55,348 bases of DNA, taken from Fimicolochytrium jonesii. Lineage: Eukaryota. This document shows, one piece after another, positions 1 to 55,348 of this stretch. The notes beneath the pieces were generated by a model. That model saw nothing but the letters and a program-made list of their open reading frames with translations, was not told the DNA's origin and did not search any database. The stretch covers positions 744,001 through 799,348 of the forward strand of contig NW_026515679.1 in assembly GCF_025526975.1 (NCBI RefSeq). Reading direction: 5' to 3'. A program made the translations under genes and the position numbers. How positions within the stretch are numbered: position 1 is the stretch's first letter; each line of letters begins with the position of its first letter.

Positions 1-262
1 CCGCGCGCATCGCTTTCCACTGTTTTAGCGCCTGACGACGACTAGATGACTGTATGCGCCCAGCTCAAGTTCACAGTACAGGCCCAGAGCTTTGGTTGAA
101 GTAATCTTATCATCGGTCTCCACTCGAATGGACCCCTTTTCATTACTGTTATATAACCCGCCTCATCGTTTTCGGAGATGAGCTATATCATTGTTGAATT
201 GTGCTAGCTGGAAGTGTTTCTTGAAGAACTATCCGAGTCCGTGGCTGGATCAGTCCCGATGT

Positions 263-2407
263 TCAATGAAGCTTCGTCGTGGGACGCGAGCCAGCGGCAT
301 GAGACTGAGACTGCGAAGCACTTCCCGTTTGGCGGGTGGCAAGATTCTTGTTGGATTGAATGGCATTTGCAAACTTCTCCATCATGATCGCAAAGACCTT
401 TGATTCGGGCCATAAGAGACATGGGAATGTTGACAACATAAGCATGCGTTCACAAGTTCATACATATCAGACATCGTTCCACTCACCTCCTGCATTTGAG
501 CCAGTTCGGAAACCACTGATTTACGATCCAAGTATCCGTCACGCAAAGCACTGAAGTCCATCTTGGTTGCCTGCTTCATGACGTTCTGCTCGCATCAACG
601 CTGAAGTTAGCTCACGTCGAGAATCTGAGGGCGCTCCGCATTCCTTCCGCCCCAATAGGTGCTGCATACCGATAGCTTCCGGAGTGGCATTGTGACGACA
701 AAACTGCTCGCCGCGGCGAAAAAAAGCATACCGACCGCCACAGCCACCGACGTGACGATAACTTTTTTCCGCGACGCGACGATAGGCGCGATGATGTCCG
801 TGGCCGGAACCGAAACGAGTATGAACCAGTCCATCCCGTAGTCAGTTACGCGGCGTGCTTGCACCCAAACATTTCCAATTGATGTGTCAAAGCTGCCCTC
901 CATGTACATCGGGTACTGGCTGTATGTGCCATACTTTTTTTTGAACCCAGCGGTCGGAACTGAAATCAGTTCCAAGGGGTGGGTCTCCGGGTGGTGGGCC
1001 ACGTAAACCGCTGTGCTTCCCGACCCAGTCACGTTCAGGACCTGATTCGGTCGGCTCACGGCGATTCTATGCGGAAGGTTCAGTGACAGCTCGGAGATAC
1101 ACATCCATAGGCGGATAAAACTCACATGCCGGCTGAGTCCCAGATTGCGATGATAGCATTGGGTGTCAAGGAGATTTCCTTTGAGCCGTGCGATACGGTT
1201 GGTATTAGAAAAGCTACAGGCATTCCAACAGCTACATATGTACCTGTAAGGTAGTCGACAGGCTCGCCAAAAAAAGGGTGGTGTCCATGTAACCGGTAGG
1301 GGGGACGATGGTATTCGCGCCTAAAGATACACCCTTACTGAACCGAAGGTTTGGGTTGTTACCGAAGATGAGACGCGATTGAGTTGTAACATAGAACGAT
1401 CCTTACGAGATGCCCCATATGAGGGAGCTGACACCCTGTGAATGATAGTCAGCTTCGTATCGAAGTGAACGTAGGATATCAGCGTCCAACAGTACCTTGA
1501 CCGTGATTGTACCGTCTGGAGCAGAAATTGGATACCAGAGCGAGGGGGTCCAAATGGCGAATGGCGGCATAAAGTCTAAGCCTGATTGGTGTAGAGTCTC
1601 GTTATGGACTTCCCACGGAACAACCTTGGGTGTGCGCTGGGTTTGAACAGACAGGGTTGCCGCATCCACGGCCGTGACAAGGAGTGCATCGCAGAACGGT
1701 ATTGCCGGATCTGTATGATTATAACAGTAGACGCCTGAATCCCCTGGCGAGACAAGAAGCAGGTCCCCCGCATCTAATCTGCCAAAGCCAACTCCGTTGA
1801 CTAGTGGCTGGTGAAACACCGATTCATAAAACGACAACACCCTGATGAAAGCAAGGGCGCGACTCAGCTTGTATCCTCTGATGGTTCTCCTGTAGAAGGT
1901 AAGAAGCACTCACATGTCTGTGTCCCCGAGGAAGTCATGTGGGACGCCTGGTTGCAGGGCGTTGAGGACTCGAACGAACGCAGGAAGTCCCGCCACAGCT
2001 TGCGTCGTCTGATAAACGGAGGCCCCAATAAATCGTACTGCGTACTCCATTATTCATTAGCAGGAGGGTGACACCAATAAGGTAGAGCACAACACAATAA
2101 GCACCTTTCGAAGCGGCGATATCCGCATAGTTCGTCAGAAGCGAGGAAACCACAATGTCGACGGTTTGGTTAGCCCCACCATAGGCCAAGAGGGCAACTG
2201 GCAGGACAATGGCCATCGCCACGATAAGGGTTGATACTGCGGTTCAAGCAAAGGAGGTCAGTCACAAATGCGCTGTCGCCGTTATGATGGCAATTTGAAC
2301 AAACTACCGAGCAATAGAAGTGGCAAAGGGACCGCAAACCCCTTCAACTGCCTTGCGGGACCCTCAGAACCCTGGGCCTGTTTCTTTTCAACGTCGTCTC
2401 CTTGCAT
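263..2407 (-). CDS. Intron-containing host membrane protein: TM - extracellular Cache-like domain - TM - HAMP-like linker
   Basis: Co-oriented minus-strand ORF pieces: 2282-2545 (MQGDDVEKK..LLLLGSLF), 1935-2222 (hydrophobic MAMAIVLPVALLAY), 1403-1909, 607-1125 (DWFILVSVPATDIIAPI..TM..TMPLRKLS), 382-579 (MKQATKMDFS..SELAQMQE, HAMP-like) and 263-445. Exon boundaries are not resolved. Confidence 0.6.
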
Positions 2408-2951
2408 CTTGGTGGAACTAAAGGATCTATCGGTTCTCCTCCAACTGAAGGCACCTTTCTGGAAACCAACTTTTATATAAATTTGTGGTGGAAACGGGGC
2501 GCCGCGGCCAGGCCCCGAGCAGGCTGAGTAGTCGGACTTCGCCACGGATGGAGATTCGACAGCGTGAACCCGGCATTTGGTTTGCGCCTGGAGATTTATT
2601 TCGCCGGAAGAACCAAATCATCTCATCATGCACCACATGTCGAACGGCAGAATACCACCAACTGTAAGGCATTTCCGGGGAAACTTAGGTGAGATCTCTA
2701 ACATTCCGGTCCCCCTCCTTTTTCAGGAACGCCTCTCGTTATGCACATACACACACATCATCTGATATCGTCAATTGAGCTCTGGAAAACAACTTTTATA
2801 CGTACAATAACGTTTTCAAAGTTTGAAGGGCTGGAGCCACGCTTATTAGACCAACACGCATCCAATATTTTGCTTAAGCTTCGTGTGTAATGAATTCATT
2901 CAATGCTACAATACTTATCACAGTCTCCGCTCCCCGCTCGATTCGCGAGGC

Positions 2952-2965
2952 TTAGGTTAGGGTTA
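2952..2965 (+). repeat. Short telomere-like tract TTAGGTTAGGGTTA
   Basis: Seen directly; abuts the truncated end of the retrotransposon protease. Confidence 0.6.
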
Positions 2966-4037
2966 ATGAAGTAGGATCGGAGCGTGGGGTGACTCGGTGA
3001 CATGGAAGACGATCTCTTCGAAGTGGTCATCAATCCACAGCAACATCAACGTCCCCTGTTGGTTGAACTCGTTGACGGTCAAGGAAGGTTGGGTGTGATT
3101 GGTGATTGGCCCAGCGGAGCTGGGTTGACCGTCAACGAGTTCAACCAACAGGGGACGTTGATGTTGGACAAGGGGGATGCGGTGCTTGCGGGCGAAGTCG
3201 TCGTCGATGAAGCAGGACAGAGCACCGTTGTGGATCATGGCAGAGGTGGATATCGGGGCTCGGCTGGACGCTACCATGATAGTGACCGGATAGTTGAAGG
3301 GTTCGACAGGACCCAGCACAAGCGTTGCGCGTGGGTTAATTTCGGAGTTTTCGACATGGGCAGAGGCTAGGAGGGTTGTGTCGGCTATAACAAAAACGGG
3401 AACCAGGGGAGCGGCATCTTCCGTTGCAGGAGCTGCGGGGTTAGGAGGCCCGGAGGAGCGTGTTTTGTCCAGTCGCTGGGGCTTTATTGCGGATGGACTT
3501 TGGGAAAACCCTGTTCTGCGGGGGTTTCTTTGATGTCAATGTTGGCCGCGCGGGTAGGTTTCATGTGTTTATTGGGGCAGGCTCTGGCAATGTGGCTGGG
3601 TTTGGCGCAATAGAGGCAGAGGTTGTTGTCTATGCCTCGCTGGCGTTCTTGGGAGGTCAGGGGACCGTGGGAGCGGGCAGCATCTATCTGCATCGGCTTG
3701 CTGGTATCCACAGAAGTAGTCGGCGAGGTATATTTGGTTGGGGCAACGGGGAAGGTTTGGCGGGCACTCCATGCGACGTTCATAAAGGCGACATACTAGT
3801 AAGTGTGAGAACGGGGGGCATGGTGAGCATGAGATCCTTGACATCATGCATAAGACCTGCACGGAAGGGGGCCATCAAGGCGTCGTCGTTCCAGGACACA
3901 TCGCAGGCGAGCCGACGGAAATTGGTGACATATTCAGTGGCGGAGCGGATTTGTCTGAGGCGTTCAATGCGGGACTTGGCGGAGCAGGTGCACTTAGCAG
4001 TAGTCGGCAGAGGAAGCAGATGACTGAGCGAACTCTA
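2966..4037 (-). pseudogene. Ty3/Gypsy retrotransposon gag-protease remnant
   Basis: Gag-like ATEYVTNFRRLACDVSWNDDALMAPFRAGL, CCHC knuckle LCLYCAKPSHIARACP, and degenerate aspartic protease AMIHNGALSCFID. Frameshifted; no RT or integrase follows. Confidence 0.8.
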
Positions 4038-4226
4038 TGTTGTGTGAGATGTAGTACTGTGAAGTATGTATTGAAGTCTCTAGTGTAAAGAGGACGCGAG
4101 GTCCGAAAGGGAAGAAAAGAGTGAAGTCCCGTATGCGGAAGCGTGGCGTAAGCGGGAGGGGAGTCACGTGAGGAGATAAACTACTGGAACCCTAACCGGG
4201 GACTCGCGAGGATGATACCTCCAACA
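4038..4226 (-). mobile_element. 189-bp LTR (TGTTG...CAACA) with adjacent polypurine tract, probably the 3' LTR of a Copia-like element abutting the Gypsy gag
   Basis: Terminal 5-bp inverted repeats at 4038 and 4226; the minus strand reads TTTGAGCGGGGG immediately before TGTTGG. Confidence 0.55.
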
Positions 4227-5255
4227 CCCCCGCTCAAACTCACGAGTCTATCTAAGTGAAAGATAAAGCAAACAATGAGTACAATGGTGCGGCCGTACGC
4301 GAAAAGCGGGTGGTGTAGTAGTGCGTTTCGAACTGCGCATGAAATCGATAATATTCCGACGCCGATTATACGCCTAGAATCTTCGACGAGCGAATGAAAT
4401 CACCTTTATATGACAACTTCAAAATACCGTCCAAACTCCCAACAATAAATTGACACACTCGCATTCCCGACACTCCGACAATCACCAAATACAACTACCT
4501 TTACCGAAACCTTGCTTCACAACGACATTTTGTCCTCGGATACGACTGACATGCGAAAAATGTAGGCGTAGGAGAGGATCTCACACATGAAAGCACCCCC
4601 GACCCGACTCTCAACCAACCAGAAGCTCCTACGACGCCCGAAACGCTAAAGAAATCACCTGCAAAACGAGAAAACCAATTTCCGGCGGCCGTCTACGCCG
4701 AACGTTGCAGAAAACCCCAAGAAAAGATTAGCGATAAGACTGTATCAGCGCCAAAATTGCGAATGGAAAAAGGAAAAACTACGTAGACCGCCGCAGGAAA
4801 AGAGAAAAAAGTCCCCAACATAGCTAAATCCTCTAGAGACGACTAGTAGAGAGTTTGGACTTTGACAAAATCCTGTAGCCTAGAAAAATCCATATAAAAA
4901 CCCGCCTGTTTTCCCCAAACCTTTGTACGATACGCAGAACACAGATCCTGATCAACAAGAGAGCTTTCTACTTCTCTACTCCCAGACGACTTCTTTCAGT
5001 TTCGGATAGACTTTCAAGGCGCGCTCATAGACCCGGAGAGCATAGACGAGATGTCGGGGATATCTCATATTCACTTGTATTTCATATTGTATCTGTTTAC
5101 TTCTACTTGATCCGAGACCCGGGCTGGCCACCCGAGCTCTTGGTGATACATTACAGAAGGCGCCAAGCCTCACTGAAGCCACGCAAGCCCCGCTGGCAGC
5201 CCATATATAAAGCTGTCAGTCGAGCGGCCGCTGCAAAGAGCTTCTTACTTTTTTC

Positions 5256-5278
5256 TTAGGGTTAGGGTTAGGGTTAGG
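5256..5278 (+). repeat. Short interstitial telomeric tract (about 4 TTAGGG units)
   Basis: Seen directly. Confidence 0.9.
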
Positions 5279-7068
5279 CCACGTAGCATTTCGACAAAAC
5301 TGATCTTGTCATCAGAATCTCAGTATGTAAATGAGGAAGTGAACGTAAGGCAAGTGTTTGACGAGTTGGCGAGGGTTATGTGCGTTTGGCAACATGTGCA
5401 ATCAAAGAACGCAGGCGAGATGGCCGCTGACTTGAAGTGTAAGTCGAAATGTACAATAGCAGCTCGTGCGGAGGGAGTGATATTCAATATAGCGCAACTT
5501 GCAGGATATTTAGAGGGAGGTCCGTAAAATAGTCATTCACGTAACTTTCACAATCGTTAACCACATACCACATACAAAGCCAATGTTTTGTTTCTAACTT
5601 GATTATAACACCAATCGAACAAAGTTTTCAATGTCCCACCACGTCCTTGAACTCCCACAACAATGTTTGACTCGGAATTCGTTGAGTCTTAATATCATAT
5701 CCATTAGAGCCGCGCGGGGTACAGCCCCAAGCTACAACCACATGATGATGGTATACACTCTACCATGAGTACTCCGTATTAGCTCTGCCGATGCTTTCCA
5801 CAATTTACATCTTTCACAACTGGAGTTTGCGGATGAAGCTCCGAATATAGGTAGCGAAACCATGGTGCAACCATGGGGTAAAGTGTCAGGTGTGTTGGTT
5901 GTGGTCGTCGTTGGTTTGGCCATTCAGTCAAGGAAGGCTCAGAAGGGCCGGGAATGATGTTAAAAATGCAAGAGGAGCCCGAAGCTTGCAACTGGGTCTT
6001 ATGCAGGGGCGCGGGACAGCCAAATTCAGCACTGAGACGCTCAATGATGTTGGAATATGTGTATTCGGGAGGTAGTTTACAAAATGCTTTATTCGGGAGA
6101 GAATTCACGGATCAACGCACTTTTTCTTCAATACAATCAGATCTGAACGAAGCATCTAAGGGCTCTGTAAACAAAAAGTCGCATTTGACTGTCCACCCAA
6201 CTACCACTTGGCACGAGCCCCCAGCCACTGGCCTTGAGTGATGCCAGCATGGCCGGCGATGGTGATGGCAAAGTCGCAGCCGTCGACAAAAGTGTTGGCC
6301 TTGCAGATTTTGCTGCACGCAGTACCTTCGTTGGCCCACTGATACGGAATCCGGAATTTGTCGCCGCAAACCGTCTTGAGCTTGGCGTCCGTGGCAAAGA
6401 GACCTTCCTGGTCTTTGCTAACTTGATCACTTGTCTGATCAGCAATGGTGAGGGTTTGCGAGTTCTCCTGGTTGAAAGGAGTAGTCCCTTTTGGGAAACA
6501 TTCTTTGGTGATGCTGTTCCAAACAAAGAAGGCGGCTTTGGGAGAGGGAACTGCGCTGACAGCGTTGGCACATTCGTAAGCACTGTTGGGTACAGTAGGT
6601 TAGCAGGAAGCCGGCGAAGCCGATCGAACCACTTTCTGTTCAACTCAGCTCACCTGTTGTACTTGTGCTTGAAGACTGGGTGGGACGGCAGATCTTGAAT
6701 GTCCTTCAGATCTCGGTTCTCAAGAATAGTCCAACTCACTGCTGGTGCATGCAGCGGCCGCCGGAGCATCGGGAGATGGAGCAGCTGGAGCAGGGAACGT
6801 GCCGCTGGCGACAAAGGCGGCGAGGACAGGGGCGAGGAAGGCAAGGGTAGCGTGCATCTTGAATAGACGGAAGAAACGTGTAACTGATGCTTGTTGAGGG
6901 GAGACGAGTGCGACTGAAAGTTGCTTCGTTTGATGTGACTGCTGATGATTGCTAAGTTCGGAGGAAACCCCACTGGCTCCTCCTATTTATACAGTGCGCC
7001 AGCTGGCTGCCCTCAGTGGGCCCTATCAGTAAGTGCTTTCAGGACACTGAATGTCCTGCCTGTCGCCC

Positions 7069-7071
7069 GGG

Positions 7072-7112
<41 letters not shown>

Positions 7113-7231
7113 GGTTAGGGTTAGGGTTAGGGTTAGGGTTAGGGTTAGGGTTAGGGTTAGGGTTAGGGTTAGGGTTAGGATTAGGGTTAGGGTTAGGGTT
7201 AGGGTTAGGGTTAGGGTTAGGGTAAGGGTTA
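7069..7231 (+). repeat. Interstitial telomeric tract (TTAGGG)n
   Basis: Seen directly, with a few variant units. Confidence 0.98.
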
Positions 7232-8416
7232 CAAAGGGGGTGCTGGGTTCAGGGTTTTGAGGTGACCCTCTCAAACAAGGTTCAGCCAATAACTAAAGAT
7301 GTAGTTTGAGGGATTTCGAGCCCCGGGACAGAAATTTGGGAACCCATTTTGCGCGTAACTTGAGAAAAAAGCAAAACAAAGTTTTTTACTTAGTACATCT
7401 GGCGGAAATCTGACTTTATTGAAGTTACACGCAAAATGGGTTCCCAAATTTCTGTCCAGGTCTCCGAAACAAACCTATCTACATTTCTTATTAAGATCAG
7501 AGGACCCTAACGCGAATCCATCAAGTAGCTTTCTAATTGGTGTGTGATTTCCACTTAGTAATAGAATAAGTTGGACTTATCAGCATATACGAGAGACTTA
7601 TGTACAGGGATCTGAGCAATAATTGGGAATGTGTGGGAATGCCAATCAGGGAGACAGGCAAAGATGTGGGAACCCATTTTGCACGTAACTTGAGAAAAGT
7701 GCCAACTTGCATTTCCGACTTAGTGATATTACACATATGACCTATAGACGTATGTGAAGGACTTGCGGATGAGTGTTTGACTGATAATGGGGAATGTATT
7801 GAAATGCAAATCAAGGAGATAGGCAAAAATCTGGGAACCCATTTTGCATGTAACTTGAGAAAAGTGCCAACTGGCATTAGGGTCTTAGTGATATTACACA
7901 TATGACCTATAGACGTATGTGAAGGACTTTGCACAATTTAAGAAAACATATCAGAGGAACTGGAGAAAACACTCCTGGGGACTTAGCAAATTTCTGCACA
8001 CACTCTTGGGGACTTTGGGGACTTTGGAAATTTCTGAAAGTCAAGCAGACTGTGTTCTCCAGTTTCTCAGGCCAGCACCTCTAGCCAAAAATCCGCATGA
8101 ATCCAAACTTTTTTTTGTCACACATAAAACTAATACATTTTAAAGGAAGATCCCACATTGTATGCTAACTAAATGTTGTCCTTCTCTGGTGACTCCACTG
8201 CTCCTTCAGCAAAGCGTTCCATTTGATCACCAAAGACCCGTCGTCCCTCCTCGTTCAGCTCAACCCAAAGGAACCAATCATTCCAATATTCCATCAGAAT
8301 GGCATTGAGTGCCCATTCCTTTTCCGCATAACTATGACTTGTCTGCAACTTTCCCGATGCATTCCAGTAACGATAGCGGTTGTCCCTTTTTCCCTTTCCA
8401 CGCCACGCAATGCAAT
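7232..8416. repeat. Telomere-associated element A, interrupted by PLV copy 1
   Basis: Starts GGGTTA|CAAAGG. Contains a ~36-bp inverted repeat (7326-7361/7421-7456), a ~165-bp-period direct repeat (7667-7929) and the 3' end of a minus-strand ORF (8169-8416) cut at the PLV palindrome. Confidence 0.55.
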
Positions 8417-9266
8417 TGTCACAGTCCACCCTATGGTATATACCATAGGGTGGACTGTGACAGATCCTATAGTAAAAAAGAAGACTCCCATAGTATAGAA
8501 TGGACTGACCCATAGTTCGAAACTGCTCTGCCGGATCCCATAGTAAAAGAATTGTCACATATCACCTTATTCAACTTTTAAACATTCCCCTCCATGACAT
8601 CGGATCACGTGACGGCACATGACTTCTCTCCATTCATTTCGAGTCACATTGCGTCATCTTCTGTCATTCCGCCGCTGTCCTGTCAACCGTCAATCCGTCA
8701 CGCGTTCCCTCCATTCCGCTCATGACCGCCGCCATTCCTCTCAAACCTCTTTAACTTAACCTTCGCCTCCGTCCACAGCCGTAGACACTTTCTTCACATC
8801 GTCCCTCTACATCCACCTCTACATTCACTTATTCGTTTTTGTTAACGTCAACTCTACCTAGTTGTTCTCCGATTGGTGACAACGTGAAATAAGTTATACG
8901 ACTTTTACACGTTGTCACCTTTCGGAGAACAACAATGCTTCTCACACGTTTCTCTTCGTTCCTCTTGGAAAAAAGAGGGAAAATAAATGACGCCTCCCCA
9001 CCCACCCCTCCATTCACTCTTTCGTTTCTGCTACAGTCACATTCTACCCACTTGTTCTCCGATCGGTGACAAAGTGAAATAAGTTATACGACTTTTACAC
9101 GTTGTCACCTTTCGGAGAACAACAATGCTCCTCACACGTTTCTCTCCGTTCCTCTTGGAAAAAAAAGGGAAAATAAATGACGCCTCCCCACCACCCCCTT
9201 CAACAATGCAATGAAGACCATATCTTATTCACAACACTACAACATTATTTGCAAGATCTAATAAAC

Positions 9267-9689
9267 TCAATCGCAAATCTCTTCTATCTCTTCACGCATG
9301 TCGAACAACTTTTGCTGCACTGTCTCACCCCCCGCCATCTGTTTCTTATTTTCATCATCCATTCCGCTGCCGGAAGCCCACTCGTTGGGCATGGAGATAC
9401 TCTCTGTGACAGCGTTATTCTTGACAAACTCTAATTTTCCCGGCTTGTCAAAGCAAGCCCATTCCTTTTTCTCGTTTTCAATCCAACGGTCGTATAGTTT
9501 TCGCCAGACAGGTTTCATGATGGAATTGAATCTGCAAAAGTCCCGTTCGTATTCTTTGCATTCCCAACCTGAACCCATTATCGTACCAGTGATGAATCGG
9601 CAGCGAGTTATGAAGTCCTCGTCGGAGATCTTTTCGCGGTGCGAAACTGCCATTAACCTTTTGACAAGCGGTTTACTTAAAAAAGACAT
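9267..9689 (-). CDS. Hypothetical 140-aa protein (copy-1-specific subterminal cassette)
   Basis: Clean ORF occupying the slot held by 17529-18089 in copy 2. Confidence 0.65.
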   Translation of the reverse strand: MSFLSKPLVKRLMAVSHREKISDEDFITRCRFITGTIMGSGWECKEYERDFCRFNSIMKPVWRKLYDRWIENEKKEWACFDKPGKLEFVKNNAVTESISMPNEWASGSGMDDENKKQMAGGETVQQKLFDMREEIEEICD

Positions 9690-10009
9690 GTTTAATGCTC
9701 ACGTCTCCAATCTGCACCTTGTCGCTTTTATATGAATCTTGGTGTGGGACCGGAACCAAATCCGATAACAACTTGCATTCGATAATCACTGCCAAGAAAT
9801 GAGGGTATACCACATGAGCAGCGGTCATCCATCTCAAAACAAATCTTGGTGCGGGACCAGAACCAAATCCGATAACAACTTACACTCGATAATAACTCCT
9901 GACATCATCGGATTTTCATTATCGATATTAACCTAATTCACATAAAAGTGACCGCACTATAGGTTCCTAAATTTATTCTTTCCTTATTTCAAAAGGAAAC
10001 CTATTAAAT

Positions 10010-11176
10010 ATGTCCGAATTTCTATTGAAAACCGCCGATTTGTCTCAATTTCTGGATCGTAATAAGGCTGATTTTGCGAATACTTCTAGAGAAGTTAAAC
10101 GATTTCAGCAACATGGAGTATTTGACTCGATTGAACGATTATCCGCTTTGAATGAAGTTAAAAGTCTGATCAATAAATCCAAAATCTCTGCTCGCACTCC
10201 GAACGGGATCTCGAATAAATCCATGTCCGATGCCATAGGTAAAGTCCACCGGATCTTCAAAAACGCGGGATATGAAAGATTGAATATAAGCCCCGAGTTA
10301 TTCGATAAGACGAGAAAGCCTTTGGCGGACGAATCTCACAGATTGAACAACGAATATAATGCGAGGAGACGTCAAGGAATTCAACCCGAAATTTGAAAAG
10401 AAGACTGGCAATCCGTTATGAAGGCAATGAAGAAGTATTATGAAGATAATCTTATGGAAATCTTCGATATGAACACTCCGAGTCTTTACCAGATTCAGTC
10501 CTTGCAAGATGGAATCATTGGGCTTTTCGTTTGTTATTTTTACAATGTTCGCGCGAACTTTGCAAACTTGAAAATATTCAATCGGGATGGCGTAGATTGG
10601 AATAAAGACAATATTTTCATCTTTGATCAAAGGGACCCGAAAAAGGAAGGAAATGCGTCAATCTTATGGAATGATCGAAAGGCTGATCGCATCAAGAAAA
10701 GAAAACTTGCGAAAATTGACGGAGTCGAGGATAAAGATCTGAACGGGTCGTATTTGCAGTTCTTTACCGCTCCGCCGCACAGCGATATTGTGGATGTGGA
10801 TCCTAAATACGTCTGTGACATTTTACTTCGATTTATTCAAAAGTTCCGCAAAGAAGGGAATCTGATCTTCCTGGATGCAAAAGGCAAGGAGTTCAAGATG
10901 GATACATTTCGAGAGCACATTCAAGCGATTATGGAAAAGGCATGCGGTCAAAAACATGGGATTCGTCTTTGTCGCAAGGTACAGATCACCCATCTCCGTA
11001 AAAATGGTATCTCGCGAGCCTCTTCCATTTTCCTAGCAGACAATTGCCACCACAATGAGGAGGAAAATCTGAACTACTGCAGTGATGCTGTTCCGAAACC
11101 TACTGCCGGTTCCTCTCAAACTCCCGCAGGCAGACCCGGAGCATTGATATTAGATCTTGGCTCCCATGTCGATTGA
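10010..11176 (+). pseudogene. Tyrosine-recombinase-like gene, disrupted copy
   Basis: Same as 18435-19571, but TGG ATT is changed to TGA AAA at 10394 and there is a +1 base near 11130. Confidence 0.8.
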
Positions 11177-12501
11177 CTTAATGGATAATTACGATATTTT
11201 ACTAAATATTCGACTATAGTCCTTTTGCCTACTTTTCTTGTTCGTTTATCTGCAATATATTCCACTTCATATTCTACGTCTTTGTTTAATCTCCCCGACC
11301 GCCTGGGAGGGGGTTGAATCGCTTCCTCTTCCTCGTCCTCTTCACCCTGTCCATCATCCGGTGGTTCAAGATTCTCTACAGTCCGTGGGCGTTCGATACG
11401 CTGGTAAGGTGTAGGTACAAGCAATAATTGCGATCTTGCAAAAAGTCCTTTCTCGATCGTCCCATCTTGACTTTTAAGTTTGTAGGATGGTAATTGATTT
11501 TCATATGGTGATGCCACCACACCTGCGATTGTGTATAGTTCCGGTGCAAAGTATCCTGTCCTGCTTGGTTTCTTAATGTTTGTTCCAGAATATGGAAACA
11601 CCTTTCTCACCGTTTCTCCAACCTTCAAAGTTGTTGCTCCACGAACATTCACACTTTTTGCCGCACGACGCAAAATATTACCACCCGCTTCTGAATGAGT
11701 CGCAGAATCTGGAGCAGATTCCTCTATTTCATCCGGTGATTTGCGCGTAGTCGAATTGAAAGTGGAATTCAACGAATCTATCAATCCGGGCAGTGCCGTT
11801 ACCCAGTCCTTGTTCCCTGTTGTTTCCATGAATATGGAGATCTGTTTACGAACAGATGCATTAGATCGCTCGATTATTCCATTCGACCATGGCTGATGTG
11901 GACGTGTTGTAAAATGTGGAACATTGATACTTTCTAAGTACTGGTCAAACACGTTTGCAAATTCGCCCCCATTGTCACTTACTAAACGCGTGAATGTCAT
12001 ATTGGGATTCTCCCTTATAATCTCGCGTAGTGCCCTTGTGCATTCCGCTGCTGTCTTTCCCTTTATCGCTTTTCCGTAGAGTTTTCTTGAAAATGTGTCA
12101 ATCATACTGAAAACCGCACTAAACCCTCTGTAAGAATCGCTTGACATATCCATTGTATCACATTGAAATGATCCTAATGAGGTAGAAACGATAGCACGTA
12201 CACCAGTCGCTCGAACGGGTCTCCTGAATTTCTGTGCTATCGGTTGTCTCGATAGCCAGTTCATTACTTGTCTTCGAGATATGTTATTTTGCGGATCTTT
12301 CCGCAACATGAAATATAGACGATCGCGTCCATAGAAGTTTCGTCCTTCATAGAATAATGCTTTCAGTTTCCCTTCTTGCTCCGGGGTTAACGGCGGAGTC
12401 ATTGATCTTTGCTTATTGACCAGAAATTTAATCAGTTTCTGGTCATTTTTGTCATTGTTCGGTAAAAATTGATAAAACACCTGAATCTTTTTCTCGGGCA
12501 T
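11116..12501 (-). CDS. rve integrase with C-terminal chromodomain (copy 1)
   Basis: FQCDTMD / SDNGGEF / NGIIERSN DDE triad plus chromodomain; last few residues altered by a frameshift. Confidence 0.9.
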   Translation of the reverse strand: MPEKKIQVFYQFLPNNDKNDQKLIKFLVNKQRSMTPPLTPEQEGKLKALFYEGRNFYGRDRLYFMLRKDPQNNISRRQVMNWLSRQPIAQKFRRPVRATGVRAIVSTSLGSFQCDTMDMSSDSYRGFSAVFSMIDTFSRKLYGKAIKGKTAAECTRALREIIRENPNMTFTRLVSDNGGEFANVFDQYLESINVPHFTTRPHQPWSNGIIERSNASVRKQISIFMETTGNKDWVTALPGLIDSLNSTFNSTTRKSPDEIEESAPDSATHSEAGGNILRRAAKSVNVRGATTLKVGETVRKVFPYSGTNIKKPSRTGYFAPELYTIAGVVASPYENQLPSYKLKSQDGTIEKGLFARSQLLLVPTPYQRIERPRTVENLEPPDDGQGEEDEEEEAIQPPPRRSGRLNKDVEYEVEYIADKRTRKVGKRTIVEYLVKYRNYPLSQSTWEPRSNINAPGLPAGV

Positions 12502-12670
12502 GAGACGCTCAGTAAAGAGGTCATGCTATATAGGCAAAGATTCGAAAAAGCCTGAAAATGCACAACCCAAAATAATAAAATGGCTCAGGAGTTTGGTCGC
12601 GCGGAAGTCTTTGTTGCTCAACTCGTAGAATAGTTTTTCGTCTTATTCAGGACGGAAATCTTGGAAATCT

Positions 12671-12880
12671 TCAAGCGGTCTTTTTCCGCCTAGTGACTTT
12701 TGGTTTTACCTGGTCGTCTAAAATCTTCTGTACCAATGCTTCTGCCATTTCCTTCTGTAAGGATTCGAGTATTTCTTTTCTGGAGTTTTCGTTAACGTCT
12801 AACCAAAGGCGATCTTGCGAAAGCGCTGCTAATACGGTGTCATACGTTTCCTTTGTTACAATTTCTGGTATATAGAACAT
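12671..12880 (-). CDS. Hypothetical 69-aa protein
   Basis: Identical in both PLV copies. Confidence 0.55.
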   Translation of the reverse strand: MFYIPEIVTKETYDTVLAALSQDRLWLDVNENSRKEILESLQKEMAEALVQKILDDQVKPKVTRRKKTA

Positions 12881-12901
12881 TTCTATTCAAAAACCAACAA
12901 T

Positions 12902-13612
12902 TTAAAAAAAGTCGTGAAACCCGTCTTTGTCGCAATACCGGTACATCGTTCGCGCATCATCCGCTGCCAAATTCACATATGCAAACGAATACGGCTCCTT
13001 TGTGCTTTCCGTTAGATACGATAGAACTTCTTTTTTTGTCTTGAACGCACTTGTCAATAATTTCGCCAAAGATTCCATATCCTCCGAATTATTCTTAAAG
13101 ATTATGAATTCTGTTGTGTTGTTCTTCATCTTTCGAGTCAGTTGACCGCTCACGGATTGGATACACACCATGGTGGAGCAGAGAAAGTGGCGTCCTTTCG
13201 TATAAAGTTTAGACAACTCTTTGTTCAACTCCTTCCCTTGAGCATTGTCACCAGCATCGTCGATATACAACAGCAAGGACTTTCCGCTTTCCGCCAGCAA
13301 CTTTTGATCTTCCAAAATCTCGGCTATCATTGTATTATTCACTTCGTCTGTGAAAAAGATGTTCCTGTGCTTAGTGCTCTGTGCCAATTGTTTTATGCTC
13401 TTATCGTACAAGACTGTATCTGACATTATTATCACTCTGTCAAACACTTTTGCATAAACGTCTTCGATCAATCCACATACAAGAGCGGATTTCCCACTTT
13501 TGCGCGGTGCGATAAGTGTACTACATATGGGAGGAGCCTGAATGTCGATCGGAATGATTTTGTTTCGAACCTCGTTTTTCTTTGGGAAGATCGGTTTCGG
13601 TTTGTAAGACAT
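12902..13612 (-). CDS. A32-like (FtsK/HerA) packaging ATPase (copy 1)
   Basis: APRKSGKS, LLYIDD, KGRH, CIQS motifs. Confidence 0.9.
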   Translation of the reverse strand: MSYKPKPIFPKKNEVRNKIIPIDIQAPPICSTLIAPRKSGKSALVCGLIEDVYAKVFDRVIIMSDTVLYDKSIKQLAQSTKHRNIFFTDEVNNTMIAEILEDQKLLAESGKSLLLYIDDAGDNAQGKELNKELSKLYTKGRHFLCSTMVCIQSVSGQLTRKMKNNTTEFIIFKNNSEDMESLAKLLTSAFKTKKEVLSYLTESTKEPYSFAYVNLAADDARTMYRYCDKDGFHDFF

Positions 13613-13635
13613 TAATTCTCTTACCTTATTACTTA

Positions 13636-14355
13636 ATGTATTCAGAAATTTTATACTCTAGTGTCTCCCAACGTACATACAACATCCAACCTAGACGGAT
13701 TGAGGCTTTCAAAATACTGAGCGTCTCTTTCCTTCAAGATTGGGACCTGGTTGAAAGTAACGTGAATGACACTATCGCATTTGCCCAACAAGGTTCGGAT
13801 ACCATCTTGTACGCAAAGATCCCAAATGGTAATTACTCGATCGTTGACTTCCCAAACGCTGTTTCCACCGCTATGAATAGCGCGGCTGGCTCTAATGTAT
13901 ACTCTGCTACATTCGATGGTGTGAGACGCAAGTTAACGGTAAATAGCAACTCTGTTCCTTTCAAGATACTTCCTGGCAATCGTGGGTCAACAGCCTATAT
14001 TCTTATGGGAATGTCCCGTCGAGCGGATATTGGATTCGGTTCCTCTCACGAGATGAAGAATCCTGTCAATTTAAGCGGTTCATATCCTGTCATTTTGACT
14101 TCCAACATTCAATGCAAAGGCACCCAGTACCTGACAGATTATAACGACAGCGCTCAATCAATCTGTTGCAGCATCGTACCTGATAGTTTTGGGGACATTG
14201 TACAATATGAGAATTCAGGCGAGTTTCTTCCCGTTGGACAGACCATATCTCAAGTCGAGTTTCATCTTATCAATTCCCTTACCGGAACAGAAGTATCATT
14301 GAATTCTCCTTTAAGTGTCAGATTTGCGATTCTTGACGATGCAGATGATCTTTGA
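13636..14355 (+). CDS. Minor capsid (penton) protein (copy 1)
   Basis: Same protein as 22059-22778. Confidence 0.7.
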   Translation: MYSEILYSSVSQRTYNIQPRRIEAFKILSVSFLQDWDLVESNVNDTIAFAQQGSDTILYAKIPNGNYSIVDFPNAVSTAMNSAAGSNVYSATFDGVRRKLTVNSNSVPFKILPGNRGSTAYILMGMSRRADIGFGSSHEMKNPVNLSGSYPVILTSNIQCKGTQYLTDYNDSAQSICCSIVPDSFGDIVQYENSGEFLPVGQTISQVEFHLINSLTGTEVSLNSPLSVRFAILDDADDL

Positions 14356-14409
14356 CCGCACCTATTTTCCTCTTTAATATTTTGTTTTCTTTATTAAAAC
14401 TCGTGTTAA

Positions 14410-14673
14410 ATGAGCGAAGATCCAAATCATTCGAGTGCCTCTGCCGATTCTCCTGCCAATACTGACACGGTACAAGAATCTGTACAAGATTCAATACCGG
14501 AGATTCGACCCCCTTCACCGAAGCCAGAGTCAAAACCTAAAAAACAAAGAACACCCGCACAGGAAGCGGCTTTAAAGAAAGCCGTCGCCACACGGAAAAA
14601 AAACTTGCAAGAATTGTCCGCTATGAAGAAAAAGGAAAACGAAGATAGAAAGATCCAAGAAGCGAAAAAACTT
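14410..14673 (+). pseudogene. K-rich protein truncated by telomere repeats
   Basis: Matches the first ~88 aa of 22833-23315, then reads into TTAGGG. Confidence 0.85.
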
Positions 14674-14938
14674 AGGGTTAGGGTTAGGGTTAGGGTTAGG
14701 GTTAGGGTTAGGGTTAGGGTTAGGGGTTAGGGGTTAGGGGGTTAGGGTTAGGGTTAGGGTTAGGGTTAGGGTTAGGGTTAGGGTTAGGGTTAGGGTTAGG
14801 GTTAGGGTTAGGGTTAGGGGTTAGGGTTAGGGTTAGGGTTAGGATTAGGGTTACAAGACCCCCTGGGTTGGGTTTTATTATTGGGTTGCCTGGAACCCTA
14901 GGGACTTAGGGTTAGGGTTAGGGTTAGGGTTAGGGTTA
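14672..14938 (+). repeat. Interstitial telomeric tract containing a 52-bp abortive copy of the element B start (14854-14905)
   Basis: CAAGACCCCCTGGG..CCCTAGGGAC occurs at 14854 and again at 14939. Confidence 0.95.
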
Positions 14939-16670
14939 CAAGACCCCCTGGGTTGGGTTTTATTATTGGGTTGCCTGGAACCCTAGGGACTTAGAAATTT
15001 TCGGGTTTTCTGGCTTTTGGGTGTGTTCTACAGTTCGAATTTTTGACTCTGAGGGATGTAGTTGCGGGGGGTGTTGGGCACCTAAGCAAGTCGGGGAGGA
15101 CTAGGTGTGCAAGGGCAAGTGATGGGTCATATGGGCGGTGGTGCGGGTACGGGCGGCGGCAGGGGTGCCAATAGGGGGGGGGGTTTCCATAAAGGGGACA
15201 TATATGTTATATATACGTTATAGGACTTGTGCAAATTGGGATTCTAATAGTGCCGATCCGGAGTTGGCGTCCTAATTGAAAAGTTGGCCCCATATCATAT
15301 TCTCTAATTGAAGTACTCTCGGATTGGCAATCCGTGCGGAAACGGCTTCAGAAACTTAGAAAAACGAAATTTTTACGCGACGGGGGGTAAAAAGTTGGAA
15401 AATGTGGTGATATCTCAACATCTGGCTGACTATCCAGTGTAGAGCACTTAATGAAAGTTGATTGTAGCCTATGGTTTGCATAGCTGATGTGGTAGCAAAT
15501 CTTGTGTAACCTTGCTTTTGGCTGAAGAACAGGGCCCCTTTTCAATTCTCAAGTAGTGACCCCCAAGATCTCCTAACAAAAGACACGAGTACGTATGTGC
15601 AGGCAAAGGGGTTTGGCTGTGTTCTCCAGTAAATATTTTGTGATTCCGCTGTGCATCGTAGACTGTTTGTAGGACCGTTGCGGAATGTCATTTACCAAAA
15701 CTGTTGAACATTTTCCGGTTAAAGCAGTGTTCTACAGTTTGTCCATGCAGGTTAGAGCACGTGACCTGGGCTTGCTTGCAGGGTACGCAGAGTGAGAGGG
15801 TTGGGGTTAGAGATTTCCCAGATCACTTATTAAATTCAGCCAAACTGTCTCTGTCATGGAACATTTAAAATGGTGGAAAGTAGTATTGCATTTATTGATT
15901 TAGAGTACATTGGAAAAGCGCACATTCAGAAAAGGGTTTTGGTGTAAAGTTATCAACGACATTCAACAGTACTAAAGGACTTCCGCAAGCATGTCACGGA
16001 CTTGGTTCTGTCCAAAAGTCGTACGGCACTCAGGGTACCTGGCGCAGCGGAGACGGAAACGATGCTGACCGCCAATGCTATGAAAAGCTGAGCCTCCACA
16101 GTTGGGACATTGAAGCTGATCACGATGCTGATGGAAGAGTTCACGGATATTGCCAATGGGAGCAGCATCAGGCACTTCCCCATCCCCATGACCCCACCAA
16201 GCACGAGCAGGATCAATGACGGGTGCAATGCCTTTGAACCATCCGGGATTGAAACCAAAAGAGTTGAGAACATCTCGGAAGCGCTGACAGTCTGTCACAG
16301 TAGTCTGTCTATTGCGATCTCCTCTGAATAGAACTCTGGTGGCAGCGTCCATGATGCCATTGATGAGACTGTAGTACTCTTCCACCGGCACAAGCTTCAA
16401 GGAGTTTGCGCCCATGTGCTGGAAAATGGTCTCGATCTGGTCCAAATGGAGATTCAAAACCATCTGTTCCGCTGATTCCAACCTGGCGCACTGAACTCGC
16501 ACTTCAACTCGCATGCCAGTAATGTGGAGCGGGTGACTGTTGAGCCATTGACGTAAACCTCTCAGTGTCTCACTGCGATCCCCAAGGCTGGACTTGGTTT
16601 GGGGCATTCGCGAAGACAAAGTCGAAGAGTAGGCTTTGAGCGCATGAACAAGCTTTGGGTAGCAAGTAAC
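14939..16670. repeat. Telomere-associated element B, interrupted by PLV copy 2
   Basis: Starts GGGTTA|CAAGACC; near-identical to 53558-54974; carries a minus-strand ORF 3' end. Confidence 0.75.
15972..16670 (-). pseudogene. 3' part of element B ORF with C-terminal zinc ribbon; 5' end lost at the PLV junction
   Basis: Open frame ending ..CPNCGG..RLRCARYPECRTTF..; the ORF-finder start (16745) lies inside the PLV terminus. Confidence 0.55.
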
Positions 16671-17485
16671 TGTCACAGTCCACCCTATGGTATATACCAT
16701 AGGGTGGACTGTGACAGATCCTATAGTAAAAAAGAAGACTCCCATAGTAGAGAATGGACTGACCCATAGTTCGAAACTGCTCTGCCGGATCCCATAGTAA
16801 AAGAATTGTCACATATCATCTTATTCAACATTTAAACATCTCCCTTCACGACATCGGATCACGTGACGGCACATGACTTCTCTCCATTCATTTCGAGTCA
16901 CATTGCGTCATCTTCTGTCATTCCGCCGCTGTCCTGTCAACCGTCAATCCGTCACGCGTTCCCTCCATTCCGCTCATGACCGCCGCCATTCCTCTCAAAC
17001 CTCTTTAACTTAACCTTCGCCTCCGTCCACAGCCGTAGACACTTTCTTCACATCGTCCCTCTACATCCACCTCTTCATTCACTTATTCGTTTTTGTTAAC
17101 GTCAAATCTACCTAGTTGTTCTCCGATTGGTGACAAAGTGAAATAAGTTATACGACTTTTACACGTTGTCACCTTTCGGAGAACAAGAATGCTTCTCACA
17201 CGTTTCTCTTCGTTCCTCTTGGAAAAAAGAGGGAAAATAAATGACGCCTCCCCACCCACCCCTCCATTCACTCTTTCGTTTCTGCTACAGTCACATTCTA
17301 CCCAGTTGTTCTCCGATCGGTGACAAAGTGAAATAAGTTATACGACTTTTACACGTTGTCACCTTTCGGAGAACAACAATGCTCCTCACACGTTTCTCTC
17401 CGTTCCTCTTGGAAAAAAAAGGAAAAATAAATGACGCCTCCCCACCACCCCCTTCATCAATCCAATGAAGACCATATCTTATTCA
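16671..17485 (+). repeat. Left TIR (815 bp) beginning with a perfect 46-bp palindrome
   Basis: Reverse complement of 40925-41739. Confidence 0.93.
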
Positions 17486-17528
17486 AAACAATATTTACAA
17501 ATTGGGAAATACAGTCGCTTCTTAATCA

Positions 17529-18089
17529 CTAGTTTACAACGATGCTCTTCATCTTTTCAAGGATAAGGGATTGAATCGCATCGGTGCTTGGTACATAATG
17601 CAATCCAAGCGCGCATAGTTTTTGCTTTGACATTCCATCTATAATCCTGTACGGTTGAAGACGGAACTCCTTTCCCCTCACGGAGGCAACACCGCACATA
17701 TGCATGGTCACAATATCATACACTCGCCCGTTCTCGTCCTCTAACCACACATGTGCATCCACTCGATCGCCTCGGTTAAACTGATGAAATTCTGTCCACG
17801 TTTCTCCACCGTATTCAAAGAATGGCTTCGTACGACCTATGCCGAGAGAACCAGCAACGATCTTAAGGTTGAGATGTTTCCATCCGTCGTTGGCGTTCAC
17901 GGTGTTGTAAGCAAGGCATTGATGATCTTCGCAATAAATCCCCTTGCGTATTTCGTAAAATTCATGATAGACTTTTCGGGCAGAGGGGAAAAAAGGGCTT
18001 GGAACAAGAATTTTTTTGAATTGACTGCTCAACGTGTGTCCGATTTGCGCCATTGCCATCAATGCGAGTAGATTGCTTGTAAAATCCAT
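17529..18089 (-). CDS. 186-aa protein, possibly transglutaminase-like cysteine-protease fold
   Basis: HQCLAYN ... DAHVWLEDENGRVYDI resembles a Cys/His-x-Trp/Asp triad pattern. Confidence 0.45.
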   Translation of the reverse strand: MDFTSNLLALMAMAQIGHTLSSQFKKILVPSPFFPSARKVYHEFYEIRKGIYCEDHQCLAYNTVNANDGWKHLNLKIVAGSLGIGRTKPFFEYGGETWTEFHQFNRGDRVDAHVWLEDENGRVYDIVTMHMCGVASVRGKEFRLQPYRIIDGMSKQKLCALGLHYVPSTDAIQSLILEKMKSIVVN

Positions 18090-18434
18090 TTTGATTGGGA
18101 GTTTCGATTGGCGGTTAGGAGATCTGAATGTTTGAGGCCAAAAGTTTCCGTTAGTTTGACTTTATTTATAGAGGAAGAATGCTTCTCGATAGAGCATACG
18201 GATTAGCGGTCATCCATCTCGAAGCAACCCCTGAACGCATGAGCAGCGGTCATCCATCTCGAAACAAATCTTGGTGCGGGACCAGGACCAAATCCGATAA
18301 CAACTTACACTCGATAATAACTCCTGACGTCATCGGATTTTCATTATTGATAATAACCTAATTCACATAAAAGCGACCGCACTATAGGTTCCTAACTTTT
18401 TTCTTTCCTTATTTCAAAAGGAAACCTATTAAAT

Positions 18435-19571
18435 ATGTCCGAATTTCTATTGAAAACCGCCGATTTGTCTCAATTTCTGGATCGTAATAAGGCTGATTTT
18501 GCGAATACTTCTAGAGAAGTTAAACGATTTCAGCAACATGGAGTATTTGACTCGATTGAACGATTATCCGCTTTGAATGAAGTTAAAAGTCTGATCAATA
18601 AATCCAAAATCTCTGCTCGCACTCCGAACGGGATCTCGAATAAATCCATGTCCGATGCCATAGGTAAAGTCCACCGGATCTTCAAAAACGCCGGATATGA
18701 AAGATTGAATATAACCCCCGAGTTATTCGATAAGACGAGAAAGCCTTTGGCGGACGAATCTCACAGATTGAACAACGAATATAATGCAAAGAGACGTCAA
18801 GGAATTCAACCCGAAATTTGGATTGAAGACTGGCAATCCGTTATGAAGGCAATGAAGAAGTATTATGAAGATAATCTTATGGAAATCTTCGATATGAACA
18901 CTCCGAGTCTTTACCAGATTCAGTCCTTGCAAGATGGAATCATTGGGCTTTTCGTTTGTTATTTTTACAATGTTCGCGCGAACTTTGCAAACTTGAAAAT
19001 ATTCAATCGGGATGGCGTAGATTGGAATAAAGACAATATTTTCATCTTTGATCAAAGGGACCCGAAAAAGGAAGGAAATGCGTCAATCTTATGGAATGAT
19101 CGAAAGGCTGATCGCATCAAGAAAAGAAAACATGCGAAAATTGACGGAGTCGAGGATAAAGATCTGAACGGGTCGTATTTGCAATTCTTTACCGCTCCGC
19201 CGCACAGCGATATTGTGGATGTGGATCCTAAATACGTCTGTGACATTTTACTTCGATTTATTCAAAAGTTCCGCAAAGAAGGGAATTTGATCTTCCTGGA
19301 TGCAAAAGGCAAGGAGTTCAAGATGGATACATTTCGAGAGCACATTCAAGCGATTATGGAAAAGGCATGCGGTCAAAAACATGGGATTCGTCTTTGTCGC
19401 AAGGTACAGATCACCCATCTCCGTAAAAATGGTATCTCGCGAGCCTCTTCCATTTTCCTAGCAGACAATTGCCACCACAATGAGGAGGAAAATCTGAACT
19501 ACTGCAGTGATGCTGTTCCGAAACCTACTGCCGGTTCCTCTCAAACTCCCGCAGCAGACCCGGAGCATTGA
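18435..19571 (+). CDS. Divergent tyrosine recombinase-superfamily protein (candidate telomere resolvase)
   Basis: NVRANF (Arg I); GIRLCRKVQITH..LADNCHHNEEENLNY resembles HxLR..LGH..Y spacing. Confidence 0.65.
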   Translation: MSEFLLKTADLSQFLDRNKADFANTSREVKRFQQHGVFDSIERLSALNEVKSLINKSKISARTPNGISNKSMSDAIGKVHRIFKNAGYERLNITPELFDKTRKPLADESHRLNNEYNAKRRQGIQPEIWIEDWQSVMKAMKKYYEDNLMEIFDMNTPSLYQIQSLQDGIIGLFVCYFYNVRANFANLKIFNRDGVDWNKDNIFIFDQRDPKKEGNASILWNDRKADRIKKRKHAKIDGVEDKDLNGSYLQFFTAPPHSDIVDVDPKYVCDILLRFIQKFRKEGNLIFLDAKGKEFKMDTFREHIQAIMEKACGQKHGIRLCRKVQITHLRKNGISRASSIFLADNCHHNEEENLNYCSDAVPKPTAGSSQTPAADPEH

Positions 19572-20925
19572 TATTAGATCTTGGCTCCCATGTCGATTGA
19601 CTTAATGGATAATTACGATATTTTACTAAATATTCGACTATAGTCCTTTTGCCTACTTTTCTTGTTCGTTTATCTGCAATATATTCCACTTCATATTCTA
19701 CGTCTTTGTTTAATCTCCCCGACCGCCTGGGAGGGGGTTGAATCGCTTCCTCTTCCTCGTCCTCTTCACCCTGTCCATCATCCGGTGGTTCAAGATTCTC
19801 TACAGTCCGTGGGCGTTCGATACGCTGGTCAGGTGTAGGTACAAGCAATAATTGCGATCTTGCAAAAAGTCCTTTCTCGATCGTCCCATCTTGACTTTTA
19901 AGTTTGTAGGATGGTAATTGATTTTCATATGGTGATGCCACCACACCTGCGATTGTGTATAGTTCCGGTGCAAAGTATCCTGTCCTGCTTGGTTTCTTAA
20001 TGTTTGTTCCAGAATATGGAAACACCTTTCTCACCGTTTCTCCAACCTTCAAAGTTGTTGCTCCACGAACATTCACACTTTTTGCCGCACGACGCAAAAT
20101 ATTACCACCCGCTTCTGAATGAGTCGCAGAATCTGGAGCAGATTCCTCTATTTCATCCGGTGATTTGCGCGTAGTCGAATTGAAAGTGGAATTCAACGAA
20201 TCTATCAATCCGGGCAGTGCCGTTACCCAGTCCTTGTTCCCTGTTGTTTCCATGAATATGGAGATCTGTTTACGAACAGATGCATTAGATCGCTCGATTA
20301 TTCCATTCGACCATGGCTGATGTGGACGTGTTGTAAAATGTGGAACATTGATACTTTCTAAGTACTGGTCAAACACGTTTGCAAATTTGCCCCCATTGTC
20401 ACTTACTAAACGCGTGAATGTCATATTGGGATTCTCCCTTATAATCTCGCGTAGTGCCCTTGTGCATTCCGCTGCTGTCTTTCCCTTTATCGCTTTTCCG
20501 TAGAGTTTTCTTGAAAATGTGTCAATCATACTGAAAACCGCACTAAACCCTCTGTAAGAATCGCTTGACATATCCATTGTATCACATTGAAATGATCCTA
20601 ATGAGGTAGAAACGATAGCACGTACACCAGTTGCTCGAACGGGTCTCCTGAATTTCTGTGCTATCGGTTGTCTCGATAGCCAGTTCATTACTTGTCTTCG
20701 AGATATGTTATTTTGCGGATCTTTCCGCAACATGAAATATAGACGATCGCGTCCATAGAAGTTTCGTCCTTCATAGAATAATGCTTTCAGTTTCCCTTCT
20801 TGCTCCGGGGTTAACGGCGGAGTCATTGATCTTTGCTTATTGACCAGAAATTTAATCAGTTTCTGGTCATTTTTGTCATTGTTCGGTAAAAATTGATAAA
20901 ACACCTGAATCTTTTTCTCGGGCAT
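19525..20925 (-). CDS. rve (DDE) integrase with C-terminal chromodomain
   Basis: FQCDTMD, LVSDNGG, NGIIERSN; YEVEYIADKR..EYLVKYRNYPLSQSTWEPRSNI. The true start may be the downstream MTPPLT. Confidence 0.93.
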   Translation of the reverse strand: MPEKKIQVFYQFLPNNDKNDQKLIKFLVNKQRSMTPPLTPEQEGKLKALFYEGRNFYGRDRLYFMLRKDPQNNISRRQVMNWLSRQPIAQKFRRPVRATGVRAIVSTSLGSFQCDTMDMSSDSYRGFSAVFSMIDTFSRKLYGKAIKGKTAAECTRALREIIRENPNMTFTRLVSDNGGKFANVFDQYLESINVPHFTTRPHQPWSNGIIERSNASVRKQISIFMETTGNKDWVTALPGLIDSLNSTFNSTTRKSPDEIEESAPDSATHSEAGGNILRRAAKSVNVRGATTLKVGETVRKVFPYSGTNIKKPSRTGYFAPELYTIAGVVASPYENQLPSYKLKSQDGTIEKGLFARSQLLLVPTPDQRIERPRTVENLEPPDDGQGEEDEEEEAIQPPPRRSGRLNKDVEYEVEYIADKRTRKVGKRTIVEYLVKYRNYPLSQSTWEPRSNINAPGLLREFERNRQ

Positions 20926-21093
20926 GAGCGCTCAGTAAAGAGGTCATGCTATATAGGCAAAGATTCGAAAAAGCCTGAAAATGCACAACCCAAAATAATA
21001 AAATGGCTCAGGAGTTTGGTCGCGCGGAAGTCTTTGTTGCTCAACTCGTAGAATAGTTTTTCGTCTTATTCAGGACGGAAATCTTGGAAATCT

Positions 21094-21303
21094 TCAAGCG
21101 GTCTTTTTCCGCCTAGTGACTTTTGGTTTTACCTGGTCGTCTAAAATCTTCTGTACCAATGCTTCTGCCATTTCCTTCTGTAAGGATTCGAGTATTTCTT
21201 TTCTGGAGTTTTCGTTAACGTCTAACCAAAGGCGATCTTGCGAAAGCGCTGCTAATACGGTGTCATACGTTTCCTTTGTTACAATTTCTGGTATATAGAA
21301 CAT
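21094..21303 (-). CDS. Hypothetical 69-aa protein
   Basis: Conserved in both copies, tightly packed behind the ATPase. Confidence 0.55.
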   Translation of the reverse strand: MFYIPEIVTKETYDTVLAALSQDRLWLDVNENSRKEILESLQKEMAEALVQKILDDQVKPKVTRRKKTA

Positions 21304-21324
21304 TTCTATTCAAAAACCAACAAT

Positions 21325-22035
21325 TTAAAAAAAGTCGTGAAACCCGTCTTTGTCGCAATAACGGTACATCGTTCGCGCATCATCCGCTGCCAAATTCACA
21401 TATGCAAACGAATACGGCTCCTTTGTGCTTTCCGTTAGATATGATAGAACTTCTTTTTTTGTCTTGAACGCACTTGTCAATAATTTCGCCAAAGATTCCA
21501 TATCCTCCGAATTATTCTTAAAGATTATGAATTCTGTTGTGTTGTTCTTCATCTTTCGAGTCAGTTGACCGCTCACGGATTGGATACACACCATGGTGGA
21601 GCAGAGAAAGTGGCGTCCTTTCGTATAAAGTTTAGACAACTCTTTGTTCAACTCCTTCCCTTGAGCATTGTCACCAGCATCGTCGATATACAACAGCAAG
21701 GACTTTCCGCTTTCCGCCAGCAACTTTTGATCTTCCAGAATCTCGGCTATCATTGTATTATTCACTTCGTCTGTGAAAAAGATGTTCCTGTGCTTAGTGC
21801 TCTGTGCCAATTGTTTTATGCTCTTATCGTACAAGACTGTATCTGACATTATTATCACTCTGTCAAACACTTTTGCATAAACGTCTTCGATCAATCCACA
21901 TACAAGAGCGGATTTCCCACTTTTGCGCGGTGCGATAAGTGTACTACATATGGGAGGAGCCTGAATGTCGATCGGAATGATTTTGTTTCGAACCTCGTTT
22001 TTCTTTGGGAAGATCGGTTTCGGTTTGTAAGACAT
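21325..22035 (-). CDS. A32-like packaging ATPase
   Basis: Walker A APRKSGKS, Walker B LLYIDD, arginine motif KGRH, Q sensor CIQS. Confidence 0.92.
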   Translation of the reverse strand: MSYKPKPIFPKKNEVRNKIIPIDIQAPPICSTLIAPRKSGKSALVCGLIEDVYAKVFDRVIIMSDTVLYDKSIKQLAQSTKHRNIFFTDEVNNTMIAEILEDQKLLAESGKSLLLYIDDAGDNAQGKELNKELSKLYTKGRHFLCSTMVCIQSVSGQLTRKMKNNTTEFIIFKNNSEDMESLAKLLTSAFKTKKEVLSYLTESTKEPYSFAYVNLAADDARTMYRYCDKDGFHDFF

Positions 22036-22058
22036 TAATTCTCTTACCTTATTACTAA

Positions 22059-22778
22059 ATGTATTCAGAAATTTTATACTCTAGTGTCTCCCAACGTACA
22101 TACAACATCCAACCTAGACGGATTGAGGCTTTCAAAATACTGAGCGTCTCTTTCCTTCAAGATTGGGACCTGGTTGAAAGTAACGTGAATGACACTATCG
22201 CATTTGCCCAACAAGGTTCGGATACCATCTTGTACGCAAAGATCCCAAATGGTAATTACTCGATCGTTGACTTCCCAAACGCTGTTTCCACCGCTATGAA
22301 TAGCGCGGCTGGCTCTAATGTATACTCTGCTACATTCGATGGTGTTAGACGCAAGTTAACGGTAAATAGCAACTCTGTTCCTTTCAAGATACTTCCTGGC
22401 AATCGTGGGTCAACAGCCTATATTCTTATGGGAATGTCCCGTCGAGCGGATATTGGATTCGGTTCCTCTCACGAGATGAAGAATCCTGTCAATTTAAGCG
22501 GTTCATATCCTGTCATTTTGACTTCCAACATTCAATGCAAAGGCACCCAGTACCTGACAGATTATAACGACAGCGCTCAATCAATCTGTTGCAGCATCGT
22601 ACCTGATAGTTTTGGGGACATTGTACAATATGAGAATTCAGGCGAGTTTCTTCCCGTTGGACAGACCATATCTCAAGTCGAGTTTCATCTTATCAATTCC
22701 CTTACCGGAACAGAAGTATCATTGAATTCTCCTTTAAGTGTCAGATTTGCGATTCTTGACGATGCAGATGATCTTTGA
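22059..22778 (+). CDS. Minor capsid (penton, single jelly roll) protein
   Basis: 239 aa, beta-rich, IPNGNYS motif typical of PLV/Polinton pentons; lies between ATPase and MCP. Confidence 0.7.
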   Translation: MYSEILYSSVSQRTYNIQPRRIEAFKILSVSFLQDWDLVESNVNDTIAFAQQGSDTILYAKIPNGNYSIVDFPNAVSTAMNSAAGSNVYSATFDGVRRKLTVNSNSVPFKILPGNRGSTAYILMGMSRRADIGFGSSHEMKNPVNLSGSYPVILTSNIQCKGTQYLTDYNDSAQSICCSIVPDSFGDIVQYENSGEFLPVGQTISQVEFHLINSLTGTEVSLNSPLSVRFAILDDADDL

Positions 22779-22832
22779 CCGCACCTATGTTCCTCTTAAA
22801 TATTTTGTTTTCTTTATAAAAACTCGTGTTAA

Positions 22833-23315
22833 ATGAGCGAAGATCCAAATCATTCGAGTGCCTCTCCCGACTCTCCTGCCAATACTGAAACGGTACAAGA
22901 ATCTGTACAAGATTCTATACCGGAGATTCGACCACCTTCACCAAAGCCAGAGTCAAAACCTAAAAAGCAAAGAACACCCGCACAGGAAGCGGCTTTAAAG
23001 AAAGCCGTTGCCACACGGAAAAAAAACTTGCAAGAATTGTCCGCTATGAAGAAAAAGGAAAGCGAAGATAGAAAAATCCAAGAAGCGAAACAACTTCTTG
23101 AAAAGGAGAAACTCGCAAAGAAATTGGCGAAAGAGGAAAAGGCTAAATTAAAGCCGCAAACATCACAAACCGCTAAACGGGCACGTTCAATCAAAGTTCC
23201 ACATAATGAACCGACTGCAATTCGGTCAAAACCAAGTCAAGAAACGGAATATGTTGAGTTTGACACTGACTACGACGATGATGGCTACGACGATTACGGT
23301 GGAATTTATGGCTAA
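22833..23315 (+). CDS. Lys-rich protein with acidic tail, possible DNA-binding core protein
   Basis: KPKKQRTPAQEAALKKA basic coiled region, DTDYDDDGYDDY tail; located in the capsid module. Confidence 0.55.
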   Translation: MSEDPNHSSASPDSPANTETVQESVQDSIPEIRPPSPKPESKPKKQRTPAQEAALKKAVATRKKNLQELSAMKKKESEDRKIQEAKQLLEKEKLAKKLAKEEKAKLKPQTSQTAKRARSIKVPHNEPTAIRSKPSQETEYVEFDTDYDDDGYDDYGGIYG

Positions 23316-23341
23316 TTTTTTTTTTGTACTTATTAGTAAAC

Positions 23342-24582
23342 ATGTCTGTACCTAACAACTGGCTGTTTGCTACGAAAACTTTCTCCCGCCCGTACAGCGA
23401 CCCACGAGGGGAAGGAGTGGCTACTTTTTCGCCTTCGGGTCAAAATGTGTATTCTACGAAAACGCGTCAGTTGACACCTATTAGAATCCAATGCGATTCC
23501 AATTCTGTCTCGTTCATTTTACAAAAGTTGATTCTTTCGATGGACGTCACGGCTTTGAAGAATAATGCTCCTGTATCTGGGTCTGGAATCGTTAATACCA
23601 AACTTGGTATCGAATCTATCATACAATCGCTCACAGTTAAAGCAGGTAACGAAACAGTGGTTCAGATCCCGAATTATCCTGCGTACCTTGTACAAACGTA
23701 CAGAAATATGAGTAAAGGCCATAAACAACTACTTGGAAATCTGACTGGTTATGGTTCCACTGATATGTTCAGCGGAACTGCTACAGCCAGCGTTAGCATG
23801 CACCCATGGGTCGGATTCTTTCATCCAACAAACGATCATTTTCTGCCGGTCTGGGCACTCCCGAATCAGGCCATGACCATCGAGTTGGTACTTGCAGATC
23901 CCAATACAGTTTTCACAAGTGCTGGAGTAGTTGATGAACTTCAAATCAGCAACATTCGTTGCTTGGTGCCTTACGTACCCCACCTCCGTCGATCGTTGTC
24001 AATGCTACAAGAGCAATTGCTGATGGGAAGAGTATCTACTATGATTATGTTCGCGCAACTCAAACGGAAAACGCATGTAGCGGTGGCTTGAGAAATACTT
24101 TTAACCTGCATATGTCTGGCGTCAGATCCCTTATCGGATTGGAAATGTCATTTATAGACGATGATGTGCTTGCAGATCAAACTAAGGACAAGTCACAATC
24201 ATTCTCATCTCAAAATCTAAGAGAATGGCGGCTCCAATTAGGACCAAATGCGACAATTCCAAGCGGTCTAACTGGTTTTACTCACGGGCCTTATGATCGT
24301 CAAACGCTTCTTGTTTCCCAACTGAGCAACAACGACTTTGAGCAACTTGCTGATATGGACATTTCATTCAAAGACTATGATACCGCAAATTTCTCGTTTT
24401 CTTACGGTTTTGAAGACAAATCCGAAGGAAGTGGGGCCGCTTTGAGTTTTACGGGAACCGACTCCATACTTCGAGTGCACACCGTACATGCGTCTCCGGC
24501 TCCAAGTCAACGAGTTAGACTTCTCAGTACATATCATGAGAATGTTACCTTGGCAATCGGGGATGTAGTCAGCGTTGTATAA
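23342..24582 (+). CDS. Major capsid protein (double jelly roll), split by one frameshift near 23980
   Basis: GIESIIQSLTVKAGNETVVQIPNY, FLPVWALPNQAMTIELVLADP and ISNIRCLV match PLV MCP patterns; two overlapping ORFs total ~410 aa. Confidence 0.8.
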
Positions 24583-24859
24583 TTACCATAACCTCCATCT
24601 CTATCAAGCAAGTCCCGAATTGTTTCAACGATTCAAATGGCACCTAGTTGTTCTCCGAAAGGTGACAACGTGAAATAAGTTATACGACTTTTACACGTTG
24701 TCACCAATCGGAGAACAAGAATGTTCAGTTTGGAAAAAGACGGAAAAATAAATGACGCCTCCCCCCTGTCAAAGCGCGTTTACGTAATATCGCCGACTAC
24801 ATTCCTTTGGAACCACCGATTTCCACAAGAATGTCCAAACATAAGAACTCTTCAACAAA

Positions 24860-27016
24860 ATGGCTCTCGCCATTCATGAAGCAAACATCGACCCATCTTA
24901 TTTCATTATCAATCCTGATGTCGGAGACGGGTTCTTCAAGACCTGCATTGCTTTGCATCACATACTGGATGCGAAATTATACAAGGTTTCGTATCCTGCA
25001 GCGGACGATTATTTGAAAGCGAGATGGAAACTTTCGAGAGCGGCCGGTTACAACTTTTCCCGCGCCGGACGAATTATTATTCAAATGGGGAAAACACTCG
25101 GTCGGGACGAAATGCCCTGCGCTATCGGGCTTTATCTCATGTTGGATAAACTTCACAAAGAGCGAAATTTGACTCATGTTGAGATATGGAGAAAGGCGGT
25201 TCAATACTTTGGCTCTCGTCAAATGGTCATTGCGGTCAAAATGGATGAAATATTTGAAGACCTACCACCCGATTCCGCCATTGACCTTTCGGGCGAACCC
25301 GGTCTCCAGTTGGACGATACCACTCGCACAGAGATAGATGAAGAGATAGATGAAGATACAGATGAAGATACAGAGATTGAAGATGTGATCGAAAATGAAA
25401 GGGATACGAACGAAGTAGATTGGAGTTCCCGATTAAGAAAGCGAAAAGAGGTTACTCAAGACACCTCAGACGAAGATGATTCGGAGACTACCAAACGACC
25501 GAATATTCCGATATCTACTGGATTTGGAAGATCCGAAAACGAGTATAATACGCCCCAATATCTGGTGAATCTGATCACCAAATTTTGTGGCGAAATTGAT
25601 CTTGATCCGTGCTGGAATCCCGAGTCAAAGATCATTGCAAAAACCGTATACGGTGAACAAGTCGACGGAACATTTGTCAACGCTTTGACGTTGTCTGATT
25701 GGACAAAAAGCAATTGGGTTTATCTTAATGCACCTGGTGCTGCAATCGACGCTCTACAACATGGTCCGAAAACTTCTGCGAAAAGACCTTACCTCCATAA
25801 CGACTTTTGGGAAAAGACAATGTTGGAAATGAAAAAGGGAAACATCAAACGGATCATTGCAATCATTCCGAATTGTCCATACCGGAAATGGTGCAGGTTC
25901 GCCCTCGCACGGGGACTTTGTTGCCACCTTACGAGAAAAGTCCCGTGGGATAAAACGGCCGCTGCAAAGGTTCGAATGGACGACATGCGATTTTCGGCAA
26001 AGAATTCACATATCTCGAACGATGTCTATTCACGCACGATCGTGTATATTGACTCGGATGCAGACTATCCACATACAGATAAATTCATCGAGGTCTTTCG
26101 AACCCATGGATTTATTCCCGGATTAAATACGCGCATACCAAGGATTCTGGAGATTTCCGAGAAAAGACCATTGCGGTACTTTTCTGCCTTTGCTGGAATC
26201 GGTGGTGCCGAAATGGCATTAAGAAATATCTTTCCCGAAGCCATTTGCGTTGGCTTTTGCGAGACAGATAAAGACGCTTTAAAAGTTTATGTTGAGCATC
26301 ATCCTCGACATAAAAACTTTGGAGACATCACCAAAATCAAAACAAATACCATACCGGATTTTGACCTGTTAATCGGAGGTCCTCCGTGTCAACCTTTTTC
26401 GCTTGCCAATCCGGGAAAAACTAAATTCACCGATCCTCGGGCGGATTTGTATACACAATTCGTCAGAATCCGCAACGACTGTCAACCCCAATATGTGATT
26501 ATGGAAAACGTTCCTATGGATTCAGCAAGCATTGCGGAGATCTCGAAAGGACTTTTGTCTACGACGGTGCAAAAACTCAATGCCGCGTCGTTTTGTGCAC
26601 AAAATCGAATCCGTTTATACTGGACAAATTTCTTTGTTCCGGAACCTTTGGATGTGCCTTCGCCGACAATTGACAGTATAGTAGAACCCAATCATTCCGG
26701 AAAGTCGCTCCATTGGAAATGCTTCAAACAACCTCCTCCCCCAGATCTCATTGCCGCGTTCAACAAGGACACGGTGGAGCAAACAGTGAAATTTCGGGAC
26801 GATGGAAAAAGTAACACCATCATAGCGACCGAGTGTTATGAATTGGCTATCGCTGCAAATGGAGTATTCAGGCTTTTGACCTGCTCGGAACGCGAGAAGT
26901 TACAAGGGTTTCCCGTGGGATATACCGCATTTGTCCCGGATAAAAGTAGAAAGCGATTACTTGGAAACGCTATGAACGTACCTACAATCGAGTACATCCT
27001 AAAGCACATCCCCTGA
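24860..27016 (+). CDS. Fused DNA methyltransferase: N-terminal helical domain + phage Dam-like N6-adenine MTase-like domain + C5-cytosine MTase
   Basis: NEYNTP..IDLDPC..VYLNAPG; then FAGIGG, GGPPCQPFS, MENV, QNRIRLYW, REKLQGFP, LGNAM. Confidence 0.88.
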   Translation: MALAIHEANIDPSYFIINPDVGDGFFKTCIALHHILDAKLYKVSYPAADDYLKARWKLSRAAGYNFSRAGRIIIQMGKTLGRDEMPCAIGLYLMLDKLHKERNLTHVEIWRKAVQYFGSRQMVIAVKMDEIFEDLPPDSAIDLSGEPGLQLDDTTRTEIDEEIDEDTDEDTEIEDVIENERDTNEVDWSSRLRKRKEVTQDTSDEDDSETTKRPNIPISTGFGRSENEYNTPQYLVNLITKFCGEIDLDPCWNPESKIIAKTVYGEQVDGTFVNALTLSDWTKSNWVYLNAPGAAIDALQHGPKTSAKRPYLHNDFWEKTMLEMKKGNIKRIIAIIPNCPYRKWCRFALARGLCCHLTRKVPWDKTAAAKVRMDDMRFSAKNSHISNDVYSRTIVYIDSDADYPHTDKFIEVFRTHGFIPGLNTRIPRILEISEKRPLRYFSAFAGIGGAEMALRNIFPEAICVGFCETDKDALKVYVEHHPRHKNFGDITKIKTNTIPDFDLLIGGPPCQPFSLANPGKTKFTDPRADLYTQFVRIRNDCQPQYVIMENVPMDSASIAEISKGLLSTTVQKLNAASFCAQNRIRLYWTNFFVPEPLDVPSPTIDSIVEPNHSGKSLHWKCFKQPPPPDLIAAFNKDTVEQTVKFRDDGKSNTIIATECYELAIAANGVFRLLTCSEREKLQGFPVGYTAFVPDKSRKRLLGNAMNVPTIEYILKHIP

Positions 27017-27020
27017 TGCT

Positions 27021-27320
27021 TCATTCGATCGTCCCGCCTTGTACTTTATCTAAGAAATCCTGACCTTGTCTATTAATCTCATCGAGTCTGTGAATCCCCT
27101 TTGTTGCAGTGGAATCCACTCGACGCGAAGTTTCTTTGATCTTCTCGTTGAAGAGTGGAGATTCTTGCACAGCATTGTTAACGTTTGTGATGAATTTTGC
27201 GCTTTTATGTCCCACCTTCACAGCGTTGTTTGCAAATGAACGCGCCTTGTGATAATAACTTGGAGCATTGGTTATAAAAGTATTCGCTTTTTTTTTCAGA
27301 TTGTTCAAGAAATTTGCCAT
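27021..27320 (-). CDS. Hypothetical 99-aa basic amphipathic protein
   Basis: ORF fills the gap between the MTase and the 500-aa gene. Confidence 0.6.
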   Translation of the reverse strand: MANFLNNLKKKANTFITNAPSYYHKARSFANNAVKVGHKSAKFITNVNNAVQESPLFNEKIKETSRRVDSTATKGIHRLDEINRQGQDFLDKVQGGTIE

Positions 27321-27369
27321 GTCTGTTATTGTACATAGACACAGAATTAAATTTGATGCCTTTAGATAA

Positions 27370-28872
27370 ATGGCATTCTATAAAGCAAACGTGCTAGAAT
27401 TCCAAGGGATCAACCGCTCAAAAGGAATCCCGAATCTCCAGCGTCACCAAATCGGACGAGCCCTTGACTATAATAATCTAGATGAGAATGGAAGGCCAGA
27501 TGTCGTTTATTCTTGGAATAGAAACATCCACGACAAAGATCTTGCAACCAAAACACATTATGTCAAACCAGTTTATGAAGAGCGTGTTTCCAGCGCCGAA
27601 ATCCTCCGGTTATCTGCAAAACAGCACTATACCCAAGCATACAAAGATGGTCTAGAATATATCAAAGCCGAGAAAGACTATCGCGCTAAAGAACGATATC
27701 TGGATAGCATCACACCATCTCGGCGAAACAAGACCGTCACAATTGGGACAAGCACATCAACGAGTGGCCTTCCCGTCCCCGACACGGAAGGTCGGGTTTA
27801 TAACTATGATGCGCAAACAACTGCGCAAACAGGCTTGATGTTTGAAGCACCGGCTAACCTACATGACGTCCCAGATTTGCCCAAAAATGTGTCCGGTCAA
27901 CGTGTCCACCCAGTTATAATCACGCACGAAAAAGAGATCGTTGTTGATAACCTTACTGGAGCAGCCCAAGTCAAAACCGGAAGTTCCTCTGTTCTTAAAG
28001 CACCTGTTGTAAGCAATTCTCTTGATTATCAAGAGCCAATGATGCCCGGATCGTTTCCTAATATGATCGGAAAAGATGAAGTTAAAATTGAAAATAACAT
28101 ACCTCCGGAGATCAATATTGGGAATGAAAGAACAGAAAGCAAACCAGGGGTCGCTTTGACCACCATCAGCGACCCGAATAAGGTTGAGGAACTCTTATCA
28201 AAAACACAAGTTACGAGTAATCTCGTTCGAACCCCTGGAAAGACGCCTATTGGAAATGTGAGGAAAGATCGTCGTTTTGATCCGACCAAACGAAGAATAA
28301 AGAACAGATTAGAAGACTCACTATTGCAATCCACACTTAACAAGCAGGAATTGGTAGGATTTTCTGATGGAATTAACATTGAGGTACACGATGATGGCGC
28401 AGCAAGACGGAGATTGTCCGCACTCGCTAAAGATAACACAATCCCATCACCAAAACCCCAAGCCCGAATCGGTGCTCGCACTGATGAGTTAGCCATTAAT
28501 CCCGCTGTTAAACGAAAAGCGGAGGTTTCTCTAAGAAAGGAACCGTCATCAAAGCGACGAAAGATTGATGATGCAGACGAAATTCAATTAATAGATCCAA
28601 AAGTTTTGGAACGATCTAGAATGCATCGAATAGTTCAAGCAAATGTTGGAGTTGAGACCATTGTTGATCCAGTGGCTTCCCGTGTTAAGAAACAAGAAAA
28701 AGCCTCATTCTTGCGTCCTATCGCAAATCTACGCGGAAAGGAAAGAATCGATTATGCGATACCTCCAACATTTACCGTCGCGGATGTTGAACCTACTGTA
28801 AGCATCCGAAAACGCCCTACAAAAACGCAACAAATGCCCACTCGACCTGTCAAAAAGGTCAGAATTGACTGA
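27370..28872 (+). CDS. Hypothetical 500-aa protein, largely low-complexity with basic NLS-like C-terminus
   Basis: Long ORF with TAAATG start; PSSKRRK and PVKKVRID motifs. Confidence 0.75.
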   Translation: MAFYKANVLEFQGINRSKGIPNLQRHQIGRALDYNNLDENGRPDVVYSWNRNIHDKDLATKTHYVKPVYEERVSSAEILRLSAKQHYTQAYKDGLEYIKAEKDYRAKERYLDSITPSRRNKTVTIGTSTSTSGLPVPDTEGRVYNYDAQTTAQTGLMFEAPANLHDVPDLPKNVSGQRVHPVIITHEKEIVVDNLTGAAQVKTGSSSVLKAPVVSNSLDYQEPMMPGSFPNMIGKDEVKIENNIPPEINIGNERTESKPGVALTTISDPNKVEELLSKTQVTSNLVRTPGKTPIGNVRKDRRFDPTKRRIKNRLEDSLLQSTLNKQELVGFSDGINIEVHDDGAARRRLSALAKDNTIPSPKPQARIGARTDELAINPAVKRKAEVSLRKEPSSKRRKIDDADEIQLIDPKVLERSRMHRIVQANVGVETIVDPVASRVKKQEKASFLRPIANLRGKERIDYAIPPTFTVADVEPTVSIRKRPTKTQQMPTRPVKKVRID

Positions 28873-28971
28873 ATTTATGGATTTACATTCAGTGACATAA
28901 CGCGTTTCAAGTTGTCATAAACGGGATTGCTAAAATGCAACTTAAATAGATACGTTTCTGATGGTCTAATT

Positions 28972-29178
28972 GCAATGAAAAGCAAAGAAACGATGCGTCC
29001 GTACTATCCGAAAAGAAACCCCGCAGGTCAAATCATATATCCGCTGGGAACTCGTAAGTGTAAAATGGATAATTGCACAACCACGATTCCGTTCATTAAA
29101 CACCGACCGTATTGTTATGAATGTTATTTGAAGAAAAAGGAACCGGTCGATTTCAAGTTGGATGCTGATAGCGACTAA
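28972..29178 (+). CDS. Small Cys4 zinc-finger-like protein
   Basis: CKMDNC..PYCYEC; start codon uncertain. Confidence 0.5.
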   Translation, partial: AMKSKETMRPYYPKRNPAGQIIYPLGTRKCKMDNCTTTIPFIKHRPYCYECYLKKKEPVDFKLDADSD

Positions 29179-29432
29179 GCGATCTTCCGAAAGTAACTAC
29201 CCACTGATTCTTGATTGTTCTTCCTCCTTTTCCACCTTTTATCTGATATCGTACATGCCATTGCGTACGCTTGTTTAGAAGAAGTCACTTGTAATTCTAC
29301 ACCCCCTTTCCCTTTGTATGTCAATTCACCTTTATCAAATTTTTCAAGAATCTCATCCATTATCTCCTTCTTGAAAAGTTCGGCCGAAACCTCCTCTTCG
29401 TTTATATTGTGTTTTCTGTAGAATTCGTCCAT
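29175..29432 (-). CDS. 85-aa protein resembling DUF6496-type small proteins
   Basis: KFDKGELTYKGKGG..VTSSKQAYAMA recalls the FKxGxLHSGxGG..VxSRKQAIAIA pattern; recognised by eye only. Confidence 0.45.
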   Translation of the reverse strand: MDEFYRKHNINEEEVSAELFKKEIMDEILEKFDKGELTYKGKGGVELQVTSSKQAYAMACTISDKRWKRRKNNQESVGSYFRKIA

Positions 29433-29934
29433 TTATTGTTGTAAGATAAAGTGTTTTACGCCATTTAACCGCGAGCCCCAATCGTTCTCCGATTGGTGAC
29501 AAAGTGAAATAAGTTATACGACTTTTACACTTTGTCACCTTGCGGAGAACAATGCTTCTCACACGTTTCTCGTCGGAAAAAAAAGGAAAAATAAATGACG
29601 CCTCCCATTTGGACTCCATACAGTCGTATTGACAGCCAAACCGAAAATCTAATGGTGCGGTGTAGGGAGGCGTCATTTATTTTTCCGTTTTTTTCCAAAC
29701 AGAAACATTCTTGTTCTCCGATTGGTGACAACGTGTAAAAGTCGTATAACTTATTTCACTTTGTCACCAATCGGAGAACAACTCGATCCTTGAAATTGAA
29801 ACTATTACGACAGTAACTATTCGATTGAGATGGAGAACGTCAGAAATGATATTTGATTGTCGAATGGATGTAGACAGGTAAAGTTTATTTAAGCAGAAAA
29901 ATTATGTATCTGTTAAACATCCAATTCACGAACA

Positions 29935-32910
29935 ATGGATATTGCAAATTACACCAAAATCAATAAGTATGGTCTATCATTCTACACCAATAGGAACACA
30001 GCAAGAAAGGTTATGGAAACGTTGATGGAGAGATGTGGGCCTGAGCAATGCCTCGTTGCCCATGTTCGAGATTATGAAGCAAAGGGAAAAAAGGAAGGTG
30101 AGATGGTGAAGAAAAAGTACTGCCAATATGCGATCGTAGAATGCTCTAAACTGGAGGATTTGCTGAAAGATGACAAAGGACTATTTGAAGTTATGCATCC
30201 TGATAGAATGATGAAACTAATGTTTGATATTGATTATACGGGAATGAATGATCCTATTGGAAAGGTAAAAAAAAGGATTCGATCAATTCTTCCGAATGCT
30301 TCCATGAATATTTCGGGAAGTGTGGGGGAAAAGGGCGATACTCTGAAATTCTCATATCACATTGTTGTGAATAACTACCATGTTCTGAATGTGGGCGAAC
30401 TTGACCCGATTAAGCAGTTTTGTGCCATGTATAAGGAACTTGGATTTGACATGAATATCTACAGAGCGAACGGCTTGATGAAATATGTAAACCAATCCAA
30501 AGGTGACGGACGAGTCCAGGAGATAATAGAAGGTTCTGATAACATTTTGGATCACACGATCATGCATGGTATTCCAAAGGACAGCATCCACGTAAAGAAT
30601 GTTTCCGAACTTCAAAACTTTCTATCGCCCGGGGCTCCAGCGCTCCGGAAGAGAAAACGAGAAAATGACGAGGGCTCGGTACAAGCGAGAAAAGGTCGCT
30701 ACTATCCGGGTCAAATACCGAGAATGAACTTGGAACCTCCGGAAACCCTAGATATCTATAGAGGGGATCCGCTGCATTTTCTAGCGCACATGCCAAACCC
30801 TAAACGTGGGGATACGTTTGAATTGTCCAACTGGTTATGCAGTGAGATCGGTCGTTGGTGTAAGATGGCAGGTATCACCTTTGCGTCGTTTTGGGAGTGG
30901 AATTCGAAAAAGGATAGCACTCCGCAACGCAAAGCAAAATATATAGACTTTTGGAATCGGGTGGATGTACAGTCGAAGCCCATTTCGGAGAACTTCATGA
31001 AAGCGTGTTTGGTTGCTGTTTATAACGGAAACATTCTAAAGTCGACGCCATACAAAGTAATGGAAAATGCGATAAACAAAGAGTTCAATCATCGCATTGA
31101 CTCAAGATGGTTATCCTCAGCGGATCTTCACTTGGGTGACGATTATAAACACATTGTACTGCATGTTTCGCTCGGCGGTAACAAAAGTGGAAGTACCATT
31201 GATTATCTCAAAGAATTATTGGAGGGGGACAAAGAATTGACAGCGCTTTGGACAACATGTAGAATTGCGTTGACAAATGAACAAAGAGGAAGAATGGAAA
31301 AAACAGGCATCACCCAATGGAAATATTATCTGGATTACAGACCCGATGAGAAACAAAATCCAGTGCATCATCCCTATCTCGTATGTTCCATTCAGTCGAT
31401 CTACTTAGCGAGGGGAGTTTACGATATAATTGTCATTGATGAGTGCGAAACGTTATTGCGAAGTTTTGCGGACGATGCAAAATGCCATGGTAACCCATCT
31501 CAACATTGGAAGAATTTCATGCGCCTGTTGGCGTCAGCAAAGAAGGTAATTTGGATGGACGGGTTTCTTACCAGAGCGACAACCGATTTGATTCGAGACA
31601 TTGGAGGTGAAAGTTTCATTATTGGATCAAGTGTTCCTCCTCCGCAACGAGAGATCAAATATTGCCAAGAAATAGAAGATCTTTATGCGAAAATGTTCAA
31701 CAGTCTGGATAAAGGGGAAAAGATCTTTATCGCATCGGGAGCAAAAGGTTCCCGAAAGGTTCATTCCGCATTTGATGGGGTGGAAAACATTGTTTCGACG
31801 CTAATGGCAAAATACAAATGGAAACGTGGAACAGAAATAATTGGTATCCACGCGGATCGCAAAAAAGACAAGGAGAATCTGAGAAATATTGAGGAGGTAT
31901 GGGGAAATCCGGCTGTGCGAGTGGTGGTTGGAAACGCTGCTTTAGCGGTGGGCGTGAATTATGATGTAAAAGAAGGGATGCGCCCGTTTGACCGGGTTTT
32001 TGGCATTTTCAATCCGGCTTGTATATCGTACCGGGACTTTTTCCAGTTACTGGCAAGAATTCGGAGGCCACTTTCGAATGAGATATGGATTCTGTTTACG
32101 GAACCTTTCATGAAGGCAGTAAAGCAGGATCGACTGATTGTTTCACAATCCGATGGATTTCGTACCTTAGCCGCGCATATGGATTCAGAGAGTTTCGCGG
32201 ATAAACATCACAAATCGGCACAGGATCTGTTCAAATTGTATGCAGATCTATGTAACATCAAACTATGCAGCAAAACATGCTTTGCATTGGAAAAGGATGC
32301 ACGTCATTTAATAAGCGCCTGTTTCGACAGTCGATTCAATATGTTCTCATGGCATAACATTAAGGATATCTCAGGAGAAGAGTGTGAGAGACTTGAAAGA
32401 TTGATCGAAGCCCTCCAAGCAGATGTCGATCAGATTCTTCAAGTTAAAAAATTCAGATTCAGAAATCTATTTAGAAGTGTGGTTACTGAAAACCTTGTTG
32501 AAATCTACTGGGACACGTACAGGGATACCGTCTACGCAGTGAATAACTTTGGCAGGTTAGAACGAGGTCAAGAACTGTATCACGACATAAAATGCGCCCC
32601 AATAGTCCACAAGTTTTACAAGGACAATAATCTAACAATCGAAGGGGAAATCAGACCAGAGCATGTCTGTAACTCACCTTTTGAAGACATACAAAGATCT
32701 TTTAAAATGTTTCACCGACCGAAAACGTACAGAATGGACCTATACGCAAAGATCATCAATGCTTATTTTTGTGCACCAATTATTGTTAAAACGAAAGAGA
32801 AACGTAAGAATAAGAAACGGTACACATGGGACACAAATGGATTGTTACTTGGTAAGATAGCAGAAGCGTTGCTATCATTCGAAGAGTTCGATATCTTGAA
32901 TTGCGATTAA
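29935..32910 (+). CDS. AEP primase(-polymerase) fused to UL9/origin-binding-like SF2 helicase
   Basis: LFEV..LMFDIDY, KFSYHIVV, FDMNIY (AEP motifs I-III); SLGGNKS, IVIDECE, WMDG, AVGVNYD, FFQLLARIR (SF2 motifs). Confidence 0.82.
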   Translation: MDIANYTKINKYGLSFYTNRNTARKVMETLMERCGPEQCLVAHVRDYEAKGKKEGEMVKKKYCQYAIVECSKLEDLLKDDKGLFEVMHPDRMMKLMFDIDYTGMNDPIGKVKKRIRSILPNASMNISGSVGEKGDTLKFSYHIVVNNYHVLNVGELDPIKQFCAMYKELGFDMNIYRANGLMKYVNQSKGDGRVQEIIEGSDNILDHTIMHGIPKDSIHVKNVSELQNFLSPGAPALRKRKRENDEGSVQARKGRYYPGQIPRMNLEPPETLDIYRGDPLHFLAHMPNPKRGDTFELSNWLCSEIGRWCKMAGITFASFWEWNSKKDSTPQRKAKYIDFWNRVDVQSKPISENFMKACLVAVYNGNILKSTPYKVMENAINKEFNHRIDSRWLSSADLHLGDDYKHIVLHVSLGGNKSGSTIDYLKELLEGDKELTALWTTCRIALTNEQRGRMEKTGITQWKYYLDYRPDEKQNPVHHPYLVCSIQSIYLARGVYDIIVIDECETLLRSFADDAKCHGNPSQHWKNFMRLLASAKKVIWMDGFLTRATTDLIRDIGGESFIIGSSVPPPQREIKYCQEIEDLYAKMFNSLDKGEKIFIASGAKGSRKVHSAFDGVENIVSTLMAKYKWKRGTEIIGIHADRKKDKENLRNIEEVWGNPAVRVVVGNAALAVGVNYDVKEGMRPFDRVFGIFNPACISYRDFFQLLARIRRPLSNEIWILFTEPFMKAVKQDRLIVSQSDGFRTLAAHMDSESFADKHHKSAQDLFKLYADLCNIKLCSKTCFALEKDARHLISACFDSRFNMFSWHNIKDISGEECERLERLIEALQADVDQILQVKKFRFRNLFRSVVTENLVEIYWDTYRDTVYAVNNFGRLERGQELYHDIKCAPIVHKFYKDNNLTIEGEIRPEHVCNSPFEDIQRSFKMFHRPKTYRMDLYAKIINAYFCAPIIVKTKEKRKNKKRYTWDTNGLLLGKIAEALLSFEEFDILNCD

Positions 32911-33107
32911 GTCCTTATATAATGCTTTAATTAAAAAAACATTCGTCGTTCTCCGACGGGTGACAAAGTGAAATAAGTTATACGACTTTTACATGTTGTC
33001 ACCTTGCGGAGAACACGAATTTTTCGGTTGGAAAAAAAAGTGAAAAAATAAATGACGCCTCCAATAATGTTCAACATCTTATTTTGTAATGCATTGAATA
33101 TAACAGA

Positions 33108-36100
33108 ATGTCTGGATTAAACAGCAGAAATTCGAGCGGTTTGCGAAATTTAAACGATACGCTGTTGAACAGCCCGTATGTTTCCGGAAATATGAAAGCC
33201 CTTAGTGGAGACACAAAACTCTCCGGATTTCATTCAGCCGAGGTGAAGACGCTCTACAACCAAAACGGCGAATTAAAAATCAACGATATTGTCGATAGCG
33301 AAGACGCGATTATTCACAAGACTAACGGAACCGCATCTGTTGAAGTAATCCCTGACAATATGGAATTTCCTCTTGCAAGAAACGATGAAAGCCGAACTGT
33401 TTCCCTTTTGACAAACCTGCCTCTTGGAGTCAATGAAAACGGTCTCAATTTGTTCCACGATAAGACTCTTTCAGTGAGCGACGAAGGTTTGACTGTAAAT
33501 TTTCCCCCAACGGATCTAGAAGATCTTCAAGAACCTTTATCAAGAGACGATGAAGGACTCAAATTAAATTTTGATGATTCATTGGAGGTCAATAATGGCA
33601 AATTGAAAGTTATCAAAGAGCCTTTGACAGCCCCGTTGACGCGGGGCATCAGCGGAATCTCTTTGGACTTTGATTCGACCTTGACAGTTGAAAACGGTCA
33701 GTTGTCTGTTGTTCAAGAAAATGTTGAAGCGATTGTTGACGAGGCTGTTCGAGTAGAAGTTCCGCTTTCGAAAGATGCAGATAAGGCCATCCGCCTCGAT
33801 TATGGGAAGGGTTTGAAACTTGAAGACAATAAATTGGAAACCGACGTTGATACAGTGATTGTTGGACGAGGGGCTATTTCGAATGATAAAGCAGGAAGTC
33901 TTGCACTCGATGACCTTCTAGAGACCGGTTTCGATTCTCTAGCGGACTTTTTGGGATCAGAAACTGATGTTGATACAACTGTTGTGCGTTTGAAGACATC
34001 TGATGATTTTCAACAGACTGGCAACAAATTGGCTATCCGCTCGAAAGGTATGGGACAGGTTCCATTCTACTCTGCTTTAAGCGGATTCAATGGAGACAGT
34101 AGTTTTACGTATAATGAAACACTCAATGAATTACATGTCCCGCATGTATACGTCAATACCGACTTCAATCCGGACAATAATCAAGTGCCAAGTACTGCCT
34201 ACGTAGAGCAATTGTACCAAGCAGGGTCAGGTATAGACATATCCGGAGTGTCCAATGGTCGGCGTACTATCGATGTTAGAACAGATGCAAGTTTAGCAAT
34301 TGACTCTTCACAAAATCTTTCAGTAAATCCGTCGGCTATCGTCGACAATAAAGGTGTTCGCATCGTCAATGATAAAATTGCGATAGGACTAACTTTTCAA
34401 CCTGGAAATGGCGGATTGAAATTAGAGAATTCGAATCAAGTGAAACTCGCTCCATCTGTCTCAGGTTCAATCACATTCGATGGTAACAACACGTTCGGTG
34501 AGAAACTCACAGCAAGTAACGGAGTTAAACGCATAGAAAATGATTTGCAGTTGGATTTACAGGCTGGTGATTCGACTGTTACGGTGACAGGCAATTCAAT
34601 AAAAGGTGCCTATACTGGATCTAATGGAGTGTCAGTTACGGGAAACACTATTTCCGGCGCCTACACGGCTGGAAACAACATATCCATTTCGGGGTCAAGC
34701 ATCAGTTGCACATATCAACCAGAACCGGAAACACCCACGGTAATTACCGGCGCTTTACCTATCATTGTTACTGGGGCGGATAAGGAATTCAACGTGTCTA
34801 AGCAGCCTTTGGTTATAACAGGGGGCTCCGGAATCCTCGTTGTTGGCTCCGAGGAAACCGGTTTCAATATCTCTTCAATTCAGCCCTACAAGAACCGGAA
34901 AGAAGATGATGATCCGGAAGAGAAAAATGAGGATTCGGAGCCCAGTGGCGAATCTGATCCTTTAACAGCATCTGGATCTAATCCCGTAGTCTCCGTTACC
35001 GGACCCCTTTCCACAATCCTTGGAGGCGCGGTTGGTCTCATTGGCCCTGCGGCTGGCGCTCCATTTGCCACATCTGCTATCGGTAGCGTCGGGGGTCTTC
35101 TTGGAGGACCTGCTGCAGCAGCAGGAATCCTTGGTGGTTTCATCGCTGCAAGTGGTCGACAAAGAAAGAATCAGAAAGACGCAAATGGCAACAATGTAGT
35201 GGATTCAAAGGGAAACCCCGTTCCAGATCCAAACGGCTCACAAGTCATCATCGCAACTTTCCCTAAAACGGATGATACATCCTGTGATGTTACGAGATTA
35301 CTTTTTGACACTCCACCTCCATGTTCGTATCTTGGTATTGCAGGAGAGATTCCACAGCAGGCTGTAAACTTGGATATGCTACGTCAATACGACTCTACAA
35401 TAATACAGCCAACGTATTCAAATTTGATCAGTCAGAATACAAGTCTTCTTCAAACTGCTATCGATGGTAAAGTTGCAAAAACAGATACCATTCCGTTTTC
35501 GAGAATAACGGGTGCTCCAGATCTCACCATCTACGAGAAGAAATTAACATTTACTGGACCTATAATTTCCAGAGATACATCTAATACCGTTTCCGTCAAT
35601 ACCGGAAATATCACTACCCTTGGGACACTCACATATCTTAACGTAACAGGCGCTTTGACCGCCGGCTCCATAAGCAGTCCTACCTTGGCAAATTATCTTA
35701 CAACAGCAAATGCAGCCACAACGTATCAACCACTTAATGCTCGTCTTACAAATTTTGGGAACATTGCACCGACAAACACGTACATGCTAATCGCATCGGG
35801 AGGGAACTTCATTCAGTACAGTCCTGCAGACGTTCGTGCGAATCTCTCATTAAAAAATCTGAGTTTGCTCGATACGTTAGACTACACTAGTGCGGCGTTG
35901 GTGAACAAACCTACGCTTGGTTCGCTTGCAGCACTTAGCAGTATAGATTACACTTCGACTTATATTACTGGAAAGCCAACTCTTGGTTCACTTGCAGCAC
36001 TTAGCAGTATTGACTATGCTTCGACGTACATTACTGGAAAGCCAACTCTTGGTTCTCTTGCAGCACTTAGCAGTATTGACTATGCTTCGGCTTTACTTAC

Positions 36101-39100
36101 AAACAAGCCTACACTTGGCAGTTTGGCGGCTAAATCCGTTATCAATCTCGCAAGTACAGATGTCACAGGTATTCTTCCTTTCGGGTCTGTTGATCCGAAC
36201 ATTGTTATTGCAGGAACCGGCCTCTCGAAAACCGCTCAGACGCTAAGTGTGAATCCTGTACAAACACAAATCACAAGTGTCGGTACTTTAACGGGTCTTT
36301 CCGTTTCTGGTTCTAGCACATTTACAGGGTCAATAACCGTACCTACTCCAACCACGGCTTCGCATGCTGTGACAAAATCATATGTGGATGGATTGATTTC
36401 TACAACGCAAACGGGAGCGCAACCGCTAAATGGAAAATTGACTGCTATTTCTTCGAGCACCGCCACTCTCAACAATTTCCTTGTAGGAGATGGAACGAAT
36501 TATATCAGTACGACTCCATCAGCATCTAGGACGGCTTTGGGTTTAGGCTCGATTGCATTGAAGAATTCTATAGATTTAGCAAACGATGTTGGGGTGACTG
36601 TCCTTCCATATAGTAATATTGATCAAACGGTTGCCCAAAAGTCATACGTCGATGGTTTAGTCTCAACTGCTGGAACGGGATTGACAAAAACAGGAAACGT
36701 TTTCAGCGTTAATGCTAGTCAAACAGGTATAACATCTCTTGGGACCCTATCATCATTGAGCGTCGGTGGGAATGCAAATATTGCTGGAGATGTCACGGTG
36801 TCAGGAAATGTAGTTGTATCAACTGTCCCGACATTGGGGACACATCTTACAAATAAGACATATGTCGATACGCTTCTAAGCGCAGGAACAGGATTGACAC
36901 GTAGTGGAAACATTTTCAGCGTGAATGTGGCTCAGCCTCAGATAACATCTGTTGGAACTCTGTCATCTTTGAATGTTGGTGGAAGTCTTCAAATTGCAGG
37001 GACGACTGATACTAGTTCAATCACAACTGGCGCTTTACAGGTCGCCGGAGGGGTTGGTATCTCGAAATCATTATACGTCGGTGGATATGGAATCATAAAA
37101 GAATCTACAGCCGGAAATGGACCTTCTGTAGGTCTTATAAACTCAAACGGTGGAGGTTGGACTTTGTGGCATATCGGTCAAACTAGTGGCCTTGGAACTA
37201 ATAATTTCGGCTTATACAACAATACTGCCGCAAATCTTGCGTTATCGGTGAATGTGACAACGAATGCACTAACTATCAATTCGGTATCCGACTCCAACGC
37301 TACAAATACTGGGGCGTTACAGGTCGCCGGAGGTGTTGGTATCGCTAAAAAATTGACCGTAGGGAGTGATGCGAGTTTTGTCGGGTCGAATCAGAGTCTC
37401 TTCTGGTACAACGGTTCAGTCTCCACACCAACATTCGGAAGCAGCATAACGGGCAACGTTTCAGCGGCAGGGTATTTTTCCTCGAATACAATTATCGGCG
37501 ACTTGGTAATCAGAGCACAATACAATAATGCTCCGGCGAACTTACGATTCGCCAACGGACCCGGCGTATCAAATCTGGACATTTTGACAAATGGAAATGT
37601 TCTAATCAATACGACAACTGACTCCTCGAACACAACAACCGGTGCTTTGCAAGTGTCAGGTGGCGTTGGTATCGCAAAATCTCTATTTGCTGGTTCAGCC
37701 GCCACGGGAAGTCATACTTTACAGGTAAACTCAACTTCCTTTGACGTTTTAAAAATTCAGAGTCTTTCCGCGTCGGGGTTTTCTTCGATCGGTTTTGTTA
37801 ACAACACAGGAACAACGGTGGGAGCATTCGGTTACGCAGGAGTCAATACGACCGCTCCAAATGCTGGAAACTTTTTCCTTTATTCGGGGTCTAATGCTAA
37901 TTTCATAATCAATTCAAATTTGCCATCTGTACAGATTCTTTCCACTATAGATTCTACTTCGACAACTTCAGGTTCACTTCAGGTGAGAGGTGGAGCGGGT
38001 ATCGCAGGGAATGTCAATCTTGGCAAAGACTTGACTGTTAATGGGACAATCTACTCCAATATTGCTTCAACCGGACCTATTGTTAGCAGCCATCTTGGGA
38101 CACCGAACTTGGCAGCGGGGAGTTTCACGACTTTACAGATTGGAGTAGGAGCGGCTACAAATAACATGGCCAGGGTATATTTCAACTATGTTGGAGCGGG
38201 TCTTGCAACCAATACGTTGGGCTTGGGATTATGGAATGCACCACAAGGTCTTACAGTGGACGGAACAGGTAAAGTTTCTATTCCTACCGGTTCTATCGGC
38301 AATTTGACAGTTTCAGGAAACATGAATTTCACCGGAAATCAAGCAATAATTTCTGCATCTGGTTCACAAGGTCCTCTCTCCATAGACCCAAATCAGTCTT
38401 CCAATCCTTATGTCAGAGTATGGGACGATTTACGGGTGGTAGGAGATTTTTCTGTGTGGAATTCAGCAGAGACCACTACTTGGTTTAAAGTCTCCGCCAG
38501 CAGTGGTAACGTCTCGGTCTTGACCACAACCGATTCCACAGCAGTTGGAACCGGTGCGTTGCAAGTCTCTGGAGGCGCTTCTGTTGCGAAAAACGTATAT
38601 GTTGGAGGTAACGTCTCGGTCTCGAACACTGCTGATGCAACCTCTAACACATCAGGCGCTCTTCAAGTGAATGGAGGCGCATCTGTAGCAAAATCTTTAT
38701 ATGTCGGGTCAAATCTTAATGTGACCGGTGATTTGAAAAGTCCGGCATTAAATTCTGTTACGACTCTAATTCCATATCCCACAACGCCAGCAACAGGTTC
38801 TTCATCTTGGAACGGCTATACAGTTACAGCCTCCAGCGAATACACGTATGCAAATGGAAATGGAAGTGATGGTTACACAGGGCACCCTTGGGACGCTTAC
38901 TCAAACGCAACAATCGCTTCCAGACTGCGGTGGGCAACTGCAAGCACTTCAACAGCAAACCTAGGACTCGATTCAACAACGCAAAGTGTTCATTACTCAT
39001 TATTGAGACTCCCGTCGGCCATTGCTATGGCTTCTCTTAAACTCACCGCCTACCTGATGGACGCCGTGGCGATGCCTACTACGTTCTCCGTGATTGCCGG

Positions 39101-39818
39101 AACAACCGAGTCGGCTATGGTAACAATCGCAACGTTTTCGAATATACCCGGTTCGACTTGGACCACTGATGGAAATACGTTTAGTTTTGCAAACACCACG
39201 CCTTATGTAGTATGGGGTTTCTCGTGGCAGTACGCGAATCAGACAACAACAGGAGGGGTCGCTATCCGCCAGATTCAATATAATCAAGCCGTTCCCAAAG
39301 CGACCCTTGTCACTGCTTCTGCAAACACTATAGATGTTTCCGGTGCGTTGACTACGGGCACATTCGCAGCAAGTGGTTCAGCAACTGTGAATTCCTTGAC
39401 ATGCAATACGAACGTATATGCTTCACAAATCATTCAATCTGCTGTTTGTATCAAAGACGGTGTTGTAGATACGTTGTTGACCAATGGAAATGGTTATACG
39501 GGGGGCTTCGGACCCATTGGATGGAAAGTCGGGATGTCTGCGGTCGTGGCCCATGCAAGTTTTATGGGGTATATGAATTCGAACAACAGTCGAGTCACGA
39601 TCACTGTTCAAATATTGGATCAATCCTCTACCGTAGTCGCCTCTAGAGCAGTCTCGTACTACTGTGATATAAACAATTATCAGACTCGCTACCCATTCAG
39701 TTTTCAAGTGCCGTTGCTCTTTTCTTCGACGAATACGCAACTTTCCGCTCGGATAATTATACCGACAAGTATCACCCTCTCGAACAGTTACTTGAACTTT
39801 TGGACGCAATGCTACTAA
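33108..39818 (+). CDS. 2236-aa fibre/spike-like virion protein
   Basis: Adenovirus-shaft-like repeats (PLSRDDEGLKLNFDDSLEVNNGKL), KSYVD motifs, repeated TTDSxxTTTGALQVxGGVGIAK, C-terminal beta-sandwich-like domain. Confidence 0.8.
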   Translation: MSGLNSRNSSGLRNLNDTLLNSPYVSGNMKALSGDTKLSGFHSAEVKTLYNQNGELKINDIVDSEDAIIHKTNGTASVEVIPDNMEFPLARNDESRTVSLLTNLPLGVNENGLNLFHDKTLSVSDEGLTVNFPPTDLEDLQEPLSRDDEGLKLNFDDSLEVNNGKLKVIKEPLTAPLTRGISGISLDFDSTLTVENGQLSVVQENVEAIVDEAVRVEVPLSKDADKAIRLDYGKGLKLEDNKLETDVDTVIVGRGAISNDKAGSLALDDLLETGFDSLADFLGSETDVDTTVVRLKTSDDFQQTGNKLAIRSKGMGQVPFYSALSGFNGDSSFTYNETLNELHVPHVYVNTDFNPDNNQVPSTAYVEQLYQAGSGIDISGVSNGRRTIDVRTDASLAIDSSQNLSVNPSAIVDNKGVRIVNDKIAIGLTFQPGNGGLKLENSNQVKLAPSVSGSITFDGNNTFGEKLTASNGVKRIENDLQLDLQAGDSTVTVTGNSIKGAYTGSNGVSVTGNTISGAYTAGNNISISGSSISCTYQPEPETPTVITGALPIIVTGADKEFNVSKQPLVITGGSGILVVGSEETGFNISSIQPYKNRKEDDDPEEKNEDSEPSGESDPLTASGSNPVVSVTGPLSTILGGAVGLIGPAAGAPFATSAIGSVGGLLGGPAAAAGILGGFIAASGRQRKNQKDANGNNVVDSKGNPVPDPNGSQVIIATFPKTDDTSCDVTRLLFDTPPPCSYLGIAGEIPQQAVNLDMLRQYDSTIIQPTYSNLISQNTSLLQTAIDGKVAKTDTIPFSRITGAPDLTIYEKKLTFTGPIISRDTSNTVSVNTGNITTLGTLTYLNVTGALTAGSISSPTLANYLTTANAATTYQPLNARLTNFGNIAPTNTYMLIASGGNFIQYSPADVRANLSLKNLSLLDTLDYTSAALVNKPTLGSLAALSSIDYTSTYITGKPTLGSLAALSSIDYASTYITGKPTLGSLAALSSIDYASALLTNKPTLGSLAAKSVINLASTDVTGILPFGSVDPNIVIAGTGLSKTAQTLSVNPVQTQITSVGTLTGLSVSGSSTFTGSITVPTPTTASHAVTKSYVDGLISTTQTGAQPLNGKLTAISSSTATLNNFLVGDGTNYISTTPSASRTALGLGSIALKNSIDLANDVGVTVLPYSNIDQTVAQKSYVDGLVSTAGTGLTKTGNVFSVNASQTGITSLGTLSSLSVGGNANIAGDVTVSGNVVVSTVPTLGTHLTNKTYVDTLLSAGTGLTRSGNIFSVNVAQPQITSVGTLSSLNVGGSLQIAGTTDTSSITTGALQVAGGVGISKSLYVGGYGIIKESTAGNGPSVGLINSNGGGWTLWHIGQTSGLGTNNFGLYNNTAANLALSVNVTTNALTINSVSDSNATNTGALQVAGGVGIAKKLTVGSDASFVGSNQSLFWYNGSVSTPTFGSSITGNVSAAGYFSSNTIIGDLVIRAQYNNAPANLRFANGPGVSNLDILTNGNVLINTTTDSSNTTTGALQVSGGVGIAKSLFAGSAATGSHTLQVNSTSFDVLKIQSLSASGFSSIGFVNNTGTTVGAFGYAGVNTTAPNAGNFFLYSGSNANFIINSNLPSVQILSTIDSTSTTSGSLQVRGGAGIAGNVNLGKDLTVNGTIYSNIASTGPIVSSHLGTPNLAAGSFTTLQIGVGAATNNMARVYFNYVGAGLATNTLGLGLWNAPQGLTVDGTGKVSIPTGSIGNLTVSGNMNFTGNQAIISASGSQGPLSIDPNQSSNPYVRVWDDLRVVGDFSVWNSAETTTWFKVSASSGNVSVLTTTDSTAVGTGALQVSGGASVAKNVYVGGNVSVSNTADATSNTSGALQVNGGASVAKSLYVGSNLNVTGDLKSPALNSVTTLIPYPTTPATGSSSWNGYTVTASSEYTYANGNGSDGYTGHPWDAYSNATIASRLRWATASTSTANLGLDSTTQSVHYSLLRLPSAIAMASLKLTAYLMDAVAMPTTFSVIAGTTESAMVTIATFSNIPGSTWTTDGNTFSFANTTPYVVWGFSWQYANQTTTGGVAIRQIQYNQAVPKATLVTASANTIDVSGALTTGTFAASGSATVNSLTCNTNVYASQIIQSAVCIKDGVVDTLLTNGNGYTGGFGPIGWKVGMSAVVAHASFMGYMNSNNSRVTITVQILDQSSTVVASRAVSYYCDINNYQTRYPFSFQVPLLFSSTNTQLSARIIIPTSITLSNSYLNFWTQCY

Positions 39819-40147
39819 GTATCAATATCAAGAACGCACGCTCGATGGTCTTTGTCTGTTCCACATAGCATTCTCAGTTGTCCCTTATCGTCTGTGATCC
39901 CTAGATACCCGCTCTTGAAAATGAAATCTTTACGGAGACGATTATTTTTCTTGGTAAAAATGGTGTAAATCTGTTTAAAGATTTCCCTGATCCCGTCATT
40001 TACTTTGATATATGCCATGTAACCGGGTTTGTTTAACATAGACCGACATATTCGTTCCAGACTATCGAGGTCTGCTACGCAAAAACGAATAACAAAAATT
40101 CCCTCGATACATTTGATATGCGAGTTGAATTCAAAAACGTTTGGCAT
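39815..40147 (-). CDS. Hypothetical 110-aa protein
   Basis: Convergent ORF overlapping the fibre stop by 4 bp. Confidence 0.55.
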   Translation of the reverse strand: MPNVFEFNSHIKCIEGIFVIRFCVADLDSLERICRSMLNKPGYMAYIKVNDGIREIFKQIYTIFTKKNNRLRKDFIFKSGYLGITDDKGQLRMLCGTDKDHRACVLDIDT

Positions 40148-40471
40148 GGCTATTGTTTAGAGTATAGTATTCAAATACTTAATTGACCGTTCAAGGATTT
40201 GTTTCGAGATGGATGACCGCTGTTCATGTTATCGGATTTGGTTCTGGTCCCGCACCAAGATTTGTTTCGAGATGGATGACCGCTGCTCATGTGGTCTATC
40301 GAGAAGAACCAAATTTCTGGGCATTCCCTTTTGTTCCCGGGAAAAGACAAAATCGTATAAACGGATCGAATTTTTGTTTCCTCTCAGAAAGGACTTTCCA
40401 TCTTCCAGGACAGCACTTTCAACCACCGGGACAACACTTTGAACATCATGAACGTTAACTCCATTATCACA

Positions 40472-40876
40472 ATGGACATTGAAGTGTTCTTAGCGATGTG
40501 TAAATACCTCTCGCTGGACGATAAGAAACAACTTGACCTTAGTTGCCGATGGATTCATAACGTGCTTCGCACTCACGTCATTACGCCAGGATGCATTATC
40601 GGCAATATCTTCTACAGTAGTTACGAATTCATCAAACTCGAATCCATTGGCGAGATATTTTGCACGTTTAGCGAGATTCATGCCAATAAAGCGAGGCCAG
40701 AGGATTTCAAAACCACCGATTATAGTGTAGGAAAATACGTTCCAGGAGACACAAGGAGCAAGAAGAGATTCAGGTTGAAGCGAAGAGAGAGGAATGTGGT
40801 CCTTAGGAAGCAAAAGCCACCTAAGGAAACTACAATTTACAAAATCTGGAAGGGCATTCCCGTTGGACTTCGATGA
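40472..40876 (+). CDS. F-box-like protein (right subterminal cassette)
   Basis: MDIEVFLAMCKYLSLDDKKQLDLSCRWIHNVL fits F-box consensus spacing. Confidence 0.55.
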   Translation: MDIEVFLAMCKYLSLDDKKQLDLSCRWIHNVLRTHVITPGCIIGNIFYSSYEFIKLESIGEIFCTFSEIHANKARPEDFKTTDYSVGKYVPGDTRSKKRFRLKRRERNVVLRKQKPPKETTIYKIWKGIPVGLR

Positions 40877-40924
40877 TTGCATTGTACCGCAGCGCAAAAT
40901 CTTGTAAATAATGTTGTAGTGTTG

Positions 40925-41739
40925 TGAATAAGATATGGTCTTCATTGGATTGATGAAGGGGGTGGTGGGGAGGCGTCATTTATTTTTCCTTTTTTTTCCA
41001 AGAGGAACGGAGAGAAACGTGTGAGGAGCATTGTTGTTCTCCGAAAGGTGACAACGTGTAAAAGTCGTATAACTTATTTCACTTTGTCACCGATCGGAGA
41101 ACAACTGGGTAGAATGTGACTGTAGCAGAAACGAAAGAGTGAATGGAGGGGTGGGTGGGGAGGCGTCATTTATTTTCCCTCTTTTTTCCAAGAGGAACGA
41201 AGAGAAACGTGTGAGAAGCATTCTTGTTCTCCGAAAGGTGACAACGTGTAAAAGTCGTATAACTTATTTCACTTTGTCACCAATCGGAGAACAACTAGGT
41301 AGATTTGACGTTAACAAAAACGAATAAGTGAATGAAGAGGTGGATGTAGAGGGACGATGTGAAGAAAGTGTCTACGGCTGTGGACGGAGGCGAAGGTTAA
41401 GTTAAAGAGGTTTGAGAGGAATGGCGGCGGTCATGAGCGGAATGGAGGGAACGCGTGACGGATTGACGGTTGACAGGACAGCGGCGGAATGACAGAAGAT
41501 GACGCAATGTGACTCGAAATGAATGGAGAGAAGTCATGTGCCGTCACGTGATCCGATGTCGTGAAGGGAGATGTTTAAATGTTGAATAAGATGATATGTG
41601 ACAATTCTTTTACTATGGGATCCGGCAGAGCAGTTTCGAACTATGGGTCAGTCCATTCTCTACTATGGGAGTCTTCTTTTTTACTATAGGATCTGTCACA
41701 GTCCACCCTATGGTATATACCATAGGGTGGACTGTGACA
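40925..41739 (-). repeat. Right TIR (815 bp) ending in the 46-bp palindrome (41694-41739)
   Basis: Reverse complement of 16671-17485. Confidence 0.93.
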
Positions 41740-42459
41740 GTTACTTGCTACCCAAAGCTTGTTCATGCGCTCAAAGCCTACTCTTCGACTTTGTCTTCGC
41801 GAATGCCCCAAACCAAGTCCAGCCTTGGGGATCGCAGTGAGACACTGAGAGGTTTACGTCAATGGCTCAACAGTCACCCGCTCCACATTACTGGCATGCG
41901 AGTTGAAGTGCGAGTTCAGTGCGCCAGGTTGGAATCAGCGGAACAGATGGTTTTGAATCTCCATTTGGACCAGATCGAGACCATTTTCCAGCACATGGGC
42001 GCAAACTCCTTGAAGCTTGTGCCGGTGGAAGAGTACTACAGTCTCATCAATGGCATCATGGACGCTGCCACCAGAGTTCTATTCAGAGGAGATCGCAATA
42101 GACAGACTACTGTGACAGACTGTCAGCGCTTCCGAGATGTTCTCAACTCTTTTGGTTTCAATCCCGGATGGTTCAAAGGCATTGCACCCGTCATTGATCC
42201 TGCTCGTGCTTGGTGGGGTCATGGGGATGGGGAAGTGCCTGATGCTGCTCCCATTGGCAATATCCGTGAACTCTTCCATCAGCATCGTGATCAGCTTCAA
42301 TGTCCCAACTGTGGAGGCTCAGCTTTTCATAGCATTGGCGGTCAGCATCGTTTCCGTCTCCGCTGCGCCAGGTACCCTGAGTGCCGTACGACTTTTGGAC
42401 AGAACCAAGTCCGTGACATGCTTGCGGAAGTCCTTTAGTACTGTTGAATGTCGTTGATA
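41740..42459. repeat. Inverted duplicate of the left flank (element B, 15951-16670), capped by telomere
   Basis: Reverse complement match, same translated ORF; ends ..GTCGTTGATA|GGGTTA. Confidence 0.9.
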
Positions 42460-42675
42460 GGGTTAGGGTTAGGGTTAGGGTTAGGGTTAGGGTTAGGGTT
42501 AGGGTTAGGGTTAGGGTTAGGGTTAGGGTTAGGGTTAGGGTTAGGGTTAGGGTTAGGGTTAGGGTTAGGGTTAGGGTTAGGGTTAGGGTTAGGGTTAGGG
42601 TTAGGGTTAGGGTTAGGGTTAGGGTTAGGGTTAGGGTTAGGGTTAGGGTTAGGGTTAGGGTTAGGGTTAGGGTTA
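42458..42675 (+). repeat. Interstitial telomeric tract
   Basis: Pure TTAGGG. Confidence 0.98.
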
Positions 42676-45600
42676 CAGGACTGTTCCGGGTTATGGGTTA
42701 TTTTTGGTGGTCCGGAAAGTGTCAAAAATAGGTGCTAGCAATGTTCAGGGGCGTCTTACTGTACTGTACATAAAACTTTGGGGCATGTTTTCCACTCAAT
42801 GCTCCCGGAAAATCCGTTTTTCAGATTTTTTACTATGAAAATGTGACCAAAACGCATTTTCTGAAACTCTGAGTGGATGGAATTTGCTTAAAGTGGAATA
42901 TGTCTCAGAAAACATCCCCAAAAACATCTAGGAACCTTCATCTACTCTAGTATTCATCAACTCCTGGCACTTTTTGTTTCCAGGCAATATGGGGGTGTTC
43001 TCCAGTTGGCGGCGAATGACTCATTTTGGTTTGCTCTCAATTTGCTACATGTTCAAATCCTTTTGAGGCCCAAATACTTTCTTTTCTTCCACTGCTCCTC
43101 CTGATGGTGGAGGATGGCAAGTGCCTTTTTGCATTGCAATACATGGATATGACAGGGTGTTTGTCAACCAGCAAATCATGCAAAAAGCATGCAGTGCATG
43201 TCCGTTTGCATGCACTATGTCATCCGCACCACCTTGGACACCTGAGGAAAGTTGTGCGGATTTGAAAGATAATATAGTTACGGAAGTGGAACCAGGGAGA
43301 TTCAATGACTATTGAAGGAGCTATGGCACACGTAAGTCCCCAGGGGTGGGACTTAGAGAATTTTCAAAGATTTTGGTGACTCATGGCGCAGGTTTGATTC
43401 TCAGAGGGGGCCAGGCCTTCTTTTCTTTTTTTCCTCCTTCAAAATGTCTTCAAATACGTCTAGCATTGCTTGACAGTGTCAGGGAAACAATCAAAAAGCT
43501 GAGAAGTGCAGGTAAAAAGTGTTTTTGGCCGATCTACAAGCAAAACATGCGAAAAACCGGCGGTGCGTGTCCATTCGCATGCACTACATCATCCGTTCCA
43601 CCTTGGCCATCCAAGGCAATGGTGCGGATTCAAAAGATAGTATAGGTACGGAAGGGCAACCAGGGAGATTCAATCACTATTGACAGAGCTATGGCACCCG
43701 CAAGCTCCAATGGGTGGGACTTAGAGAATTTTCGAAAATTTTGCATTTTGCGCCGTCTGGTTGACCTGACCAAACACAGGTAACATTCAAACCGACAGAC
43801 ATTGGCATAGTGGCAAGTGCTAATGTTATCTGAACTAGTGCCCCAAGTTCCAACCCCGGTTTTGCTGGGGATACTTTTTTTTTTCTTTTTCCCGCGCCAC
43901 CCGAAACACGATGTGGGCGTAACGAAAGTTGTAGCCAGATATATGTTCTCATAGTTAAAGTCATCTCAGATGTGCAATTAAGCTGTAAACGGCTGCAGAA
44001 AATGCAAAAAACAAAATAGGATTGACGCTTTTCTCAAAATCCAACACCACCTGGAATGCATTAAAGCCAGTCCATACACATGTCCTTTACCTAGGAACCC
44101 CCTACAGATGAATTCCCATAGTCCCCGGACACCCATAGCGCACTCTATACAACTCTACTATGCACGCATACTGGTTAGGGTTAGCCTGCGCCCTATCTGG
44201 CGAATACGTTTTCAATGCATTTCATCGATGGCAAATAGCGCAGTTGCATAAGATACTCAATTCACAACCGAGGGTGCATGGTTCAAACCTTGCGTTCGAC
44301 ACAACAACAGAGGGATTTTTCCGGGGGCAAAATAAATATCACCATGCACCCATATCAATACGATGTGGACTGGATGGCGGTTACGATCAGTTTAACTGAT
44401 CTTAACCAGCTGTTCGATAGGTCCACCATTGTCCAAATGGCGGGCGCTCGTCCGCCGTTCAAGGATGACCCATTCTATAAGGAATGGATTACGGTTGTGA
44501 GCCAACCGTTCATACTGAGCATCCCGCCGAGTCGGGGTGTTAGAGAGGGGATCATTGAGGGATTATATAGGGACCATGGAATAATTGTGCGGGGGAGTGA
44601 CAGCCCTAATAGCACGATTCAGGGCAGACAGCATGTGGCGTTGGATACCCTGATTGGGACCTTGTCGGAATGCGTTGAAGGGGGAATGGTTAGGATAGTG
44701 CAGTACGGGATGAAGGCTTACTGGGAGACCATGGCAGCGAAGGATGCGGTCTACGAGAGTTCAGGGGGCCGGTCGAATACCTTCGACATAGGATTGATGA
44801 TCAGGAGCATGGATATCCCGGTGCTGAGGGGACGAGATGAGGCAGGGATGAGGGTTAGGGTTAGGGTTAGGGTTAGGGTTAGGGTTAGGGTTAGGGTTAC
44901 AGGACTGTTCCGGGTTATGGGTTATTTTTGGTGGTCCGGAAAGTGTCAAAAATAGGTGCTAGCAATGTTCAGGGGCGTCTTACTGTACTGTACATAAAAT
45001 TGTGGGGCATGTTTTTTCCACTCAATGCGCCCGAAAATCCGTTTTTCAATTTTTTACTATAAATGTGACCACAACGCTTTTCTTGAAACTCTGAGTGGAT
45101 TGAATTTGCTTAAAAGTGGAATATGCTCAGAAAACCAATCCCCAAAAATCTAGGAACCTTCATCTACTCTAGTATTCATCAACTCCTGGCACTTTTTGTT
45201 TCCAGGCAATATGGGGGTGTTCTCCAGTTGGTGGCGAATGGCTCATTTTGGTTTGCTCTCAATTTGCTACATGTTCAAATCCTTTTGAGGCCCAAATACT
45301 TTCTTTTCTTCCACTGCTCCTCCTGATGGTGGAGGATGGCAAATGCCTTTTTGCATTGCAATACATGGATATGACAGGGTGTTTGTCAACCAGCAAATCA
45401 TGCAAAAAGCATGCAGTGCATGTCCGTTGCATGCACTATGTCATCCGCACCACCTTGGACACCTGAGGAAAGTTGTGCGGATTTGAAAGATAATATAGTT
45501 ACGGAAGTGGAACCAGGGAGATTCAATGACTATTGAAGGAGCTATGGCACACGTAAGTCCCCAGGGTGGGACTTAGAGAATTTTCAAAGATTTTGGTGAC

Positions 45601-48600
45601 TCATGGCGCAGGTTTGATTCTCAGAGGGGGCCAGGCCTTCTTTTCTTTTTTTCCTCCTTCAAAATGTCTTTAAATACGTCTAGCATTGCTTGACAGTGTC
45701 AGGAAACAATCAAAAAGCTGAGAAGTGCAGGTAAAAAGTGTTTTTGGCCGATCTACAAGCAAAACATGCGAAAAAACCGGCGGTGCGTGTCCATTCGCAT
45801 GCACTACATCATCCGTTCCACCTTGGCCATCCAAGGCAATGGTGCGGATTCAAAAGATAGTATAGGTACGGAAGGGAAACCAGGGAGATTCAATCACTAT
45901 TGACAGAGCTATGGCACCCGCAAGCTCCAATGGGTGGGACTTAGAGAATTTTCGAAAATTTTGCATTTTGCGCCGTCTGGTTGACCTGACCAAACACAGG
46001 TAACATTCTACCGACAGACATTGGCATAGTGGCAAGTGCTAATGTTATCTGAACTAGTGCCCCAAGTTCCAACCCCGGTTTTGCTGGGGATACTTTTTTT
46101 TTTTTTTTCCCGCGCCACCCGAAACACGATGTGGGCGTAACGAAAGTTGTAGCCAGATATATGTTCTCATAGTTAAAGTCATCTCAGATGTGCAATTAAG
46201 CTGTAAACGGCTGCAGAAAATGCAAAAAACAAAATAGGATTGACGCTTTTCTCAAAATCCAACACCACCTGGAATGCATTAAAGCCAGTCCATACACATG
46301 TCCTTTACCTAGGAACCCCCTACAGATGAATTCCCATAGTCCCCGGACACCCATAGCGCACTCTATACAACTCTACTATGCACGCATACTGGTTAGGGTT
46401 AGCCTGCGCCCTATCTGGCGAATACGTTTTCAATGCATTTCACGATGGCAAATAGCGCAGTTGCATAAGATACTCAATTCACAACCGAGGGTGCATGGTT
46501 CAAACCTTGCGTTCGACACAACAACAGAGGGATTTTTCCGGGGGCAAAATAAATATCACCATGCACCCATATCAATACGATGTGGACTGGATGGCGGTTA
46601 CGATCAGTTTAACTGATCTTAACCAGCTGTTCGATAGGTCCACCATTGTCCAAATGGCGGGCGCTCGTCCGCCGTTCAAGGATGACCCATTCTATAAGGA
46701 ATGGATTACGGTTGTGAGCCAACCGTTCATACTGAGCATCCCGCCGAGTCGGGGTGTTAGAGAGGGGATCATTGAGGGATTATATAGGGACCATGGAATA
46801 ATTGTGCGGGGGAGTGACAGCCCTAATAGCACGATTCAGGGCAGACAGCATGTGGCGTTGGATACCCTGATTGGGACCTTGTCGGAATGCGTTGAAGGGG
46901 GAATGGTTAGGATAGTGCAGTACGGGATGAAGGCTTACTGGGAGACCATGGCAGCGAAGGATGCGGTCTACGAGAGTTCAGGGGGCCGGTCGAATACCTT
47001 CGACATAGGATTGATGATCAGAGCATGGATATCCCGGTGCTGAGGGGACGAGATGAGGCAGGGATGAGGGTTAGGGTTAGGGTTAGGGTTAGGGTTAGGG
47101 TTAGGGTTAGGGTTAGGGTTAGGGTTAGGGTTAGGGTTAGGGAGGGTTAGGTTAGGGTTAGGGTTAGGGTTAGGGTTGGGTTAGGGTTAGGGTTAGGGTT
47201 AGGGTTAGGGTTAGGGTTAGGGTTAGGGTTAGGGTAGTTAGGGTTAGGGTTAGGGTTAGGGTTAGGTTACAGGACTGTTCCCGGTTATGGGTTATTTTTG
47301 GCCATCCAAAAAGTGTCATATAAAGTTGCTAGCAATGTTCAGGGCATCTTACTGTAATGTGCTTCAAGTTTTGGGGCATGTTTTCCACTCAATGCCCCGG
47401 GAAAATCTGTTTTTCCGATTTTTGACTATGAAAATATTGCCAAAATGCATTTTCTGAAACTCTGAGTGGATGGATTTCGCTTAAAGTGGAATATGTCTCA
47501 GAAAACATCCCCAAAAACATCTAGGAACCTTCATCTACTCTAGTATTCATCAACTCCTGGCACTTTTTGTTTCCAGGCAATATGGGGGTGTTCTCCAGTT
47601 GGTGGCGAATGACTCATTTTGGTTTGCTCTCAATTGCTACATGTTCAAATCCTTTTGAGGCCCAAATACTTTCTTTTCTTCCCTGCTCCTCCTGATGGTG
47701 GAGGAATGCAAATGCCTTAGGGTTAAGGGTTAGGGTTAGGGTTAGGGTTAGGGTTAGGGTTAGGGTTACAGGACTGTTCCCGGTTATGGGTTATTTTTGG
47801 CCATCCAAAAAGTGTCATATAAAGTTGCTAGCAATGTTCAGGGGCATCTTACTGTAATGTGCTTCAAGTTTTGGGCATGTTTTTCCACTCAATGCCCCGG
47901 GAAAATCTGTTTTTTCCGATTTTTGACTATGAAAATATTGCCAAAATGCATTTTCTGAAACTCTGAGTGGATGGATTTCGCTTAAAGTGGAATATGTCTC
48001 AGAAAACATCCCCAAAAACATCTAGGAACCTTCATCTACTCTAGTATTCATCAACTCCTGGCACTTTTTGTTTCCAGGCATATGGGGGTGTTCTCCAGTT
48101 GGTGGCGAATGACTCATTTTGGTTTGCTCTCAATTTGCTACATGTTCAAATCCTTTTGAGGCCCAAATACTTTCTTTTCTTCCACTGCTCCTCCTGATGG
48201 TGGAGGAATGCAAATGCCTTAGGGTTAGGGTTAGGGTTAGGGTTAGGGTTAGGGTTAGGGTTAGGGTTACAGGACTGTTCCGGGTTATGGGTTATTTTGG
48301 TGGTCCGGAAAGTGTCAAAAATAGGTGCTAGCAATGTTCAGGGGCGTCTTACTGTACTGTACATAAAATTGTGGGGCATGTTTTCCACTCAATGCTCCCG
48401 GAAAATCCGTTTTTCAGATTTTTTACTATGAAAATGTGACCAAAACGCATTTTCTGAAGCTCTGAGTGGATGGAATTTGCTTGAAGTGGAATATGTCTCA
48501 GAAAACATCCCCAAAAACATCTAGGAACCTTCATCTACTCTAGTATTCATCAACTCCTGGCACTTTTTGTTTCCAGGCAATATGGGGGTGTTCTCCAGTT

Positions 48601-51600
48601 GGTGGCGAATGGCTCATTTTGGTTTGCTCTCAATTTGCTACATGTTCAAATCCTTTTGAGGCCCAAATACTTTCTTTTCTTCCACTGCTCCTCCTGATGG
48701 TGGAGGATGGCAAATGCCTTTTTGCATTGCAATACATGGATATGACAGGGTGTTTGTCAACCAGCAAATCATGCAAAAAGCATGCAGTGCATGTCCGTTT
48801 GCATGCACTATGTCATCCGCACCACCTTGGACACCTGAGGAAAGTTGTGCGGATTTGAAAGATAATATAGTTACGGAAGTGGAACCAGGGAGATTCAATG
48901 ACTATTGAAGGAGCTATGGCACACGTAAGTCCCCAGGGGTGGGACTTAGAGAATTTTCAAAGATTTTGGTGACTCATGGCGCAGGTTTGATTCTCAGAGG
49001 GGGCCAGGCCTTCTTTTCTTTTTTTTCCTTCCTCCTTCAAAATGTCTTCAAATACGTCTAGCATTGCTTGACAGTGTCAGGAAACAATCAAAAAGCTGAG
49101 AAGTGCAGGTAAAAAGTGTTTTTGGCCGATCTACAAGCAAAACATGCGAAAAACCGGCGGTGCGTGTCCATTCGCATGCACTACATCATCCGTTCCACCT
49201 TGGCCATCCAAGGCAATGGTGCGGATTCAAAAGATAGTATAGGTACGGAAGGGAACCAGGGAGATTCAATCACTATTGACAGAGCTATGGCACCCGCAAG
49301 CTCCAATGGGTGGGACTTAGAGAATTTTCGAAAATTTTGCATTTTGCGCCGTCTGGTTGACCTGACCAAACACAGGTAACATTCAACTACCGACAGACAT
49401 TGGCATAGTGGCAAGTGCTAATGTTATCTGAACTAGTGCCCCAAGTTCCAACCCCGGTTTTGCTGGGGATACTTTTTTTTTTCTTTTCCCCCGCCACCCG
49501 AAACACGATGTGGGCGTAACGAAAGTTGTAGCCAGATATATGTTCTCATAGTTAAAGTCATCTCAGATGTGCAATTAAGCTGTAAACGGCTGCAGAAAAT
49601 GCAAAAACAAAATAGGATTGACGCTTTTCTCAAAATCCAACACCACCTGGAATGCATTAAAGCCAGTCCATACACATGTCCTTTACCTAGGAACCCCCTA
49701 CAGATGAATTCCCATAGTCCCCGGACACCCATAGCGCACTCTATACAACTCTACTATGCACGCATACTGGTTAGGGTTAGCCTGCGCCCTATCTGGCGAA
49801 TACGTTTTCAATGCATTTCATCGATGGCAAATAGCGCAGTTGCATAAGATACTCAATTCACAACCGAGGGTGCATGGTTCAAACCTTGCGTTCGACACAA
49901 CAACAGAGGGATTTTTCCGGGGGCAAAATAATATCACCATGCACCCATATCAATACGATGTGGACTGGATGGCGGTTACGATCAGTTTAACTGATCTTAA
50001 CCAGCTGTTCGATAGGTCCACCATTGTCCAAATGGCGGGCGCTCGTCCGCCGTTCAAGGATGACCCATTCTATAAGGAATGGATTACGGTTGTGAGCCAA
50101 CCGTTCATACTGAGCATCCCGCCGAGTCGGGGTGTTAGAGAGGGGATCATTGAGGGATTATATAGGGACCATGGAATAATTGTGCGGGGGTGACAGCCCT
50201 AATAGCACGATTCAGGGCAGACAGCATGTGGCGTTGGATACCCTGATTGGGACCTTGTCGGAATGCGTTGAAGGGGGAATGGTTAGGATAGTGCAGTACG
50301 GGATGAAGGCTTACTGGGAGACCATGGCAGCGAAGGATGCGGTCTACGAGAGTTCAGGGGGCCGGTCGAATACCTTCGACATAGGATTGATGATCAGGAG
50401 CATGGATATCCCGGTGCTGAGGGGACGAGATGAGGCAGGGGATGAGGGTTAGGGTTAGGGTTAGGGTTAGGGTTAGGGTTAGGGTTAGGGTTAGGGTTAG
50501 GGTTAGGGTTAGGGTTAGGGTTAGGGTAGGTTAGGGTTAGGGTTAGGGTTAGGGTTAGGGTTAGGGTTAGGGTTAGGGTTAGGGTTAGGGTTAGGGTTAG
50601 GGTTAGGGTTAGGGTAGTTAGGGTTAGGGTTAGGTTAGGGTTAGGGTTAGGGTTAGGGTTAGGGTTAGGGTTAGGGTTAGTTAGGGTTAGGGTTAGGGTT
50701 AGGGTTAGGGTTAGGGTTAGGGTTAGGGTTAGGGTTAGGGTTAGGGTTAGGGTTAGGGTTAGGGTTAGGGTTAGGGTTAGGGTTAGGGTTAGGGTTTAGG
50801 GTTACAGGACTGTTCCCGGTTATGGGTTATTTTTGGCCATCCAAAAAGTGTCATATAAAGTTGCTAGCAATGTTCAGGGGCATCTTACTGTAATGTGCTT
50901 CAAGTTTTGGGGCATGTTTTCCACTCAATGCCCCGGGAAAATCTGTTTTTCCGATTTTTGACTATGAAAATATTGCCAAAATGCATTTTCTGAAACTCTG
51001 AGTGGATGGATTTCGCTTAAAGTGGAATATGTCTCAGAAAACATCCCCAAAAACATCTAGGAACCTTCATCTACTCTAGTATTCATCAACTCCTGGCACT
51101 TTTTGTTTCCAGGCAATATGGGGGTGTTCTCCAGTTGGTGGCGAATGACTCATTTTGCTCTCAATTTGCTACATGTTCAAATCCTTTTGAGGCCCAAATA
51201 CTTTCTTTTCTTCCACTGCTCCTCCTGATGGTGGAGGAATGCAAATGCCTTAGGGTTAGGGTTAGGGTTAGGGTTAGGGTTAGGGTTAGGGTTAGGGTTA
51301 CAGGACTGTTCCGGGTTATGGGTTATTTTGGTGGTCCGGAAAGTGTCAAAAATAGGTGCTAGCAATGTTCAGGGGCGTCTTACTGTACTGTACATAAAAT
51401 TGTGGGGCATGTTTTCCACTCAATGCTCCCGGAAAATCCGTTTTTCAGATTTTTTACTATGAAAATGTGACCAAAACGCATTTTCTGAAGCTCTGAGTGG
51501 ATGGAATTTGCTTGAAGTGGAATAGTCTCAGAAAACATCCCCAAAAACATCTAGGAACCTTCATCTACTCTAGTATTCATCAACTCCTGGCACTTTTGTT

Positions 51601-53473
51601 TCCAGGCAATATGGGGGTGTTCTCCAGTTGGTGGCGAATGGCTCATTTTGGTTTGCTCTCAATTTGCTACATGTTCAAATCCTTTTGAGGCCCAAATACT
51701 TTCTTTTCTTCCACTGCTCCTCCTGATGGTGGAGGATGGCAAATGCCTTTTTGCATTGCAATACATGGATATGACAGGGTGTTTGTCAACCAGCAAATCA
51801 TGCAAAAAGCATGCAGTGCATGTCCGTTTGCATGCACTATGTCATCCGCACCACCTTGGACACCTGAGGAAAGTTGTGCGGATTTGAAAGATAATATAGT
51901 TACGGAAGTGGAACCAGGGAGATTCAATGACTATTGAAGGAGCTATGGCACACGTAAGTCCCCAGGGGTGGGACTTAGAGAATTTTCAAAGATTTTGGTG
52001 ACTCATGGCGCAGGTTTGATTCTCAGAGGGGGCCAGGCCTTCTTTTCTTTTTTCCTCCTTCAAAATGTCTTTAAATACGTCTAGCATTGCTTGACAGTGT
52101 CAGGAAACAATCAAAAAGCTGAGAAGTGCAGGTAAAAAGTGTTTTTGGCCGATCTACAAGCAAAACATGCGAAAAACCGGCGGTGCGTGTCCATTCGCAT
52201 GCACTACATCATCCGTTCCACCTTGGCCATCCAAGGCAATGGTGCGGATTCAAAAGATAGTATAGGTACGGAAGGGAAACCAGGAGATTCAATCACTATT
52301 GACAGAGCTATGGCACCCGCAAGCTCCAATGGGTGGGACTTAGAGAATTTTCGAAATTTTGCATTTTGCGCCGTCTGGTTGACCTGACCAAACACAGGTA
52401 ACATTCTACCGACAGACATTGGCATAGTGGCAAGTGCTAATGTTATCTGAACTAGTGCCCCAAGTTCCAACCCCGGTTTTGCTGGGGATACTTTTTTTTT
52501 TGCTTTTTCCCGCGCCACCCGAAACACGATGTGGGCGTACCGAAAGTTGTAGCCAAGATATATGTTCTCATAGTTAAAGTCATCTCAGATGTGCAATTAA
52601 GCTGTAAACGGCTGCAGAAAATGCAAAAAACAAAATTAGGATTGACGCTTTTCTCAAAATCCAACACCACTGGAATGCATTAAAGCCAGTCCATACACAT
52701 GTCCTTTACCTAGGAACCCCCTACAGATGAATTCCCATAGTCCCCGGACACCCATAGCGCACTCTATACAACTCTACTATGCACGCAGTACTGGTTATGG
52801 TTAGCCTGCGCCCTATCTGGCGAATACGTTTCAATGCATTTCATCGATGGCAATTAGCGCAGTTGCATAAGATACTCAATTCACCAACCGAGGGTGCATG
52901 GTTCAAACCTTGCGTTCGACACACAACAACAGAGGGATTTTCGCGGGGGCAAATAAATATCACCATTCACCCATATCATACGATGTGGACTGGATGGCGG
53001 TTTACGATCAGTTTAACTGATCTTAACCAGCTGTTCGATAGGTCCACCATTGTCCAAATGGCGGGCGCTCGTCCGCCGTTCAAGGATGACCCATTCTATA
53101 AGGAATGGATTACGGTTGTGAGCCAACCGTTCATACTGAGCATCCCGCCGAGTCGGGGTGTTAGAGAGGGGATCATTGAGGGATTATATAGGGACCATGG
53201 AATAATTGTGCGGGGGAGTGACAGCCCTAATAGCACGATTCAGGGCAGACAGCATGTGGCGTTGGATACCCTGATTGGGACCTTGTCGGAATGCGTTGAA
53301 GGGGGAATGGTTAGGATAGTGCAGTACGGGATGAAGGCCTTACTGGGAGACCATGGCAGCGAAGGATGCGGTCTACGAGAGTTCAGGGGGCCGGTCGAAT
53401 ACCTTCGACATAGGATTGATGATCAGGAGCATGGATATCCCGGTGCTGAGGGGACGAGATGAGGCAGGGGATG
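42676..53473. repeat. Array of telomere-associated element C separated by TTAGGG tracts: ~2.17-kb units at 42676-44850, 44900-47066, 48270-50444, 51301-53473; ~450-bp units at 47270-47716, 47769-48218, 50805-51249
   Basis: All start GGTTA|CAGGACTGTTCC; long units end GCAGGGATG|AGGG; short units end AAATGCC|TTAGGG. Confidence 0.92.
44278..44850 (+). pseudogene. Element C ORF (~190 aa), 3'-truncated by telomere repeats; copies near 46495, 49875 and 52898
   Basis: Open frame MVQTLRSTQ..GRDEAGM running into TTAGGG; the other copies carry indels. Confidence 0.55.
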
Positions 53474-53557
53474 AGGGTTAGGGTTAGGGTAGGGTTAGGG
53501 TTAGGGTTAGGGTTAGGGTTAGGGTTAGGGTAGGGTTAGGCGTTAGGGTTAGGGTTA

Positions 53558-54974
53558 CAAGACCCCCTGGGTTGGGTTTATTATTGGGTTGCCTGGAACC
53601 CTAGGGACTTAGAAATTTTCGAGTTTTCTGGCTTTTGGGTGTGTTCTACAGTTCGAATTTTTGACTCTGAGGGAGGTAGTGGCGGGGGGTATTGCGCACC
53701 TAGGCAAGTCGGGGAGGACTAGGTGTGCAAGGGCAAGTGATGGGTCATATGGGCGGTGGTGCGGGTACGGGGGGGGGGGGTTGATATAAAGGGGACATAT
53801 ATGTTATATATACGTTATAGGACTTGTGCAAATTGGGATTTTTCTAGTGCCGATCCGGAGTTGGCGTCCTAATTGAAAAGTTGGCCCCATATCATATTCT
53901 CTAATTGAAGTACTCTCGGATTGGCAATCCGTGCGGAAACGGCTTCAGAAACTTAGAAAAACGAAATTTTCACGCGACGGGGGGTAAAAAGTTGGAAAAT
54001 GTGGTGATATCTCAACATCTGGCTGACTATCCAGTGTAGGGCACTTAATGAAAGTTGATTGTAGCCTATGGTTTGCATAGCTGATGTGGTAGCAAATCTT
54101 GTGTAACCTTGCTTTTGGCTGAAGAACAGGGCCCCTTTTCAATTCTCAAGTCGTGATCCCCAAGACCTCCTAACAAAAGACACGAGTACGCATGTGCAGG
54201 CAAAGGGGTTTGGCCGTGTTCTCCAGTAAACATTTTGTGAATTCCGCTGTGCATCGTAGACTGTTTGTAGGACCCTTGCGGTCTGTTATTTACCAAAACT
54301 GTTGAACATTTTCCGGTTAAAGCAGTGTTCTACAGTTTGTCCATGCAGGTTAGAGCACGTGACCTGGGCTTGCTTGCAGGGTACGCAGAGTGAGAGGGTT
54401 GGGGTTAGAGATTTCCCAGATCACTTATTAAATTCAGCCAAACTGTCTCTGTCATGGAACATTTAAAATGGTGGAAAGTAGTATTGCATTTATTGATTTA
54501 GAGTACATTGGAAAAGCGCACATTCAGAAAAGGGTTTTGGTGTAAAGTTCTCAACGACATTCAACAGTACTAAAGGACTTCCGCAAGCATGTCACGGACT
54601 TGGTTCTGTCCAAAAGTCGTACAGCACTCAGGGTACCTGGCGCAGCGGAGACGGAAACGATGCTGACCGCCAATGCTATGAAAAGCTGAGCCTCCACAGT
54701 TGGGACATTGAAGCTGATCACGATGCTGATGGAAGAGTTCACGGATATTGCCAATGGGAGCAGCATCAGGCACTTCCCCATCCCCATGACCCCACCAAGC
54801 ACGAGCAGGATCAATGACGGGTGCAATGCCTTTGAACCATCCGGGATTGAAACCAAAAGAGTTGAGAACATCTCGGAAGCGCTGACAGTCTGTCACAGTA
54901 GTCTGTCTATTGCGATCTCCTCTGAATAGAACTCTGGTGGCAGCGTCCATGATGCCATTGATGAGACTGTAGTA
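53558..54974. repeat. Second copy of element B, truncated by the terminal telomere
   Basis: Near-identical to 14939-16376; ends GAGACTGTAGTA|GGG. Confidence 0.9.
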
Positions 54975-55348
54975 GGGTTTAGGGTTAGGGTTAGGGTTAG
55001 GGTTAGGGTTAGGGTTAGGGTTAGGGTTAGGGTTAGGGTTAGGGTTAGGGTTAGGGTTAGGGTTAGGGTTAGGGTTAGGGTTAGGGTTAGGGTTAGGGTT
55101 AGGGTTAGGGTTAGGGTTAGGGTTAGGGTTAGGGTTAGGGTTAGGGTTAGGGTTAGGGTTAGGGTTAGGGTTAGGGTTAGGGTTAGGGTTAGGGTTAGGG
55201 TTAGGGTTAGGGTTAGGGTTAGGGTTAGGGTTAGGGTTAGGGTTAGGGTAGGGTTAGGGTTAGGGTTAGGGTTAGGGTTAGGGTTAGGGTTAGGGTTAGG
55301 GTTAGGGTTAGGGTTAGGGTTAGGGTTAGGGTTAGGGTAGGGTTAGGG
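54973..55348 (+). repeat. Terminal telomere (TTAGGG)n
   Basis: Runs to the end of the window. Confidence 0.95.

Follow-up and report, generated by a model that had tools for sequence, protein, structure and literature searches.

A chytrid Polinton-like provirus with perfect terminal palindromes, a retroviral-type integrase and a tyrosine recombinase of possible function at its ends

How proviruses that have terminal inverted repeats (TIRs) as their boundaries and lack a protein-primed DNA polymerase B (pPolB) copy their ends and exit the chromosome is the question addressed by an element in the chytrid Fimicolochytrium jonesii, which also bears on why some such proviruses carry two integration enzymes. 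We analyzed a stretch of 55,348 nucleotides (contig NW_026515679.1, hereafter the window), for which an earlier note had proposed a hairpin-ended virus that is inserted by an integrase and released by a telomere resolvase. The window holds one full-length provirus, copy 2, and the left part of another, copy 1 (Table 1). Copy 2 is TIR-bounded, falls in the 15-40 kb size class and has TTAGGG tracts around it, and its nearest named relatives are chytrid elements throughout. Located beside a chromosome tip, the element is an integrated Polinton-like virus (PLV) whose host is likely a chytrid fungus. It does not qualify as a Polinton/Maverick in the strict sense: the proteins scanned gave no protein-primed PolB match, and for replication it has a fusion gene with a UL9-like helicase.

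Table 1 Features of the two provirus copies and their flanks, in window coordinates
Feature	Position	Strand	Remarks
Copy 1, left part of second provirus	8417..14671		palindrome 8417-8462; body 99.1% identical to copy 2
Host subtelomeric flank of copy 2	15951..16670	+	part of a unit recurring virus-free at 53520-54974
Copy 2, full-length Polinton-like provirus	16671..41739		25,069 bp, 43% GC
Left terminal palindrome, copy 2	16671..16716		perfect, 46 bp, TG...CA, centre TATATA
Left TIR, copy 2	16671..17490	+	~820 bp; identical to right TIR over first 815 aligned columns
Tyrosine recombinase (YR)	18435..19571	+	378 aa; catalytic R181, K224, R322, H347, Y356; Cre/Xer-like fold
rve integrase	19525..20925	-	C-terminal chromodomain; homologues suggest Met34 as start
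A32/FtsK packaging ATPase	21325..22035	-	76% identity with FtsK of Powellomyces chytrid fungus MELD virus 2
Probable minor capsid (penton) protein	22059..22778	+	from position and likeness to an ORF of contig L002; no family match
Probable major capsid protein	23342..24582	+	split over two ORFs in the assembly; Capsid_N E 0.019, weak
DNA methyltransferase gene	24860..27016	+	C5-cytosine domain
Internal imperfect inverted repeat, ~73 bp	29701..29783	-	one of 8 in copy 2
Remaining 7 internal ~73-bp repeats, copy 2	near 17115, 17305, 24647, 29481, 32945, 41033, 41223
Replication protein	29935..32910	+	UL9-like origin-binding helicase domain
Putative fibre-like protein	33108..39818	+	2236 aa; no Pfam match
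Right TIR, copy 2	40920..41739	-	~820 bp
Right terminal palindrome, copy 2	41694..41739		identical to left one
Right flank of copy 2	41740..42459	-	repeats left flank exactly in inverted orientation, then TTAGGG tract

The earlier note had counted three virus ends, and the same perfect palindrome indeed stands at all of them. However, the third merely duplicates the second, as the left flank of copy 2 equals the reverse complement of its right flank at 720 of 720 bases. Two independent virus-host junctions are present, both of them left ends. The target-site duplication is unreadable because copy 2 has its own left flank, inverted, on the right side and copy 1 is without a right end; the latter stops at 14671, where a telomere repeat tract truncates it, and a stop interrupts the reading frame of its YR gene. 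Identity between the two copies begins exactly at the outer TG of the palindrome, as had been claimed, and in copy 2 the palindrome reads as 48 bp owing to a flank base that pairs by chance. Otherwise the window contains perfect palindromes of at most 14 bp, and order-1 Markov simulations of it, 100 in number, reached no more than 24 bp. An assembly artefact is hardly credible as the source of the palindromes or of the symmetric layout. Repeat copies do show indel-type differences, the capsid gene is split, and joining in error through the TIRs could have produced the 720-bp inverted flank, but two different host flanks abut the palindrome at an identical base, and where the inverted flank gives way to the telomere tract there is a TA microhomology of 2 nt, as would follow from de novo healing.

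The genes of the element support an end mechanism that is independent of PolB. The view that the element has no recognisable PolB held up, with no family match among 19 window proteins searched against Pfam or 9 against PHROGs, and HUH and junction-resolvase families likewise gave no match among the window proteins scanned with these collections. The YR is therefore the only recognised cut-and-rejoin candidate besides the integrase. The replication protein probably has an N-terminal primase domain, as judged from motifs in the absence of a family match. A single, weak PHROG match of its helicase, to the family of phage N15 RepA (E 2e-11), was absent for the homologue on contig L002 and in pairwise comparison. 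Among the packaging ATPase homologues, 12 of 14 carry PF04665 or lie in named chytrid elements, and both halves of the probable major capsid gene match one 412-aa ORF of L002.

Pfam and fold results also agree with the earlier reading of an rve integrase gene facing a convergent, overlapping YR gene. The overlap amounts to 47 bp in copy 2 and, through a 1-bp indel, to 61 bp in copy 1; a meaning of the 47-bp overlap was rejected, as L002 has a 65-bp gap instead. A word-index search with the YR gave no match; a HMMER search returned 25 YR homologues, with members in Thoreauomyces, Spizellomyces, Phlyctochytrium, Powellomyces, Rhizophlyctis and Geranomyces. The catalytic residues are kept in most of the 26 family members (R181 in 25, K224 in 24, R322 in 23, H347 and Y356 in 21 each); the complete five-residue active site occurs in 19 of the 26, and 5 of the other 7 are truncated or gapped there. 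The active site of the YR is thus intact and conserved, and the protein is predicted to be a recombinase.

The structure comparison that the earlier note had proposed places the YR with Cre and Xer. The YR model aligned to XerH with VIA Z 14.2-14.3 (rmsd 4.7-4.9, 284-285 aligned) and to Cre/Tre with 13.3-14.1, Xer, Cre and Tn1549 Int together spanning 13-14.4, whereas the protelomerases reached only 7.0-7.5 for TelA (rmsd 8.0-9.1) and 6.7 for TelK; Foldseek TMq was 0.40-0.48 for Cre versus 0.32-0.35 for TelA. The YR profile matched N15 TelN with a probability of 0.4%, the TelN template being a single sequence, and in the PDB it retrieved an integrase (E 2e-4) and XerA. None of the 26 family members matched a resolvase Pfam at E<=1, and 3 matched Phage_integrase weakly. 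Membership in the TelN/TelK/TelA/ResT family was rejected on fold and profile; ERH matches that the YR gave in the PDB as a single sequence (E 0.12-0.16) were discarded as chance. A long helix (95-121) precedes the catalytic domain in the model and might correspond to the hairpin-binding module that telomere resolvases have in an inter-domain linker helix. Its Y116 is kept in 17 and its R120 in 21 of the 26 members, and the two are spaced like TelA Y201/R205; alternatively, the helix may equal the last helix of a Cre-type binding domain. The product cannot be read off the fold class, since two point mutations turn TelA into a Cre-like recombinase (PMC13221069).

We tentatively favor a cycle, which we hold to be quite possible if short of probable, in which the free genome has hairpin ends, the integrase inserts it and the YR, working at the palindrome, frees it again, either by direct hairpinning or by circle excision. 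The free genome would be copied from internal origins with the primase-helicase, and hairpins would replace the terminal protein at its ends. The integrase would nick after CA, 23 nt beyond the apex, and join the CA ends to host DNA; strand transfer and fill-in would then copy the whole palindrome into the provirus. This geometry, already worked out in the earlier note, gives exactly the present end. The same end would, however, arise equally from Cre-like circle excision with the integrase later cutting both CA steps. HIV-1 integrase is able to cut a palindromic junction internally, according to the available text of PMC1905944. The 46-bp palindrome, a candidate YR site, is perfect and loop-free, and its central 6 bp are self-complementary; substrates of telomere resolvases have this form (PMC3558466, accessible part). 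The YR would cut near the TATATA centre, releasing the provirus and resolving replicated ends. It might reseal each half as a hairpin, a telomere-resolvase chemistry reached independently, or it might recombine the palindromes of both ends to give a circle; hairpins would in that case come from resolution of the circle's palindromic junction of 1.7 kb. The two options leave indistinguishable provirus sequence.

The internal repeats bear on two other explanations. Each has 25-bp arms and a ~21-bp spacer, arm variants are swapped between copies, and the repeat is conserved in L002 upstream of the same replication gene. These features, together with the different genes that copies 1 and 2 carry in the slot beside the YR, would suit a YR that targets the eight internal repeats, for dimer resolution or gene-cassette shuffling, rather than the termini. 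We regard this as decidedly improbable. Sites of the loxP/dif type have a 6-8 bp spacer, which that of the internal repeats far exceeds; the repeat that borders the variable slot is another one; and a position by gene ends or upstream of the UL9-like helicase would better fit origins or terminators. Alternatively, the free genome may be open-ended or a stable circle, with the palindrome serving as a symmetric binding site of the integrase or origin helicase or being a fixed fold-back accident. Its TGTCAC box is present in all internal repeats, as expected of a protein-binding site (20 of the 32 occurrences in copy 2 fall in these repeats or the termini), and the available text of a preprint on Halocafeteria seosinensis names accidental annealing as an alternative for palindromes (bioRxiv 10.64898/2026.07.28.741278). 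However, the palindrome is unchanged between copies 1 and 2 while their TIRs differ at 15 of ~815 positions, a linear PolB-less genome would still require an end solution, and palindromic ends are found again in unrelated hosts, as far as the published descriptions at hand go. This explanation therefore appears improbable.

We further followed the pairing of the two enzymes in relatives. L002, whose ATPase is 32% identical, has an rve integrase and a YR of the same family (hhalign 99.8%) arranged tail-to-tail, along with the same replication protein, and in L003, an unrelated PLV, a YR stands immediately ahead of the rve gene. A perfect palindrome of more than 18 bp was found in none of the five distinct contigs (L001-L006, scanned minus 3,112 bp of L002 and about 4,000 bp of L003), none of which includes a recognisable element end; L001 measures 1.4 kb, and L005/L006 are one virophage-like element broken within its integrase. 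Viral contigs yielded no relative by locus scans with ATPase, YR and integrase alignments or with the replication protein, and neither did metagenome contigs (integrase locus scan), prokaryote genomes or phage records. In mid-GC virophages of Cafeteria, the accessible text of PMC8547959 describes all as being without pPolB and all with rve and YR, which implies that the YR tracks loss of the polymerase and not of the integrase.

This pattern speaks against a further explanation, which accepts hairpin or self-priming ends but gives the YR no part in them: it would be an additional integrase, directed at a giant helper virus, and the ends would be handled by fold-back priming and a host or helper junction resolvase. 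Such a division of labor leaves unexplained both the YR that accompanies pPolB loss in the Cafeteria virophages and the adjacency of YR and integrase in L002 and L003, and the window reveals no helper virus. On the other hand, the YR has a Cre/Xer-like fold with uncharacterised giant-virus proteins as its closest viral structural matches, and the AT-rich palindrome centre would be expected to extrude a cruciform. In addition, the Halocafeteria preprint, in its available text, reports rve and YR together in a subset of virophages and in no PLV, and its PLV subtype 4 is palindromic nonetheless. The accessible texts of PMC8547959 and this preprint assign such YRs to integration, for example into giant-virus genomes, the former stating the present view; a 7-bp target-site duplication is on record for a Phytophthora PLV with YR and helicase. 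We consider a YR unrelated to the ends possible though on the unlikely side.

The element offers both an enzyme of 378 aa whose active site is intact and, as its candidate site, the 46-bp palindrome. If the YR acts on this site, it would represent a new family of recombinases, hairpin-forming or excising, in viruses of eukaryotes, and if the integrase step is true, a new substrate for retroviral-type integrases; if the YR is inactive on it, the element would be an ordinary further member of the palindrome-ended PLVs. More speculatively, the YRs that accompany rve in PolB-less PLVs and virophages might form a second, independently evolved telomere resolvase lineage on a Cre/Xer scaffold, which would close the terminal palindromes into hairpins and thereby free the provirus, with the integrase opening the hairpin 23 nt from its tip. 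We hold this wider proposal to be unlikely; were it true, the YR would be the replacement for the terminal protein upon PolB loss, and not a second integrase.

The earlier note knew of no such cycle in PLVs, which is correct only in part. Terminal palindromes and a hairpin model are already known for PolB-less, rve-bearing elements from the 2026 preprint, which describes endogenous virophage subtypes 1, 2, 5 and 6 and PLV subtype 4 of Halocafeteria. According to its available text, these share with the present element a palindrome at the TIR tip (52 nt in subtype 5), a non-pPolB replication gene, an RVE integrase and a subtelomeric location, and some of the virophages have RVE and YR; in Halocafeteria the palindromes accompany the elements without pPolB. 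They differ in host and capsid lineage, and the hairpin is proposed as a replication primer and the YR as an integrator into the giant virus; a resolvase role and the integrase-unfolding step are both absent from the proposals in that text. A YR as divergent as the present one could have escaped notice in the Halocafeteria PLVs. A YR-resolvase role in PLVs was not found in the literature searched, with subscription journals outside it, and the accessible texts of PMC12945077, PMC11161782 and bioRxiv 2025.10.09.676808 and 2026.06.19.733378 hold nothing on hairpin ends of PLVs.

Among chytrid elements, the Powellomyces chytrid fungus MELD viruses (PMC8502044) and chytrid PLVs (PMC7805220) have non-PolB replicases as here, and YR homologues occur in chytrids; termini and end mechanism are undiscussed in the available texts, and the supplements of PMC8502044, as far as accessible, contain no chytrid entries. 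The mid-GC EMALE virophages of Cafeteria burkhardae (PMC8547959) likewise combine rve and YR with a primase/helicase and TIRs in the absence of pPolB, but they have virophage capsid genes, and the word "palindrome" does not appear in the main text available.

TelN, TelK, TelA and ResT share with the present YR the catalytic fold and tyrosine chemistry, and their sites are palindromic, although the YR is nearer to Cre/Xer. A precedent in an integrating eukaryotic virus is the phaeovirus resolvase of the Ectocarpus EVE, with fold-back reads at a palindrome (PMC13236599, accessible text). In phaeoviruses, however, a YR integrates and a separate true resolvase acts at an internal site, whereas here an rve integrase is combined with terminal palindromes. 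Nearest to a YR acting on palindromic ends is the suggestion made for the entomopoxvirus-associated PLV end modules (PMC11296320), which resemble the present arrangement in placing a YR and a primase-helicase near inverted repeats. Its authors, in the text available, suggest that YR activity on the poxvirus hairpin ends could resolve dimers. They view the YR as a replacement of rve, whereas the present element keeps both enzymes together with a perfect terminal palindrome.

The window lies at the end of a chromosome and contains 19 TTAGGG tracts, every one on the + strand, the final one continuing beyond the window edge. Repeated subtelomeric units, which we take to be akin to telomere-capped retroelement fragments, lie between these tracts; one carries a minus-strand ORF (15972-16670) with a zinc-ribbon-like end. 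Both proviruses, the full copy 2 and the partial copy 1, are located inside such telomere-tract-bounded units.

We indeed observed the same perfect 46-bp palindrome at all three virus ends named in the earlier note, and it is a real feature: other perfect palindromes reach at most 14 bp in the window and at most 24 bp in simulations of it. The palindrome is invariant while the terminal inverted repeats (TIRs) of copies 1 and 2 differ at 15 of about 815 positions. The flanks of copy 1 and copy 2 are unrelated, and identity sets in with the outer TG; this places the left terminus at TG...CA, as had been claimed. The left-flank sequence of copy 2 recurs virus-free at 53520-54974 and is therefore host DNA. 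However, the 720 bases beyond the right end (41740-42459) are the exact reverse complement of those beyond the left end (15951-16670), so the original right flank is lost, there is no readable target-site duplication and only two of the three junctions are independent. Telomere repeats start after this inverted flank at a TA microhomology; the provirus stands within an inverted host-flank duplication that telomere addition has healed. Such an X-virus-X'-telomere layout would result if the DNA broke at the right end or close to it and fold-back copying from the left TIR followed, or alternatively from inverted sister exchange and then bridge breakage. A palindrome cut could initiate it, but ordinary TIR-TIR recombination could do so too, and the layout is not decisive.

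Coordinates of the proviruses, their repeats and the surrounding units
Feature	Location	Description
Copy 2, full provirus	16671-41739	25,069 bp; TIRs ~820 bp
Copy 1, second provirus	8417-14671	left 6.3 kb only
Terminal palindrome	8417-8462, 16671-16716, 41694-41739	46 bp, perfect
Subtelomeric units	7072-8416, 14672-16670, 42458-55348	start at telomere tract, stop at variable points in following tract
Internal inverted repeat, copy 2	17115, 17305, 24647, 29481, 29701, 32945, 41033, 41223	
Internal inverted repeat, copy 1	8861, 9051	
Internal inverted repeat, L002	15931-15997, 20249-20268	

Copy 1, which ends at a TT microhomology where a telomere tract cuts it off, is 99.1% identical to copy 2 in the shared body. 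Copy 2 encodes a tyrosine recombinase (YR), an rve-chromodomain integrase, an A32 ATPase, a DNA methyltransferase and a 991-residue replication protein with a UL9-like helicase domain, which by its family name is also used by herpesviruses; a penton gene and a split major capsid gene are probable, and a further product is fibre-like. Consistent with the reported lack of a recognisable PolB, protein-family scans of 19 window proteins with Pfam and 9 with PHROGs matched no PolB family. The ATPase is 76% identical to that of Powellomyces chytrid fungus MELD virus 2, and the named homologues of the ATPase and the YR all belong, without exception, to chytrid genomes or chytrid viruses; among 20 YR clusters looked up, 9 have names. 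This suggests that the host is a chytrid.

In the methyltransferase (24860-27016, 718 residues), the C5-cytosine methyltransferase domain spans residues 425-717, and the N-terminal half is without assignment. The capsid gene (23342-24582) is split in two, one conserved core position of the copy-2 integrase (19525-20925) is unlike that in copy 1 and in every homologue, and the copy-1 YR (10010-11176) carries an interrupting stop, reflecting either decay or assembly error. Unrelated genes fill the slot between left TIR and YR (9267-9689 in copy 1, 17529-18089 in copy 2), which looks like a swappable cassette and adjoins a second repeat family (near 9806, 18233 and 40227) that also borders small right-end genes. 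The internal inverted repeat is imperfect and ~73 bp long, with 25-bp arms, an AT-rich centre and a constant box downstream; it has the hexamer TGTCAC in common with the terminal palindrome, and arm variants are exchanged between copies. These candidate replication origins or transcript-end hairpins are conserved upstream of the UL9-like helicase gene in L002, a contig from a distant relative.

The YR had been proposed to act as a telomere resolvase. Among it and 25 relatives found with HMMER, R181, K224, R322, H347 and Y356 are all kept in 19 of 26 sequences, and variable residues replace the first His of HxxR, the usual motif of such recombinases. Its confident structure model (pLDDT 88.7) best matched XerH, XerA, Cre and the Tn1549 and lambda integrases in both structural searches (Z 12-14.4), followed by type IB topoisomerases (Z about 10.5), with TelA and TelK lowest among the structural relatives (Z 6.7-7.5); viral matches were uncharacterised giant-virus proteins, with an EhV resolvase at rank 45. 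The family profile did not match N15 TelN. The tyrosine-recombinase fold thus stands, but the YR does not belong to the protelomerase family and is instead an active-looking Cre/Xer-type recombinase. This weakens the view that the YR is a telomere resolvase, and less so the view that it works like one, because TelA becomes a Cre-like recombinase by two substitutions and ResT performs both Cre-like and telomere-resolving reactions, as stated in PMC13221069.

A linear genome without a terminal protein requires another end solution, and a loop-free palindrome is a hairpin end in replicated form. On the way in, nicking 23 nt beyond the apex, just after CA, and then strand transfer and fill-in would regenerate the proviral end; internal cutting has a precedent in HIV-1 integrase, which is described as cutting a palindromic junction in this way (PMC1905944). 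On the way out, the YR might cut the palindrome centre and reseal hairpins, as first proposed (route a), which fits the perfect symmetry because symmetry denies a recombinase a direction. Alternatively (route b), the YR would join the symmetric sites at the two termini by recombination, giving a circle in which long inverted arms flank a single palindrome; once the integrase nicked both CA steps, each end would regain the full palindrome, and the circle's junction would also be readily resolvable to hairpins. Route b predicts solo palindromes as footprints and fits the modelled fold better, and the two routes yield identical proviruses. It is quite possible that the YR acts at the palindrome by one of these routes. 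That the ends are hairpins while the YR has another role seems somewhat unlikely, and direct hairpin formation by the YR slightly more so.

L002, the sole informative contig found (20.3 of 23.4 kb covered), encodes an ATPase 32% and a replication protein 36% identical to those of copy 2. Its rve and YR genes are convergent as in copy 2, the YR matches the family (hhalign 99.8%), and its 23 listed ORFs (6 scanned) include no PolB-like one. The C5-cytosine methyltransferase protein is not in the portion analysed. L003, an unrelated AT-rich Polinton-like virus (PLV) from IMG/VR with an adenovirus-type protease, has a canonical YR immediately ahead of an rve-chromodomain integrase (8763-11353).

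In line with the earlier note, the literature searched yielded no description of a terminal palindrome serving an integrase-in, YR-out cycle. The cycle is a well-posed hypothesis; however, its parts have precedents. PolB-less, rve-bearing elements with palindromic ends and a hairpin model appear in a July 2026 preprint (bioRxiv 10.64898/2026.07.28.741278), and rve and YR together have been published for virophages (PMC8547959). In the same preprint, terminal palindromes characterise four subtypes of Halocafeteria virophages and one of its PLVs, with a preference for subtypes without protein-primed PolB (pPolB), and its relevant passages state both enzymes for a subset of virophages only and for no PLV. 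A true resolvase is published for phaeoviruses (PMC13236599), and YR action on hairpin ends was already suggested for an entomopoxvirus (PMC11296320). The copy-2 helicase has as its sole PHROG match the RepA family of the hairpin-ended phage N15, a link not reproduced with the L002 homologue or in pairwise comparison. Like copy 2, the Cafeteria mid-GC virophages are all described as carrying rve and YR and lacking pPolB (PMC8547959).
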